DNA of 64,000 bases from the NCBI GenBank assembly GCA_013416795.1, contig RQSC01000525.1:2812-66811 (forward strand), given 5' to 3'. Below, piece after piece: positions 1 to 64,000 of the stretch. Source of the DNA: Prasinococcaceae sp. CCMP 1430. Taxonomy: Eukaryota; Plantae; Prasinodermophyta. Position numbers and translations under genes: made by a program. Position 1 is the first letter of the stretch. Every line of letters begins with the position of its first letter. The notes under the pieces were generated by a model. It was not told the origin of the DNA. It worked only from the letters and a program-made list of their open reading frames with translations, and searched no databases.

Positions 1-1
1 G

Positions 2-436
2 GCGGCGTCCACCGGCGGCGGCGGCGGCGCCGCGGCTGCCGCGACGCAGGCGCCTCCGGCCCGCACCACGATGCTCGACAAGCTCAAGGAGTACGGCATG
101 GCGGGCGTGCTGAGCTACGGCGTGTTCAACACGACGTACTACATCGTCGCGTTCTGCGTGGGCGCGCGCATGGTGGACCTCCCCGCGGGCGCGGGCATCG
201 CGGCCGTCTGCCGCAAGCTGGCCGAGGTGCTGGCGGTGGTGTGGGTGGGGAGCCAGGCGACCAAGCCGCTGCGCGCGGGCGCCGCGCTCACGCTCGCGCC
301 CTTCGCCGACCGCCTGCTGGGCGCGACCGCCAGCCGCCTCGGCATGGGCCGCGCCGGCGCCTTCGCCGCCATCACCGCGTCGTGCTTCGCCGCCGCAGCG
401 GCCGTCTTCGCCGCCGTCGCCCTCGCCGTCGCGTGA
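2..436 (+). CDS. Membrane protein, DUF1279/FAM210-like (5' part lies upstream of the window)
   Basis: Frame is open from the window start through KLKEYGMAGVLSYGVFNTTYY...KPLRAGAALTLAPFADRLL and a hydrophobic tail; strong C/G third-position bias. Family assignment is from motif recall only. Confidence 0.55.
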   Translation, partial: AASTGGGGGAAAAATQAPPARTTMLDKLKEYGMAGVLSYGVFNTTYYIVAFCVGARMVDLPAGAGIAAVCRKLAEVLAVVWVGSQATKPLRAGAALTLAPFADRLLGATASRLGMGRAGAFAAITASCFAAAAAVFAAVALAVA

Positions 437-908
437 CGCCCCGCGGGGGCCGGCCAGGGGGAGGGGAAGAGGAGCGCCGCCGAGGTCTTTGGGAGGACGC
501 CGCGCGGCAGCGCACGCATTTTTTAGACCCTATGAAACCCTATACCTTAAAAACAAACCTCAAAACCTCACGCACTCGTCCTCCGGCGAGGGAGGGGAGG
601 AGCGGAGGGAGGGGGGCGCAGCCGTCGTGGACGCGCGCCTGCGCCCCACTCGCACAGCAGCAGTCGATGGAGGTCGCAGCGTGTCCACACCTGCTTGCGT
701 GTGTTGGGGGTAGGGGGTGGGGGGGTGGGGGCAGGCGCGTGTGTGTGTCGGTGCTGTGCACGGCGATCCTCATCATCGCTCTCTTCTCTGCGCTGTCCGG
801 CGTCTGCCGCGTTGGGACGGCTGCGTCCGTCTTCGAAGCGGCGCTCTCGGTCGTTCTTTGCATTGTCATAGACCACGTACGTGTGTAGCCCCCCCCCCTC
901 TTCTTCGC

Positions 909-1145
909 CTAGTAGTTGTCCGCGGCCGGCGCGAGGACGACGACGACAACGCCGACGAGCGCCAGCAGCGCGAGGAAGCCGACGACGATCACCGAGTCGA
1001 AGAGCGCCTCGACGGTGTGCTCGGGGTCCTCAGATGCGCGTACGCCCGCGCGGTCGGGGTTGTACATTCCCGACGTGTCGCGCGGCTGCGGCGACACGTC
1101 GCGGCCCTCACCCCCTGCAGCGCTGCCCTCCTTGGTGGCGTGCAT
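909..1145 (-). CDS. Possible small tail-anchored hypothetical protein (about 78 aa)
   Basis: MHATKEGS...TVEALFDSVIVVGFLALLALVGVVVVVLAPAADNY*: one C-terminal hydrophobic helix and coding-like codon use; no family recognised. Confidence 0.3.
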   Translation of the reverse strand: MHATKEGSAAGGEGRDVSPQPRDTSGMYNPDRAGVRASEDPEHTVEALFDSVIVVGFLALLALVGVVVVVLAPAADNY

Positions 1146-1787
1146 CGGCGGCAGCAGCCGCTCGCAGCGCCGCGTGGGAAAGACGCGCACCCTCACATCC
1201 GCGCGCCCGCGCGCGAGCGAGGGTGCCCGTGCGCGTGCGCATGTGCGTACGTGCGAGAGTGATTGCACCAACGCCGCCATCGGCACAGCCAAGGCGTCCT
1301 CCGTACCGAGCAGTCGCTGCAGGCACAGCGCCTGTCGCGGCCCGAGTTGGCGGCGCCCCACACCTCTGCTATGCCGCCGCCGCGCGCACCGCACGCACAA
1401 GGCACACACGCACGCAGGCACGCGTACAGACACGCACGCACGCTCACGTAGGGACGTGCACCCACCCACCCACCCACCCACACGCACACGCACGTGCGGT
1501 CACACGCCCCGCGGTACAGAGCCGCAAGCGCGCTCGCCCGCCGCGCTGCCAGATATGGCGCCGGCGCTGACTCAGCCGGGACGGAACGCGTGCGCGCGCG
1601 CGCGATGAGGTTTAGGTTTACTACATTAAGGTTTGCATGCGCACTAAAGCGCCATACAGTAAAGTCATGATGATAAAATCGCCTTGGCATAAAATAGGGT
1701 CTGTGGTTGACTGTGCATGCCAGAGTTTGAACTCGCAGCTCGGGTCCCTCGCGACAGCCAGCGGCAGCAGCGGCAGGCGCGGGGAGG

Positions 1788-2909
1788 GTGGTGGCACAGG
1801 CACGCGGGCGGCGCAGGTGCGCCTCCCCGAGGAGGGTGGTGGGGGGCTGGGGGGCTCGAGAGCCNGCGGGCCCGCGCGTCGAGGCGGGCGGCGAGGCGTC
1901 CGCGCAGGCGGATGGCGGCGGCGGCGGCGGGGGAGAGGAGGCGCAGGGGGCGGTGTGGCACGTAGTGACCGCCGACGGGTGCTGCAAGGGCAACCCCGGG
2001 CCCGCCGCGCAGGGCGCCGTCCTGTACGACCCCCGGGGCTGGGCGCGCTGCGTGCGCCACTCGTTCTCGCCAGGGACACACACGAACAACGAGAGCGAGT
2101 ACCTCGCGGTGGACGCGGCGCTGTCCCTCGCCGAGGAGGAGCTGCTCGGCGCTGCGGAGGGTGACGGCGGCAATGGAGGCGGTGGCCCCGGCGATGGTAT
2201 CCGCCTGCTCGTAGTGGGCGACTCGCAGGTCATCCTGCGGCAGCTGGACGGGCGGTACAAGATCCGGGGGGCCGAGCTGAACGCGCTGCGAGCGCGCGTG
2301 CGCACGCGCGAGGCGCGCTTTGGCGACGTGCGCTACGCGCACGTCCGCCGCGAGTGGAACGCGCGCGCCGACCGCGCGTCCAACGCCGCGCTCGACGAAT
2401 TCAGCGGCAGCGCAGAGGCCATGCGCCGCGACACGCGAGTCGACACCGAGTCGGAGATGCGCGACCGGAGCCTCAGGCTGGAGCTCCCTGACGACATGGA
2501 ACAGGAAAACCCGGCCGCCGCGGAGGCCATCGCGGCGCTTCGCGTGGCGTACGCAGAGGCAGAGGGCGCTGAGGAGGTCGCTGAGCGCAGGTGCGAGCGG
2601 CAGCGCGAGCGCACGGCGCGGCCTGTGCGGCATGCGCACTGCGGCGCGGACCCGTCGCCCCGTGTGTGGCTCGCGCCGCCTCCTCCAACCCCAGTCCCTC
2701 TGCCCGCCGCGAACGCGCGCGTGCGGTCGAATGCTCGATGGCGCACTGACCCCATGGCATGCTCTCTCTCGCCCGTCAGGCCCGACAGTCGAGGTAGCGA
2801 CGACGGCGCCGTGGCCGCGGCGGCGGCGGCGGTCGAGCAGATCGCCAAGGAGCTGGTCGACATCGAGAAGAAGGTGGCCACGGTGCGGCGAAAGCTCATG
2901 GGGGCGTAG
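1788..2909 (+). CDS. RNH1: Ribonuclease HI (archaeal/actinobacterial-type RNase_HI_like domain) with C-terminal helical extension; true start uncertain (gap N at 1865)
   Basis: Motifs TADGCCKGNPGPA, TNNESEYLA, VVGDSQVILRQLDGRYKI and HVRREWNARADRASNAALD supply all four acidic catalytic residues; TGTAA at 2989-2993 downstream. Confidence 0.85.
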   Translation: MVAQARGRRRCASPRRVVGGWGAREXAGPRVEAGGEASAQADGGGGGGGEEAQGAVWHVVTADGCCKGNPGPAAQGAVLYDPRGWARCVRHSFSPGTHTNNESEYLAVDAALSLAEEELLGAAEGDGGNGGGGPGDGIRLLVVGDSQVILRQLDGRYKIRGAELNALRARVRTREARFGDVRYAHVRREWNARADRASNAALDEFSGSAEAMRRDTRVDTESEMRDRSLRLELPDDMEQENPAAAEAIAALRVAYAEAEGAEEVAERRCERQRERTARPVRHAHCGADPSPRVWLAPPPPTPVPLPAANARVRSNARWRTDPMACSLSPVRPDSRGSDDGAVAAAAAAVEQIAKELVDIEKKVATVRRKLMGA

Positions 2910-3194
2910 AAGTTCGGTCCGGCCAGCGGCGGCAAACGTGGCGCCGTTCAGCAGCTGCCGCTGCTCCGGCGGCCGTCATGTGTGTACATGTAACAGTATC
3001 TCGGGCGCGCGCGCCCTACATTGTTCCACGCGACCGCGGCGCGCCAGCCAGTGGCCGCAATGACGGGCACCCCGTGCCATGCTGCGCGCTGGCTCCCGGG
3101 GCCAGTCGGCACGCGCAGCGCGCGCACGCGGCCGTGGCGCGGGCCCGTTCGTAAGTAGTCAATTAGTTACAGCGCAGCGTTGTGGGCCCCGAGC

Positions 3195-4089
3195 TTACTT
3201 GCGGCCACCGTAGCGGTTGTTGTTGCCGCTGGCGACGGTGACGCCCGGCAGGTTGGCCATGCCCATCGCCCTGAGCATCTCAATGCTGTCCTTGTCCACC
3301 TCGATGGTGTCGACGTCGAGCGCGGACTGGTCCGGCACGAAGTCCATGCGGCGCTCGCGCTCCTCCTCCTGCAGCTTGAGCGAGATGCCGCGCACGGGGC
3401 CGCGCTGGATGCGCTTCATCAGGTGCGTGGTGAAGCCGGCGATCTTGTTGCGCAGGCGCTTCGAGGGGATCACGGCGACCTCCTCGGCGATCTTCTTGTT
3501 GGTCTGGAAGTCGAGCGTGAGGCGGCTGTAGTACTTCTCGACAATCACGCGCGCCGCCTTCTTGGTGGTCTTGGTGCGGACGCGACCCTGTGGCGCGGCG
3601 GATCATCGCAGACGGACGAGACGGGGTGCGCGGCGGGCGACGGGTCAGCGACGGCATGCGCCGACGGCGCGGGGCGGCGCGGGGCGGCGCGGTGCCCCAC
3701 CGAACAAGCGCATCGAGCACGCCGAGCGCGCGCGCGCTGGCACGTTCTCATGGGCGCGCGCGGCGCTGAGCTGCGACNNNNNNNNNNNNNNNNNNNNNNN
3801 NNNNNNNNNNNNNNNNNNNNNNNNNNNNNNNNNNNNNNNNNNNNNNNNNNNNNNNNNNNNNNNNNNNNNNNNNNNNNNNNNNNNNNNNNNNNNNNNNNNN
3901 NNNNNNNNNNNNNNNNNNNNNNNNNNNNNNNNNNNNNNNNNNNNNNNNNNNNNNNNNNNNNNNNNNNNNNNNNNNNNNNNNNNNNNNNNNNNNNNNNNNN
4001 NNNNNNCCCCCCCCCCACCCCCGCAACACACTCATCCCCTCCCAGAGCGCCCCCTTCCCGACCCCTCGCGGACGCGCGCGACGCACCAT
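3195..4089 (-). CDS. RPS17: 40S ribosomal protein S17 (eS17), 2 exons: ATG-only exon 4089-4087 and exon 3587-3195
   Basis: M|[85 protein letters not shown]; donor ATG|GTGCGT, acceptor CAG|GGT; TGTAA on the minus strand at 3171-3167. Confidence 0.97.
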
Positions 4090-4429
4090 GGCTGCTGGCG
4101 GGAAGGGTGCGAGCGAGTGCGCGCGCGGTGTGGCGCGCGAGCCCCACCCGCCGCACCCGCACGCCGCGCCAAAAAAAAACAATTAAAACCCAAAAATAAA
4201 AAAAATAAAAAGGCGTGCCTTGCAGGCCGTGGCGTCCTCGTCACATTGCATTCGAGGGGGGCACTGACCGAAAATCCTCGTACGATGCCATGCGCGAACG
4301 AACATGCAATCGAAGGTCAGAACGCATGCAAATTGAGCGGATGAGTGCAACGTGACGTGCGAAAAGCGCAGGTCAAGAAGCGAGCGACGGGCGGGGGCGC
4401 CCCGTCGGGGCGCCGTTGGCGCGCGGCCG

Positions 4430-4835
4430 GCGGCGGCGCCAGTTTTTCTTTTAGATCTTTTCGAGGGGATTTTGCAGGCGGAAAACACCCCCGAAAACGC
4501 CCCCGGGGAAAAAAAGGGCGCGCGGCCCCGGCGCGCGGCGTCGCGAAATGCGCCTCGGTGAAATGACATAAATGTACGCAGACATGAAACGGCGGAATAA
4601 GCGCGTTTGAAAAGAGGATAATTACGGGGGGTGATGCGCCCCCTTTTTTCTTTTAGATCTTTTCGAGGGGATTTTACAGGCGGAAAACGCCCGTAAACGC
4701 CCCCGGGGAAAAACAGGCGCGGCGCGGCGGCGGCTGCGCGCGCGCTTCCGAAACGCACAGCGGTGAAACTATTCGGACGTTAGTAGGTATTAAATGACGG
4801 AATACTCGCTTTTGAAAATCAGATAATTACGGGAG
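4430..4835. promoter_or_regulatory. Divergent RPS17/RPL27 promoter region built from an approximately 200-bp two-copy tandem duplication
   Basis: A 44-nt core TTTTTCTTTTAGATCTTTTCGAGGGGATTTT(G/A)CAGGCGGAAAAC occurs at 4443-4486 and 4645-4688 with 1 mismatch; GATAATTACGGG occurs near 4617 and 4822. Confidence 0.7.
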
Positions 4836-4946
4836 TTGCGCGGCGTGGGCGTGCGCGCGGCGGCGGCTGGAGGTCACGGCGGCGCGCTGGGGGTGGGCGC
4901 CAGACCGCGCGCGCAGCAGCAGTCCCCTCCCACCCCTGCCGCAGCC

Positions 4947-5699
4947 ATGGTGAAGTTCATGAAGAACGGCAAGGTGGTGGTGCTCCTCACCGGCCGCTTC
5001 GCCGGCCGCAAGGCGGTGATCGTCAAGAACTACGACGAGGGCACGCCGCAGAGGCCGTACGGCCACGCGATCGTGTGCGGCATCAACAAGTACCCGCGCA
5101 AGGTGCGGGCGGCGCGCGAGCGGCGGCGCGCGAGCGGCGGCGCGNNNNNNNNNNNNNNNNNNNNNNNNNNNNNNNNNNNNNNNNNNNNNNNNNNNNNNNN
5201 NNNNNNNNNNNNNNNCGCGCGCCAGCTCCCGATCGCGCGCGCCAGGCGCGGCCACGCGGAAGTCGTCGGGGGCGCCCTGCCGGGCGGAAGCGCGCATGGG
5301 GAGTCGGGGACGAGCCCCGCGCGCACGCGCGCCAGGGCCGGTGCGCGCGAGGGTTGCCGCGCCCATCGGCCCATTTTCTGACATTTCCCCGCGCCCGAAA
5401 AAAAAAAAAACGCATCGCTCGCCGCCGCCCGCCTGCGCGCCACGCAGGTGAAGAAGAGGCAGTCGAAGAAGGAGCAGGAGAAGCGCGCCCGCATGAAGAC
5501 CTTCGTGAAGGTGGTCAACTACAACCACCTCATGCCCACCCGCTACACCATGGACGCCGACCTCAAGTCGATCGTCACCGCCGACGTCGTCGACAACGAG
5601 GCCAAGCGCACCGAGGCTAAGAAGGAGTCCAAGAAGGTGCTCGAGGAGCGCTTCCAGACGGGCAAGAACCGCTGGTTCTTCACCAAGCTGCGCTTCTAA
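4947..5699 (+). CDS. RPL27: 60S ribosomal protein L27 (eL27), exons 4947-5102 and 5448-5699
   Basis: [49 protein letters not shown]|VKKRQSKK...[17 protein letters not shown]...[12 protein letters not shown]; GT-AG intron. Confidence 0.97.
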
Positions 5700-6261
5700 A
5701 TCGCGGGTCCTACGAAGGCCCCCTGACGCGCGCCGCAGGGCGAACCCCGCCGCATCGCACATGCGCATGCGGGGTCGCCGCGCTGGACGCGCAGGGGCCG
5801 GACTCGTGAGCAGCGCCGCTCACCTCTCGCAGCACGGGTAATGGTACGATACACGTACACGAACACTGCGTCGGGCGCCTGCGCGACGCGCACGAGCAGC
5901 ACCGCTCGCGGCGCGGGCGCGGGCGCGCGCGCGCACGCACGCATGCGCACAAGCGCACGCGCACACGGGCACAGGCACGTATGCACACGGCGCGCCCTGG
6001 CGCAGCCCGCCACGACAGTCCACACAAATTGGCGGCACGCCTCGCCGTGCCTGCGGGGCGCGCCTCGGGCTCCGCTCCCCGCAGCGGCGGCTTACACGGG
6101 GCCGCGCGGCGCGCATGCATGCGCGGCGCGCGTGTGAGATCCCGTCCGTCGCAACGCCCCGCCCGGTCGCCGGCGAGCTCCTGCTAGTGTACACGCGCTC
6201 ACTTGGACAGCACGCCCTGTTACGGCCCGCGCCGAGGAAGGCGGCGTCGCGGCAGGTCATG

Positions 6262-7195
6262 TCAGCGGCGCGTACGCACGTCGACGTGCGGCATGTTCGA
6301 CAGTGTTCGTGCGTGCGCGTGTTTGCGTGATTGCCTGCGTGCGCTGTGTGTGTGCATGTTTGTGCGTGTGTATGTGTGCGTGTGCGTGCGTGTGCGTGGG
6401 GGAGGGGGGTAGGATGCGCACGTGCCCACGCGTGCACGAGCACACTTCGCGGCGTCGCGCGAATAAAGGGGATGGCGCACCTGGAAGGGGTCGCGGTCCT
6501 GCAGGGCCGTCCGGATGATCTCCGCGCTGGCCTCGCGCTGCGGGTCGGCCTCGAGCTCCTTGCCGAAGCCCTTCTCCTTGCGCCACTCGGTGGAGTAGAT
6601 CTTGGAGAGGTACTTGATGCCACTGTCGGGCAGCACGGTGACGATGACGCCGCTGTCGATGCGGCCGGAGAGCTCCACGCAGCCGTGCACGTTGAGCCCC
6701 CCCGAGCCGCCCGCCAGGACGCCCTCCGTCTCGGACATGCGCTGGCACATGTCGAAGGCCTGCTTGTCGGTCACCGAGATCATGCTGTCGACGTAGTCGA
6801 AGTTCATCGTGCCCGGCACGCTGTCCTTGCCCACGCCCTCGACGCAGTACGAGCGCGCCGCCAGCACGCCCTGCTTGTGTGCCACCTTGCCGTTGTTGAA
6901 GGCGCCCAGCAGCACCGAGCCCACCGGGTCGGGGCACAGCACCTTGACGGCGCCACCGGAGACCTCCTTGAGGTACTTGCCCGTGCCCGACACCGTGCCG
7001 CCCGTCGAGCCGCCCGCGACGAAGTGCGTCACGCGACCCGCAGTCTGCTCCCAGATCTCGGGGCCCAGAGTCTTGTAGTACGCCACGGGGTTGTCGGGGT
7101 TCTCGTACTGGTCCACGCCGAAGTAGCTGAGGGCGCGCCATCCAGGCGCGAGCACGCGCGTGTCAGATGCACGCGCGTGCGCGCGTGTTCGCGCG

Positions 7196-7255
<60 letters not shown>

Positions 7256-7641
7256 TGTGTGTTTGTGTGTGTGTGTGCGTGTACGCGTGCGCGAATGCGT
7301 CCAGTGTGTGTGCGTGCGAGTGAATGCGTGCAAGGTAGGTGTGTGCGCGCACACGCGCGCGCCCTCACCCCTTGTTGCGCGCGCACAGCGTGGCCTCGAG
7401 ATTCACGTAGTGCTCCGGGTGATCAGCGGCGAGGCCATCGGCCGCCACGATGAGCTCGCCGCCGTACGCCCGCATGGAGTCGCGCTTCTCCTCGGAGCAC
7501 TTCTTGTTGGTGATGGCGATGTACTTGTACCCGCGCATCGCCGCCATCATAGCGATCGCCGCGCCCGTGTTGCCCGACGTCGACGCCACCACCTGCGTGC
7601 GGGCGTGAGCACGTGTGCGAGTCAGACGTGCGTGTGTGTCT

Positions 7642-7710
<69 letters not shown>

Positions 7711-8088
7711 CACGCTCGTGCGCGCGTGTGCGCGATCGCACTCGCACACACACTCACGCACAGCCGCGCGCGCCCGGCTGACACGCGCACACGTCTGCGT
7801 GGCGCACCCGCACGGCTCCTCCTGCGCCGATCGGCGCGCACTTACCGTGTCGCCCGCCTTGAGCCTCCCCTCCGCCTCGGCGTTGGCGATGATGTGCTGC
7901 GCGATGCGGTCCTTGATGGAGCCCGACGGGTTGAGGAACTCCGCCTTGGCGAGGATCTTCACGTTGGGGTTGCGGCTGAGCCTGCTCAGGTCGATCAGCG
8001 GCGTGCCGCCGATGAGCGTCGACGCGCGGCCCACCGGCGGCGCCTCGCCGCCGCCCGCCCGCCGCTCGGAGCTCTGCTTGGCGCCCAT
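6262..8088 (-). CDS. PLP-dependent cystathionine beta-synthase / cysteine synthase-like enzyme (exons 8088-7846, 7592-7369, 7126-about 6481 or 6262; 3' end uncertain)
   Basis: IGGTPLIDL, KAEFLNPSGSIKDR (PLP lysine), STSGNTG, DQYENPDNP, GGSTGGTVSGTGKYLK, VEGVG, EGVLAGGSGG, VTVLPDSGIKYLSKIY; in-frame GT-AG introns with (CA)n. Confidence 0.9.
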
Positions 8089-8489
8089 CGCGCTCGCGGC
8101 GGGAGGCGCGGAAGGCGCGGAAGGCGAGGGCGTGCGTCCACGCGCGCGAGCGCGCACACGCACACACACAGCTGCACACACACACACCCGCACCCGCACA
8201 CACACAGCTGCGCGCGCGCGCGCGAGCGCGCGTCTGCCGTCTGCCGCGCGGGCGCAAGCCGCAGCCGCCGCCGCAGTCACGGCCACCCCCGCCGCACCCG
8301 GCCCCGACCCACACACCAGCGCGCGCGCGAGCGGTGTGGCGCGCCCCTCACTGGCGCGGGCATCGACGCGCACATGCAGACGCACGTAGGCTTGCGCTCA
8401 CACACGCACGCGCCCGCCCGCCCGCCCGCACGCACGCACGCACGCGCCGCGCCGTGCCGTGCCGTGCGCCCTGGCGGCCTCGAACTGGA

Positions 8490-8812
8490 TAACTCGCGCG
8501 TGCGTGTGCGTGCGCGTGTGCGTGTGCGTGTGCGTGTGCGCGTGCGCGTGTGTGTGTCAGACGTGTGTTCTCGTGTGTGTGTGTGCGTGTGTGAATGTGT
8601 GAATGTGTGTGAATGTGTGTGTGTGTGCTGTGCGTGTGTGAACGTGTGTGTGTGAGAATGTGTGCGTGTGTGTGAATGTGTGTGTGTGAAAATGTGTGTG
8701 TGTGTGAACGTGTGTGTGTGAAAATGTGTGTGTGTGTGAACGTGTGTGTGTGTGAATGTGTGTGTGCGTATGTGTGTGTGAATGTGTGAATGTGTGTGTG
8801 TGCTGTGCGTGT
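8490..8812. repeat. Compound (TG)n / (TGTGTGAA) microsatellite
   Basis: Direct reading: long TG runs interrupted by GAA/GAAC/GAAT. Confidence 0.9.
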
Positions 8813-9346
8813 AACGCTTTTTGACCTGCGGGGAAGAGCGCGCGAGCTCGCACCACGTACGTTTAGTAAAGGTTTGACGGGGCCACGGCGAGCGCGATGT
8901 TTGAGGTCGTAGTCTCCAGGGTTTGTATTTAGAAGTTCGCATGCATTTTGATACGTCGAAGTTCGCATGCATTTTGATAGGCGTTGCATTTTTGCATGCT
9001 TTTTGACGTGCGGGGCGGCGGGCGAGCCGTTCGGGCCTCTGTGCCACTCTGCTGCGGCGTTCGAATTCGGGCTGCGCCGAGGCGCGGGGCCGCAGGCGTC
9101 GGCGACGGTGGTGGTGGGGGGGGTGTGGAGAGGGTGTGCCACACTGCGGGCACGCGAGGGGAGGTGGGAGGTGGGAGGTGCACGCGCGCGCGCGCACTCT
9201 CACGCTGCCCCGCGCGCGCAGCACGCGTGCGCGCTCTTCCCCCGACCCCACATTCGCATCCGCCGCACGGGGTTGGCGGTGGGTGTGGGGCGTGTGCCAC
9301 ACTGAGGGCCCGCGGGGGGGGGAGGTGGGTGCGCAAGGGGTTGGAT

Positions 9347-9552
9347 ATGCCGTCGTCGGCGCCGACGGCCGCGGACGTGGGCGCGCTGCGCGCGCGCGCC
9401 GCGGCGGAGCCCGGCCGCGACGCCGCCGAGCGCCTACTCGTGGAATCGCTGGCGAACGTGCAGGCGCGGGCGGAGGCCGCTGCCGCCGCGCACGCGGCCC
9501 AGCGCGCCGCGCGCCAGGCGCGGCTGCAGGCGCTGATCGCCGGCGGCGCACA

Positions 9553-9590
<38 letters not shown>

Positions 9591-11419
9591 CGGATCCAAA
9601 ACCGGCCCTTCCCGGCGGCCGAGGACGTCGCGACGCGGCGACAGCGGCGCTGGCGGCGCTCGGCGGCCTTAAGGCACTCTCGCCGGGCGCCGACGCCGAG
9701 CACGCGGACGCCCTCGGGCGCCCGCCCGCAGGCCCGCACGGCGCCTGGCTCGCGGAGCCCGCCGCGCTCGCGTCGGACGGCGACACGCCCGCTAGGCTCG
9801 AGGCGCTCGCGTCGCGTGTCGGGGCACTGCGGCGGCACTTCGGGGTTGACACCACGCCGCCCAAGGCTCTTCCGGCAGTCGTGCAGTCGACGACGCGCTC
9901 GCCCACGCCGGCTGCCGAGGCGCTCGGCTCGTCGCCCTCGCTCCCGGGGGATGCGCTTCGGCTCACATTCTCGCGCTCGTCGTCGGCGTCCCCGTTGCGC
10001 GCGCGCGTACACGCGCTCGCAGGCGCGAGCGCGGGGTTTGGCTCACCGCTGGGGGTTGCTGCAAGGCCCGCCAGTGCCCCGATGGCCGCGGTCGCGACGG
10101 GGCTTGGGACCACGGGGGATGATGCCGGCGCACACGGCCTCGTAAGTCCGTCGGTGGCAGCGGCACGCGAGGCGCTCGCCGCTGCCGACGAAGCGGCGGC
10201 AGTCGACGCCGCCCGTGCGGCGGCGAGGGCGAGGCTTGCGGCGGAGGCGACCAAGGTAAGTGGCGAGTGCTTTGCGCCCGCACGCGCTCCTTCCGCACGG
10301 GCGCACGCACCCGAGCACGCGTGAGCGCGCGCCGGGCTTCATCGACTCATCTCCGCGAAAGTGGTGCTGACCCGCTGCGCTCGTCCTCTGCTCTTTTTTC
10401 CCTTACCGTCCTCCACATTTCTCTTGCGCGCGCCCCGACGTGCGCGACGATAGAGCGCTGTGCTCGTCGCCGCGGCAAGAGCGCCCGCGCGCGAGCGATT
10501 ACACACCGCAGCTGCCGGCGGGCGCGCGCGCGCGCGCTCGGCCGGCCCACCGCACGTGCGCGAGACCGCAGCGAGCCGGGCGCGCGCGCGCGCAGTGTCT
10601 GCACCCCGCCGTCTCGATGCCGTCGAGCGGCGGATGGCGCGCTCAAAGCGTGCGCTGGCCGGACACCGCGCGCGTGACGGCGGTCCCACTCTCGCAGAGA
10701 GGACAGTTCGGCCACAGGAGGTGCGACGTGCTCTCCCCTTCGTGTGCCTGCGGCCGCCGCTTGCGTGCACGGCTGACGACCTCGACGCACGCTGTGTCAC
10801 GGCCACGCGCGCGCGCACGCGCGCTCAGACCGAGTCCAAGCCTGTTCTCGCAAGCGTGAGCACATCGCATGCCACTCGCTCGCCGACGCCTTCCCTGCCG
10901 GTGCCGTCCCGCTCGCGAGCGGCATCGGCTCCCCTCAGCCGTACGCCGCCGCTCCGCGCGCGCGCGCCGTCGCTGTCGCCGCCGGCGGGCGCGGGCTCGC
11001 CGTCGAGCACGCTGCTCACGCAGCTCCGAGCGCTCGCGCGCACCGCGCGGAAGGCGCGCCGCTCGAGCGAGGCTGGCGACTGGGAAGAAGCCGCGGCTGC
11101 TGCTGCGCTGGCCGTGAGTGCAACCGGTGGTAGGTCGGCGTCGGGCGCGGCGTGTGGCGATGAGCCCACGGCGATGGCGGCGCGGCTGGTCGGGGAAGTG
11201 AACGAGCGCATGGCCGCGGCGGCGGTGCGGCTGCACGCCCCGTTCAGCGCGAGCGGCGTGGCACGCCACCTGGGGGTGGGTGCCGGCGGCGTTGGCGTCC
11301 GCGAGCTGGGCGCCTCCGCACGGGACGTCACAGCGCCAGGCGCGCACGCGCGCGAAGGCGCCCTGGACGGGCGCGAACGCGCGCCGGGCGCGGCTGAGTC
11401 AAGACGCGCCAGCGTCTAG
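9347..11419 (+). CDS. Hypothetical Ala-rich low-complexity protein with polyQ (exons about 9347-10255 and 10829-11419)
   Basis: MPSSAPTAADVG... with a CAG-encoded Q13 tract; donor AAG|GTAAGT at 10255/6 and acceptor CTCAG|ACC at 10828/9 are in frame; no domain recognised. Confidence 0.5.
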
Positions 11420-11677
11420 CTAGTATTTCAGGAGTAGGACGGATGAGTGGAGCCTGTCGGGCACTGTCGCAGCGCGCGCGGCGGACTGCGCGCTCGCTGC
11501 GTGTTCGGATCGCCTGCATTTGTGCGTAGGCTGGGCGTGGGCGAGCCTCTTGTACGCGCGCGCGAGACACAAAAATGGATGATACAATCGGCAGAGCCGC
11601 GCGAGCGTGCGTCGGCGCAGGAGGCCGCGCGCGCCCGCGCGCGCGAGAGTGAGGTGGCCGCCCCCCGGCCTCGCCGC

Positions 11678-12586
11678 TCAGATGACCTTGGCCTCGTTCT
11701 TGAGCTTGTCGACGAGGTCGTCGACGCTCTCGACCATCACGCCACCCGCGCGCTTGGGCGGCTCCGACACGCGCACGGTCTCGAGCTGCGCCGCCATCTC
11801 CACGCCGAGGTCGGCGGGCGAGAGCGCCTCGATCTTCTTCTTCTTCGCCTTCATGATGGCCGGCAGCTTGGCGTAGCGCGGCTCGTTGAGCCGCAGGTCG
11901 GCCGTGACCACTGCGGGCAGCTTGAGCGCGACGGTCTCCATTCCCGCGTCCACCTCGCGCACGATGGTCGCCCTGCCACCGGCCGCGTCGATCTCGACGC
12001 TCGACGCGAAGGTCCCCTGCGGCCAACCCAGCTTGGCGCCGAGCATCTGGCCCGTCTGGTTGTGGTCGCCGTCGATCGCCTGCTTGCCCATCAGCACGAG
12101 GTCGGCGCCGTCGCGCCTGGCGAGCGCCGCGAGCGCCTCGGCGATGCCAAGCGGCTGCGGCTGCGGCGCGTCGTCGGGCACTGCGATGTGCGCCGCCCTG
12201 TCCGCGCCGAGCGCCAGCGCGTGGCGCAGCACGTCCTGGCTGCTCTTGGGCCCCACGGTGACGGCCACCACCTCGGTGGCGACCTTGGCCTCCTGCGTCG
12301 CGGGGGGCGGCGCGGCGCACGGGAAGGGCCGGGCGGGCGGGTGACGGCGGCGCTCGCGGCGTCAGCGACGGCCCCGCGGCGGCTCGATCGCGGCGGCGCG
12401 GCCCCGCACTGCCGCCCTCCGGCCCTCGCGCCGCACCTTGAGCCTGACGGCCTCCTCGAGCGCGATCTCGCAGAACGGGTTCATCGCGTGCTTGACCGAC
12501 GCCGTCTCGACGCCGCCGCCGTCGGCGCGCACGCGGATCTTCGCCGCGTAGTCGACGCAGCGCTTGACGGCGACGAGGACGCGCAT
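11678..12586 (-). CDS. ETFB: Electron transfer flavoprotein beta subunit (exons 12586-12437 and 12292-11678)
   Basis: [19 protein letters not shown]...[19 protein letters not shown]|[80 protein letters not shown]. Confidence 0.96.
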
Positions 12587-13553
12587 GGCCCTCCCCGCTG
12601 CAGCCGCCGCCGCCGCCGCGAGATGGATGGCGGGGGGGGGGGCGTTGATGCGCGCACGCCCGCGCCCCCCCGCGCGCGCTGTGGCGCAGCAGGCAGGCCA
12701 ACACCCACACAAAAATAAAAAATAAAAAAATAAAAATAAAAAATGGCCCCTGTTCGATAAACTGTACACCTACGCTTCGCGCCAAAATATGTAGGTCAAA
12801 ATGCACGTGATTCGAACGCTGGCGAAATGCAGGGGCGACGGACGGTTAGGCCGCAGCGCAGCGCGGTGCCGGCGGGGAGTGTGTGTGGGGGGGTGAGTAC
12901 CGAGGGCGGCGGGAGCGAGTGCGCGCGGCGTGGGGCGCGCGTGATGGACCGAGAGGGCGCCGCGCGGGCGTGCCAGGCGCGCGCGCGCGCGAGCGCGTGT
13001 GCCCCCGCCCCTCCCCCGCCTGCGCCCGCCTCCCCGCCTGCCCCCGCGCGCGCGCGCGCTTTTGAGCATTCACGAATGGCGGGAAAACAACGCAGGCAAC
13101 GCGCGCATTCGGCCGCCGCCATCAAACGCCATGCGAAGGGCGCGCCGCACCCGAATCGTACTCGCCCGTTGGTAATGTAGATCCGATCGTACGTACGTGA
13201 TCTGTGATGGGGCTTCGCTCTGCGTACCCCGCAGGGCACATATGTCATATGGCATATGCGCGCTAAGCTCAGGGCGGGGATGCGGATGCGCTTTGTGTGG
13301 CGCTCGTGTGAGTGTGTGTGCGCTTGTGTGGCTGGTGGGTGGGTGGGGAGGGGGTCGTCGCGCGAACACACACACGCGCGCGCACGCACGCGTACGCACG
13401 CTCTCGTACGCACGTGTGCGCACGCACGCGAGGACGCGCTTGCGCGCGCGTGCGCGCGCGCGCGGTGTGTGTGCGCACGCGCGCGCGCAAGCGAGCGCGC
13501 ACGCGCGTGCCACACGTCGCGAGCGCGTAGACGGAGGTGTGTGGGGGAGAGAG

Positions 13554-15587
13554 ATGCTGCGCCGCGCGGCGGCGCTGGCGGCGCGCGGGGTGTTGCACCC
13601 GCGCGACCGTGCGCTGTGGTCGTCCTCCTCCGCCGCCTCCGCCGCGGACTTCCCGGGCCTCCCCGCGGGGCCGCCCGCCGGCTTCACGAGCGAGCTGTCG
13701 CTGTCGGCGCCGGCCGCGCCGCTGCCCGTGTACCGCGCACTCGACGACGCCGGCGGCGTGGTCGCCGGGGGAGCGCCGCTGTCGGAGCGCCTCGACGAGG
13801 CCGAGGCGGTGCGTGCGCGCACACGCGCGCGCCCAAGACCACACCTTACGCACACGCGCACACACACGCGCATGCACACACATCTGACATGCACACTCTC
13901 ACACACGCGCACAGGTTCGCATGTACGGATGCATGGTGACCCTGCAGGCGATGGACGCGGTGTTCTACGAGGCGCAGCGGCAGGGGCGCTTCAGCTTCTA
14001 CATGACGGCCACGGGAGAGGAGGCGGTACGCACACGCACGCGCGCGCGCAATCACTTGCGCTCGAACGCACACACACACACACACACACATCTGACGCGT
14101 GCGCGCGCGCTCACACACACGCGTGACTCGCACACACACACAGAGCAACATTGGCAGCGCCGCCGCGCTGCGCGACGAGGACGTTGTTTTCGCGCAGTAC
14201 CGTGAGGCGGGCGTTCTGCTGTGGCGCGGGTGGTGCGCCAGGCGCTTCGCGGACCAGCTCGTGGGCAACATCGACGACCTCGGCAAGGGGAGGCAGGTGC
14301 GTGCGCGCGCGCGCGCGCGTGTGCATGTGGCAAATGCGTGTATGTGTGGGTATGTTTGCGTGCGCTCGTGCAAGTGCGGGCGCGCTCGAGATGCGCTCCC
14401 CTGACAACGAGGTTCGCCGCGTCCGCCATGCCACGCCACGCGCACGCCCCGCAGATGCCCGTGCACTACGGCGACGCCTCGCGCAACTTCCACACCATCT
14501 CCTCCCCCCTCGCCACGCAGCTGCCTCAAGCTGTGGGTGCCGCGTACGGCCTCAAACTCTCCGGCGCGGACGATGCCGTCGCCGTGGCGTACTTCGGCGA
14601 TGGCGCCGCGTCGGAGGGAGACTTCCATGCCGCGCTCAACTTTGCGGCGACGCTCGACGCGCCAGTGCTCTTCGTGTGCCGCAACAATGGATACGCCATC
14701 AGGTGGGTGTGCTTGTGCATGTGTGTGCATGTGCGGGTGTCTGTGTATGTGCGCGCGCGCAAGCGCTCCTTGCGGCGCCTTGTGGATCATCTACTCACAC
14801 ACGGATATTTGCACACACGTGCACACACACGCGCACGCATGCCATCAGCACGCCCGCCGCCGAGCAGTTCCGTGGCGACGGCATCGCCGGGCGCGCGGGG
14901 GCGTACGGCCTGCGGGCGCTGCGCGTCGACGGCAACGACGCGCTCGCCGTGCGCGAGGCCGTCGCGCACGCAAGGGAGGCCGCGCTGAAGGTGCGTAGGC
15001 GAATACACCGTATGTGTGTGTGCGTGTGTGTGTGCCTGCACGCGCCACTTTCGGCGTCCGCCATCGAGCGGAACATCTGCTTACACGTGTGCGTGTGCGC
15101 ACGCACGCACATACGCGCACGCACACGCACTCAAGGACTCCGCGGCGGTGGTCGTCGAGTGCATGACGTACCGCTCGGGCCACCACTCCACATCGGACGA
15201 CTCGAGCCGCTACCGCGCCGCTGACGAGATCAGCCACTGGCGGACCGCACGCGACCCCGTGGAGCGCTTCAAGCAGGTGAGGGCGACCCTGCGTGTGGGT
15301 GTGTTCGTGTGTGTGTGTGTGTGATATAGCGTGGTCCTGACCCCCGCGCCCAGGCGCTCACCGCCGAGGGCTGGTGGGACGACGCCCGCGAACAAGCCGC
15401 GCGCGCGTCCGCCCGGCGCGACGTGGTGGCCGCCCTCGACGCCGCCGAGGCCGCGCCCAAGCCGCCTCTCGCCGAGATGTTCCGCGACGTCTACGCCGAG
15501 CAGCCGCCACACCTCGCCGAGCAGGAGGATGAGGTGAGAGAGTTCGTGCGACGGTTCCCCAGCCACTACGCGCAAGGGGGGCGCTGA
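13554..15587 (+). CDS. BCKDHA: Branched-chain 2-oxoacid dehydrogenase E1 alpha subunit, mitochondrial (7 exons)
   Basis: Presequence-like [12 protein letters not shown]; [30 protein letters not shown]|[52 protein letters not shown]|[26 protein letters not shown]. Confidence 0.96.
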
Positions 15588-16004
15588 GGCAGATTCGATA
15601 CCCAAGGACTCCGGCGGCACCTGCGCACCGCTGCCTGTCCGGCTATAATTCTCTATGCCCATGCATTAGCACGCACATACGAGCACACACACGCACGAAC
15701 ACGCACGAAGACGCACGCATTCCAGCGCAACAAGTGTGTACAGCACGTGCGTTACAGACTGCGCCAGCGCAGCGCCGCGTGCGTATGCGGCCCTGCGTGC
15801 GAATAGTGTACAGTCGCGCGGAGCGTTTGCCCTTCCCCAGCAGCGTGCGCGCGTTGCTCCGGCCGAACCTGGCCATCCTCGCCTTCATTCCCGAGTGAGC
15901 GCTGGAGAGACGCGTGTGAATCCTACGGACGCGAGTCATACGCGGGAGTCATACGCGGTCAGTCCTCGCGTTTCGACCGGCCGCGGGCGGCGCGAGCATC
16001 AGCT

Positions 16005-18656
16005 TCACCGCTCCGGGGAAGGCGTCGCGTCCGGGTACGAGTCCTCGAAGCCGTCGCCCGCGGCGTCGTAGTCCGCGTCGTAGTCGCCTTGGTAGTCGCC
16101 GTCGTAGTCGCCGTTGTAGTCGTCCGCCCCGGCGGCAGGGATGTCGGAGCGCGCGCGAGAGGCGGCGCTGCGGGCGGGCGAGCCCTTCACGGGCGAGCTG
16201 CTCTGCTTGTCGGAGAGGGGCCGGAAGAGGGCGCTGCGGGCCGCGTCGGCAGTGGGTGAGCCCGCGCCCGCGGCAACCGTCACGCGAAGGGTCCCCCGCC
16301 GAAGTGGCGAACGGCGTTGGCGGAAGTCGGGCGCGTTCGGGTCCGAGCCGGTGCTGAAGGCCGCGTCGCTCACGCCGTCGGCGTAGCTGTCGGGGTAGCT
16401 GTCGGGGTAGCTATCGGCGTATGCCGAGCTCGCACCGTAGCTGCCGCCGTAAGGGGACCCACCCTGGCCGCCTCGGCCGACGTTGAGGGCAACGGCGGCC
16501 GTCGGCGCGCCTGGCGACGGCGCGGAGCCGCCCGCGAGCGATGACGCGTCGTATGCTGCCCCGGGCGCGGCGCCGGTGAGCGGGCGAGAGCGCAAGTTCG
16601 CCGGCGCGTTGCCCAAGCCACCGCTGTGGGTGGAGGACACGCGCGAGCGGCGCGACTGCGCGGCACCGTCCCAGCGCCACTCAGCGACGTCACCATCCCA
16701 CGAGTTGGCCTCGGAAGCCGACCACGACGCCACCGATGTGGCCGCCTCCGACGCAGGAGCGTCCGATTCCGTCGCCGCGCCAGCATCAGATCCCGCCTCG
16801 ACATCGCAGTCACCTTGGTATTCGTCATTGCCCTCGCATGCGTCGGCGCCGCCGCTCTCCACAGAGCCGGCATCCGTGGACGCATCGGCTGCGCCGGCAG
16901 CAGAGGCGCTTTGTGCGCCGCCCATGCGTCTTCTGCGCTCGTGGAACTTCTCCCTGCGTTCCTTATGCCCCTGACGAGGTGATGCAGCGGCCACATGCGA
17001 CGCCGACATCGCATCATAGACGTTTGCGGAGGCTGTGGTCGCAGACCCATCCCGCTGAGCTTCAAGCCGCCGCTCGATGGCGGGCAGCATCACGTCCTGC
17101 AGCACCGTGGCCATCGCTCGTCGGACCTGCCGCCTATCTCCAAGCGCAACCTTCGGGTGGCGGCTGACCGCCGCGGTCACGCGCGCGGTGAGCGCAGAGG
17201 CGATCGCGCGTCGGAGCTCGGCGGCGCCGAGCGTCGGGGCGCGGCTGGGTGCACCCTCGACGGCGGGAGCTATCGCCGCCCCCTTCGCAGAGCCATCGCC
17301 ATGCGCATCGAATCCGAGGCGTCTTCCCCACTGGGCGCGGCGCTCGGCGAACAACGGACTCGCGAGCGCGCCCGTCGTGAAGATGGGGTCGAGCGCCGTA
17401 TGCGTGAACGAGGCGTCGCCGAGCGCGCACTGTGTTTCCTTGTCGATGAGCGCGGACATGCGCGTCGCGCGCTCAGTCTCCATCGCCACCTTTTCCTTGC
17501 GGAGGTACTCGAAGGCCTTCTCGAGAGCAGAGTGCTCCTGACGCAGCGGGAGCAGCTCGTTGGTGGCGGTCTCTAGCTCGGCCCTGGCGGCGTCGGCATT
17601 CTCCACCTGCGCGTGGAGCCTTCGCTTGAGCGCTTCTACCTCCACGGCCGCTTCCAGGCGGTCCGCATCCCGCCGCGCCTCCGCAGCCACCAGCGCGTGC
17701 GCGTGCGATGCGGCCTCGGCATCCGCCCGCGTGGCGCGCTCGGATGCGGCGGCGCTCTCGTTTGACTTGTCGTTTGCGAGCTTCGTCGCTGCATCGGCAG
17801 CCTCCTCGGCGTCGGCGAGCGCACCTCTCATCCGCTCGAGCTCCTCCCGAGCGGCCCCGAGCTCGCTGCGGAGCTCGTGAACGAGCTCCCAGGAGAGATG
17901 CGCGGGATTTGCGCCAGTGGGCCGCGCAAAGCTCAGCGCGCCTGCGGCCATCACCTTGCGCCCCAAAGATTGGAAGGCCGCGAGCGCCTCGCGCCGACGC
18001 GGCGCGCCTGCGTCGGCAGTCGCGCCTTCGCCATCGCCGCTGTCGCCGCTCGACGCAGCCGCCTCGGCCGCCGATTCCGTCGCGGCCGAATTTTCAGTAT
18101 CGCCTCGAGCGGCTGCTGCCGCGACGTTCACTGCGCCCCCTATCGCCCGCACAGGGCTGGACCGCTCGTCCTGCGACGTGGAGCGGCCCTCGCGTTCTTC
18201 GCCCCCCGGTGCCCGCCGCGCCGGCGACGCCGGCGGTGTCGGCGAGCGCCCGCCCGTAGCAGCAGCCAGAGCGACGGCCGCGGCTTCCTCTTGGAAGGCA
18301 CGGCGCGCGCTCGCGTCCATCAGCCCCCTGCCGACGGCCGGGGCCCCGACGACAGCTACGCCGGCGTCCGCGGGCGGCTCCAGCTGGGCGCGTGGCCGCA
18401 GCGACCAGTCAAACTCGAGCGGCGCCGAGAGCGCACCGTCGGCACCGCCACCGTCACCGCCGCCGCTGCCTCTGTCCGCATCGGCCGTGGCGATGGCCGT
18501 CGCGCGCCTGCGAGCCTCGGCCTCCTTGCGTTTCCGCCTCAGCGCGGCGTCCTCGAGCGTCTCCCGCACGGCGCCGCGGCGCTCCTTCGAGGCGCCCACA
18601 CGGTGCGGTGCGGGGACGCGCGCGGTGCGCCCGAGGCCGTAGCGCGGCACCGTCAT
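16005..18656 (-). CDS. Hypothetical coiled-coil protein (about 883 aa, single exon) with acidic Tyr/Asp-repeat C-terminus
   Basis: Long open frame from MTVPRYGLG; heptad-like segment ELRSELGAAREELERMR...LRKEKVAMETER; minus-strand TGTAA at 15756-15752. Confidence 0.65.
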   Translation of the reverse strand: MTVPRYGLGRTARVPAPHRVGASKERRGAVRETLEDAALRRKRKEAEARRRATAIATADADRGSGGGDGGGADGALSAPLEFDWSLRPRAQLEPPADAGVAVVGAPAVGRGLMDASARRAFQEEAAAVALAAATGGRSPTPPASPARRAPGGEEREGRSTSQDERSSPVRAIGGAVNVAAAAARGDTENSAATESAAEAAASSGDSGDGEGATADAGAPRRREALAAFQSLGRKVMAAGALSFARPTGANPAHLSWELVHELRSELGAAREELERMRGALADAEEAADAATKLANDKSNESAAASERATRADAEAASHAHALVAAEARRDADRLEAAVEVEALKRRLHAQVENADAARAELETATNELLPLRQEHSALEKAFEYLRKEKVAMETERATRMSALIDKETQCALGDASFTHTALDPIFTTGALASPLFAERRAQWGRRLGFDAHGDGSAKGAAIAPAVEGAPSRAPTLGAAELRRAIASALTARVTAAVSRHPKVALGDRRQVRRAMATVLQDVMLPAIERRLEAQRDGSATTASANVYDAMSASHVAAASPRQGHKERREKFHERRRRMGGAQSASAAGAADASTDAGSVESGGADACEGNDEYQGDCDVEAGSDAGAATESDAPASEAATSVASWSASEANSWDGDVAEWRWDGAAQSRRSRVSSTHSGGLGNAPANLRSRPLTGAAPGAAYDASSLAGGSAPSPGAPTAAVALNVGRGGQGGSPYGGSYGASSAYADSYPDSYPDSYADGVSDAAFSTGSDPNAPDFRQRRSPLRRGTLRVTVAAGAGSPTADAARSALFRPLSDKQSSSPVKGSPARSAASRARSDIPAAGADDYNGDYDGDYQGDYDADYDAAGDGFEDSYPDATPSPER

Positions 18657-18659
18657 ACT

Positions 18660-19235
18660 ATGGCGTATCCACAAACCCTCGTTTTGGTGCAGTTGGTGCT
18701 TTTTTGCATGAATATGTGTTGTTACCGTAAATTACTTCATAAAATGGACTCCGTTTCTATTTAATACAGAATCCAATATGGGAAAATACTTCAGGTTTGG
18801 TACATTTGATGTCCTGTCGAATATATTTTGCATCATGGCGGGTCTGTGGATGCTGCATGACAATCGTACAAATACGGATTCCGTCGACATGGATTCCGCA
18901 CGCACAGTGGTTACGGTTGCCCCGGCGGCGCCCGCGCGGTTCGGGTTGACGGGGCGTGGAACCACTCTTTTGGAACCCCATCTTGTGCGATATCCACAAA
19001 CCCTTTATATCGTGAGTGTAATGCAAAAGCAGATATTTTGTGTTACTACCGGTAATATTTGTTATCAATGGAATCCATTTTTGTGAAAAACGGATTCCAT
19101 ACCATTAATATTGTTCGGGTATGTCATAAAATAACGATATACATCAATACATACGCGTCAAAACGGGTTAACATATGCTGCACAGAATCGACATAAAAAT
19201 GGTTTCCACCAAAAATGGTTCCGCACGGTAGTTTG
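18660..19235. other. AT-rich non-coding island with internal short direct repeats
   Basis: Abrupt drop in GC; TATCCACAAACCCT near 18667 and 18991; several (T/C)GGATTCC(G/A) copies. Confidence 0.6.
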
Positions 19236-19705
19236 GGTTCACGCCCTCGCGCGCGCGCGGGGAGGGGGGTGAGGGGGGGCGACGCCCCTGCCCCCCCCTG
19301 GCACGCGCGCGTGCGCCTCCCTGACCGGGGGGGGGGGGGGCTCAGAGGCCTCGGCGCCCCCCTTCGCCGGCGTGCTCCCGGGGGGAGGGCACTGCAGCGC
19401 CTCCCCCCCCGCCCACGTCCCCCCCCCTCTCCTCCCTCGCGCGCGCGGTCGAAGTCTCCCCTTCGACACACGTGCTTGCCCCCCCCCTCCCCGCGCGCGC
19501 GCGCGCGCGCGCGCGCGCGCGCGCGCCGTTCCGCCTGTTTTCATATTTCGATCGGATATTCCGAAATATGGTATATCATCCGGAATCTATTTGTAAAACA
19601 CGGGCGCGTTTTTATTTCTCATTCGCGCACGCCGACGACCGTTCCGCCCCTGCCCATCTCCCCCCTCCCCCCGGCGGCGCGCGGCGCGCGCGCGCGCGCG
19701 CGCCC

Positions 19706-19928
19706 CCTCCGCCAGCACACACCCACACCCACACCCACAAAGAGCAAGAGCGAGAAGAGCAAGACGAAGAGCGAGAAGGGTAAGAAGAAGGGCAAGAAGA
19801 ATGAACTCACGAAGAAACAGATCAAGAAGCTCTGCCAGAAGGCAAAGAAGTCCAAGAAGAAGTGCAACAAGGGCGACGCCAAGAAGAACTGCAAGTTCAG
19901 CAAGAAGAAGGGCTGCACCCCCAAGTAG
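19706..19928 (+). CDS. Orphan Lys/Cys-rich coding exon (no upstream exon identified)
   Basis: ...KSKSEKSKTKSEKGKKKGKKNELTKKQIKKLCQKAKKSKKKCNKGDAKKNCKFSKKKGCTPK*; Lys almost always AAG (coding-like); possible acceptor CCAG at about 19705. Confidence 0.45.
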
Positions 19929-20018
19929 GCGCGCCAGCTGGCACGCGAATCCCAAACCCTCAATCGAACCCCAACCCGAACCCCAACCCGAACCCCAACC
20001 TACTGTAGTCCTGCACAA

Positions 20019-20979
20019 TTATCCCCATCCCCTTTCCCATATCTTTCTCCGTGGGTCAGCGCACGCAGGATGACGGGCCCTCCTCGAAGAAAAAGGAGGA
20101 AAAGAATCAGAATCCGAATCCGCCGCTGCGCGCCGGCGGCGGCTGCGGCCGCGCGGCGGCGAGCGGCGGCGCTCGTAGCGGTCGCGATCATAGCCCCGGT
20201 CGCGGTCGTACCGGTCGCGGCCGTAGTCGCGGTCCCTGCGGTCGTAGCGATCGTCGTAGCCGCGGTAGCTGTCGCGAGGGGGGGAGCGGCGGTAGCCGCC
20301 GTAGCCGCGGTCGCGGTCGTAGCCGCGGTCGCGGTCGTAGCCGCGGTCGTAGCCGCGGTCGTAGCCGCGATCGTAGCCGCGGTCGTAGCCACCGTAGCCC
20401 CGCTCGTATCCTCCGCGGTGGCCGCGCGGCGGCGAGCGCGGGCGGCCGCCGCGGAAGCCGCCGCGGTCTCGCGCGCCCCTCGGGCGCTCCGACGCGCCGC
20501 CCGGCGTCGCGTACTCGACCGTGAGCTTCTCACCCTCGAACTCGGCGTCGTGCATCGTCTCGAGGGCCTTGGTGGCATCCGCCTGCTCGGCGTAGCCAAT
20601 GAAGGCGAAGCTGCCGCGGACCTCGAAGCGCGTGATCTTGCCGAACTCGCCGAAGACCCTCTCCAGCTCCGGCCTGATGCGTGACATGTCATTCAGCGGG
20701 AAGTTCACCACGAAGAGGGTGGTCGTCGGAGACAGGGCGGCGCGCCTCTTGCGCTCGCGCTCGCGCGTGCGGCCGTGGCCCTTCGAGATCTCAATCTTGA
20801 GAAGGCGATCGGAGAGCTTGGTGCCGTCGGCGACGAGCTGGGCGACGGCGGCCTCGGCCTCCGCGGTGGACGACATGTACACGAAGGCGAAGCCTTTCTT
20901 GAGGTCGACGCGATCGATGGTGCCGAAGGGTTTGAAGAGGTCCTCGACCGCCGAGCGCTGTTCCGCGTACGCCAGGTTC
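20019..20979 (-). CDS. Plant-type RS-subfamily SR splicing factor (two RRMs plus RS/RD/RGYD tail); first exon lost in gap 21120-21511
   Basis: RRM1 G|NLAY..DRVDLKKGFAFVY; RRM2 TTTLFVVNF..GSFAFIGY..DATKALE..LTVEYA, resembling RS31/RS40; tail RSPPR and (RGYD)n. Confidence 0.85.
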
Positions 20980-21696
20980 CTGCGCGCCACGCCGCGATCA
21001 GCGCGAGAAGGGTGGTGGGAGGGCGCACTCGTCAGCGCTTGCACAGGCGGCCTACCGGGGGGGGGTGCCGGGGGGCGCCGGCGGCCAAGGGCGGAGGGGG
21101 CGCGCGCGCTGGGCCCGCGNNNNNNNNNNNNNNNNNNNNNNNNNNNNNNNNNNNNNNNNNNNNNNNNNNNNNNNNNNNNNNNNNNNNNNNNNNNNNNNNN
21201 NNNNNNNNNNNNNNNNNNNNNNNNNNNNNNNNNNNNNNNNNNNNNNNNNNNNNNNNNNNNNNNNNNNNNNNNNNNNNNNNNNNNNNNNNNNNNNNNNNNN
21301 NNNNNNNNNNNNNNNNNNNNNNNNNNNNNNNNNNNNNNNNNNNNNNNNNNNNNNNNNNNNNNNNNNNNNNNNNNNNNNNNNNNNNNNNNNNNNNNNNNNN
21401 NNNNNNNNNNNNNNNNNNNNNNNNNNNNNNNNNNNNNNNNNNNNNNNNNNNNNNNNNNNNNNNNNNNNNNNNNNNNNNNNNNNNNNNNNNNNNNNNNNNN
21501 NNNNNNNNNNNCGGTCGGGCGCGCGCGCGTGCGCCGGCGCGTGCCGTGGCCGGGCGGCGCGGGAGGGAAGGAGTGAGCGAGCGAGCGCGAGCGCCTAACA
21601 GCCGCGCGCGGCCGAGAGCGGCTGCGCTGTGTGCTGCGGGGATCGCGGTGCTGCTGCGAGGGTGGGGTTGCGGCCGCGGTCTTTGTGCCAGCTGGA

Positions 21697-22557
21697 ATGG
21701 ACTCGGGGCTTGACGTTGGCGGCGGCGGCGGCGGCGAGCCAGCCCCGGGCTCGCCGCCGGCGGCGGGCGCGGGCGCGGGGGCGGCCCTCGACCCCTTCTT
21801 CCTCGTGCGCGACGAGGTCACCGCCAGGCTGCTCGCCGCGCGGCGCGAGCAGGACTTTCTGCGAAGAGAGGCAAAGGATGAGCGCAGCGACAGCGGCGCG
21901 GCCGACGCCGCCCTGCGCTCGCTGCAGCGTGAGATCGAGGGCGCCGAGTTTTGCATCGACGAGCTCCACGCAGCCATGCGAAAAGTCGCTCAAGATCCCG
22001 CGCGATTCAAGCTCGACCCACACGAGGTCGAGTCGCGGCAGGGGTTCGTCACCGACTCGCGCAAGGAATGCGAGGAGCTGCGAGCTTTCATGGAGGAAAC
22101 GGCCGCAGATCAAGCCGCAGCTGCGAGTGCCGCCGCGCAGCGACGTGCGGAGGCGAAGCGTCGATCGGCAGAGGCTGAGCATCGAAACGGAGGCAAAGCA
22201 GGGGGCGCCGCCAGCGCGGGCGCTGGCAACGGAGACCTTGAAGAGGGTGCGGCGTACGCCGACGAGCAAATGCAGCACCAGCAGCGCCTCATTGAGAGGC
22301 AAGACGACCAGCTCGATGACCTTCACGCGGCGGTGTCCAGGGTGGGGCAGATGGGGAGGACGATTGGAGAGGAGCTCGGTTCGCAGGCAGAAATGCTCAA
22401 CGATCTCGACTCGCACATGGACTCGACGCAGGCGCGGATGCGCAGCGCCACCAAAAAGATCAAGAAGCTGATCGAGAAGAGCCGCGGATGTCAGCTCGGT
22501 ATCATCGTCTTCCTTCTGGTCATTTTGATCTTGCTCATGGTGCTGATTTCGAGCTAG
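21697..22557 (+). CDS. SYP61: Syntaxin-6/SYP6-type Qc-SNARE
   Basis: N-terminal DPFFLVRDEV...DPARFKLDPHEVESRQGFV; SNARE motif QQRLIERQDDQLDDL..IGEEL..QAEMLNDLD; C-terminal TM anchor IIVFLLVILILLMVL. Confidence 0.9.
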   Translation: MDSGLDVGGGGGGEPAPGSPPAAGAGAGAALDPFFLVRDEVTARLLAARREQDFLRREAKDERSDSGAADAALRSLQREIEGAEFCIDELHAAMRKVAQDPARFKLDPHEVESRQGFVTDSRKECEELRAFMEETAADQAAAASAAAQRRAEAKRRSAEAEHRNGGKAGGAASAGAGNGDLEEGAAYADEQMQHQQRLIERQDDQLDDLHAAVSRVGQMGRTIGEELGSQAEMLNDLDSHMDSTQARMRSATKKIKKLIEKSRGCQLGIIVFLLVILILLMVLISS

Positions 22558-22869
22558 TAGCGACTCGGACGCGATGGCGCCATGAGGCCTTGCGTCCGGT
22601 CCCCAAGGAGTTGAGCACAGCAAGCGGTTTTTAATTGTCACCACCGTGCTACTACTCCGCTTCTGGCACCAGCCGCGCCACGCGCGCGTGTTTATGATGC
22701 TGCGGAGCAGCAACGTGCTGCCAGCGCGCGGCGGCGGCGATGGTGCGGCGCGTGCGCGGCGCGCCCAGGTCGAGGTGTGGCCGCCTGAAGAGAAGCCGCA
22801 CTGACGAAACTCCCTTTGCACCGCCCCGTGCCCCGCCGCGCATGCCCGCGCGCGGGCAGAGCGCGCTGC

Positions 22870-24822
22870 TCAGAAGTTGGGTTTGATCGCGCCGAACTCG
22901 GCCAGCAGGCTCAGCAGCAAGAAAATGCCGTAGAGCATGAACATGGCGTATCCAAGCCGCTTTCCCAGCATCCAATTGGAGGCCATGATGGACACCACGA
23001 CTGTCACGAGCATGATTAGCAAGAGTGTGAGGGAGAAGCCCAGCTGCCCCGACTCGACGCTGACGGCTCTCCCGCCGTCCACCGCCGAGCGAATGATCCA
23101 CGGCAGCGGCAGCCCCATCGTGACGTCGAAAATGTTGCTCCCGACGGAGCTGCTCACGGCCATGTCGCCCAGGCCCTGCTTGGCCACGATGATTGACGAA
23201 AAAAGGTCAGGAACGGACGTGCCCGCGGCCAGAAATGTGAGGCCCATCACAGCGTCGGGGACGCCCGCGGTCTCGCCTATCAGCGTCGCAAACCACACCA
23301 TGAAGTACGTGTAGACAGCGATCCATATGATGGACATGACGAAGCCCACGACGACGTACTTCCGGGACCCCTCGCGACGCACGTCGGGCACCGTGTAGTA
23401 CAGGCACGCGGTGATCGGTAGCGTGAGCGCGAACGACACGCGCTCTGCCGTGCTGTCGGGCCAGGTGAGCTCCAGCGGCTGCCCACCCTCGCCGTCGCTG
23501 CCGTCGCCCTCGCCTCCGTCGCCATCCCCGGCTCCGTCTCGGTCTCCGCCGCCAGCCCCCAACGCCTTGCTCCACCCCTCGCCACCGCCGCCATCGCTGC
23601 CGCCGCCGTTCTCCGCGTTGGACACCGGCGTAATTACCACCTCGCTTCCCTGCCCCTGCGCCTCGGCGCCACCCTTGCCTCCGTCGGCGCCTCCTCCGAG
23701 CTGCTCGCCGTCCGCCATGGCCATTGCCCGCAGCGACGGTTTGCCCCCACCATCCGCCACCTCCGCGCCTCCGTGCTCGCTGAGGCTCGTCCGTATTGCG
23801 ACCTCAGCCTGGTCGGCCACGTGCTTCGTCAGCGCCAGGTTGGCGGCAGCCTTGAAGCGGTTGAGGCCCCTGTTAGGGCCCTTGCTGTTGGCGCTCTGCC
23901 GAAACATCATCTGCCACGTCGACAAGCGGAGCTTGATCCTCGGCGGCGAGAACTCGATGAGGCCGTCGTCCTGGTAGAACTCGACGTCGGGCGTGCGGTC
24001 CGAGAACCTGCGCACGCGCCGCGCGACTTGCACGCCCGTGCGCCTCACCGCGCGGTGCCCTCCCGGCTGCGCACCCTCCGCCGCATCCCCTAGCCCCGCC
24101 TTGGCGTCGGAGTCGGCCGCGGCCACCGCGACTTTCGGCGGGGCGTCCGGCGCGGCCTCGCCCGGTGCGGCCTCGCCCGCTGCGGCCTCGCCCGCCTCCC
24201 TCGCCGGGGAGACCGCGCCGCTGTTTTGCCGCCTGTGGCGGAGCCACGCCATGACCCGCCCCTCGACGCGCTCGTTGACGCTCATGAAGCCCACGTACAC
24301 GCAGTACAGGGCGAGCATGACGCCCGCCTCCCACCAGTCGATCTTGCCGTCCTGAAAGAAGGCGAGCAGCACGACGAGGTCGACCGTGTAGAAGAGGCAG
24401 TCGCGGAAGAGCGGCCACCAGGTGAGCTTGAGCACCTCGCTGCTGAACACGGCGCACATGCCGATCACGAAGAGCACGTTGAACACCGCGCTGCCGATGA
24501 TCGTGCCGAAGCCGACGTTGGACTTGGCCACGAAGTTGCCCATGAAGCTGATGAAGAGCTCCGGGGCGGATCCGCCGGCCGCCATGAGCGTCGCGCCCGC
24601 CACGTCGTCCCGGAGGTCCAGGATCTCCGCGAGCAGCTCGAGCGTCGGCACGAAGAACTCGTCGCACACGATGGCGAGCGCCACGAACATGTAGAACATG
24701 CCGACGACGTGCAGCACGATGGCGCCGCGCCGGCGCTCCTCGGCGCTGAACGCGCCGTCCGGGAACTCGCTCCCGCCCGCGGGCGCCTCGCGCCCCCCCG
24801 GCGCGCCCACCTCCCCGCCGGC
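22870..24822 (-). CDS. K+-dependent Na+/Ca2+ exchanger (NCKX/SLC24-like, CaCA superfamily); 5' end unresolved
   Basis: GAIVLHVVGMFYMFVALAIVCDEFFVP; alpha-1 repeat AGATLMAAGGSAPELF..GTIIGSAVFN; alpha-2 repeat MGLTFLAAGTSVPDLFSS..GDMAVSSSVGSNIFD; large central loop. Confidence 0.9.
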   Translation of the reverse strand, partial: AGGEVGAPGGREAPAGGSEFPDGAFSAEERRRGAIVLHVVGMFYMFVALAIVCDEFFVPTLELLAEILDLRDDVAGATLMAAGGSAPELFISFMGNFVAKSNVGFGTIIGSAVFNVLFVIGMCAVFSSEVLKLTWWPLFRDCLFYTVDLVVLLAFFQDGKIDWWEAGVMLALYCVYVGFMSVNERVEGRVMAWLRHRRQNSGAVSPAREAGEAAAGEAAPGEAAPDAPPKVAVAAADSDAKAGLGDAAEGAQPGGHRAVRRTGVQVARRVRRFSDRTPDVEFYQDDGLIEFSPPRIKLRLSTWQMMFRQSANSKGPNRGLNRFKAAANLALTKHVADQAEVAIRTSLSEHGGAEVADGGGKPSLRAMAMADGEQLGGGADGGKGGAEAQGQGSEVVITPVSNAENGGGSDGGGGEGWSKALGAGGGDRDGAGDGDGGEGDGSDGEGGQPLELTWPDSTAERVSFALTLPITACLYYTVPDVRREGSRKYVVVGFVMSIIWIAVYTYFMVWFATLIGETAGVPDAVMGLTFLAAGTSVPDLFSSIIVAKQGLGDMAVSSSVGSNIFDVTMGLPLPWIIRSAVDGGRAVSVESGQLGFSLTLLLIMLVTVVVSIMASNWMLGKRLGYAMFMLYGIFLLLSLLAEFGAIKPNF

Positions 24823-24961
24823 CTACGCGCGCGTCCGCGTCCGCACACGGCCGGCAACGCGGCGCCGAGGAGAGCAGCGAGGCGGGCAGCGACGAGAGGC
24901 GGCGAGGGGGGGGGGTCGGTTGGGAGGCGTCAGCGCGACCGCGACGCGACGCGCCAAGATC

Positions 24962-24996
24962 AAACCCTAAATACAATCCCCAAACGCAAACCCTAA
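24962..24996 (+). promoter_or_regulatory. Two telo-box motifs (AAACCCTAA)
   Basis: Exact AAACCCTAA at 24962-24970 and 24988-24996, just 5' of NCKX. Confidence 0.55.
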
Positions 24997-25139
24997 CACA
25001 CTCGCCTCATTTCGCGAACGCCTCCGGGAAAGATCGGGCGCGTTCCGATGTTTTCTACCATGCGCGTTGGAAACACGGATTCGAATTCGGGCTGGAGCGC
25101 GAGCGCTTTTTTGTTTGTGGGTTTTCTGGCCGGGCGGCA

Positions 25140-25502
25140 TCGACGCGCCGCTTTGGGGTGCCGCCGTGCGCGCGTGCGCGTGTGTGCGCGCGTGCGTGTG
25201 TGTGTGCGTGTGTGTGTGTGTGTGCGTGCGTGCGTGTGTGTGTGTGTGTGTCTGCGTGCGTGTGTGTGCGTGCATGTGTGCGCACGCGCGCGTGTGTGTG
25301 TGTGCGATCGCGTGCGTGCGTTTGCGCGCGCGCGTGTACGCGCGCGGCGCGGCGGCCCGATCGCGCGCCACGGCTGGCCTCGTCGCGNNNNNNNNNNNNN
25401 NNNNNNNNNNNNNNNNNNNNNNNNNNNNNNNNNNNNNNNNNNNNNNNNNNNNNNNNNNNNNNNNNNNNNNNNNNNNNNNNNNNNNNNNNNNNNNNNNNNN
25501 NN

Positions 25503-25590
<88 letters not shown>

Positions 25591-26103
25591 CACAGTGTGT
25601 GCGTCTGTGCGCGCGCGCCTGCGCGCGTACGAGTACCGCCCCACCAGCCAGGCGGGCGGGACGTGCACCCGCGCCTGTGCTGTGCCCGCGCGCGTGCGTA
25701 TGCGCGCGCGCGTGCGAGCGTGCGCGTGCGAGCGTGCGCGTGCGAGCGTGCGTGTGTGTGCAGGTGTGTGTGTGCAGGTGTGTGTGTGCGGGCGTGTGTG
25801 TGCGGGTGCGTGTGTGTGTGTGCAGCTGTGTGTGTGCGGGTGCGTGTGTGTGTGTGTGCAGCTGTGTGTGTGTGCGTGTGCGGGTGTGTGTGTGTGCACA
25901 GGCCAGCTCGCTCGTCGCCAGCTGTGCGTACGAGCCCGCGACGAACACGCCATCCCATCGGCAGCAGCGCGAGCCTGACGCCACCCCTCAGACCCTATAC
26001 TTAACCTTAAATATCGCTGCACTATGGTACCCCTAACCACGCGCCCCGTTCCCCCGCGCGCGCGCGCCCGGCGGCGGCTTTCGAAATTCGCGCGCGAGTG
26101 TGC

Positions 26104-26142
<39 letters not shown>

Positions 26143-26146
26143 CGTG

Positions 26147-26200
<54 letters not shown>
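25140..26200. repeat. Mixed (TG)n/(CA)n microsatellite cluster with gap
   Basis: Direct reading; includes a long pure (CA)n at about 25503-25583 and (TG)n at about 26105-26200. Confidence 0.9.
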
Positions 26201-26202
<2 letters not shown>

Positions 26203-26287
26203 CGCGGGCGGAGCGGCCGCGGCCGCGGCGCGCTCCGCGGCGCACCTCGTCACGTCGCGCGCCATCGCCTCGTCGCTGAGGCTGCAG

Positions 26288-27318
26288 ATGGCGCTCTTCT
26301 TCCAGGTGAGGAGCGGCGAGCGCGAGCGTGCGCGTGTGCGTGCGCGTGCGCGTGTGCGTGCGCGTGTGCGTGCGCGTGTGCGTGCGCGTGTGCGTGTGTG
26401 TGCGCGCGTGTGTGTGTGTGCGCGCGCGTGTGTGTGCGTGCGTACTTGGTTTGGGGTGGGCGGGGCTGCCCCGTCTGTGCGCGTGTGCGTTCACGTGTCC
26501 GTGTGCACGTGTGCGCGCGCGTCACTCACACACCCACGGGCCGCGCGCACACACGCAGGTGCTGTACAGCGCCGCGTGGGGGGCGTGCGTCGCCGGCGGC
26601 ATCGCGTACAAGCACCCGTACCCCGCGTCGGGCTACGCGCAGGCGGCGGGCGTCCTCGTCGGCTGGGCGCTCTTCGAGCTGCTGCGGCTCTACTGCGGCT
26701 TCGCGGGGAACCTGCAGGAGAAGGTGCCCGTCCTCGTGGCATTCGTGCTGCTCACGGTCTTCCCGGTGCTGCCGCTGGTGGGGTACTTCCACCTCGCCGC
26801 CACGGGGTCCAACGCCCCCACGCCCCTGGATAAGGTGCGCGAGAGGCTGAGCACGAGCGCGTGCGCGCGCGCACACACACGCACACGCACGAGCGCACGC
26901 ACTTTCGTACACAAATGCACACACACGTCCTCACTCACTCACTCACTCACACATACGTCTGACACACACACACGTCTGACACACACACACGCACACACAC
27001 ACACAAACACACGCACGCACGCACGCACGCGCGGCTGTGCATCCCGCAGGCGCTCTGCACGGTGTACTACGGCCTGCTGGCGCTCGAGCTGCTGCTCGGC
27101 GTGGTGGCCATCATCAAGGTGCGCGCGCTCCCGCGCTCGCACGTGCGCACACTCGCGCGCGCGCACCAAGGTCTAACGCACACGCGCGCATACACACACG
27201 TGCACGCGCGCACACACGCACAACACCGCAGGTGGCGCGTGCGCAGGCGGCGCAGTTCTACCTGCACGAGCACCGAGAGGCCGAGGCGCGCAAGGACGCA
27301 CAGGCGAAGCGGCTGTGA
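26288..27318 (+). CDS. TMEM17: TMEM17/TMEM216-family ciliary transition-zone membrane protein (4 or more exons; start may lie further upstream)
   Basis: SSLRLQMALFFQ|VLY..LRLYCGFAGNLQEKVPVLVAFVLLT..TPLDK|AL..|VARAQAAQFYLHE matches the recalled TMEM17 pattern SSLxLQM..RLYLGYxGNLQEKVPELAGF..LPLEKA. Confidence 0.85.
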
Positions 27319-27590
27319 GTGCCATCGCGCCAACACACACACACACAAACACTTACACACACAGACACGCACACACGCGCGCGCGCTCGTGTGTGCGTGT
27401 GGGCGAGCGCTGCGTGTCCGCGCGTGCGGGCGAGTACGCGAATCCGCCCACGTCATGGATGTCCAGTGTCACTCTCATCGACGCTCGCAGCGCGTGTGCA
27501 TGTATGCGTGTGTTTGCTTGTGTGTGCGAGCGCGTGCGCGCGATGAAGGCCAAAGTATTATTCTGCGCGAGAGCATGCGCGAGCTCACAT

Positions 27591-27624
<34 letters not shown>

Positions 27625-27652
27625 CCGCGCGCGAGTGAGTGCACCTGCGTGC

Positions 27653-28405
27653 CTACGCCTCCGCCTGCTCCGCGCTTGCCGCCTTGCGCTTGGCGTCCGC
27701 CTCCTCGTCGCCCATCGCGGCGTCGATCGCCGCGGCGTCCATCGGCGCGTCGGCGTCGCGCTCGAAGAGCATCACCGTCTCGCAGTGGCGCGTGTGCGGG
27801 AAGAGGTCGTGCGCCACCGCGCGGACGGGCTTGAAGGCGCGGGGCGCCGACGCGCCGGCGCCCGCCGCATCTGCGTGGGCGCGCGAGCCAGGTGCGTGCA
27901 TGTGTGTTGTGTGTGTGTGTTCGTGTGTGTGTGTCAGATGCGTGTGTCAGATGTGTGTGTGTGTGTGTGTGATCGCGCGCGTGCGTCCGCGTGGCTCGCG
28001 GTGTCTGCCAGCTGCTCTCTCTCACCTGGCGTGCAGAGCTCCACGGCGTTGTCCACGAGGCTCTCCACGTTGCAGCTGACGTACACGAGGCGCTCGATGC
28101 CGCCCGCGCGGCGCAGCGCGCGCAGCACGTCGGCGTGCAGGCCGCCGCGCGGCGGGTCGACGATGGCCACCGCGCGGTCGAAGCGCACGCCGGCGGCGGC
28201 GCCGCGCCCCCCGGCGCCCCCGCCCATGTACTTCCCCAGCGCCCTCCCGATGGTGCACTCCGCGCGCCCCGCCACGAACTCGGCGTTCTCGATGCCGTTC
28301 GCCCTGGCGTTGGCGCGGGCGTCCACCACCGCGCGCTCGTTGATCTCCAGGCCCACCACGAAGGCCGCGCGGCGCGCCACCGTCAACCCGATGGCGCCCT
28401 GAGTG

Positions 28406-28436
<31 letters not shown>

Positions 28437-29179
28437 CAGGTGGATGCGCGTGTGCACGGGTGCCAGTCAGAGGTGTATGCGTGCACGTGCACGTGTGTGT
28501 GCGTGACCGAGACATGCGTGTCAACGTACCGAGCCGCAGCACACGTCGAACACCAGCGTGCCGTCCTTGCCCTTCCCCTCGCCCTCCTCCTTGCCCTCCC
28601 CCTCGCCCTCGCCGAGCGCCCAGCGGGTGGCCTCCTCGTAGAGCTGCTGCGCGGCGTGCGTGTTCACCTGGGCGGCGTGTGCGCAAGTGTGTGTGTGTGT
28701 GTGTGCATGTGTTAGACGCGCGTGTCAGACGTGTGTGTCACATGCGTGCGCGTGCGTCGTAGAGCGGCCGCGCGGCGTGGGTGCTCCTACCTGGAAGAAG
28801 GCGGAGGGCGTCACCTCGAACTCGAGGCCGCACACCCTCTCGGTGATGCGCGGCACGCCGTCCGCGGCGCCGCCGCTCGTGACGCCCGGCAGCGCGAGCG
28901 GGACCATCTCGGCGCCCGCGGCGGGCACGTTGGAGCAGCCGTCGTTCCTCCACCACGCCGCGCACGCGAGCGGGATGGCGTGCGCGCGCGCCGCCTCCGC
29001 CAGCGCCTCCCCGAGCCTGACCAGCTCCGCCTCGAGCTCCGCCTCCTTGCCGAGCTCCTTGGCGCCCGCCGGCGACACCTGCATCACCGCCATCAGCTGC
29101 GTGCACACCACGCCGCCCGAGGCGTCCACAGGGGCGTGGCCGTGCGCCTCGCGGACCATCAGGTCCCGCCACACGCTTT

Positions 29180-29224
<45 letters not shown>

Positions 29225-29340
29225 TCAGGTGGATGCGCGCGTGTGCGCGCGCCAGGCAGAGGCGTACGTGTGCACGTTTGTGCCCGCGCACATGCGTGCA
29301 CGCGGGCGGGCGTTGAGTGAGACATGCGTGGGTGCGTACG

Positions 29341-29375
<35 letters not shown>

Positions 29376-29723
29376 ACACACACACACACACACACGCACG
29401 CACACACACACGCACACGCACGCACACACACACGCACACGCCCACCCGCGCGCCCGCGCGCCCTCACCCCTTGTTTCTCAGCCTGTCCCACACGGGCAGG
29501 CCGCTGGCGCGCACGAAGTCCTGCACGGCGGCGGCGACGAGCAGCGCGCTCTTGGGCACGTTGCGCGCGGCGTCGCCCGGCGCCACCGCCACGAGGCCGT
29601 CGCGGAAGGCGCCGATCTGAAAGCCCACGCACGGCAGGGCGTCCACGCCGAGGCCCACCGAGAACTCGAGCTTGTGTGTGGCGTGCGCGTGTGACGTGTG
29701 TGTGTGTGTGTGACGTGCGCGTG

Positions 29724-29764
<41 letters not shown>

Positions 29765-30232
29765 AGATACGGGTGTGTGTGCGTGTGTGTGCGTGTGTCG
29801 ACATGCGTGTGTGTGTGTGTGTGTGAGTGTGAACGCGTGTGTGTGCGTGTGTCGAGATGCGTGTGCGTGTGTGTGTGTGTGTGTGTACGCGTGTGTGCAC
29901 GCGTGTGCGATACGCGCGCGCGCGCGCGTGCGGCCCTGCGCGCACCTTGTTGCGGTAGCCGTCCACCACCGGCGAGGCGCGCGGCGGCAGCGGCGCCACC
30001 GCCATGCCGCCGCGGGACCGCGCGCTCGTCCACGCGGGGAAGAGCGTGCCGCGGCGCGAGCACTCGCGGCGCACGCGGCGCGTCAGGCGCTTCAGCTGCG
30101 CCTCCAGCGCGGCGCCTGCGCGCGTGAGCGCGCGTGCGTGTGAGCGCGTGTGTGCGTCAGATGCGTGTGCAGGTGTGTGCGTGCGTGTGTGTGTGTGTGT
30201 GTGTGTGCGACGTGTGTGTGTGTGTGTGTGAC

Positions 30233-30263
<31 letters not shown>

Positions 30264-30907
30264 ACACGCGCGAACACGCACCCTTGTTCGCCAGCTGGTC
30301 GGCGTAGTCCTCGCGCCACAGCGGCGTCACCGAGTCGCGCACGTCGCGCCCAGCGCAGCCGCGCGCCGCCTCCTCGGCGGAGGTGGCGTGCGCGGGGCCC
30401 GCGAAGCGGCGCTTGGCGGGCTGCAGCTCGAGGACGCGGTTGCGCACCTGTGTGTGTGTGTGTGTGTGTGTATGTGTGTGCATGTGTGTGTGTGTGTGTG
30501 TGCATGTGTGTGAGTGTGTGTGTTTGCGTGTATGTGTACGTGTCAGAGTGAGCGACAAAGCAAGTGCGTGCGTGTGTGTGTGCATGTGCGCGCGCGCGCG
30601 TGCGCGTGTGTGTGCGTGCGTGTGCGCTCGCGCCCACACGGACCTTCGCGCCCTCCAGCGCCTTCATGGCCGCCTCGCGCTGCTCGGCGGTGTCGAAGTG
30701 CACGAACGCCACCTTGTTCCCGCGCTGCTTCTTGGCCGACGCGAAGGCCACCTTGCGCGCGGCGAGCTCCTTGCGCACGTCCTTGCGAGGCGCGCGTGCG
30801 CGTGCGTATGCGTGCATGTGTGCGTGTGTGTGTGTGTGTACTCGTGTCAGAGTGAGCGAGAAAGAAAGTGTGTACGTGCGTGTGTGTGCGTACACTTTGG
30901 CGTACGT

Positions 30908-30972
<65 letters not shown>

Positions 30973-31100
30973 CACACACACACGCACGCACACGCACGCA
31001 CAGAGACACACGCACGCACCTTGTGGTTCCAGAAGGTGGGCAGGTTGCGCACGCACAGCGCGAGGTCCACGCACACGAGCGACGCCAGGCCCGGGCCCAT
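27653..31100 (-). CDS. TRM2: tRNA (uracil-5-)-methyltransferase TRM2/TRMT2A-like with N-terminal RRM (about 9-10 exons; may have further 5' exons)
   Basis: [23 protein letters not shown]; DGYRNK|LEFSVG; [11 protein letters not shown]|VNT; SAM motif VFDVCCGS|GAIGL; [26 protein letters not shown]; [11 protein letters not shown]; LVYVSCN; [12 protein letters not shown]. Confidence 0.92.
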
Positions 31101-31305
31101 CTCCGCGCGCGACGCGGGCGCGTCCGCGGCGGCCGCGGCGGAGGCCAGCGAAGGCGGGGCGGCGGCGGCGGCGCCCTCCGCGCCCGCATTCTCCTCCGCC
31201 TGCGTGCCTGCGGCCGCGCGAGTGTGTGTGTGAACGTGTGAACGTGTCAGAGTGTGAGCAAGAACGGACAGCGTGTGCGTGTGCGTGTGTGTGCACTCGC
31301 GCGTA

Positions 31306-31373
<68 letters not shown>

Positions 31374-31388
31374 GTACACACACACACA

Positions 31389-31717
31389 CGGGCGGCGCGG
31401 CGGACGGCCTGACGGGGGGCGCGCGCGGCGACGGGGCGGACGGCCTCACGAGCGCGCCGTGGGACCTCACCGCCCTCGCCAAGCCCTCCGCGTCGCAGCG
31501 CCGCACGTCGCTGCTCCGCTTCACCTGCGAGACGTGCGGCGCGCTCAACTTCCACATGGTCAACCCGCGCGCGTTCGCCAGCGGCACCATCTTCGCGCGG
31601 TGCTCCAGCTGTGGCATCACGCACACCGTCGTGGACCACCTCAACCTCGTGTGGACGGGCGAGGAGGAGGAAGAGGACGCCAAGGCGCCGCCCGCGGGCG
31701 CCGGCGACGCCGAGTGA
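31389..31717 (+). CDS. DNL-type zinc finger (Zim17/Hep/DNLZ-like) exon; start codon not found
   Basis: LLRFTCETCG...RAFASGTIFARCSSCGITHTVVDHLNL has the two CxxC pairs and spacing of zf-DNL; acidic tail; TGTAA at 31823-31827. Confidence 0.7.
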
Positions 31718-31919
31718 GCGCGCGCAAAGCTCAGCGAGCGCACGCCAGCCCCCCTCCCCTCTTGTGCCCGCCGCGCGCCCTGCGGCGCGGCGCGCTGGGG
31801 AAGGGGGCGCCGAGGGCGCATATGTAACCGACGCGAGAGCGGCTGTACCTGTACGCGCGCACCGACCGCCGGCGCGAACGCGCACGCGAGCTGGCACGCG
31901 CGCACGCACACACACACAC

Positions 31920-32023
<104 letters not shown>

Positions 32024-32544
32024 GCACACACGCACGCGCGCGCACACACACACACACACGCACACACACGCACACGCACGCACACGCACACACGCACACG
32101 CACACACACACGCACGCGCACGCGCGCATCGCCGCAGCCGCCGCAGCCCGCCCGCCCGCGGCGCTCCCCTTTTTTCTTCCCGCGGGCTTTTCGCGCGATT
32201 TTCCGCGCGTAAATGCGCATCAAAATCTTTTTTGTTTTGGGCCTGACGGGCGCGCCGCGCGCGCGCGCGCGCACCGGCGGCGAAATACCCGTGAAAAAAT
32301 CTTCCGTAAAACGTACTTTATAATTTTAAATGACTATTCATCCGCGCTCGAAATCGCGCTCTGCAGCGGTCGGAATTCCGCGCGGCGCCGGAAATCAAAA
32401 AGCGCGCCGAGGGCGCGCGCGCGCCGCGCGCCGCGCGCCCCCAGACCCTCAACCATTTTGATATCCTCAATTCCACGGATGCACCTTCTCGTAATCCACA
32501 CAAACCGCTCCCTTTCCAATCCCATATCACATACAAAAATAAAA

Positions 32545-33190
32545 TTACAATACTTGCGTAACTTCCTTTGCTGGATTGGATCGATTCGATGGATCATAAC
32601 AAGACGTATTCGACAGAGGAAATGCACACGAAGACACATGCGATTGGAGTTGCGAATTGGTTTTGACATGCGCGGCATCGGATCGCGCTTTTCTGCGCGC
32701 GCCACAGAGCGCGCGCGCCATAAAGCGCGCAGGCAGCACGCCGAGGTGGGGCGCCGAGGGCGGGGGGTGAGCGCGCGTCTGAGGAGGGGGAGGAGGAGAG
32801 CAAAGGGGGCCTCGTGCGAGGCGGGCGGTGGCCATGGCGTGCCTGGGCGCGCGCGCCGCGGCGGCCGCGTCGCTGCAGGACTGCACGCGCCGCTGGGCGG
32901 CGTGCACGCGCGCACGCTCGGTCTCCATCTGCTCGACCAACGTGTCCGCGCGCGCGCGCGCCGCCCCGACGAGCGCCTCCGCATCCTCGATGGCGCCTGG
33001 ATCCACGCCGATGCGCCGCGCGACCGCGAGGCCACGGCTGCGACCAGGCACCCCCCACAGCACGCGGTACGTCGGACGCTCGCCCGCCTCATCCCACTCC
33101 ATGCTGGCGTTCTCCGCCACCGTCTCGCCGAGGTCGTACTTGAGCGCCGTGAGTTCGCCGTGGTGCGTGGTCGCCACGCACATGCCGTAT
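32545..33190 (-). CDS. MUTS2: MutS2 C-terminal ATPase fragment (rest lost at gap N33191)
   Basis: CVATTHHGELTALKY..ENASMEWDE...PTYRVLWGVPGRSRGLAVARRIG is the MutS2 ATPase C-terminal signature, followed by a coiled segment. Confidence 0.8.
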
Positions 33191-33191
33191 N

Positions 33192-33946
33192 GCCCCGCGG
33201 CCGTGCGGCGGCGCCGCTACGGCACCACCGCGGAGAGCGACAGCGGCAGCGACAGCGGCGGCGAGGGGCCCGCGTCGGCGCGCGGCACCGTGGCGGAGGA
33301 GGTGCGCGCGGTGAAGCTGGCGGGCGCCAAGCGCCTCAGCGAGGCCAACCAGTACAGCCGCCACCTCAACCGCGAGCTGCAGAGCGCGCGCCGGGCGCTC
33401 GAGGACGACGCCAAGGCGCTGGCGTCGCTCGAGACGGAGATCCGCGCGCTGGCGGCGATGGGCACCGCGCTGAAGGCGTCGCTCGAGTCGGCGGCGCTCG
33501 CCGCCGGCGAGGGCGAGGCCACGGCGGACGCCGGGACCCCCGCGGCCCTCGACCACATGTCGACGCGCCTGCTCTCCGTGGCGGACAGGCTCGACAAGAG
33601 GCTCGAGGGGGCCGAGGCGATGCTCCCCCGCCCCGTGATCGTGCAGTACGAGGGCTGGGGGACGGAGGTGCGCGTGATGGGCTCCTTCGACAGCTGGACG
33701 CACGGCGAGCTGATGAGCAACCCCGAGCAGGACGCCGCGGACATCAAGTGCCTCTTCACGTGCGAGCTCATGCTGCGGCCGGGCACGTACGAGGTCAAGT
33801 TCCGCGTCGACGGCGAGTGGAGGGTCGCCGACGACATGCCCATGCACGGGGAGGGCGAAAACACCAACAACCTCCTGATCGTCGAGGCGGTGCCGCCGCC
33901 GAACGCGGACGCGTGGCGCACCAACGCGCCGCACGAGTACGCGTAG
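33192..33946 (+). CDS. Coiled-coil plus C-terminal CBM48 protein (PTST/FLO6-like starch-binding); 5' part lost at gap
   Basis: VRVMGSFDSWT..LMLRPGTYEVKFRVDGEWR..NTNNLLIV is an AMPK-beta-type CBM48, preceded by heptad-rich RELQSARRALEDDAKALASLETEIRAL. Confidence 0.8.
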
Positions 33947-34143
33947 GCGCAGGCGCGCAAGCGCAGGCGCGCGCACACACAAGTAGTTTCGCACACGCAC
34001 GCACATGCACGTGCACGCGCGATATTGCGCAGCATTGACAAGCCACGATGCCCATTTGTACCTTTTAAATGCAACCTCCATGGCACCGCTCGTCCGGGAG
34101 CGCGCCCCGTCCGCGAGCCCACGACACGACGGCGCGCGCGCGC

Positions 34144-36283
34144 TCACACCACGTCGTCGATGCACGGCCACTTCGCAGGCGGCGGCGCGTACCCCGCGGC
34201 GACGCGCGCCGCACAGAGCAGAGGCCCGAGCTCGGCGTCGGCGTGCAGCGCCTCGTACAGCCTGCGGCGCGAGTCGTTCGCCACTGCGCTGTGCGTGCCG
34301 TGCTCGCTGTGGAAGCCGTGGCCTGCCGCGGTCTGCTCCGCGGCCGCCGCGCCGGCCAGGATGGACGTCTCGGCCCGGGGCGAAACAACGGTGCTGTCGT
34401 CCAGGTCCGCGAAGGTGACGAAGCGCGCGAACTGCGCGAACGCCTCGGACGCCATGGCGAAGCTGGCGAAGCGCTCCAGCCGAAGGACGAGGTGCGGCAC
34501 GCCCATCTCGTACGCGCCCCCGCCGAACACGCTCGCGACCATCTGGGGCAGCGCCCATCCGAAGAGGCCCTCCTTGGAGTTGAACACGACGCCCTCCTCG
34601 GGCGTGAGGCGCGGCAGCACGGCGCAGAGGGTCTCGTTCTCGTGCGGTCCCCACAGCGGCCCCACGCCCTTCGTCTTGTTCATCCACCACGGCTCCTTGC
34701 ACGCGTGCGAATACGCCCAGTCGGAGACGGCCATCGAGAACGGCTCGCGCGCGTTGCTGACGTAGCGTATGCGCCCGTTCTCGATGGCCCGCACGCACTT
34801 CTCCGGCAAGCCCTCGTGGTGGTTGGCGCCCGCCCATTCGTCCTCCTCCGGTGGCGCCCACTCGTGCATGAAGTGCGCGCGCTGGCCCGTCGTCGCCTGG
34901 GCCACCTGCAAGTTCCAGTAATCCTTGACGAGGCCCATGATGCGCGGCGTGGCGGACGAGTTCCCGGGGAGGTGATTGTACGCGTAGTGCGGCTTCGGCG
35001 AGCTATAGAGGAGAGGGGGGGGCGGGGGGGGGGGACGCGGGCGACGTGCGCGCGGGCGATGCCCGGGTCCGGGGGGGAGCGCCGCGGTCAGCAGTGGTCA
35101 CCGGCACCGCAATGCAGCCCTGCTACTACTACGGCAGCCTTCTTGCAGCACCACTTGATGAGTCTAGCTAGGTAAGACGGAGCAGGTGGTAAGCGAGGGG
35201 GTGTTGTGAAGAGCGGGCCTACAATAATAGTGGCAGACCGGAACGCACGCTGTCTCCACGACGATCGAAGGCAGCCCTTTGAGGTCCTCGGCGCGCCCGC
35301 CGCCGTCGTCCGCCAGCCCAGATTCGAGCGTCGCGTTGCAGGCCAGCTCCAGCCAGTCCGCGGGGGGGCAGTATTTCCTACTCCCCCGAGGCGCTGCCCA
35401 GTAGTCAGCCGCGCACCGCAGCGCCTTGACGGGATTCTTGGGTTTGAACTCCTTGTGCTCGAGCTGCGAGCGCGCGCACACCACGAAGGGCAGATACAGC
35501 GAGAGGGCGGTCAGCAACGGGCGGGCGGGCGCAACGCGCGCGCCGCGGCGCTTCGTCGACGCTCCAGCGGCGACCGGCCGGCCGTCGCCGCGCGCGCGCG
35601 CGCACATTCCCGACGATGAGCGGCTCGCCGCCCGCGCCTCGCGCCTTGGCGACGCGCTCGAGCAGAAAATTGTGCATCAGCTTCGTCCCGCACTTGTGGA
35701 CCTTGCCCACCACCACCACGCCGCTGCCGCGCCAGCGAGTGACGGAGTTCGCGATGGCGGGCAGGGGGAAAAGAGGAATGTTGTTGCGTGGGGCGACGTG
35801 AGGAGGGAGGGGAGGATAATGGGCGTCACATTGGCGAGCGTCAGCCGCATGCCCACGCAGCGAATGCCGTGCGTCTGTCCACGATGGCAGTGCGCGAGCT
35901 CTGTAGCAATTCGCGCAGAGCTGCGCGCGGGTGTTTGCGCCGCGCGGTGAGCGCGACGAGCGCGGCGCACCGGTACTCGGGCGCGGCCTCAGCCGCGGCG
36001 CACGCGCACGCGCATGCGACCGCCGCTGCCAGCGCGGCGTCCCGTCCCAAGACGCGCACGCGCCGCCGTTGCGCAACTCGTCGCTGCGGCCGCATCGCCG
36101 CCGGGCCGACCAGCGGAGCACGCCGGCTGCTATTGATGTCGACAGACACGTGTCGCCTGCGGCGCGCGCTCCGTGTGGCAGCAGCGGCAGCGGCGGCAGC
36201 AACGGCAGCAGTGGCAGGGGGGGGGGGAGTAGCAGCGGCAGCAACAGTGCCAAGTAATCAATGTGTGGTAGTGTGTGTGTCAT
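34144..36283 (-). CDS. Putative secretory-pathway sulfotransferase-like protein (multi-exon, exon chain partly uncertain)
   Basis: Hydrophobic N-terminus LALLLPLLLPPPLPLLPLL; 5'-PSB-like VHKCGT; 3'-PB-like VSNAREPFSMAVSDWAY; acceptor CTATAG| near 35004. Confidence 0.5.
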
Positions 36284-36507
36284 CGACGCAGCATTGCGAA
36301 AAACCAATGCGTTGTGTCAATGTGTCGTGGGCTGCGTGCCGCGGGCTCGGCGCACTTCGGCGCGCCCCGCGTGGCACGCGACACAGAGGTGCAGAGTGGT
36401 GAACGTGCTCGACGAGCAGAGAGAAAATTGACTTCAAACAAGAATTGCAAAGCGTTGCTGTGTGTCTTGGAATGGCATGTCATGGGCTTTGGGTGGTGCG
36501 AGGTCTC

Positions 36508-38530
36508 TTAGATGCGCAGCGCCTCCTCGTACGCCTCGAGCGCCTCGGCGTAGCGGCCCTGGCGTTGGTACACGTTGCCAATGTTGTTGAGCGTCGCCGC
36601 CACGTCCGGGTGGTCGTCGCCCAGCGCGGCGCGCGTGATGCGCAGTGCCTTCTCGTGCGCCTGGAGCGCCTCGGCGTAGCGACCCTGGTTCATGTACACG
36701 ATGCCAATGTTGTCGAGCGTCGTCGCCACGCCCGGGTGGTCTTCGCCCAGCGCGGCGCGCTGGATGCGCAGCGTCTCATCGTACGCCTCGAGAGCCTCGG
36801 CGGAGCGACCCTGGTCGTAGTACACGTTGCCAATGTTGTTGCGCATCGTCGCCACGTCCGGGTGGTCGTCGCCGAGCTTCGCGCGCTGGATGCGCAGCGC
36901 CTCCTCGTACGCCTCGAGTGCCTCGGCGTAGCGGCCCTGGTCGTAGTACACGCTGCCAATGTTGTTGTGCGTCGTCGCCACGTACGGGTGGTCGTCGCCC
37001 AGCGCGGCGCGGTTGATGCGCAGATCTTCCTCGTACGCCTTGAGCGCCTCGGCGTAGCGACCCTGGCTGAGGTACACGACGCCCATGTTGTTGAGCGTCT
37101 GCGCCACATCCGGATGGTCGTCGCCATGCTTCGCGCGTTGGATGCGCAGCGCCTCATCGTACGCCTCGAGCGCCTCGCCGTATCGACCCTGGTTCTGATA
37201 CACGGCGCCAATGTTGTTGCGCGTCGTCGCCACGTCCGGGTGGTCGTCGCCCAGCTTGGCGCGTTGGATGCGCAGCGCCTCCTGGTACGCCTCGAGCGCC
37301 TCGGCGTAGCGACCCTGGCTGTAGTGCACGACGCCCATGCTGTTGAGCGTCTTCGCCACATCCGGGTGGTCGTCGCCAAGCTTGGCGCGCCTGATGCGCA
37401 GCGCCTCCTCGTACGCCTTGAGCGCCTCGGGGTAGCGACCCTGACTTCGGTACACGCTGCCAATGTTGTTGCGCGTCGTCGCCACGTCCGGGTGGTCGTC
37501 GCCGAGCTTCGCGCGCTTGATGCGCAGCGCCTCCTCGAACGCCTCGAGCGCCTCGGGGTAGCTACCCTGGTTCTGATACACGGCGCCAATGTTGTTGCGC
37601 GTCGTCGCCACGTCCGGGTGCCATGTTGTTGCGCGTTGTCGCCAGGTCCGGGTGGTCGTCGCCAAGCGCGGCGCGCATGATTGGCAGCGCCTGCTCGTAC
37701 ACCTCCAGCGCCTCGCCGTAGCGACCCTGGCTCCGATACACTTCGCCAATGTTGTTGCGCGTCTTCGCCACATCCGGGTGGTCGTCGCCAAGCTTGGCGC
37801 GCCTGATGCGCAGCGCCTTCTCGTACGCCTCGAGCGCCTCGGCGTAGCGACCCTGGCTGGCGTACACAATACCGATGTTGTTGCGCGCCGCCGCCACACT
37901 CGGATGATCGTCGCCCAGCGCGGCGCGCGTGATGCGCAGCGCCTCCTCGTACGCCTCGAGCGCTTTGGTGTGGCGACCCTGGCTATCGTAAACGGCGCCA
38001 ATGTTGTTGCGCATCGCCGCGACATCCGGGTGGTCGTTGCCGAGGTTAGTGCGTTGGATGCGCAGCGCCTCCTCGTACGACTCGAGCGCCTCGGCGTAGC
38101 GACCCTGGAGTACGTACACGAGGCCCAAGTTGTTGCGCACCGCCGCCACACTCGGATGATCGTCGCTCAGCGCGGCGCGCGTGATGCGCAGCGCCTCCTC
38201 GTACGCATCGAGCGCCTCAGCGTAGCGACCCTGCTCCTTGTACACGGTGCCGATATTGTTGCGCATGGCCGCAATATGTCGGTGATCGTTGCCGAGCTTC
38301 GCGCGCTGGATGCGCAGCGCCTCCGCGTACGCCTCGAGCGCCTCGGAGTAGCGGCCCTGGCTCTCGTACACGGTGCCAATGTTGTTGTGCGTCTGCGCCA
38401 CATCCGGGTGGTCGTCGCCGAGCTTCGCGCGCTGGATGCGCAGCGCATCCTCGTACGCCTCGAGCGCCTCGTCGTAGCGACCCTGCTCCGCGGCTGTGCT
38501 CGCCATCTCGAGCTTTTTGATCTCGGCCAT
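36508..38530 (-). pseudogene. TPR-only array (about 16 x 42-aa kinesin-light-chain/TPR_12-type repeats), frameshifted at 37620/37621 and ending mid-repeat
   Basis: Consensus LGDDHPDVAxTxNNIGxVYxxQGRYAEALEAYEEALRIxRAK; 34-nt partial-repeat duplication at 37621-37654 shifts the frame; terminates ...EEALRI*. Confidence 0.8.
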
Positions 38531-39189
38531 GGCCTCGCACCACACCGTCGGAGCCGCCCCCTCTTGTGCCCACCCGCTCGCTCGCTGCGAGCGCCGCAGG
38601 GAGCGCGCCGCCTTGGACAGTGGGACCCACCGACGGTCTCGCGTTGGGCGGGCGAGCGCTCCCACGCACACCCCCTTCCCTCCCTCTTCCCCCCCGACCC
38701 TGCGCCGTGCGCGTGTGGCGCCCCCGCGCTGCTGCCCGCACGCAACGCACCGACACGCCACTGTCAGTCTGTCATTGTCGGGGCTGCGAACCTTCGATGC
38801 TACGTTCAATTTGATACGCGCTTCCCTCACATCACATCACATCGCAGCAAATCGATTGTACTGCAGTCCGAACGATGGGATTTGACCTCAGCGGCGCGAA
38901 GGAGCGGAACATTTTTTTTGCACGCGGCATTGGCATTGGATTCGCACGTCAAAACGAAAGCGCGTGAGAATCGGCATTGGAATTGGACTTTGGGAGCGCC
39001 TCCGATCAATGCGCTGTGACGCGGGTGTGTTTTAGGCTGTGCGCGCGCGTGCGTGAGAGATTTGAAATTGAATCCAATGCGTTTTGACGCGGGTATTTGA
39101 GCGGCGCGGGAGTGGACTGGCTGGCGCCTGGCGCCGCGGCGGTGCTGGTGTCGAAATGCTTACCAGCTAAAATGTGTCTACTAGCTCGA

Positions 39190-42100
39190 CTACCGAGTGA
39201 CTCCACACACATAAAAACAACGTAGTATCGGCACAACAAAGAGTCGTTTCCAAAGCGTTTTTGCATTTCGGATGTTGTTGCGCGTTGTAACTGTCTCCGG
39301 GTGGTCGTCCCCCAGCGCGGCGCGCTCGATGCGCAGGCACTCCTCGTACGCCTCGAGTGCCTCGGCGTAGCGACCCTGGTTCTCGTATACGGCGCCCATG
39401 TTGTTGAGGATCTGCGCCACATCCGGATGGTCGTCGCCCAGCGCGGCGCGGTATATGCGCAGCGCCTCCTCGTACGCATCGAGCGCCTCGGCGTAGCGAC
39501 CCTGGCTGTAGTGCACCATCCCGATGTTGCTGCGCGTAATCGCCAAATCCGGGTGGTCTTCGCCCAGCGCAACGCGCTTGATGCGCAGCGCCTCCACGTA
39601 CGCCTCAAGCGCTTGGGCGTAGCGACCCTGGCTGTAGTGCACGGCGCCGATGTTGTTGCGCGTCCCCGCCACATCCGGGTGGTCGTCGCCCAGCTTGGCG
39701 CGCCTGATGCGCTGCGCCTCCTCGAACGCTTCGAGCGCCTCGGCGTAGCGACCCTGGTTCTGGTACACGGCACCCATGTTGTTGAGCGTCTTCGCCACGT
39801 CCGGGTGGTCGTCGCCCAGCGCGGCGCGCGTGATGCGCAGCGCCTCCTCGAAAGCCTCGAGCGCCTCGGCGTAGCGACCCTGGCTTGCGTACACGTTGCC
39901 CATGTTGTTGCGCGTTGTTGCCACATCCGAGTGGTCGTCGCCCAGCTTAGCACGCCTGATGCGCAGCGCCTCCTCGTACGCCTCAAGCGCCTTGGCGTAG
40001 CGACCCTGGTCCTTGTACACGTTGCCCATGTTGTTGCGCGTCCAAGCCACATGCGGGTGGTCGTCGCCCAGTGCGGCGCGCCTGATGCGCAGCACCTCCT
40101 CGTACGCCTCGAGCGCCTCGGCGTAGCGACCCTGGCTGTAGTGCACGTCGCCAATGCCGATTAGCGACAGCGCAACGCTCGGGTGGTCGTCGCCCAGCGC
40201 GGCGCGCTTGATGCGCAGCGCCTCCTCGTACGCCTCGAGCGCCTCGGCGTAGCGGCCCTGGTGTCGGTACGCGATGCCCATGTTGTTTCGCGTCGCCGCC
40301 ACATCCGGGTGGTCGTCGCCCAGCTTGGCGCGCTTGATGCGCAGCGCCTCCTCGAACGCCTCGAGCGCCTCGGCGTAGCGACCCTGGCGGCGGTACACGT
40401 TGCCCATGTTGTTGCGCGTTCCCGCGACATCCAGGTGGTCGTCGCCCAGCGCGGCGCGGTAGATGCGCAGATCCTCCTCGTACGCCTCGAGCGCCTGCCC
40501 ATATTTGCCAAACACTGTGTCCAACACCATCGCAGCAGTGTGCAAGAGTCTGCCATGATCTACTGCGTCGGCCACGCCGCCCTCCCTCGCCCACGCGCGT
40601 AGCGCCTCTGCATGTGGCACCAACGCCCGCGCACGTGCCCACGTCGACACGTCCTCCTCTTTGTACAATTTCATCTCGGCAGACACAGCGGCCAGCGCGC
40701 CCTGAGCCGAGCGCCCCTCGCGCGCGGCGGCCTGCAATAGACGGTGCATCGAGTAGGTTGCCTCCATCTGTCCCGATGCGCCCAGCGGAATTCGAGGGCC
40801 GAGCTGTAGCAGGTTCAGGTCGCACAGCAGGCCGATGTCCTCGTCGCTGCAGCCGCCCCCGCCGGCGCGCAAAAGTAGGCTCTCAGGGATGCCCCTCGGA
40901 TCAACAAACGCCGCAACGTCCAGCATCTTGGCTGATTGCTTGTATTCCGTCGACTCTCGAACGAAGCGCAGAGGCGCCGCGAGCGCCGCGGACACCTTCT
41001 CATCCGCCTGCTCGATCCCCTCGGCGACGTTTTGCAGCGAGAGTCCCTTCCTCTGGATGACGCGTCTGTCACTCACAAACTTTCGTGTCACGCTGAGCGC
41101 GAGCGCGTGGCCCTTAAGCTCTTCGTGGATATGTAATGCTGCTGCCCGGTCATCCTCGCTCGCATCGTCATCACCAAGCAGCAGGGCGACGCCGGCTGGC
41201 CTACTCAGCGGGCCCACGGCCACGTGGTTGATGTGGCCGATGTCGTCCACCTGGCCCTTCAGCGTGTCGCTGCGCGACGTGAGCAAAATGCGCACGTTGG
41301 TTGCGCCTCTCAACGACGAGAAAAATCGAGGACGCAACCACGCGGCACCACCTACATCCGGCACGTTGTCGAAGACGATGAGGCTTACACTTTTGCGCTT
41401 GATGACGGCCTCCAGCAGCCTGTCCGCAAGCTGCTGCGCCGTGAGCTTACGTTTGCCGATTCTGCTTGGCGACAGATCGCTGAGCGCCGCGAGCGCCTCA
41501 GTGTAGCTGTTTACGAGCTTTGTCTCCTCAGTTTTGTGTTTCTCATCCGTCGCGGCGTCTAGCACCAACACAACGCGATCATCGCGGGGCTTGTTGTCGG
41601 CGGTGAAGGCAAAGCGGTACGCATATCGGTACGCCAGCTGCGACTTGCCCGCGCCAGCGATGCCCGTGAGCGATGCTATTGTGCCAGGCGAGGCAAGCAT
41701 CTCGAGCAGCTTTTGTATTTCCACTTCGCGTCCGATGAGCGCCGGTAAACCGGCCGGTAGACCAAAGTGGAAGAACGTGGTGTTGCTCACAACCAAGCCA
41801 TCCAATTGTACTAGGGCTCTGTCCATGCCAAGGTGTACTTCGACGAGCAAACGTGCATTGATCTCATCCTTGAAGGTGTCCATGTCCTCCTTGGTGCTGT
41901 TTAGTTCCTCTGAGTACCGCGTAGCGCGCACAATTCGGCGCACCGTGCCGCAGTAACCCAAGCACTCGAGCCCACAGCACCAGTCGTCTGCGGCAATCTT
42001 ATCCACCAGCTCCACGCCGCCGTCCACGCGCCTGGCGAAGGCGAGCAGCAGGTCCTTGTTTTCCTTGCGCGCCAATCTGTCTAGCTGCATCCGCGTGGCG

Positions 42101-42835
42101 TCTTCGCCTCCATGGTCCAGGCGCTCCTTCACCTGGCGCAGCGTCGCAGCCGCTGTCTTAACTGCCTTCGCGAAGCGCACGCACTCCTTTACCATAGCGT
42201 GCATCCGCTTGATGGCCTCAGCGAAGCGAAGCAGGCCCTGGCAGTGGCGGTTATAGTAGCGGGTAATGTCGGCGAAAGTCAGCACGCACGCTCCCTCGCG
42301 CAACATGACGGTCGTGTGGCGATACAAAAAGTACAATAGTGAGGTACATTGGCCAGCAAGCTAGCGCCTGCGAGCATGCGGTCGATCTGCCTTCTGCTCG
42401 CTCGGCAACTTTCTGCACGAGTAAAGAAGGTTGTGTGAGTGCTGTGCGGCCAATATCTCCGTTTTGCTTTGCCGTCAAATGACACTCGACACGCGGCGCA
42501 ATTTGTTCGAGGGACTCGGACACCGCACGCACCATCGCTACAGGCCCCAGCCACGGCGCCTGTGCGGCCATTTCCGCCACAACCTCGCTGACACCAAGCA
42601 GGTCCTTGATCACCTCCACGCCCTCGTCGCCGATGATGTTCGTGACTACCTCCACGTCAGCCGCGACATCATCGAATCGTGTCTTGAACTCGGCGACGTT
42701 CTTCGCTACCCACTGCTCCCCGTCCAGCGCTTGCACGCGCCGCTCAGCGCTCTTGGCGCGCTCAGTGGTGGTCGGCTGCCCGTCACGCCTTTCTTTCGCT
42801 GGCGACTCTGACGCATCCGATTCCTGCCCAGACAT
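39190..42835 (-). CDS. NLR-like STAND protein: putative MLKL/HeLo-like helical N-terminus + NB-ARC-type NTPase + about 10 TPRs (exons 42835-42533 and 42237-39190)
   Basis: Walker A GIAGAGKSQLA, Walker B LIVFDNV, RNBS-B-like RILLTSR, GLPL-like GHALALSV, MHD-like YSMHRLLQ, then 126-bp TPR repeats; in-frame phase-0 intron ATG|GTGCGT...GCCAG|GGC. Confidence 0.88.
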
Positions 42836-43580
42836 GGCACAGGCAAACAGGGGTAGGCACCCAGCCGGCTCAGCGGCACGCGCGCGCAGCAGGGCGGCTG
42901 CAAGGGCCGCACTCAATGCAGCGGCGCGTGCCCGCACTGACGCTGCGAGCGCAACGACAAACAGGCGCGCGTCGCCTGCGCGGCTGCGCTCCGCGTGCGT
43001 GCGCGCATGCGCGGCCCAGACTGGGTGAACAGGCGGTGCACACGTCGAGGGGACCGCCCCCGCAGGTGACGCTCCCCACCCCAACACGCCGAGCGCCTGC
43101 GGGTCGGAGGTGCACCCTGTGACACACCCTAGGTCCCTCGCCAGCCCCTCTGCACCCCCCACCCCCCGCCCGCACAACGGTCCCAGCCCGACAGACGCTG
43201 ACGCGATCATGTCCCAAGAAAAAACACGCCCTCGAATTCCATCTAAATCCGCACGTTGACCCTATTTCCAACCACGACCGTGTGCTCACATCGCTGCATT
43301 CACGGAGAACGAAATGGGCGCAGAACCACACACACACACACACAATCATTGCAAGCAGAACACATTGTAACACAATCACAATCACATGGATCATTTACAT
43401 TCACATTCAAATTTCAAAGGCAGCATCTCCATCAACGGAAGGAATTTGTATCAAATCCCACTCAAGGCGTCAATGCTTGAAGGAGCTCAACCTTTGAACC
43501 GACTGAGCTCAGATTGACGTCGTCTGTCTCTTGATGGGGAAGCTGAAGCGGAAGCCTGAGGAGCTCTCCGCACAGTTCAT

Positions 43581-43672
43581 CAAATGGCGCTCAAACTCAA
43601 AGAGCTCGGTTCGCAGTACCAAATGGCACTCTAAGGCCCAGCTCATACAGTAGCGCTATCAAATGGCACTCA
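43581..43672 (+). repeat. Three copies of CAAATGGC(A/G)CTC at 39-40 bp spacing
   Basis: Copies start at 43581, 43620 and 43660. Confidence 0.6.
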
Positions 43673-44104
43673 AAGCATCGATCTTTGGGTTTTGATCGAG
43701 GTTCCTTCGAACGGTGGGAGACTGGGAGTTGTCATACTCAGCGGCACGCGCGGGAATATTGTGTGCGCAGCAGCAGCAGCCGGCGCCACAGCGTGCGCGG
43801 CGACCGTGGCGGCGCCGCGCCGCTCCCACCCCTCGGTCGCCGCCGCGTCGGGTCCCAGGCGGCCGTGCGGGCGCGCGGGAGCCGTGGGAGGGGAGGGTGG
43901 GGGCTGAAGGGGGCGAGCGCGCGGCGCGCCGCGCGTCCGCGGCGGTACGGAGTTTTTTTCCGCGCGCAGCGGGAGAGAAAAAAACGCGGGCGGTCCTGCG
44001 GTCAGCGCCGAGTGCGGGCGCGCGGGCGGCACTCGTGGGCGCTGAGAGACACAGACAGAGCCGCCTTCGCGATTAAGCGGGCAGTTCAAGAGGGGACTCT
44101 GGCC

Positions 44105-46519
44105 ATGGCGTCTCCGGCGGCTTCGGGCGCGCCGCCCGTCCTTGGCCTGGCGGCGCTGCCGCGGCGGCCGCGCGCGCGGACCGCGCGCGCGCTGCCGGTT
44201 CTCGCGGACGGCGGCGGCGGGGGTCCCGCCTTGCCGAGGCCGGGCGCGCACGAGGTGCGCACGGTGGTCGGACCCGGGATCTCGGTGTGGACGGCCGCCT
44301 CGGAGATGGAGCACAGGATCGCCGAGGGCCGCTTCGCCACGGACTGGCGCGCGTCCAAGACGCTCGACAGGACCTCGGTGACGGTGCCCATGGGCGGGAC
44401 GCTCGCGGCGCTCGCGCGCGAGGCGGAGCTCAACCCCGAGGAGATCGCCGCCTCGGGGCTCAACCCGCGGCTCGCAGCGGACCCCAGGAGGCGCCTGCTG
44501 GCGGGAGAGACCATCCACCTGCCGCCGGGGTGCCACCTTCCGGAGGAGATCGTGCACGAAATCGAGGAGGGCGACACCATCGTGGTGCCCAGCGGGAGCA
44601 ACCTGTACCGCCTGTCGCGCAGCCTCGGGACCTCCACGAGCGCCTTCGCCGAAGCCAACAAGGACCTGCTGCTCGCGCGCAGCCCGCGCGGTGCCGACTA
44701 CGTGCTCGCGGGCGAGACGCTGCGCGTGCCGCCCGAGGCAATGCCTGCCCTGCGCGCGCAGGCGAAGGCCACGCACGCCGTCCAGGGAGGGACCTTGGGC
44801 ATACACCTCGGCGGCTCCGCGCCCAACGCGGCGCTCGCGGGCGGGTTGCTCGTGTGCGTCGCCGCCGCTGGGGTCGCGCTCGGCGTCAAGAGCGGCCACG
44901 TTGTTGTCCCCTCCTTGCGCATGCCGCGTCTCGTGGGCGAAGACGCAGCAAAGGATGGCCCACATAGGCTGGCACCGCTGCTGGCGTTCGTGGCGAGCGC
45001 CCGCGTGGCGACGGGCTCGGCGCTCGCGGCGGCAGCCGCCGTCGCGAGGGACAAGATGGTAGCGGCGCGGGACGCCATCCAGGCGCAGCAGCAGCCATCG
45101 TCAGACGGTGCCGGTAGCGACACGGCTGCGACGCACACACAGCCACCTTCACCTGCGCACACAGGGGACTCCACAGACGCCGCGGGCGCAAAGGCGCTGT
45201 CGCAGCCCTCGATGCAAGAAGAGGAGGACGACGCCATGGACGACGCCACGACGCCTGCGCCCTTTGCCAGCGCGGACCACTCGACGCCTGCTCCCTCGCC
45301 TGCCGACGCGGCCGAGTCGAGCAACGATGCGGGAAAGGGAGCGAGCGATACTGGCAGCAACGGCGCCGCGCCGATGAGCGCCGACTTGAACGGCACGGGC
45401 GTCCACTCGGATGTGCTGTCACCGCTGGGTGACGCATGGGGGCGCATCAAGGGGCTCGGGCGGCACGCAGAGGAAAACATCGCCAAGCCGATGGCAGAGT
45501 CGTACTGGGCCGAGGAGGCGCCGGTGCCAGCAAAAGATCAGAGCAAGGAGGAAAGCTCGAACGGAACAGCCGGAGCTACGAAATCCGACGGAGCCCCGGC
45601 CGTAGCGACGGAGGGCGCAGAAGCAGCGGTCAACATGTTTGAGGCGGCAGAGATGGAATACGACAGCCAGTCGAAGGAGACAGCCGGAGAGGAGAAGAAG
45701 GCGAGCGCTGCTGGCGAGCACCACGCTTTTGGCGGTGCAGCAGATGCCAACAATGAAGAAGCCGGGCGAGACGCTTCCAATGGTGTCGAGGCCGGCGCGT
45801 CCGAAGACGACGACGACGAGGACGATCACGATGCGGACGGCGACGGCCCACCCTCGCACGGCGATGGTCGGGAGAGCAGTCGCGTGGACGCATCGGTTGA
45901 CGTCGATGGCCCACACACGGGTGGCGCGAACGGGACGGATCTGGCCGTGGTGCCGCCTCACGAGCGTGAGCACGCACTCGCGAGGGTTGCGGCTGCTGTG
46001 ACCACCATGGTCGCCTCCGAGAAGCCGTCCACGACAGTGATCCGTGCCACCCCTGGCGAATCAGTGGTGTCTATCGCCGCCGATCCGAAGCTACCTCGCT
46101 GGGCGGAGGAGCGCGCTCGCGCGTTCGAGGGTACCACGGACACGCTGCTCAGCAACACGACACAGAGCGCCGTCGCTACACCCGAGGCCGAGAGCCCCAC
46201 CACGCACATCTCCTTTGTTGCCGGCGAGACGCCGACCAGCGTCGCCTCCGTCACCGCCGCGGACGCAAAGACGAGCGGCGTGATTGTTGCCATCGACGAG
46301 GAGAGGCTCACATTCACCATGACAGTACTGCGCAAGGACTACGAGTTTCTGCGCGATTGGTGGCCCAAGAGCGTCGTGCGTGTAGTCACCCGGCCGGTGG
46401 TTGCGCCGGTGCTGGCGATCCTCACGGGCGCCTATGCGATCACGAGCCTCATCGTGGACGCCTTCTTCAGGCACAGCAAGTTCAAGCAACGGTGGGAAGC
46501 GGGTTCACTGCTCAAGTAG
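44105..46519 (+). CDS. LysM-repeat protein with transit-peptide-like N-terminus, central hydrophobic segment and long acidic linker
   Basis: LysM-like units VTVPMGGTLAALARE..LNP..LLAGETIHLP and IVVPSGSNLYRLSRSLGTS..ANKDL..YVLAGETLRVP; TM-like LAGGLLVCVAAAGVALGV; hydrophobic C-terminal VVAPVLAILTGAYAITSLIV. Confidence 0.65.
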   Translation: MASPAASGAPPVLGLAALPRRPRARTARALPVLADGGGGGPALPRPGAHEVRTVVGPGISVWTAASEMEHRIAEGRFATDWRASKTLDRTSVTVPMGGTLAALAREAELNPEEIAASGLNPRLAADPRRRLLAGETIHLPPGCHLPEEIVHEIEEGDTIVVPSGSNLYRLSRSLGTSTSAFAEANKDLLLARSPRGADYVLAGETLRVPPEAMPALRAQAKATHAVQGGTLGIHLGGSAPNAALAGGLLVCVAAAGVALGVKSGHVVVPSLRMPRLVGEDAAKDGPHRLAPLLAFVASARVATGSALAAAAAVARDKMVAARDAIQAQQQPSSDGAGSDTAATHTQPPSPAHTGDSTDAAGAKALSQPSMQEEEDDAMDDATTPAPFASADHSTPAPSPADAAESSNDAGKGASDTGSNGAAPMSADLNGTGVHSDVLSPLGDAWGRIKGLGRHAEENIAKPMAESYWAEEAPVPAKDQSKEESSNGTAGATKSDGAPAVATEGAEAAVNMFEAAEMEYDSQSKETAGEEKKASAAGEHHAFGGAADANNEEAGRDASNGVEAGASEDDDDEDDHDADGDGPPSHGDGRESSRVDASVDVDGPHTGGANGTDLAVVPPHEREHALARVAAAVTTMVASEKPSTTVIRATPGESVVSIAADPKLPRWAEERARAFEGTTDTLLSNTTQSAVATPEAESPTTHISFVAGETPTSVASVTAADAKTSGVIVAIDEERLTFTMTVLRKDYEFLRDWWPKSVVRVVTRPVVAPVLAILTGAYAITSLIVDAFFRHSKFKQRWEAGSLLK

Positions 46520-46833
46520 TGCACCCCCCTTCAGACAATCGAAGGCGGGCACGGCAGCGGGAGTGCGCGCGCGCTCTCGGCAAGTATACATAGCCAAGCG
46601 AAAGGGCGCGCAGCAGCTGCTGGCGGCGCAGTAGGCATTAGATGCAATGCGCGTCGTTTCTTACAGCAACGTGACCGCACAGAAGAGCACACCGCCGGGG
46701 CCACGCGCGGAAGAAGCCAGCGCGCGCGCTCGCCGCATGAGAGAGGGGCCCTGCGACGAGCGTCGAGAAAGAATGTGCCCGCTTTGGGGTAGGGCGGGAG
46801 GTGGTAGGTGGTAGGGCGGCGACGGCCTGCGCT

Positions 46834-49322
46834 CTACGCCCAGGGCTGCCTTTCGCCGCCGACAACCACGGCGCGCGGGAGGGCGCGCCTCTGTCGCCCG
46901 TGCATCTGTTGCCGCGCGCTCGGCACGACGCTCGCGCGCTCCATCCTGTGCGCGGCCGAGCCTGGCGGCATCGCGCCGACGCGCTTGTTGCGGCCCATCC
47001 GTCCGTACGACGCGCCGAACTGGTCTTCCGGCGGGCTGAAGTCGCAGTACTCCAGAGCGGCCATCTTGGCCATCTTGGACTCGCCGACGCCCGCGACGTT
47101 GCTCCACGCGGCGTGCTGGTGCGCGTGTCTGTGGGCGCGCTGTACAGCGCCTCCTTTCTCGCGTACCTGTTGCTCTCCGCCGTGCTCCGCGACGGGCGCG
47201 AGCCCCCGCCACCGGCCTGCGTCCCCGTAGCGAATTTCGCCCTCGTTGGATCTGCCGACGCCCACGGCCTTGCTCCATGCGGCGCGCTGGTGCGCGTGCT
47301 TGTCGACGGGCCTGCTGCCACCGCCTTGCGCGCGCACAGGCTGTCGGCTGCCGTGCTCGGCGACGGGCGGAAGCCGCTGCCACCGGGCAGCGTCGCCGTA
47401 GCGAATCTCGCCCTCGTTGCGGTGGCGCGCATCGTGCTCGCGGGCGCCAATGCGCGCGCGCAGCCGTTCCCGCCAGCGATCCGCAGCCGCTTCCACGCGC
47501 GGGAGCAACTGTCCGCCGCCACCGCGCCACGCGGGCCGCGCTGGGCCGTCGCTCAGCGCATCGGACGCCACGCTCGCCGCGCGCGAGTTGGCGCGCGAGA
47601 ACTCGCGCCCGCGCAGGAATTCGCTCGGCTTTCGGCCCGCTGCGCCGTTGGCGCCGTTTGCCAGGTTTGGCTTCTGCTGCGCCCAGCGCGCCCGCAACGC
47701 CACCAGTCTCTGCGCCGCTAGGACCGCGGGATCAGCCCTGGCGTGCGCGGCAGGCCGAGCGCGCGGATCGCAGCGCACCTCGATCGCGCCAGCAGCGCCT
47801 CGCAGGGCTGGCAGTCGCACGCCGCCGCGCTCGCGCGCGGGCGAGCCCCCCTCTGAGCGCGCGCCGCTCGGTTTGCTTTGGCGCTTGCCCCGGTCATGCC
47901 CGTGCTTGCGACCTCCACTGTCTGCGCCATCCAGGCTGCTCATGGGCAGGGCGCTCTCCGATGCCGCCACGCTGCCGCCCGCGGTCGAATCGGCGTCGCA
48001 TTCGCTCGCGGCGTCCGTCGGATACCTGCTCGCGGGCAGGCGCTTGGAGAGAAGCCGCAGATTCCGGGGCACCTTGATGGTGCTGCACATGCCCTTGCTG
48101 TTGAGCGGGTGGTTGGCATTGCTCTGCGCGTGCGACACGGCGCTGATGCAGCTGCGCGGCGTCGCGGGCTCCTCCGCCTCCCTCGCGCCGGGCAGCAGGT
48201 GCGCGCGCCTGCGACGGGGGAGATCGCGACGGCGGGAGTCATGGGGTCGTGGGCGTCCGCGGCGCACGCCCGCGCGTCAGGACCTTTCAGGGGATGCGTG
48301 GCGCACGGATACCGTCACGGTGACACGACATCCCCACAGCGGACAGCGCGCTTCTATTGCGCGCACGCACCTCCTGATGCAGCTCATGCGCAGCACATCG
48401 GCGACCGTCGGCCTCGTCGATGGCTCCGGGTCGAGCAACGCGCGGATGACGCGGCTGAGGTCCGAGCTGTAGCTGCTGGAAATGGGCGCGTAGCTCGCGC
48501 GCATCACCTTCTGGCGCAGCTCGGGCAGCGAGCGGGCCTCGAAGGGCACGCCAAAGGTGCACATCTCGTACAGGCACACGCCCAGCGCCCACGCGTCCGA
48601 GCTGAAGGAGTACGGGCGGTTCTTCCACACTTCGGGCGGCATGTAGTGCGGCGTCCCGATCTGCGTGGTCGCGAGGCGCCCCTTGAGCAGGCGCGCGACG
48701 CCCAGGTCGCCGAGCTTGACGACCTCGGCCGTCTTTCTCATCACGTTTGCGAGTTTCACATCGCGGTGCAGCACCTTCGCCTTGTGCAGGTGCTGCACGG
48801 CCATGGCCATCTGCATGAAGTATGACCAGATGGTGTTTTCGGCGAGCGGACGGGCCTGCTGCTTGCGCCGGCGCACGTAGCGGCTGAGGTCGCCGCACGG
48901 GCAGTATTCCATCACGATGCACAGCTTGTTGTTGTCCACGAAGCTCTCGTAGTACTCGCATATGTGCTCGTGCGCGACGCCCGCGAGCAGGCGGACCTGC
49001 GTCGGCGCGGAGCCGCGCGCGCGCGGCGCAGTCAGCGCCCGCGCGCGGAATCGATCGGACGCGGTCGTCGTGGCGCGGCTGCGCTGCGCGCCGCTCGCAC
49101 TGCGCCGGCGCGCCGACCCACCTCATTGACGGCCTCGATGCGCTCCGCCTGCGACATGTGCCTGACGTTGGTTTCCTTGAGCGCGTACGTGGCGCCATCG
49201 CTCTTCCGGCGGACCTTGTACACCGCGCCGTAGGAGCCCTTGCCCAGGAATCGCTGGACCTCGAAGTGCTGGTGCATCTCGCGCTGCCCGCCCGCCTGCG
49301 GGTGCGCCTCGCGGTGCGCCAT
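46834..49322 (-). CDS. NIMA-related (NEK) Ser/Thr kinase, CNK2/FA2-like
   Basis: FEVQRFLGKGSYGAVYKV..YALKE..AVNE|VRLLA, HRDVKLAN, KLGDLGVARL, TQIGTPHYMPPEVWKNRPY; post-kinase TIKVPRNL..LPASRY motif; minus-strand TGTAA at 46665-46661. Confidence 0.88.
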
Positions 49323-50103
49323 CGCCGCGGCCGCGCGGCGCGCTCGAGCGCGCCGCCCGCTCCCTTGACCGCCCGACGCGCAGGCGGCCGCACACCCCCG
49401 CCCCGCGAACCGCCTCCCGCGGGCGATCGACCAGTCGATCGCCGCGAACACTCCCCCGCGCACGCGCCGCCCGCGGGCGCGCGCGCTCTGTGGCCTCCGC
49501 CACTGCCACTGCCACCCACACCCACCCACCGCCCAATCCCTCCCGCACGCCCAGCTAGGAACGTCCCCACTCCCCCCCCAACCCAACACACCCAACACAC
49601 CCACACACACACACACACCACACCCGCAGCCGCGCGACGAGCGTCGCGCACCGCGCGCACACACACGCGGTCACACGCGCTCTCTCGCGCGCTCGGGGAA
49701 CCGCCGCACATACGTTCGAATGCGTTTCGGCACCGACGACACCCAACGGGCGAACGGCTCTTTTTTTTTGTGCAGTCGTTTTTTTTATTTGACTTCGAAA
49801 TTCTTTTTATTTTAAATGATTTCTTTTTATTTTTTAAATTCTTTTTTTGGGAGGTGGAGGTTTAGGTGGTGTGTGTGTGTGGGGGGGGGGGGAAGCTGGG
49901 GTGGGGTCGAGCTGGCGGAGGGCGCGGCGGGGCCTCGAGCAGAGCACTGAGCGCTGTGAGCGGCGGGCGGGGAGAGAGCTGGCGTCGCTCGCGTGGCGGG
50001 GCGCAACGGCCGGCGGCGGGCTCGCGGGCTCGGTGTGGCAGCCCGTCGATTACAATGGCTGACCGCGGCGGCGCGCGCGCGCGTGCGTGGTCGCGCGCGC
50101 GCC

Positions 50104-51600
50104 CTACTCCGTGGGGAAGGAGAGGTCGAAGGGCCGATGCACCACCGGCGCCTTGGGCGGCCTCTCCGCGCCATCACCCCCGCCCGCGCCGTCGCCGGCC
50201 TTGCGCTTGCGCTCGCCCGCGCGCGAGGGCGCCGCGGCGATGGCGCCCTGCAGTCGGCGCAGCGCCGCGGCGTCGAGCGCGTCCACGTCGAGCCAGTTGT
50301 CGGAGCCGATCGGGAGCTGCGCGCGCGCGAAAGAGGCGCGGGGTCGGGCGGGTCGAGGAGCATGCGCGCGCGCGCGCACATGTGACGCGGAGCGCGCGGA
50401 CGGCACTGGTGCGTGAGCCCGAGCCCGCGAAAGCAATCGAAAGGAGGCGCATGCATGCGCGCGCACAAAAGCGCACACGAACGCGCCATGACGCACCTTG
50501 CTCCCTGGCCCTTGGTGCTCCGCCGCGATTGAGTAGAGCGCGGCGACGGTGTCCTCCCCCCCCGGCACGAGCGCCTGCAGCGCCGCCTTGAGCTCCGCGC
50601 GCTCCTCCTTGCTCGGCCGCGCGCCCGCGGCGAAGCGCGCCTCCGAGCGGATGCCCGCCAGCGCGCGGTCCACGGCGGTGAGCGTGCGTGCCAGCGCGGC
50701 GTAGCGCCGCTCCGCCGCGGCGGCCTCGCCTCTGTCCTTCGCCAGCGCCGCCGCGAGCTCCTCCGCCTCCTCCTCCGCGCGCACGCGCGCGCGCTCCTCG
50801 GCGAGCTTGGGCTCCACGAGCGCCTCCCAGCGCTCCTCCAGCCGCTCCGCCATCGTGCCGGCCATCACCCACACGTCCGAGCGCGGCGCGTTGTACGCGC
50901 GCGCGTTCTCAAACACCAGCCGCATGTCTGACAGCACCTGCGCGGGGTGCGTGTAGATGGCCTTGTCGAGGCGCGTCTTCACCGTGCCGAGGTCCATCGG
51001 CCGCGTGATCACCTTGTAGTAGTCCGCCAGCCCGAGCGTGGCGGCGTCCACAGGCTTGGCGAAGGGCCACGCCCACCGGTGCGTGAGCAGCGCGCGCACC
51101 ACGCCGAGGCACGCCTTCAGAATGTCGCCCATGCGCCTCCGCGCGTCGCCCTCGCGCTTCCTGCGGTCGTCGTCCCACGTGGGCAGCGCGGCGGACAGCG
51201 GGCACGCAGCGGCGCGCGCCGACGTCGCCGCGCGCGCGGAAGCCGCGCGGCGCTCCTCGGCCATCGCGCGGCCCACCTGCGCGCGCGCGCGTGGGCGCCC
51301 GCGCGCGACAATCCCAGTCAGCTGTGCGCGGAACGCGGCGCTCGCTGCCGAGCCTCCCCCTTCCACCTCTCTCCGACTGCTCTCTCCCTCGCGCGTGCGC
51401 GCCCAGGGACTCTGTTAGGGTTGATGCACGCACCTGGTCGGCGAGCTTGGTGAGGTCGGCGAGCTGGCTCTCGAGGTCGGCGCGCTGCGTGGCAGCGTCG
51501 ACCGCGGACAAGCTTCCCATGGCATCCAGCGCCGCCCAGCCCTCGGCGCTCGGCGCGCCCGGCGCGGGCTCGGCGCCGCCGCCCCCTCCACCCCCGCCGC
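50104..51600 (-). CDS. Bromodomain + ET-domain protein (GTE/BET family); 5' exon(s) near gap N51880
   Basis: HRWAWPFAKPVD..LGLADYYKVITRPMDLGTVKTRL..DMRLVFENARAYN; ET-like SKEERAELKAALQAL...LDVDALDAAALRRLQ; TGTAA at 50054-50050. Confidence 0.9.
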
Positions 51601-52367
51601 TGGCGGCGCGGCGTGAAAGGTGAGGCGCGCGCACGCGGCGTCAGCGAGCGAAGACTCCTGGGTGCGCGGGCGCGCAAGCGCGCACGCACATGGACACGCG
51701 CGCGCGCGGGCACTCCAGCGCGTGTGCACCTACTCGTAGGTGCGTCGTAGGCGCGCGCGCGCGCGTGTGCCAGGGTGCGCGCGCGCGCGCGTGCGCCTGC
51801 AACAGCACTCTCTCGCGCGCTCGAGTTCGCGCGCGCTCACCTCGCCCCGCCGCCGCCGCCGCCCGCGGAAGCTGCGGCCNGGGGCCAACGCGGCAACGAC
51901 AGAAAGCAAGCGCTGACCAGATAATATTATTAGCACGGCACTCCTGTCCTACCGCTCTGCGGCGTCTACTTGCCCGGCGACTTCATGAGCCACTCGTTGG
52001 ACTCCATGCGCCCCCCGACCCAGCTCCCCCCCCTCCCGCACGCCAGCGCGCGCGCGCGCGCGCGCGCACTTTTTCATTTCCAAATTTTCGACGCGCCCTT
52101 TCCGCGATTTCGTCCTTCATCCGAGCGCCATCGAAACGCCTTGTGATGTAAAAAACGGCAGCCAAGCTCGTTTCGCGAAAGGAATTTGGCGCGGCCTGGC
52201 TGGCGCGGCGCGCGAACGCGGCGCTTGCAGGTCGTATTAGGGTTGATGCAATGAATAGGGTTTACAACATGTACAAAAACACACGGTCTCGCGCGCAGCG
52301 GGGGCCACCGGCCGAGCTTGGCCCCCTGCGCCCCCTGCGCCCCCTGCGCTCCCCGCGCCCCCCGCGC

Positions 52368-54224
52368 TCACACGAAGTACAGGCTGTGGCTCTGCGACCG
52401 TGCGTCGCTCAGCGCGTCCCTCGCGGTGAGCGCGTCGAGCTGCGAGCTGATGTCGTCGCCAGCTTCGGCCCCCGCGCGCCCCGCCGCTGCCGGAAAGCGA
52501 ACGTCCTCGTCGTCCGCGTCCTCCACCTCCTCCTCTTCCTCCTCCTCGTCGTCTGCGTCTGGCCACGCTGGGAACGGGTCCTCTGGATCCAGGCCGTTCA
52601 ATCCGAGCTTCCACGCGTGCTCAGCATCCCCGTCGGGCGCATCGCCCGCCGCGTCAGCGCCCGCCTCCTCACGAGTGACCAGACACGCGTCGAGCGCCCT
52701 CTCGATGGCCGCTTGGTCGAGGCTCTGCCCGATGAAAACGATCTCTTGCCTCCTGTCCTTCAGCACCGGCCCCTCAAAGTCCTTCATGATCATGTCGCGC
52801 TCTGGGGTGCCCTCAGGCGGCCAAAACTCCGAAGGCAAGGTCGACATCCAGCCGCCGCCGCAATTGAACTGCCCAACCGCACCCGCCTGGCTCCAGTCGC
52901 CCAGCTGCTTGTCGCGGCCCGCCAGCCAGACGAACCCCTTGCTGCGGAGGATGTTGCCGAAGGACTCACGCATGCGCGCGGTCCTGGCCTTTGCCTCGCT
53001 CTCGCGCTCGGCCGCCTCGGCCGCCCTCTGCGACTTGGAGGCGTCGCTCGAGCCCTCCTCCTTGCCCGTCATCCCAATCACCAAATCATCGTCACTGTCT
53101 TCGTCATCGTCATCTATCTCCTCGATGTGCCAGCTCGTGTCCACCTCGACCGGCTCCTCGGGCAGCCGGACGACGAAGTGCTTGTCCAAAAACGCCTTGA
53201 GCCGCGAGGGGTGGAACGGCGTGCGCGCCCTGTACACGAAGCTGCTGATTCCGTACTCCTCCGTCTCGGACACGTGCGGCGCCTTCTCGCCCTCGCCGTT
53301 CATCGTCTTGAGCCAGCCCGCTGACTGCGTGGCCTTGGCGAGATCGAAGAGCCCGGTGCGCAGCACACCCGAGAGCGGCACGTCGCCGTGCTTCGCACGC
53401 ATGACCTTGGCGTCCGGGTTGAGCGCCCGCACGGCGCGCTCCACTGCGGCGGCCCTCGTCTCGCCGACGAGGTCGCACTTGGTGATGACGATCACGTCGG
53501 CGAACTCGATTTGGCTCATCAGCAGCGGCCCCACGTTGCGGTCGTCGCCCTCGTCCGCGCTCCCGCTGAAGCGGTCTTGGAGCTCGGCAGCCGTGGCCAT
53601 GTCTGCGTCAAAGCCCGCCGCGTCGACCAGCGTGACGCACGTGTCGAGCCGCGCCAGCTCGTTGAGCGAGCTCTTCCCACGCAGCGCCTGCTTGATGGGG
53701 CCAAATTCTTGCACCCAGTCGGCGGTAGGGTGCTCGCCGCCATCCTCGATCTGCGTCGCGAAGGTCTCGGCCACCTCGATGGGGTCGCTCACGCCGGTGG
53801 ACTCGATGACGATGGCATCGAACTCGTTGTCCGCCGTGAGGTCCGCGAGGGACTTCACCAGGTCCTCGCGCAGCGTGCAGCAGATGCAGCCGTTGTGCAG
53901 CTCGACGAGCTTCTCCTCGCGCTGCAGCACCTTGGTGTTGCGCACCAGGCCGGCGTCGATGTTCACCTCCGCCATGTCGTTCACCAAGACCGCGACCTTG
54001 AGCGGTCGCTCGCCCGACTTCTCCGCGTGCGTCTGCTCCAGTATGTTCTTCAACAGCGTGGTCTTGCCGGCGCCGAGGAAGCCGGAGAGCATCGTCACCG
54101 GCACCGCCTGCGACGCCGCGTCCGCGCGCGCGCCCGCCTCGCTATCGCCGCCGTGCCCGCCATGGCGGTGGCGATGGTGGCCTTCCGCCGCGTACGCCTC
54201 CAAGTCGCTCTCGCGCACGCCCAT
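52368..54224 (-). CDS. COG0523/CobW-family G3E GTPase metallochaperone (YciC/ZigA-like)
   Basis: VPVTMLSGFLGAGKTTLL, VAVLVNDMAEVNID, ELHNGCICCTLREDL, IESTGVSDP, QIEFADVIVITKCDLV, ETEEYGISSFVYRARTPFHPSRL, LRSKGFVWLA, DRRQEIVFIG; His-rich N-terminus. Confidence 0.93.
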   Translation of the reverse strand: MGVRESDLEAYAAEGHHRHRHGGHGGDSEAGARADAASQAVPVTMLSGFLGAGKTTLLKNILEQTHAEKSGERPLKVAVLVNDMAEVNIDAGLVRNTKVLQREEKLVELHNGCICCTLREDLVKSLADLTADNEFDAIVIESTGVSDPIEVAETFATQIEDGGEHPTADWVQEFGPIKQALRGKSSLNELARLDTCVTLVDAAGFDADMATAAELQDRFSGSADEGDDRNVGPLLMSQIEFADVIVITKCDLVGETRAAAVERAVRALNPDAKVMRAKHGDVPLSGVLRTGLFDLAKATQSAGWLKTMNGEGEKAPHVSETEEYGISSFVYRARTPFHPSRLKAFLDKHFVVRLPEEPVEVDTSWHIEEIDDDDEDSDDDLVIGMTGKEEGSSDASKSQRAAEAAERESEAKARTARMRESFGNILRSKGFVWLAGRDKQLGDWSQAGAVGQFNCGGGWMSTLPSEFWPPEGTPERDMIMKDFEGPVLKDRRQEIVFIGQSLDQAAIERALDACLVTREEAGADAAGDAPDGDAEHAWKLGLNGLDPEDPFPAWPDADDEEEEEEEVEDADDEDVRFPAAAGRAGAEAGDDISSQLDALTARDALSDARSQSHSLYFV

Positions 54225-54687
54225 GGCCGCCCCGCAGCCCACGCGACCTCCGCGGTGGGCGGCGCTCCCCGCGCGCTCGCCGCGCGCCGTCTACGCAGCG
54301 CTCGCGCGCGCCGAAAACGGAGGGCTCGCGGGAAGCGGGCGAAGGAGAGAGGGAGGCGATGAGAGGGGGGCGGAGGGAGAGAGGGAGGGAGCGGGGGAGG
54401 GGGGGGGGGGGAAGGGCGAGCGCGGCGCGCCGGCCGCCGCAGCCGCAGCGGCCGTGTTTCATCTTTCTGGTGTTGCGTCTTCTTGAAATGGAAATGTCAT
54501 TTCTGAATGAAATGTAAATTGATGTACAAATCAACGGAAGTACCATCGAATATTACAGTTTCCTTTGTAAATGATGATTTGGGGTTTGGGGTTTCGGTTT
54601 CGGTTTAAGGGTTTATTAAGTAGGGTTTATTATTCTGGCTCCGCTCGTCTGGTACAGTACGTGTCACGCGCGCCGCAGCGAGGAGGC

Positions 54688-56605
54688 TCAGGCCGCCGCG
54701 CTCGCCACCGAGAAGGCGACGCTGCCGTCGGCGCGGCTGAGCTCGGCGGAGACGCGCAGCGCCTCGGCGCCGCTGGCGGTCTCGTGCAGCACGATGGCGG
54801 CGTGCCGCTCGAAGGCGCGCAGCGCGGCCCGCGCGCGATCGGCGGCGGCCTCGTCGATGCCTCCCTGTGCGAGCACGGAGTCGCCCGCGTCGTCCCACTC
54901 CACCCAGAGCGCGATGCAGTCCGCGGGCGCGGACGGTTGAAGGACGGCCTCCCCGGCGAGCGGCGGCGCCAGCACGTCCCACCAGCCGTCGCTCCCTCCG
55001 GCGACGTCGTCGTGGACACCCGTAGAGTGCTCCACGTCGGGGTCGAGCGTGAGCACCGTTCGAGGCGCGCCGGCGAGCTCGCACGAGGGGAGCTGCCAGA
55101 GCGCGACCGGGAGCGGCGCGGACGTGGCACCATCCGTCGCCGCGCCAATGACCTCGTTAGCAGAGCTGAGGTCGGGCCCGCCGCGCAGCGGACCCTCGCG
55201 GTCGATGCCCGGGGCGCCCGCCGCCTCCATGGGAGCGCGGCTGCGCTTGAGCGCGGGGGCGCGCACGGGCGCTGCCACCACTCGGGCGCGGCTCCACGCC
55301 CGCGATGGCGCCTGCCCCTGGCCCTGCCCATCCCCACCCGCATCCTCGACGCGCGCATGCGCGCCACCGTCGCTCTGCTGAGCACCGCTGCGCAGCGCGA
55401 CGGTGGCCTCGTACCACCAACGCAGCGCGTGCCGCCACGGCGCGCCGCCCGCGGCGTCCCCGAAAGTCGGTCCGCGACGTAGCGCGCCGTCTCCAGCCGC
55501 TCCGCCGGCGGCACGCGCCAATCTGTCGTGCATGGCGTCGAGCGACAGCCGCGCCGGCTCGCCAGCCTCGCAAGCGAACCCCTCCGCGCTGAGCTCGCTC
55601 AGTCGCTTGGCGTCCGGGGCGTCTGCTGCCGCAGCCGCGAAGTGCAGCACGATCTCGCCGTGCGCGGCGAAGACGGTGAGCGTCTCGCCGCTTGGCATCA
55701 AGAGTCCCCCGCCTGTGTCGCCGCCGTCAAAGAGGAAGACTTCCTGTTTCCAGTGGTCGACGTAGCTCGCCTCCCAGCCCGCTTGGTCGCCGCCCTCGTC
55801 CGGCGGGTGCATCGAGTACGTCACCTGCTCGTCGCCTAGGAAGTCGAGCTCGAACCAGACGACGAGTGCGTCGACCCGCCCGCCGCGCTCGAGGACGAAG
55901 TCCACGGCGTTCGGGGCATCATGCACGAGCACGCCATCAGCAGCCCTGCCGGCGCCGCCATCGGCAGCGCGCTTGCCGTCGCACGCCGCGCCTGCGTCGG
56001 CGACGTCGGCGGCCTCGAAGTCGAACCGCAGCAGCGGGCGCGGTGCGGCGAGCGCTGTCGCGCCTCCGGGCAGCCGCTGCCGCGCCGCCGCCCAGTGCAG
56101 CGCGACCACCTCCGCCGCGGCTGCCGATGATGCGGCCACCGGTGCGCCCCCAGCCTCGACGGACGGCGCGCACGGCGCCGCCACGCGCCGTAGCGCAGCG
56201 CACTCGACCGGCATCCCCCACACCGTCGCCACCGCGGGCACCACGACTGCGTCCGGCGCCAGCAGGCGCTCGCGCGCGTCGCGCAGGCTCGGAATGACGC
56301 CCTCGCCCAGCAGGCCCGAGTCCAATATCTCCGACACGAGCAGATCGTAGCGGTCGGCCGCCGTCGCTGCCTCGGTGGACGCCGCGCCACCTCCAGCTGC
56401 GGCGCGCGGCCGCAGCGGCAGCTCGTCCGAGCGGATCGCGTGCAGCGACACGGGATCGCCCAGCAGGCCGTTGCGCCGCAGCACGCCCTCAGCGGCGGCG
56501 GCCATGGGCGGGTGCAGCTCACACGCGTCGATGCCAGCGAGCGGCGTGCCGGCGGCGCGCGCCGCAAGCGCCGCGAGGCTCGCGAGCAGGCCCGTGCCCG
56601 TGCCG
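54688..56605 (-). CDS. PRMT7: Protein arginine N-methyltransferase 7-like; 5' end in gap 56606-56863
   Basis: GTGTGLLA (motif I), ACELHPPMA, LVSEILDSGLLGEG (double-E loop), DALVVWFELD, DHWKQ; degenerate second module follows. Confidence 0.8.
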
Positions 56606-56974
56606 NNNNNNNNNNNNNNNNNNNNNNNNNNNNNNNNNNNNNNNNNNNNNNNNNNNNNNNNNNNNNNNNNNNNNNNNNNNNNNNNNNNNNNNNNNNNNNN
56701 NNNNNNNNNNNNNNNNNNNNNNNNNNNNNNNNNNNNNNNNNNNNNNNNNNNNNNNNNNNNNNNNNNNNNNNNNNNNNNNNNNNNNNNNNNNNNNNNNNNN
56801 NNNNNNNNNNNNNNNNNNNNNNNNNNNNNNNNNNNNNNNNNNNNNNNNNNNNNNNNNNNNNNNGCCCGCGCGCAGAGTGGCAGCAGGCGCGTATGCGCGC
56901 GCGCGCGCCGGCGCACGCGAGAAATTGTGTTACCTGCGGCGGCGGCGGCGCGGCGGCGCTCCGGCGCCGCCACG

Positions 56975-59900
56975 CTACTCAGCGGCGGGGACGCCGCCCG
57001 CCTCGAAGACGAGCTCCTCGCCCACCTTTGAAAAGAACGCCGCGAGCGCGGCGCGCACGTCGGCGTCGGCGTGCTCGCTGCGGACGAGCGCGCAGGCGCG
57101 CGCAAACACCGCCGGGAGCGCCACGCGCTTGAAGTCGGCCGCGGGGAGGCCAGCCAGCGTGCTGAGCGCGCTCGACACGAGCGGCGAGCGGGCCATCAGC
57201 TGCATGCGGGCGGCACCGTCGAGCATGGCGCCGTCGTCAGGCGAGCCAGGGACGGCCGCGAGGTAGCCGTCCATGACTCCGGCGCACAAAGGTACCAGCG
57301 CGTCGGGCTCGTCCACCAGCGCGCGCAACAGGGTGGCGTTAGCCTCCATCTCCAGGCCGAGGTCGCCAGAGGCGGCGCCGCGCTCGACAGCGGCGGCGAG
57401 CGCCTCGCGCAAAACCTCACGCGCGTCGGCCGTGCGCGCCAGATCGTGCAGCGTCCCCGCAGCGCCCACCAGCAGCACGCCCGAGGCGGAGCTCGCGTCG
57501 TGGCCCGCATCGCTCGAAGCGAGCCACGCGTTCGTCAGCGCACGAACCACCGAGCGCCACTCCTCATCGCCGAGCTTGTCACCGGCACCCTCAGCGAGCG
57601 TGACGAAACCCTCAACGCCGAGTTTGGTGCACGCGGTGCTGGCGCGCTGGCGTCCGCTCACGAAGTCCACCAGCAGATCGAGCACGCGCGGCAGCAGCTG
57701 CTCGGCGCACACGTCGTAGAACCGCACGAAAAGGTCCACGAGCAACGGCAGGCAGTCCAGCGCGCGCTCGCCGCCGCCGCCCCGCTCCTCGTCGAAAATC
57801 GGAAAGACCACCGAAGAGAACACGCGCTCCCAGAATGCCGGAGTGAACATGTGCCCATGGAAGCGCAGCGTATCGAAGAGCACTTCGCGCGCGCCGCGCC
57901 GCACGTCCGGGCGCTCGTCCTGCACGAGCTCGCCCAGCCCCGCGAGCAACGGGAACCAAAAGTGCGAGTGGCTCTCCGCGAGCTCCTCTTGCTGCTGCTG
58001 CTGCTGCTGCTGCTGCCGCTGCGCCTCCTGCTCCTGCTGCTGCCCGCCGGCCTCGGCGCTTGCCGCCGCACCGCCGCCACCGTCTGCGCCGCCCACGTCG
58101 CCGCCACCGGCGGCCTCGTGCGCGCCGGGCAGGCCCTCCGCGAGCTTCAGGGCACAGAAGCGCAGGAATGCGATGGCGTTGAGGCTCACCTCGGTCGTGA
58201 GCGGCGAGTTGGTGAACGCGATGAGACAGTTGACGCAATCCGTGAACGTGGTGGCCTCCGTCTCGGTGATGTACCCGAAGCTCTCGCGCACGATTCGCTC
58301 GATCGTCTCGAAGGCCAACTTGACGATCGCACGATTCTCGTCGGTCGCCGCCGTGGTGAACACCATGAACATGCTCTTCCAGCCCGAGCTCACGTTGTCC
58401 ACGCGCGCCTGGATCATCTGGCTGAGGCAACGGATGATGAGCTCCCGTATCTCTGGACTGCGCGACCGCCGCATGATGATCACGAAGGGCTTCAGGAAGT
58501 TGTCCTGGAAGGAGAACATTGCCATCTCGTCCTTCTCCAGGAACTTCATGCTCAGCTGGCGCAGCGAGTCGATCGCGTACATGGCCACCTGCAGGTTCTC
58601 GTGGCAGCCGACCGACACAAAGTACTCCGCCAGCACGCCCCATATGCGGCTCCACACCAGCCTGATGCGCGTGCCGATGTTGAAATACGAAATCTCCACC
58701 ACCTTTTGCAGGCTGAAGATGCGAGGCCGCGAGGTGTTGCGGAGCTCCTCGAGGGAGACCTTGCAGAGGGCATCCACGAAGTCCACCACGGCATCGCCGT
58801 CGAGCCGCGCGCTGCCGACGAAAACCCTGTCGAGGGAGTCAGCCTCGAGCCCCGCCAGGACACCGCGCAGGCGCGCCGCCCCAGCAGCATCCTCTATCGA
58901 GCTCAGCTCGCCGTCGCGCATGGCCGAGCGAGCCCCGCTGCGCAGGCCGCCGAAGCGAGCGCCGCTCTTGCCCGGCGGCACCGCGCCGCCCTTAGCCGTG
59001 CCGAAGAGGCTCGCGTCTGTCATGGCGCCGTCCGCCACCATGAGCAAGTGTGCAAGCCTGCTCACGCACTTCAGCACCTGCGCCCACGTGCTGCCCAAGT
59101 AGTCTCCGTCCTGCTCGACGATCTCAAGCATGGTGCGAATAGCGTTCACGTTGTGCACATTCATGTGCGAAGGCTCGTGCAGGTAGGTGAACTTGGCGAG
59201 CGCGGTGATGAAGGCATCCCGCACGGTCTCCATCCCCAGCACAGCGGCCATGCGCACCGCCGCGCGCGTGCACTGCAGGAGAAGCTGTGGATCGTAGCTC
59301 GCCGCTCCTGACGCACTGCCGTCGGATGCACCCTCGAAGCCCAAGGACAGCGCCGCGAGCAGGGGTGGCCACACCGCCTCGAGCATGGGGCGAGCGACAG
59401 AGGGGTCGTGGCAACTCACGAACTCGTTCTCCGAGTTGCTCTGCGCATCCTCCAGGCGCTCCTGGATGTTGCGTATGGCGTTCTCGTCCAGTCCCGCACC
59501 GCCGACGGTGTGCCGTCGCGTGCCGACCAGCCCCATGAGCATGTCGTTGAAGCTGCTGAGCGCGCTGACATTGGCGCCCTTGGCATTGTCCGCATCGGCG
59601 GTTGCCTGCGCGTCGCCGGGGTTGGCGTCCTTGAGCTTGATCTCGTTGGTGGTGATTCGGTCGTATATCTCGCCCAAGAACTCGGGAGTCAGCTCGCCCT
59701 CCTCGCCGACACCCCGATTGTTCTTGAGGAAGCCCTCCTTAGTCATCTTGTTCTTCACCTGCGGGTTGTGCGCGTCGGTGTTGAGCATGATGACGCTGTA
59801 CGCCAGCACGTACGCCGTGTCTGCGCTCCGAAAGCGCCCGGGAGTCTGTAGGCAAAAGCGCTCTGCGAACTTCTCCATGAGCCTGTCGATCTTCTGCGCC

Positions 59901-62320
59901 TCGCCCGGGAGACGAAAGTCCAACAGGAAGTGGCGAATCGCGTCGTCGAATACCATGCCGGTGAAATCAAGCGCGTCGACGTACGCATGCATCACTTTGA
60001 GGCTATCCTCGGCATTCTCACCCAGGTAGTCGCCGATCATGGTCTTGTCCAGGCCCGCAGCGACACCCGACTTGAGGAAGGCCGCGATCTCCGCTGGGCT
60101 GCTGCCAATCTTGCCGCGCTCGATCATAAAAGCGATGCCTTTCTTGGGCTTCTTGTTGAAGAGTGTCACGCCCTCCTGGAACTCGAGCTTGTCACGCTTC
60201 TGTTGCTCGATGGAGCTCTGCGCGGAGGTGGCGTCTGGCGGCGACGCTGGCCCCTCCACGTGACCGTTTCGTCCGACGTCCCCACCCCCCTGCGCGCTCG
60301 CGCCTTCCCCAGACTCACCGCCGGCAGCGCCAGTGTCGGTCTCGGCCACTGGCGCGCTATCAGGGCGTTGCGCGTGTGACTCCTCCGAGTCGGAGTCCTC
60401 GGTGCCTCCCTCGGCATCCGCTGGTACTGCGTCGCCGCCAGGTGCCCTGCCACCTGCATCAACCCAGTTGCAAAGCTCGGACAGAACGTCGCGCAGCGCG
60501 GTAGCGGCGCTCGCCTTCAACATGGCCTCCTGCTGCGCGGTCAGACCGCCCTGCGCGCCACCCGGGCCGCTGCCCTGCACGAGCCTGATGAGAGCCGCCA
60601 CGAACCGCTCGAAAAGGTTCGATCCCTCCCGATCGCAGTCGTAGTTGACGAAGAGGTCCACGAGCATCTGCGGATCGCGAGCGAGCACGCCGGCGCCGTT
60701 GAGAACCACGGAGCGCAGCGCGAACGAGGGCGGCGCAGCGCCGGTCTGCCCATCGAGCACGCGCAGCATGATCATTGGGAAGAAAACGCCCACCTCCGCC
60801 TTGAGCCTGTCGCGAAACCTCGCGCACAGCGTGAGGAAGATCGAGCACGTAAGCTGGAAGACACCCAGCACGGGGCTCGAGCAGTTTTTGAGCAAGCTCA
60901 GGCAGAGGTACTGCCGGATGGCGCCCACGAAGCGGTCGGAGGTACAGAACGTCGGCCCCGCATTCTCGAGCAGCAGCTTGAGCAGCGCAAGCGACAGGGT
61001 CTTCCCGCGGATGGATGCCGCGTCGGGCTTGTCAGGCAACGCCTTCATGGACAGCTTGCAGAGCGCACGGAAGACAAGGTAGGCGTCGCGCGCGAGGAGC
61101 GGCATCGCCTCCAATCGCGCGCGGGGCGCCTCTGTGCTGCCACCGACGGCATCGCTTGCGCCGCCATTCCCCTCGCCGACCTCGTCTGCAGCCTGCGGCT
61201 GCTCGTCTCGCCGACCCAGGTTCAGCACGGCGTCGCCGCGGTCGGCGTCCTCATCGCCCGCCGCCGCCGGCGCAGGCGGCGGCGACGGTCGGAACGAGAA
61301 ACGGCGGGGCTTCTGCGGTGCAGGGGTGGCCACTTCCGCAGCGCTCGGAAACGCCGCCTCCGCCTCCCCATCTGCGAGCTCGGTGTCGGCGCTAATGGAA
61401 GGCCGCCGCAGCGTGAGACCCTCGAATGAGGCCGCGACGTCGCCGAGGAATGCAGAGACGCTGTCGGCGACGGAGGGCGCGGCCTCGATCGGGCCCAGCT
61501 CCAGCGCAGCGGCGTCCACGCTGGTGAGCGGCAGCGTGCCCGAGTCCGCCTCCATGCGCGCGAAGACCATGTTGAGCATCTGGCTGAGCGAAGCCTTGGC
61601 CGTCTGCTGGTTCACCTCGCTCTTCGAATTCAGGTAGATGTGGTAGCACGTGCGCACCGAGCGCAGCAGCCAGTCGCCGTGCACGTGCAGCGTGGTGCTC
61701 GTCACGGCGGTCAGCAGGCAGCGCATCACGGGCAGCTCGCACTGCTCCTCTCCCGCGTCGTACGACGCGCACACGGCCTCGATGGCCTGCGCGCCCGCAG
61801 ATGTTGCACGCGACACGTCGCCGGCGAGCTCGCCGCGGGCGATCAGGGCGGAGAACGCCGCCACGCAGGCCTCGCGCACGCGCCAGGGGGACGCGCCATG
61901 CTCGGTGGGCGCGCACGCCCAACATAGCGTGGCGATCGCAGCGTTGCGCGCCTCGTCGAGCTGCGCGGCCGCGTCTGGGCCGGCGCCGGCGCCCCCCTCC
62001 GCGCCGTCGTCGCCAGCTCCTTGCGCGGCGTCAGGCGCAGGCTCCGGCGCGGGCTCGGCTGCCGCGTCCGGCGCCTCGGCGGCCGCATCACCGCCCCCTG
62101 CGGCCCCGTCCGCATCAGAGGCCTCGACGGAGCCACGATCGGGGCCGTCCTGCGCCGCGGGCGCTCCCGGCGCGTCGTCCGCTCCGTCGCCCCCTCTGCT
62201 GCGGTCGCCCCGGCCCTCGGCCGCGTCGTCGCCGTTCGACGTCTCCGTGCGGGGCGCGGGCTCGCTCGCCGCCGCGGCATCGCCGCCCGCGGCCCCCGCG
62301 GTCAGCTTCCCCTGTTTGGC
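56975..62320 (-). CDS. BIG: BIG-type (brefeldin A-inhibited) ARF guanine-nucleotide exchange factor, Sec7 family; 5' end beyond gap N62321
   Basis: DCB RTCYHIYLNSKSEVNQQTAKASLSQML; HUS LFVNYDCD; Sec7 FNKKPKKGI..GLDKTMIGDYLGE..FRLPGEAQKIDRLMEKFAERF..YVLAYSVIMLNTDAHN; HDS FSLQKVVEISYFN..YAIDSLRQLSMKFLE. Confidence 0.95.
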   Translation of the reverse strand, partial: AKQGKLTAGAAGGDAAAASEPAPRTETSNGDDAAEGRGDRSRGGDGADDAPGAPAAQDGPDRGSVEASDADGAAGGGDAAAEAPDAAAEPAPEPAPDAAQGAGDDGAEGGAGAGPDAAAQLDEARNAAIATLCWACAPTEHGASPWRVREACVAAFSALIARGELAGDVSRATSAGAQAIEAVCASYDAGEEQCELPVMRCLLTAVTSTTLHVHGDWLLRSVRTCYHIYLNSKSEVNQQTAKASLSQMLNMVFARMEADSGTLPLTSVDAAALELGPIEAAPSVADSVSAFLGDVAASFEGLTLRRPSISADTELADGEAEAAFPSAAEVATPAPQKPRRFSFRPSPPPAPAAAGDEDADRGDAVLNLGRRDEQPQAADEVGEGNGGASDAVGGSTEAPRARLEAMPLLARDAYLVFRALCKLSMKALPDKPDAASIRGKTLSLALLKLLLENAGPTFCTSDRFVGAIRQYLCLSLLKNCSSPVLGVFQLTCSIFLTLCARFRDRLKAEVGVFFPMIMLRVLDGQTGAAPPSFALRSVVLNGAGVLARDPQMLVDLFVNYDCDREGSNLFERFVAALIRLVQGSGPGGAQGGLTAQQEAMLKASAATALRDVLSELCNWVDAGGRAPGGDAVPADAEGGTEDSDSEESHAQRPDSAPVAETDTGAAGGESGEGASAQGGGDVGRNGHVEGPASPPDATSAQSSIEQQKRDKLEFQEGVTLFNKKPKKGIAFMIERGKIGSSPAEIAAFLKSGVAAGLDKTMIGDYLGENAEDSLKVMHAYVDALDFTGMVFDDAIRHFLLDFRLPGEAQKIDRLMEKFAERFCLQTPGRFRSADTAYVLAYSVIMLNTDAHNPQVKNKMTKEGFLKNNRGVGEEGELTPEFLGEIYDRITTNEIKLKDANPGDAQATADADNAKGANVSALSSFNDMLMGLVGTRRHTVGGAGLDENAIRNIQERLEDAQSNSENEFVSCHDPSVARPMLEAVWPPLLAALSLGFEGASDGSASGAASYDPQLLLQCTRAAVRMAAVLGMETVRDAFITALAKFTYLHEPSHMNVHNVNAIRTMLEIVEQDGDYLGSTWAQVLKCVSRLAHLLMVADGAMTDASLFGTAKGGAVPPGKSGARFGGLRSGARSAMRDGELSSIEDAAGAARLRGVLAGLEADSLDRVFVGSARLDGDAVVDFVDALCKVSLEELRNTSRPRIFSLQKVVEISYFNIGTRIRLVWSRIWGVLAEYFVSVGCHENLQVAMYAIDSLRQLSMKFLEKDEMAMFSFQDNFLKPFVIIMRRSRSPEIRELIIRCLSQMIQARVDNVSSGWKSMFMVFTTAATDENRAIVKLAFETIERIVRESFGYITETEATTFTDCVNCLIAFTNSPLTTEVSLNAIAFLRFCALKLAEGLPGAHEAAGGGDVGGADGGGGAAASAEAGGQQQEQEAQRQQQQQQQQQEELAESHSHFWFPLLAGLGELVQDERPDVRRGAREVLFDTLRFHGHMFTPAFWERVFSSVVFPIFDEERGGGGERALDCLPLLVDLFVRFYDVCAEQLLPRVLDLLVDFVSGRQRASTACTKLGVEGFVTLAEGAGDKLGDEEWRSVVRALTNAWLASSDAGHDASSASGVLLVGAAGTLHDLARTADAREVLREALAAAVERGAASGDLGLEMEANATLLRALVDEPDALVPLCAGVMDGYLAAVPGSPDDGAMLDGAARMQLMARSPLVSSALSTLAGLPAADFKRVALPAVFARACALVRSEHADADVRAALAAFFSKVGEELVFEAGGVPAAE

Positions 62321-63389
62321 NAGGCCCCTGTGCCGGTCCAAACCATAAAAGCAGCCAGAAAGACGCCAGCTAGAGAAATGAACAAAGGCGGGGCCAAGGC
62401 AAAGAAGGAGTGGCGCGCCCTGTCCGCGACGCCCCCAGGCAGACACTTTGCATGTTCACCCACCCTCTGCACCTGCCCCTCACCCCTGGCGCTCAGCAGC
62501 ACCGGCTGTTGCCGCCCTCGCCACAAAAAAAATGTTTTTTTTAAATAAAAATGACATACTTCCCGTGGGTACTGATACCATCAAAAATAGATTACATACT
62601 GTACAGTATGTATGTCCTTTTTTTTTTTAGGCGCGCGTGCCATCGCCGTCCGAATGCGTTCTGACGCGTCTTTTTCCGGCGCATTTGAGTATGATTTATT
62701 ATTTTAATTAAAATAAATTAAAATAAATCAAAAAGGGGGCCGGGGCGGTTGCGCGCGCGCTCGGGGAACTCCGCGGGCGTCGCCCGCGCGGACACACCGG
62801 GGTGTGCCGCGCTACACCGGGTGTGACCGCGCGCTCATCCGCGGGAAGACCCGGGATGGACGAGCGCTGACCCGTGGCATGCCACGGTCTGGCCGCCCGA
62901 GCGGGCTCTGCCGTCGCCGCGCGGCGGCGCTGCTGCGCTGCTGCGGTGCTGCGGGCCCGCACAGCCTGTGGGTGTGTGCCGTGCATGCGTTACGTGCGCG
63001 TCCGCGTACGCACGCCGACGTGCATCCAGGACTAGCCGTGTGGCCGTGTGGGCGTGTGGGCGTGATCTGCTGACTGATGGTGTTGTTGGTTGCACGGCGC
63101 GCAAGATTTGCGCGAGCGCGCCCGCGCGGGCGCGCGGGCGCGGACGAGACGGAACGCGCGCGAGCGCATGTGTGCGAGCGCGTGCGAGCGAGCGCGTGTG
63201 TGCGAGCGTGCACGAGCGCACGCGCGGGCGTGCGTGGGCGGGCGCGCGTGTGTCCGCGCTGGGAGGCGCGGCGCGCGCGTGCTGGCGCCGCAGCGCCACG
63301 CGACGGGGGAGCGTGCGCGCGCGCGCGTGCCGCCATTGGCGAGGCCGGGAGAGGGCTGCGCCAGTCTGCGAGCGGTTGGTACCCGGTCG

Positions 63390-63427
<38 letters not shown>

Positions 63428-63454
63428 GACATAACCACACACGCACCTGCGGCG

Positions 63455-64000
63455 ATGCGCGCGATGGCGCGTGGGGCGCGCGCGGCCCTCGCCGCCCCGG
63501 CGCTCGCTGCGCTCCTCGCGGCGGCGGCCCTGCGTGGCGCCTCCGCGGCCGCATGCACGTGCGCCGAGGTGGCCGAGCGCGGCACCATCGACGAGTGGTG
63601 CGCCGCCGAGCTGCGCGGCGGCGGGTGCTGCGACCCCGCCGGCCTCGGCGACACCACGTGGCAGGAGGCCGTGTGCGCCGCCGACGAGAAGCTGACGCGC
63701 GTCATCGAGGTGCCCGCGAGGCGCAACCCGCTCGACCGCAAGATGTACGACGGAGGATTCGACCCGGAGAGCAGGGACTACTGGGCGAGCCTCGCCGCGG
63801 TCAGCCTGCCCATGTTCGCCATCGCCGCCCTTGTCATCGTCGCCTCTGTCCTCACGCTCATTACGCGCCTCGTCATGATGCTCATGTGCTCAGAGAAGTG
63901 CGGCTTCTTCCTCAAGCCGCGCGAGGAAGGCTACTCGAAGGCGCCCACCTTCTTCCTCAAGCTCTTCCTGCTTGGGGCCGTCGGCATCGCCGCCATCGGC
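63455..64000 (+). CDS. Signal-peptide-bearing tweety-like multi-pass membrane protein (runs off the window end)
   Basis: Manually translated: MRAMARGARAALAAPALAALLAAAAL..RRNPLDRKMYDGGFDPESRDYWASLAAVSLPMFAIAALVIV..REEGYSKAPTFFLKLFL, resembling the recalled plant At2g12400/At1g71110-type motif RRDPL..YTGGWN..HYWASV..PLF.IAA..GYS. Confidence 0.6.
   Translation, partial: MRAMARGARAALAAPALAALLAAAALRGASAAACTCAEVAERGTIDEWCAAELRGGGCCDPAGLGDTTWQEAVCAADEKLTRVIEVPARRNPLDRKMYDGGFDPESRDYWASLAAVSLPMFAIAALVIVASVLTLITRLVMMLMCSEKCGFFLKPREEGYSKAPTFFLKLFLLGAVGIAAIG

Follow-up and report, generated by a model that had tools for sequence, protein, structure and literature searches.

Does a unicellular marine green alga possess an NLR-like receptor, and could the N-terminal domain of such a receptor act as an executioner of cell death? 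The question is raised by a gene at 39190-42835 on the minus strand of a 64,000-nucleotide stretch of DNA (hereafter the window) from Prasinococcaceae sp. CCMP 1430 (GCA_013416795.1 RQSC01000525.1:2812-66811). Regulated cell death and innate immunity are little understood at the molecular level in unicellular marine algae. The heads of plant NLRs (CC, RPW8 and TIR) have been traced back only to streptophyte algae (PMC11218826), NB-LRR and NB-TPR genes have been reported from a few other algae (PMC7145615), and the genome paper of Prasinoderma coloniale makes no mention of such genes (PMC7455551). The original prediction described the product as an NLR-like receptor with an MLKL/HeLo-like head. 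Our analysis indicates that this is a real NLR-like gene and that the executioner reading of its head is plausible but unproven.

An expressed two-exon gene of Prasinoderma coloniale

The coding sequence consists of two exons on the minus strand (42835-42533 and 42237-39190), as do all features described below, and joining the open reading frame at 39190..42336 to the upstream exon yields a protein of 1,116 aa. Exon 1 (42533..42835) contributes 101 codons (aa 1-101) from the ATG at 42835 to the GT donor at 42532, and encodes a polar leader (aa 1-45) followed by two predicted helices and the C-terminal end APWLGPVAM. A phase 0 spliceosomal GT..AG intron of 295 nt (42238..42532) follows; the end of exon 1 at 42533 reads ATG|GT, and the start of exon 2 at 42237 is preceded by CAG. 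Exon 2 (39190..42237) is an uninterrupted frame of 1,015 codons plus the stop codon (aa 102-1116), and its layout is the same in the orthologous ORFs P0001, P0003 and P0004.

RNA data bear out the splice from 42533 to 42237 that had been predicted. Contigs from the RNA runs X1 and X2 both contain the exact joint, and a 1,433-nt contig connects 41254-42236 to 42532-42981 with zero mismatches. In the DNA-like run X4 the joint was absent and depth was even, while an unspliced contig also occurs in X1, at lower depth. Exon 2 is further covered by mismatch-free RNA contigs at 40358-42236 and 39229-39379. The 5' untranslated part (42836..43035) has an approximate start, with contigs reaching 43035 (X1) and 42981 (X2); RNA depth is 0 past 43143, where X4 retains a depth of ~34-40, and the flanking intergenic DNA has no RNA coverage. 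Onward splicing into the downstream TPR-only array was ruled out: RNA depth is zero over 38634-39134 at normal DNA depth, and the last TPR unit of the gene has a capping tail.

The same structure is found beyond this assembly. A public gene model (P0002; eukprot PRCOL_00002404-RA, Prasinoderma coloniale) has an identical junction and an identical exon-1 product, and in P0006-P0008, which are homologues of exon 1, the reading frame continues across this donor. The splice is also conserved in five related loci, the intron position being kept in L001, L002, L004 and L006, with L007 aligning across the junction. The gene is an expressed nuclear gene, NLR-like, of P. coloniale, so that the "apparent green alga" of the original prediction belongs to Prasinodermophyta, the green-plant phylum that split off before the divergence of Chlorophyta and Streptophyta.

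A STAND NTPase module followed by ten TPR units

The central module (aa 266-603; 40732..41745) carries ordered motifs and weak Pfam matches. The complete set of STAND motifs that had been quoted was recovered in order in the product: Walker A GIAGAGKS (aa 293-300; 41641-41664), Walker B LIVFDNV (aa 387-393; 41362-41382), a sensor-1-like LLTSRS (aa 419-424; 41269-41286), a GxP-like GHALAL (aa 477-482; 41095-41112), and an MHD-like YSMHRLLQ (aa 596-603; 40732-40755). A winged-helix region detected by Pfam DUF7779 is located at about 40873-40923. Walker A and Walker B are invariant in 6/6 NTPase domains of the family, and DUF7779 is matched in 6/6 members.

The label "NB-ARC" holds by homology and not by Pfam threshold. 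Among the weak Pfam matches of the module (ATPase_2, DUF7779, NB-ARC, NACHT and also NPHP3_N), NB-ARC (PF00931) scored 18.3 bits against a gathering threshold of 23.5, and NACHT (PF05729) scored 18.3-19.0 bits against 26.7, both below threshold. For NB-ARC, the orthologue P0004 reached 23.1 bits and the second nucleotide-binding domain of L002 (NBD2) 24.6 bits; the latter also passes NACHT, at 36.6 bits. The best non-trivial match of the family profile in the PDB was Apaf-1 (E 0.005), a weak match aligned from Walker B to GxP, and NACHT proteins were absent from the PDB profile matches of the family. Moreover, hhalign aligned the family collinearly over 393 columns (probability 98.3%, E 1.9e-14) with P0010, a bacterial XRE-NB-ARC-DUF7779-TPR protein that itself scores 42.5 bits with Pfam NB-ARC. 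Searched without its TPRs, the protein matched NCBIfam NF040586 (FxSxx_TPR) at 65.8 bits (E 2.8e-18) against a curated cut-off of 300, and is best described as a relative of this family, not a member. The nearest non-family NTPase matches are actinobacterial, with 30% identity to Micromonospora P0009; P0009 and P0010 are the two outside relatives of the NTPase that were retrieved. Its sequence thus places the central domain among the STAND NTPases, in the NB-ARC/DUF7779/TPR type.

Walker A, Walker B, sensor 1, GxP and the MHD-like histidine follow one another as they do in Apaf-1 and plant NB-ARC proteins. The alga differs in detail from Apaf-1 at sensor 1 (LLTSR, against LLTTR) and at GxP (GHALAL, against GSPLVV), and from Apaf-1 and plant NLRs in having DN in place of DD in Walker B and TPRs in place of WD40 repeats or LRRs.

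A helical linker (aa 604-670; 40531..40731), which aligns with the linker of P0010, connects the NTPase to the repeats and, when compared with the L006 orthologue, has the highest dN/dS (0.94). The repeat array (aa 671-1090; 39271..40530), previously estimated at about ten TPRs, comprises exactly ten tandem 42-aa units with a 126-nt period. Pfam assigns them to TPR_12 (E 1.8e-168) and TPR_10 (E 2e-133), with a weak match to TPR_NPHP3; the C-terminal repeats are TPR only, leucine-rich repeats being absent in the Pfam search. The units share a mean identity of 72.5% (aa) and 82% (nt), their variation is concentrated at unit positions 2, 4-6, 24, 27 and 34-39, and their number is 10 here versus 7 in an orthologue. 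The C-terminal tail RNAKTLWKRLFVVPILRCFYVCGVTR and stop codon (39190..39270) are supported by the RNA contig 39229-39379 without mismatch; this tail is not common to the orthologue P0001.

Thus the effector-NBD-repeat layout typical of NLRs is present, as an N-terminal domain, a STAND NTPase and a TPR array. In fungi, NB-ARC NLRs are combined preferentially with TPRs of 42 aa, and their heads include HeLo-like domains (Dyrka et al. 2014, PMC4986451). Compared by description, fungal NB-ARC-TPR NLRs share with the algal protein the order of N-terminal effector, STAND NTPase and TPRs, as well as 42-aa units that are highly conserved internally, polymorphic in number and variable at a few positions (PMC4986451). 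They differ in that the algal head has no significant HeLo, HeLo-like or MLKL_N match, that the host is a green alga, and that the algal NTPase is nearer to actinobacterial proteins than to others retrieved. The bacterial proteins P0009 (NF040586) and P0010 are collinear with the algal protein from the NTPase through the winged helix and helical linker to the TPR_12/TPR_10 array, but their heads are TIR or HTH domains, and the algal gene is split by a spliceosomal intron and lies in a block of eukaryotic synteny. NB-TPR genes have also been reported in Klebsormidium and brown algae (Andolfo et al. 2019, PMC7145615); compared by description, these likewise place TPRs after an NB domain without typical plant R-protein signatures, whereas Prasinodermophyta fall outside the coverage of that study and an MLKL-like head is not described in it. 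What is claimed here is modest, the overall architecture being one already known. The head has no detectable sequence relatives elsewhere.

The N-terminal domain

Within the head (aa 1-265), aa 46-265 form a lineage-restricted, amphipathic and predicted all-helical domain behind the polar leader. APWLGPVAM (aa 93-101) at the end of exon 1 is followed by GLLRFAEAIK (aa 102-111) and MVKECVRFAKAV (aa 116-127), and the exon-2 part of the domain (aa 102-265; 41746..42237) contains GLLRFAEAIKRMHAMVKECVRFAKAV and RRIVRATRYSEELN (aa 201-214). A Cys-rich loop, DDWCCGLECLGYCG (aa 185-198; 41947..41988), is placed between head helices by its position in the product; its W and several C/G residues are kept across orthologues. 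The highest KD19 value is 1.12, which corresponds to no hydrophobic segment. The head is under purifying selection (dN/dS 0.24-0.55), and the NTPase has values of 0.24-0.30.

Homology searches returned only the family itself. An exhaustive phmmer search with aa 1-275 against 1.84 billion representatives recovered solely Prasinoderma-like orthologues; a word-indexed search that used the distant head of L002 as query gave no match at E<=10; and scanning the JGI metagenomes with the alignment of the head produced 303 pattern matches, 0 of which were confirmed. Nine head fragments of the family gave no Pfam match to MLKL_N, HeLo, SesA, RPW8 or Goodbye at E<=10, and the head had no match in the PDB by phmmer or by profile. 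With PADLOC, the head matched no relevant family and the protein no defence family other than TPR. In the window, tblastn with the head found no second copy.

AlphaFold2 models, for which all orthologue fragments were used, consist of long helices at low confidence (mean pLDDT 40.4 for aa 1-300 and 45.3 for aa 44-268); the head alignment is shallow, and so small a family leaves no room to deepen it. Foldseek of the better model (pLDDT 45) against the PDB returned nothing below E 0.2, only generic long-helix proteins. The MLKL/HeLo-like identity that had been proposed for the head is accordingly not demonstrated by the Pfam and PDB searches or by the structural models.

In a language-model atlas, the top neighbour of aa 46-262 was an MLKL_N cluster (0.86, 192 shared features), and for the head of the L002 orthologue (36% identical), 10/10 of the best named neighbours were MLKL_N, DUF7792, RPW8 or MCAfunc (0.91, 177 features); these scores lie in the "lead" range of the tool's own scale, with a recognition value of 2262 that falls short of its mark of 2300, and as homologues of each other the two queries do not count as independent. 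TNFAIP8, Goodbye and DUF7708 clusters also occur among the neighbours of the head, and the atlas holds Basidiomycota clusters named "MLKL N-terminal/NB-ARC". In addition, the head motif W.LG.VA ... K.C..(F/L)A..V may resemble the helix 1-2 region of the MLKL/HeLo/RPW8/MCAfunc families. The support for an MLKL/HeLo-like head is made up of these two kinds of lead, the language-model neighbourhoods and the motif resemblance.

The MLKL four-helix bundle, HeLo/HELL, RPW8/CC-R and MCAfunc/DUF7792 domains have a counterpart in the ~170 aa from residue 93 of the alga, which are predicted to be all-helical and amphipathic and lie upstream of the switch. In MLKL, HeLo, RPW8 and CC domains, however, the bundle as a rule begins at the protein N-terminus, whereas the candidate first helix of the alga (PWLGPVAMGLL...) begins at aa 93, after the polar leader and two other predicted helices, and this 92-aa extension is conserved. 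The Cys-rich loop WCCGLECLGYCG and the lack of an HMM or PDB match are further differences. Given these data, we regard it as possible, if somewhat doubtful, that the head belongs to the MLKL_N/HeLo/RPW8 superfamily as a highly divergent member, and that in Prasinodermophyta this domain has been fused to an NB-ARC-TPR switch.

Proposed mechanism and alternative explanations

The gene encodes a tripartite STAND (NLR-like) protein, with a predicted helical head, an NB-ARC-type P-loop switch whose winged helix is DUF7779-like and which bears an MHD-like histidine, and ten TPR units. This architecture is established, as are the expression, conservation and fast evolution of the locus, and we put the chance that the protein works by the following immune mechanism at about even. 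By analogy with characterised STAND/NLR proteins, the variable TPR surface would bind a non-self or danger ligand. Binding would free the ADP-locked NTPase, which could then exchange its nucleotide and oligomerise, and oligomerisation would gather the N-terminal helical domains as the output. The most likely output, whose odds we likewise put at about even, would be the action of a divergent MLKL_N/RPW8/HeLo-like bundle on membranes, which would let ions pass or kill the infected cell.

If the superfamily reading is true, unicellular green algae already had, or evolved on their own, a resistosome-type death switch of the "executioner bundle + NB-ARC" kind that senses by TPRs in place of LRRs. 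This switch would probably serve antiviral abortive infection and would connect the HeLo-like NLRs of fungi to the RPW8/CC-type NLRs of plants. It would then become possible to test directly how executioner-NLR fusions originated in the green lineage; otherwise, the head would be a new NLR output domain.

In a related explanation, the protein is still an NLR-like receptor, and its head is a lineage-specific coiled-coil or adaptor domain that, once oligomerised, would recruit or activate a separate partner, as CARD, PYD and fungal prion-forming adaptors do, or would just oligomerise. The restriction of the head to Prasinoderma-like algae, its lack of Pfam and PDB matches, the generic long helices drawn by AlphaFold and found by Foldseek, the conserved extension, the missing hydrophobic stretch, and the TNFAIP8, Goodbye and DUF7708 neighbours all agree with such a domain. 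Nevertheless, the atlas neighbours of two divergent heads converge on the MLKL_N/RPW8/MCAfunc clan, not on adaptor folds, and no candidate partner gene was seen adjoining the locus, whose downstream neighbour is TPR-only; we consider an adaptor head rather unlikely. An artefact, bacterial contamination or a dead gene might be suspected from the actinobacterial NTPase matches, from the truncation of the public model P0002 at 636 aa, and from scaffold L004, on which two in-frame stops interrupt the leader-coding portion of exon 1. Against this stand the removal of a spliceosomal intron in RNA, a G+C content equal to that of the surroundings, an intact frame of 1,116 codons and dN/dS well below 1. 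Syntenic orthologues lie on TARA scaffolds L006, L007, L008/L001 and L004, and the block is matched collinearly by an independent scaffold from a metagenome, on which eukaryotic kinase and bromodomain genes also occur. Contamination or pseudogenisation is in practice refuted by the RNA splice, synteny and dN/dS, and this explanation is barely conceivable.

The protein could also be a non-immune STAND regulator, that is, a signalling or scaffolding switch of the MalT/AfsR type or similar to NPHP3/KLC, its fast evolution reflecting relaxed constraint and repeat instability. Its nearest outside relatives are bacterial and have no assigned role, one being a TPR protein of the FxSxx-COOH system and the other an XRE-HTH NB-ARC-TPR protein resembling a transcription regulator; this is compatible with such a switch, as are the weak TPR_NPHP3 and NPHP3_N matches, the TPR-only result with PADLOC, and the fact that no function is assigned to algal NB-TPR proteins in PMC7145615. 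Yet the closest bacterial relative bears a TIR domain, a typical immune effector, head and NTPase are both under purifying selection over deep divergence, and the change in repeat number and the position-restricted TPR variation mirror fungal NLRs (PMC4986451). Furthermore, the gene is a divergence hot spot within its syntenic block: nucleotide identity to L006 is 83-92% in the gene and 96-98% in the flanks, and dN is 4-10 times that of neighbouring genes. Relaxed constraint alone cannot account for this, because synonymous divergence is raised too (dS 0.12-0.19, versus 0.05-0.06 for neighbours). On balance, a non-immune role is improbable.

Judged by a small number of pairwise comparisons to metagenomic scaffolds, divergence at the locus is 3-10 times faster than in its syntenic flanks. 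Fast divergence and a variable TPR number are likewise features of immune and allorecognition receptors. With this gene, the third green-plant phylum offers an NB-ARC-type/TPR receptor that is expressed and conserved and evolves unusually fast, and a natural allelic series of it is present in the TARA Oceans metagenomes.

Gene structure and transcription

One gene lies on the minus strand at 39190–42835, with a long open reading frame (39190..42336) preceded by an upstream exon. Translation starts at an ATG at 42835 and gives a product of 1,116 aa. Exon 1 ends at 42533 (...GCG ATG/GTGCGT) and exon 2 begins at 42237, after ...CTGCCAG/, on either side of a 295-nt, phase-0 GT..AG intron. All of the peptides quoted in the original prediction were found in this product at their assigned residues: APWLGPVAM (aa 93–101), GLLRFAEAIK (aa 102–111), MVKECVRFAKAV (aa 116–127) and RRIVRATRYSEELN (aa 201–214), followed by GIAGAGKS (aa 293–300), LIVFDNV (aa 387–393), LLTSRS (aa 419–424), GHALAL (aa 477–482) and YSMHRLLQ (aa 596–603).

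Assembled contigs of four public runs were placed on 38300–43300 (5,001 letters). The splice proposed earlier, 42533 to 42237, is borne out by two RNA runs, in which a joint skips 295 nt from 42236 to 42532 (CT..AC on the plus strand), and by the public protein model PRCOL_00002404-RA (eukprot), which holds exactly this junction. Moreover, a 1,433-nt RNA contig covers both exons with 0 mismatches. The joint 42236/42532 is absent from the DNA-like run, in which depth is even at ~34 throughout 38300–43300. Because PRCOL_00002404-RA is 100% identical to the gene product, the organism is Prasinoderma coloniale, of the phylum Prasinodermophyta, in agreement with the predicted green-algal host. This model ends at 636 aa, short of the TPRs; since an RNA contig runs unbroken over 40358–41250, across its end point, the model is truncated. 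In one RNA run, X1, a contig at 42236–42561 is unspliced (depth 5.3, compared with 21 for the spliced RNA), a sign that some of the RNA retains the intron or is pre-mRNA.

As the repeats fragment the assemblies, no unique RNA contig extends across the complete TPR array; for its 3′ two-thirds, the open reading frame is therefore supported by the open frame itself, an RNA contig without mismatch at 39229–39379 and the orthologous ORFs. RNA depth is zero beyond ~43140 and over 38634–39134, and the latter gap makes the TPR-only gene directly downstream (36508–38532, minus strand; ATG near 38532, MAEIKKLEMAST...) a separate transcript; no RNA linking the two genes was found. That gene carries 126-nt units like those of the NLR-like gene, with its array spread over two overlapping frames (36508..38151 and 37562..38830). 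Two odd joints were also seen. A contig of the DNA run joins 40867 to 43152, leaving out 2,284 nt, and its shorter arm is only 21 letters long. The second joint occurs in RNA and DNA runs alike: its contig returns from 40039 to 38407, inserts 16 additional letters and probably derives from a paralogous TPR gene elsewhere.

A STAND-type NTPase followed by TPRs

The predicted NLR-like layout with about ten TPRs was recovered as a head, a STAND NTPase and ten 42-aa TPR units (aa 671–1090; 126-nt period; Pfam TPR_12 1.8e-168, TPR_10 2e-133). What had been observed is correct in all details, and the NLR-like architecture and the expression of the gene are established. The units are mutually 72.5% (aa) and 82% (nt) identical, with their differences clustered at few unit positions.

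The NB-ARC identity of the NTPase held in part. Pfam matches are weak and ambiguous (ATPase_2 5.6e-6; DUF7779 6e-5), and both NB-ARC (1.5e-3; 18.3 of the required 23.5 bits) and NACHT (2e-3) fall below threshold. The orthologue P0004 comes close to the NB-ARC threshold yet stays under it, and the second NTPase of the distant locus L002 clears both (NACHT 36.6 bits, NB-ARC 24.6 bits). The NCBIfam FxSxx_TPR model spans the entire module (2.8e-18) with a score far under its membership cut-off. On the other side, the best true PDB match of the family profile is Apaf-1 (E 0.005), with the pairs SLLVFDNV/SLLILDDV, RILLTSRS/QILLTTRD and KGHALALS/KGSPLVVS (family/Apaf-1). The nearest outside proteins are an actinobacterial TIR-nSTAND5-TPR protein (30% identity) and an XRE-NB-ARC-DUF7779-TPR protein; hhalign aligned the family with the latter at 98.3% (E 1.9e-14) over 393 columns, a stretch that covers its NB-ARC, its DUF7779 and the linker leading into the TPRs. 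Our conclusion is that the module is a STAND switch, of the type found in NB-ARC/DUF7779/TPR proteins, and not an unambiguous member of Pfam NB-ARC.

The gene fits best among STAND/NLR-like receptors, a known type of system. Its 42-aa TPRs behind an NB-ARC-type NTPase, with high unit conservation and varying unit number, resemble those of fungal NLRs, in which NB-ARC is preferentially followed by TPRs in highly conserved 42-aa units with repeat-length polymorphism (Dyrka et al.; PMC4986451). Among other algae, Klebsormidium and brown algae have been reported to carry NB-TPR genes and Chromochloris NB-LRR genes (PMC7145615); CC/RPW8-type NLRs have been traced as far as streptophyte algae (PMC11218826). 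NLR, NB-ARC and TPR genes go unmentioned in the genome paper of P. coloniale (PMC7455551), and our literature search found no published description of a head–NTPase–TPR architecture in Prasinodermophyta. Architecture and evolutionary behaviour together make an immune or cell-death role a reasonable inference.

The N-terminal head

The head comprises a polar, charged segment (aa 1–45) and a predicted helical, amphipathic region (aa 46–265) with a conserved Cys-rich loop, in which no transmembrane-like segment was found. The original prediction had placed it with MLKL/HeLo-like domains. Protein-language-model neighbourhoods are the sole positive evidence for an MLKL_N/RPW8/HeLo-like head. For aa 46–262 the top named cluster carries MLKL_N (0.86, 192 shared features) and clusters with MCAfunc, SesA, Goodbye and RPW8 come next; for the L002 head (36% identical) all 10 of the 10 best named clusters are MLKL_N/DUF7792/RPW8/MCAfunc (0.91, 177 features). 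By the tool's own calibration these values are at "lead" level, the recognition value (2262) falling just short of 2300; the queries are also homologues of one another. The motif W.LG.VA...K.C..FA..V presumably resembles the helix 1–2 region of MLKL/MCA/RPW8-type domains.

Counting against such membership, the putative first helix starts only at residue 93. Nine head fragments gave no Pfam match to MLKL_N, HeLo, SesA, RPW8, Goodbye or MCAfunc at E≤10; no match was found in PDB (by sequence and by profile) or PADLOC, and no relatives in JGI metagenomes. An exhaustive HMMER search with aa 1–275 of 1.84 billion cluster representatives returned five proteins, all fragments of the gene's own family. 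AlphaFold2, run twice with every available fragment, produced low-confidence models (mean pLDDT 40.4 and 45.3), and Foldseek with the better one retrieved only generic long-helix proteins (E≥0.2). Given an NLR-type receptor, the chances that its head is MLKL_N/RPW8/HeLo-like seem about even. It is best classed, by sequence, as a novel domain on a STAND/NLR-like receptor.

Orthologous loci and divergence

The loci that carry these family proteins are orthologues from a range of Prasinoderma-like algae. On TARA Oceans scaffolds, L006 is collinear with window 50231..39707 and also carries kinase and bromodomain genes, L007 is 89% identical to the gene (nt), L001 and L008 are 75–77% identical to exon 2 (nt), and L004 has upstream intergenic DNA in common with the window. 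The Logan contigs L002 and L003 come from a much more distant alga, with a 36% identical head followed by two tandem NTPase modules; in L002 (3665–6817; SRR22824304) these are two complete NTPase–winged-helix modules between the head and the TPRs. The phase-0 intron after PVA(M/K) is common to L001, L002, L004 and L006, and L007 aligns across it, being ~126 nt shorter over 42238–42532. In L004 (820–1122), two in-frame stops interrupt the exon 1 leader (…TARA*AA*KRAQ…), which could mean that translation starts further downstream, that there is an additional intron or that this copy is decaying.

Strains differ structurally at the 3′ end of the gene: ten TPR units are present here vs seven in L006, and the C-terminal tails also differ. 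Here the tail is encoded at 39193–39270 (…LFVVPILRCFYVCGVTR); it is hydrophobic, has a lower G+C content and is not shared by the orthologue P0001, which ends …REQQSDAGAPSTNGSNP. At the place matching the TPR-only gene, the L006 scaffold has two TPR-only ORFs (11359–12804 and 13222–14622).

Over all orthologues, dN/dS is 0.24–0.30 for the NTPase and 0.24–0.55 for the head, and both are therefore functional; the linker is the least constrained part (0.94 vs L006). Against L006, flanking genes show 96–98% nt identity (dS 0.05–0.06, dN 0.004–0.018) and the NLR-like gene 83–92% (dS 0.12–0.19, dN 0.05–0.11). In the comparison over 39700–43500, the NLR-like gene stands out as a divergence hot spot in a syntenic block that elsewhere is 96–98% identical, with synonymous divergence up about threefold; a 96%-identity island lies at 40500–40999.

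Follow-up and report, generated by a model that had tools for sequence, protein, structure and literature searches.

We describe a stretch of DNA in the marine green alga Prasinoderma coloniale that, judging by its sequence, codes for the repeat part, or "sensor", of an NLR-like switch protein. The window analysed comprises 64,000 nucleotides from Prasinococcaceae sp. CCMP 1430, and the region of interest probably encodes the C-terminal domain by which an expressed STAND NTPase of NLR-like type senses a ligand, a domain in which groove residues are replaced faster than neutral and whole repeat units are gained and lost.

Gene structure and expression

The gene lies on the minus strand, and its spliced ORF of 1116 aa encodes, from N to C terminus, a helical N-domain, an NB-ARC-like NTPase, a linker, a TPR array and a cap. 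Its features in the window are as follows.

42533..42835, minus strand: exon 1, 101 codons (M...GPVAM), matching PRCOL_00002404-RA
42238..42532, minus strand: intron of 295 nt, GT...AG
39190..42237, minus strand: exon 2, an ORF with the rest of the N-domain, NTPase, linker, TPR array, cap and stop
40735..41730, minus strand: NB-ARC-like STAND NTPase module, recognised by motifs and weak Pfam matches
41664-41641, minus strand: Walker A, GIAGAGKS, in the NTPase module
41382-41362, minus strand: Walker B-like LIVFDNV, in the NTPase module
41292-41269, minus strand: RILLTSRS (RNBS-B/sensor-like), in the NTPase module
41112-41092, minus strand: GLPL-like GHALALS, in the NTPase module
40755-40735, minus strand: MHD-like YSMHRLL, in the NTPase module

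The product is 100% identical to the public P. coloniale model P0001 (PRCOL_00002404-RA), which ends upstream of the TPRs, so that proteome surveys would miss the architecture. The gene is transcribed: RNA contigs are colinear with the DNA over 41254-42238, 40358-41250 and 39150-39498, the second of these bridging the NTPase into TPR unit 1. RNA also joins exon 1 to exon 2, and at 42238 RNA contig X19 record 24 has a loose end whose letters are those of the end of exon 1. The tripartite layout of N-terminal domain, central NTPase and C-terminal repeats is contained in one polypeptide, with RNA spanning both the intron and the NTPase/TPR border. No RNA contigs were found in the intergenic interval 38440-39036, although DNA depth is present there.

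All five NTPase motifs are present in the order expected of NB-ARC domains; we assigned them by eye from motif knowledge and take them to be the elements named above. The Pfam matches to this module are weak, with NB-ARC (PF00931) at E 1.8e-3 and 18.0 bits, below its cut-off of 23.5, and similar scores for ATPase_2 (6e-6) and NACHT (2.5e-3); DUF7779 was also matched. For related proteins (E 1e-14 to 1e-21) the NB-ARC score is 33-51 bits, above the cut-off, and those at E 1e-21 combine NB-ARC with TPR_12 or LRR_6. The N-domain has no Pfam match, its AF2 model (N-terminal 290 residues) reached a pLDDT of 46.8, and an atlas search for the domain returned only sub-threshold leads (<0.9) to MLKL_N-like, SesA and Goodbye-type or fungal NLR N-domains.

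The repeat units and their variable positions

Downstream of the linker the reading frame enters the first of two TPR arrays, the second of which belongs to a neighbouring gene.

39316..40509, minus strand: TPR array 1, a half unit (40509-40450, helix B only) and nine 126-bp units in a single frame
40449, 40323, 40197, 40071, 39945, 39819, 39693, 39567, 39441, minus strand: first bases of the nine units, at exact 126-bp spacing
39193..39315, minus strand: partial C-terminal capping unit with a hydrophobic, Cys-rich, lineage-specific tail; stop at 39190
36508..38548, minus strand: TPR-only array 2, with its own start (MAEIKKLEMAST...), ~16 units, ending LRI-stop without a cap

Codon p of a unit starts at the first base of that unit minus 3(p-1). 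The units are kinesin-light-chain-type 42-residue TPRs, matched by Pfam TPR_12 (E 1.8e-168, 547.6 bits, cut-off 30.1, 9 stretches) and TPR_10 (E 2e-133, 431.6 bits, cut-off 27.5, 10 stretches). TRF reported a period of 126 across 36511-40496, with 66% matches over the whole 126-bp array. The tail of the cap is unlike the ...EQSDAGAPST.GSNP ends of the orthologues in two related lineages, L001 and L002. Long antisense ORFs over the arrays (e.g. 39301-40164, plus strand) were rejected as coding, being the stop-free reverse frames expected in repeats of 67% GC.

Five unit positions are hypervariable: 10, 17, 20, 21 and 39. Across the nine units in order, position 10 reads GALWTKGIQ, position 17 NIDNNAAMA, positions 20-21 RR, RH, YS, KD, AS, QN, YS, YS, EN, and position 39 KKRRTRKYE, with Y at position 39 in the preceding half unit; the residue lists given in the original prediction proved letter-perfect on re-reading. 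Position 42 is dimorphic (K/A). Entropy is 2.2-3.1 bits at the five positions, at most 1.6 at positions 7 and 11 and 0-1.2 at nearly all others. The expected pattern of a near-invariant scaffold with a few radically changing positions was borne out, in that 18 of the 42 positions are invariant across the nine units and the five hypervariable positions, 12% of the unit, carry 39% of the pairwise amino-acid differences; ~44-48% of the differences fall outside the nine most variable positions. The description of the units as near-identical was too strong, since pairwise DNA identity is 77.8-89.7% (mean 82.8%) and protein identity 62-86% (mean 73.5%).

A mixture of variable residues could in principle come from repeats that were mis-joined or mis-polished, and the P. 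coloniale genome is a PacBio assembly polished with Illumina short reads (PMC7455551). Two discrepancies point that way. Contigs of runs X1, X5 and X18 differ from the window in the 5′ half of the last full unit (39373-39427), where they carry a half resembling unit 37002 of array 2, joined to the 3′ half of the last unit; and in array 2 an X19 RNA contig has a normal unit boundary where the window shows a 34-bp partial unit (junction near 37620-37655) that shifts the frame. Within the arrays, Logan contigs from the runs of this culture end or switch from one unit to another. These contigs are, as we understand it, built from 31-base assembly words, and the last full unit of array 1 and unit 37002 share an exact word of 33 bases, so the conflicting joint can be a graph artefact and the variant reading of the last full unit may be one. 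Against array 1 several contigs match with zero mismatches (39502-39694 and 40359-42400) or one (39953-40123), and the same scaffold and hypervariable positions recur in three independent metagenome assemblies. We therefore regard an origin of the variable residues in assembly or polishing as very improbable.

Related loci and unit number

The original prediction had proposed a comparison of repeat number across strains or long reads. Related loci do differ, with nine full units in the window, six in the syntenic locus L001, five in L002 and ~7 in L003, the last three being short-read assembled metagenomic lineages, 78-94% identical, in which repeats could have collapsed; the variation thus lies between related lineages and not between isolates of one species. 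The flanks of L001 are 94-96% identical to the window, and at the position of array 2 this locus carries two complete TPR-only genes. Two scans of JGI metagenome contigs yielded no further alleles.

Predicted fold and position of the variable sites

The AF2 model of the TPR domain (pLDDT 93.4) has 21 helices in A/B alternation, with helix A at unit positions 6-21 and helix B at 25-42. Foldseek TM-scores by target were 0.80-0.81 to the KLC1-cargo complexes 6FUZ and 6FV0, and 0.79-0.81 when 7AI4 is included, and the model thus predicts that the units stack into a superhelix like the solved KLC TPR domains. By phmmer, KLC1/KLC2 match at E 1e-45 to 1e-47 and 4Y6C, a Podospora protein of 42-residue repeats, at E 8e-20; KLC1 aligns without gaps across four and a half units, at ~35% identity.

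The concave face was mapped through the register with the KLC1-cargo structures and through helix periodicity. Among the cargo-contact residues listed for KLC1 (PMC6214655), K340 falls on unit position 10, V305/L347 on 17, R266 on 20, K309/N351 on 21 and R327 on 39, while the Asn contacts N259/N301/N343 and N302/N344/N386 fall on 13 and 14. All five hypervariable positions are therefore among the nine KLC1 contact positions of the 42 (hypergeometric p ~1.5e-4). Four of the five (10, 17, 20 and 21) share one face of helix A and the fifth, 39, is at the end of helix B, in agreement with the earlier supposition that the variable sites form the binding groove. The canonical TPR positions 2, 5, 9, 12 and 13, known as the variable concave face (PMC1261162), correspond to unit positions 10, 13, 17, 20 and 21. 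Because the same positions vary most in TPRs of every function, their variability alone does not indicate immunity.

Synonymous variation and the test for concerted evolution

Concerted evolution has been demonstrated for the HET-E/HET-D repeats and had been proposed for this array. Array 2 supplied 13 further complete units to the unit comparisons. Mean DNA identity is 0.83 within array 1, 0.82 between arrays and 0.81-0.83 to the units of L001 and L002, so that membership of one array or genome brings no extra likeness between units, and concerted evolution in the classical sense is not shown. For scaffold pS every combination gives 0.18-0.28, with a plateau near 0.2 whatever the distance between lineages, even against L003, whose NTPase pS is 0.43.

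Synonymous codons are position-specific and common to most units, with a codon heterozygosity of 0.146 against 0.545 expected: Gly2 and Gly16 use GGC, Gly23 GGT, Leu29 CTC and Leu36 CTG. Convergence on a consensus by amino-acid selection and codon bias alone was rejected in view of this position-specific choice. GC3 is 0.89 in the units and 0.74 in the rest of the gene. Four lineages share one scaffold consensus, down to the unusual GGT at Gly23.

Together with the neighbouring TPR-only arrays, the NLR array might form one genome-wide pool of 126-bp cassettes under ongoing gene conversion, at a mutation-conversion equilibrium in which scaffold synonymous sites are kept near the consensus, groove codons are kept different by selection, and the TPR-only genes donate specificity cassettes to the receptor. 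We consider such a pool unlikely; if real, it would be a germline analogue of cassette-based receptor diversification.

Tests for selection at the predicted groove positions

Codon models were fitted to FastTree topologies with iqtree codon branch lengths, using our own GY94+F3x4 likelihood code, which reproduces the iqtree M0 likelihoods exactly. Likelihood-ratio statistics for M2a against M1a were 17.1 with nine units, 10.7 with 22 and 40.5 with 52, and with alternative trees for the 52 units 57 (scaffold-only) and 71 (star). Under three trees the 52-unit beta was 2.4-2.8 at position 10, 6.8-12.5 at position 20 and 1.4-2.0 at positions 17 and 39. For positions 10 and 20 omega exceeded 1 whichever tree was used, for 17 and 39 with some trees, and it was near 1, and so compatible with neutrality, at 21, 42 and 7.

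These values have to be read alongside several features of the array. Recombination among units was indicated by the PHI test (p 0.005-0.016), and recombination, a known source of false positives, inflates likelihood-ratio tests of this kind. The array-wide synonymous rate may be depressed, which would inflate omega in paralogue-based models. The hypervariable codons also show raised synonymous change, with the site-specific synonymous rate up at 10, 20 and 39. With this rate left free, significance was reached by position 20 alone, on the scaffold-only tree, and by no site on the ML tree; on the nine units the two-rate site tests ran to parameter boundaries and had no power.

Between the orthologous units 1-2 of the window, L001 and L002, dN at the hypervariable codons is 0.65-1.65 against an NTPase dS of 0.14-0.21, so that in the three lineages dN is 4-8 times the single-copy dS, and 6-9 of the 10 hypervariable codons differ in amino acid (binomial p 0.0014-0.04), in a test that comprises only 10 codons and three non-independent comparisons. 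The other 37 codons of these units have a pS of 0.07-0.19 and a ratio of 0.18-0.46. An excess of non-synonymous change at the hypervariable codons is observed, and codon data suggest that the residues predicted to line the groove change faster than neutral at positions 10 and 20 and, on some trees, at 17 and 39, but not at 21. The site-wise dN/dS proposed for these positions accordingly came out in favour of selection at 10 and 20 on all trees and at 17 and 39 on some, but not at 21, and the two-rate tests were mostly non-significant.

The same data could be read as neutral relaxation, in which five exposed, unconstrained sites drift in a consensus-like TPR scaffold and omega above 1 is only apparent, produced by scaffold synonymous sites that are held back (by gene conversion that pulls units to the family consensus, strong GC3 bias or some other DNA-level constraint) and by recombination that breaks the assumption of a single tree. 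The significant PHI test, the raised synonymous rates at 10, 20 and 39, the two-rate results, omega near 1 at 21, 7 and 42, the plateau in scaffold pS, the high GC3 of the units and the general variability of these positions in TPRs (PMC1261162) would all fit this account. What argues against it is that orthologous units with a scaffold pS equal to that of the single-copy flank still have hypervariable dN 4-8 times flank dS, that positions 10 and 20 exceed 1 under three very different trees, and that replacements are chemically radical, as with G/W/K/I/Q at position 10. On balance we think that relaxation is a real possibility, if a rather unlikely one.

A different objection concerns function. 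The protein could be a housekeeping STAND switch, an adaptor or regulator with a KLC-like groove for endogenous partners, and its repeat turnover ordinary tandem slippage. Immune reception is not the role of KLC, NPHP3 or many bacterial NB-ARC-TPR proteins, the solved structures nearest to this one belong to cargo adaptors, and the NTPase is under ordinary purifying selection (dN/dS 0.23-0.28). Endogenous partners, however, would favour conservation of the groove between orthologues, and the opposite is seen; the N-domain is fast-evolving too (dN/dS 0.43-0.59); the locus is a cluster with further TPR-only genes; and relatives pair the same NTPase with LRR_6 arrays in place of TPRs, a swap of the repeat (sensor) domain of the kind described for fungal NLRs (PMC4986451). 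Such a non-immune role therefore seems to us improbable.

Proposed mechanism and significance

In the receptor reading that we favour, each TPR unit would keep a rigid scaffold that includes the Asn-Asn pair at positions 13-14, whose KLC1 counterparts hydrogen-bond the ligand backbone, while positions 10, 17, 20 and 21 on helix A and 39 at the end of helix B would line the concave groove. Replacement of groove residues faster than neutral would mean that each unit offers a different set of specificity residues, and gain or loss of whole units in phase would leave related lineages with 5 to 9 units. The groove presumably binds a ligand, and the selection on it may be pathogen-driven or non-self-driven. 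By analogy with other STAND/NLR proteins, a ligand in the groove would release the auto-inhibition of the NTPase, which would then oligomerise, whereupon the N-terminal domain would act.

NB-ARC-TPR receptors with diversifying groove residues are already known from fungi and from the brown alga Ectocarpus, and lists of NB-TPR genes exist for Klebsormidium and bacteria (PMC4986451, PMC3341825, PMC7145615). In the literature we found no description of such receptors for Prasinodermophyta, and the Prasinoderma coloniale genome paper makes no mention of NB-ARC, TPR or NLR. Should our reading be right, fast-evolving intracellular receptors exist in a picoplanktonic alga of the green-plant phylum that branched off first, with other arrays at this locus in wild relatives sampled by Tara Oceans. 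The locus then lends itself to two concrete questions: what marine picoalgae recognise (viruses are an obvious candidate), and whether NLR sensing through TPRs is older than the LRR-based NLRs of land plants.

Comparison with known systems

The best solved homologues are KLC1 and KLC2 (PDB 3NF1, 6FUZ, 6FV0, 3ZFW), which share the 42-residue unit and the Asn-Asn ladder, and whose cargo-contact positions in KLC1 are the hypervariable positions of the alga. KLC differs in having six fixed, conserved repeats and a coiled coil, in lacking an NTPase, and in a groove that is conserved between orthologues. HET-E/HET-D resemble the algal protein in concept, as STAND NTPases whose tandem repeats keep their scaffold and diversify at a few surface positions per repeat, but they have a WD40 beta-propeller, a NACHT NTPase and a HET effector, and a much higher internal identity, ~85% at the amino-acid level (PMC4986451).

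In the NB-ARC-TPR family of Ectocarpus siliculosus (Zambounis et al. 2012, PMC3341825) there are likewise clustered algal genes with shuffled 126-nt/42-residue units, for which site models favour positive selection. Ectocarpus, however, is a stramenopile and the present host a green plant, and there each repeat occupies one exon and is moved by exon shuffling, whereas in the present gene a single exon holds the whole array: the ORF runs without a break through all units, and where RNA contigs cover the array, in parts and at both borders, they follow the DNA colinearly.

A further close parallel is given by the NB-ARC/TPR NLRs of Podospora anserina, which carry highly conserved 42-residue TPR motifs, as in Pa_2_10340 (Dyrka et al. 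2014, PMC4986451), with the repeat structure solved in PDB 4Y6C/4Y6W. Both systems combine an N-terminal domain, an NB-ARC NTPase and C-terminal 42-residue TPR_10/12 units, both have a few concave positions per unit under positive selection, and both vary in repeat number, although in the alga the differences were seen from lineage to lineage, not among isolates of a single species. To belong to the fungal "highly conserved repeat" class, repeats must exceed 85% amino-acid identity to one another across 100 residues or more (PMC4986451), and the algal array falls outside it, with a protein mean of 73.5% (maximum 86%) and a DNA mean of 83%. The likeness to fungal NLR repeats drawn in the original prediction therefore extends to the few selected concave positions, but not to the internal identity of that class or to concerted evolution. 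The alga also differs in having no excess of similarity within the gene, in an N-domain that matches no fungal Pfam family, and in its host, a marine prasinodermophyte.

A conserved scaffold with hypervariable positions

The C-terminal TPR array of the NLR-like gene (array 1) and its neighbour are laid out as follows.

40509-39316, minus strand: half unit (helix B only), then nine complete 42-codon units
40449, 40323, 40197, 40071, 39945, 39819, 39693, 39567 and 39441, minus strand: first bases of the nine units
After the ninth unit, minus strand: partial capping unit, with the stop at 39190
36508-38548, minus strand: array 2, a TPR-only array with its own start

Array 1 matches the Pfam families TPR_12 (E 1.8e-168) and TPR_10 (E 2e-133), and Tandem Repeats Finder assigns a 126-bp period to 36511-40496, a span that includes the downstream array 2. 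The residues originally listed at the variable positions agreed exactly upon re-reading, and the residue pattern is real: 18 of the 42 positions are invariant among the nine units, and positions 10, 17, 20, 21 and 39 (hereafter hypervariable, against a conserved scaffold) each show 5-8 different residues and together account for 39% of the amino-acid differences between pairs of units. Variability follows an identical pattern across the 13 complete units in array 2. The description of the units as near-identical was too strong, with pairwise identities of 78-90% for DNA (mean 83%) and 62-86% for protein (mean 73.5%).

Variable positions in a predicted binding groove

In an AF2 model of the TPR domain (pLDDT 93.4), unit positions 6-21 form helix A and 25-42 helix B. 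The spacing of positions 10, 13, 14, 17, 20 and 21 (i, i+3, i+4, i+7, i+10 and i+11) puts them on a single helical face, centred on the invariant Asn-Asn pair (13, 14). Alignment of the domain with KLC1 TPR1-4 needs no gap and the model superposes on KLC1-cargo complexes with a TM of 0.8, and the published KLC1-JIP1/TorsinA contacts (PMC6214655) were transferred to unit positions through the gapless alignment.

KLC1 contacts transferred to TPR unit positions (PMC6214655 and alignment)
Position 10: K340
Position 13: N259, N301, N343
Position 14: N302, N344, N386
Position 17: V305, L347
Position 18: L348
Position 20: R266
Position 21: K309, N351
Position 25: Y313
Position 39: R327

All five hypervariable positions fall on contacts, which occupy 9 of the 42 positions (hypergeometric p ~1.5e-4). 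Canonical TPR numbering, obtained by subtracting 8, places hypervariable positions at 2, 9, 12 and 13, which are among the most variable, concave-face, ligand-contacting positions of TPRs (PMC1261162). Homology, by way of the KLC1 register, gives good support to the proposal that the variable sites line a predicted binding groove.

Repeat number and homogenisation

Close relatives of the NLR were found on three Tara Oceans metagenome scaffolds (loci L001, L002 and L003), and L001 is syntenic with the window on both flanks (10.6 kb at 93.7% and 3.3 kb at 95.9% identity). The window gene has nine full units, L001 six, L002 five (the last cap-like) and L003 approximately seven, counts that come from different lineages (NTPase dS 0.14-0.63) and from short-read assemblies in which repeats may have collapsed. 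All indels between loci are whole units, in phase. The unit with the SVALS.IGIG signature occupies third place in the window and fourth place in L001. Repeat number is seen to vary between related lineages, which does not amount to polymorphism within the species; short-read contigs of the culture itself break within the arrays.

The original prediction had also invoked concerted evolution. In its classical form this is not what we observe: mean unit identity is 0.83 within the array, 0.82 between the two arrays and 0.81-0.83 between genomes, and scaffold pS is 0.18-0.28 for every combination of arrays and genomes. With no excess identity within an array or genome, there has been no lineage-specific homogenisation. 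Codon choice is position-specific and shared (GGC for Gly2 in 21 of 21 units, GGT for Gly23 in 19 of 22, CTC for Leu29, CTG for Leu36), and conserved columns have a codon heterozygosity of 0.146, where the codon usage of the gene itself would predict 0.545. Consensus units of the window and of L001 or L002 differ at 1 of 99 scaffold bases, and between the window and L003 the unit scaffold pS (0.24) is about half the NTPase pS of the same genes (0.43). Candidate explanations for this slowed synonymous divergence are conversion toward a pool that is large and stable, or constraint on synonymous sites at the DNA or RNA level. The GGT at Gly23 is an unusual codon, retained in most units of four lineages (window 36624-40449, L001, L002 and L003).

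Tests of selection

Array-wide Nei-Gojobori estimates were pS 0.21-0.23 and pN 0.16-0.17, with site pN of 0.43-0.78 at the five hypervariable positions. Because GC3 is 0.89, we fitted GY94+F3x4 models, using code validated against the M0 likelihoods of iqtree.

Likelihood ratio tests of M2a versus M1a on TPR units
Nine units: LRT 17.1, p 2e-4
22 window units: LRT 10.7, p 0.005
52 units (window, L001, L002), ML tree: LRT 40.5, p 1.6e-9, omega2 ~2.6 at 4% of sites
52 units, tree made without variable codons: LRT 57
52 units, star tree: LRT 71

Relative to the array-wide synonymous rate, and across three trees of 52 units, beta was 6.8-12.5 at position 20, 2.4-2.8 at position 10, 1.4-2.0 at positions 17 and 39 (significant on some trees) and 0.6-1.7 at positions 21, 7 and 42 (mostly without significance). 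When the site-specific synonymous rate was left free, only position 20 was significant, on one tree. The PHI test indicated recombination among units (p 0.0045 with all sites included, 0.016 when restricted to the scaffold), and the apparently depressed scaffold synonymous rate is a third weakness of such paralogue-based models.

An independent comparison, free of all three weaknesses, used units 1 and 2, whose copies in the window, L001 and L002 are orthologous by position. Their scaffold pS (0.07-0.19) is comparable to that of the single-copy NTPase. At their five hypervariable codons dN was 0.65-1.65 against an NTPase dS of 0.14-0.21 (ratio 3.9-8.0), with amino-acid changes at 6-9 of 10 codons (binomial p 0.0014-0.04), in a small sample of ten codons and three overlapping comparisons; the remaining 37 codons gave ratios of 0.18-0.46. 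With these caveats, the sequence comparisons support diversifying selection at two to four of the positions (10 and 20, with 17 and 39 on some trees), position 21 being compatible with neutrality.

Reliability of the assembly

The published assembly was generated from PacBio reads and polished with Illumina data (PMC7455551), and short-read polishing can mis-polish repeats. In contigs from two DNA runs (X1, X5) and one RNA run (X18), 39373-39427 reads as the corresponding half of the unit at 37002, so that a 5' half like that unit's is joined to the 3' half of array 1's last unit (39339-39452 versus 36901-36983). A contig from a second RNA run (X19) hints at a third version (VHYSQG). An identical 33-base word occurs in both units, which makes a graph artefact a possible source of the conflicting join. 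Our conclusion is independent of any single unit, as the pattern of scaffold plus variable sites recurs in three independent assemblies.

Array 2 carries a 34-bp partial-unit duplication near 37620-37655 that shifts the frame, and ends in LRI-stop without a capping unit. Its syntenic counterpart in L001 comprises two complete TPR-only genes (11359-12804 and 13222-14622), and an X19 RNA contig has at 37620 a normal RAKLGDD/HPDVATT boundary, not the 34-bp junction. Array 2 is possibly a pseudogene, a fusion/deletion or a misassembly.

Gene structure and domains

The window DNA is eukaryotic and GC-rich, and contigs from the RNA runs show that the NLR-like gene is transcribed and spliced.

42835-42533, minus strand: exon 1, its last ten codons spelled by the loose end of an X19 contig at 42238
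42532-42238, minus strand: GT...AG intron, from RNA-run contigs
42336-39190, minus strand: long ORF, its 3' third the TPR stretch

The N-terminal part of the ORF product is 100% identical to EukProt PRCOL_00002404-RA of Prasinoderma coloniale, which identifies the window as DNA of that species. This public model, of 636 aa, ends in EDVSTWAP, immediately ahead of the TPRs. The ORF carries on past this end into the array, and so does the RNA contig at 40358-41250, which crosses with zero mismatches from the NTPase to TPR unit 1. As RNA contigs support the upstream exon, the splice and continuation into the TPRs, the complete product (39190-42835, minus strand) is 1116 aa. Another RNA contig (39150-39498) spans the 3' end; no RNA was found at intergenic 38440-39036, though DNA depth is present there.

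The last ~30 codons (39193-39280) encode a hydrophobic, Cys-rich tail which, like the 3' UTR, is not matched in the orthologues at L001 and L002, both terminating in EQSDAGAPST.GSNP. An unrecognised intron was ruled out as the cause, the RNA contigs being colinear there. Plus-strand ORFs antisense to both arrays (36445-37680, 37589-39019 and 39301-40164; 287-476 aa) most likely reflect the absence of stops in the reverse frames of GC-rich repeats rather than genes. GT/CA and GC-rich microsatellites (arrays of at most 313 bp) are densely packed at 25100-32200 and 7100-8900, ~4 kb to >20 kb from the NLR locus.

Residues ~265-600 form a P-loop NTPase with Walker A, Walker B-like, RNBS-B-like, GLPL-like and MHD-like motifs. 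The protein itself scores 18 bits for Pfam NB-ARC, below the cut-off of 23.5; an exhaustive HMMER search returned 65 relatives, and 7 of the 9 inspected exceed the cut-off, usually together with TPR_12/TPR_10 and twice with LRR_6. The repeat (sensor) domain is exchangeable in this NTPase family because three metagenomic relatives of the same clade (P0005, P0011 and P0021) bear LRR_6 repeats instead of, or alongside, TPR_12. The N-terminal 265 residues are helical, with zero matches in a Pfam search and an AF2 model unusable for fold assignment; language-model leads, all sub-threshold, were MLKL_N-like and fungal NLR N-domains.

Comparison with known NB-ARC-TPR systems

NB-TPR genes are on record for Klebsormidium, brown algae and bacteria (PMC7145615), and our literature search found no NB-ARC-TPR report for the Prasinodermophyta. 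An immune role for the protein can reasonably be inferred, as interpretation rather than finding. In fungal NB-ARC-TPR NLRs the motifs are 42 residues long, three concave positions are under positive selection and repeat number is polymorphic (PMC4986451); these receptors match the window gene in architecture and evolutionary pattern, although its array falls below their 85% internal-identity criterion. The Ectocarpus NB-ARC-TPR family, whose units span 126 nt and for which site models favour selection (PMC3341825), matches in the same two respects, but its arrays are not single-exon, whereas the window array is encoded by one exon. The architecture and evolutionary pattern are thus already described in fungi and Ectocarpus, and the host phylum would be a new setting for them.
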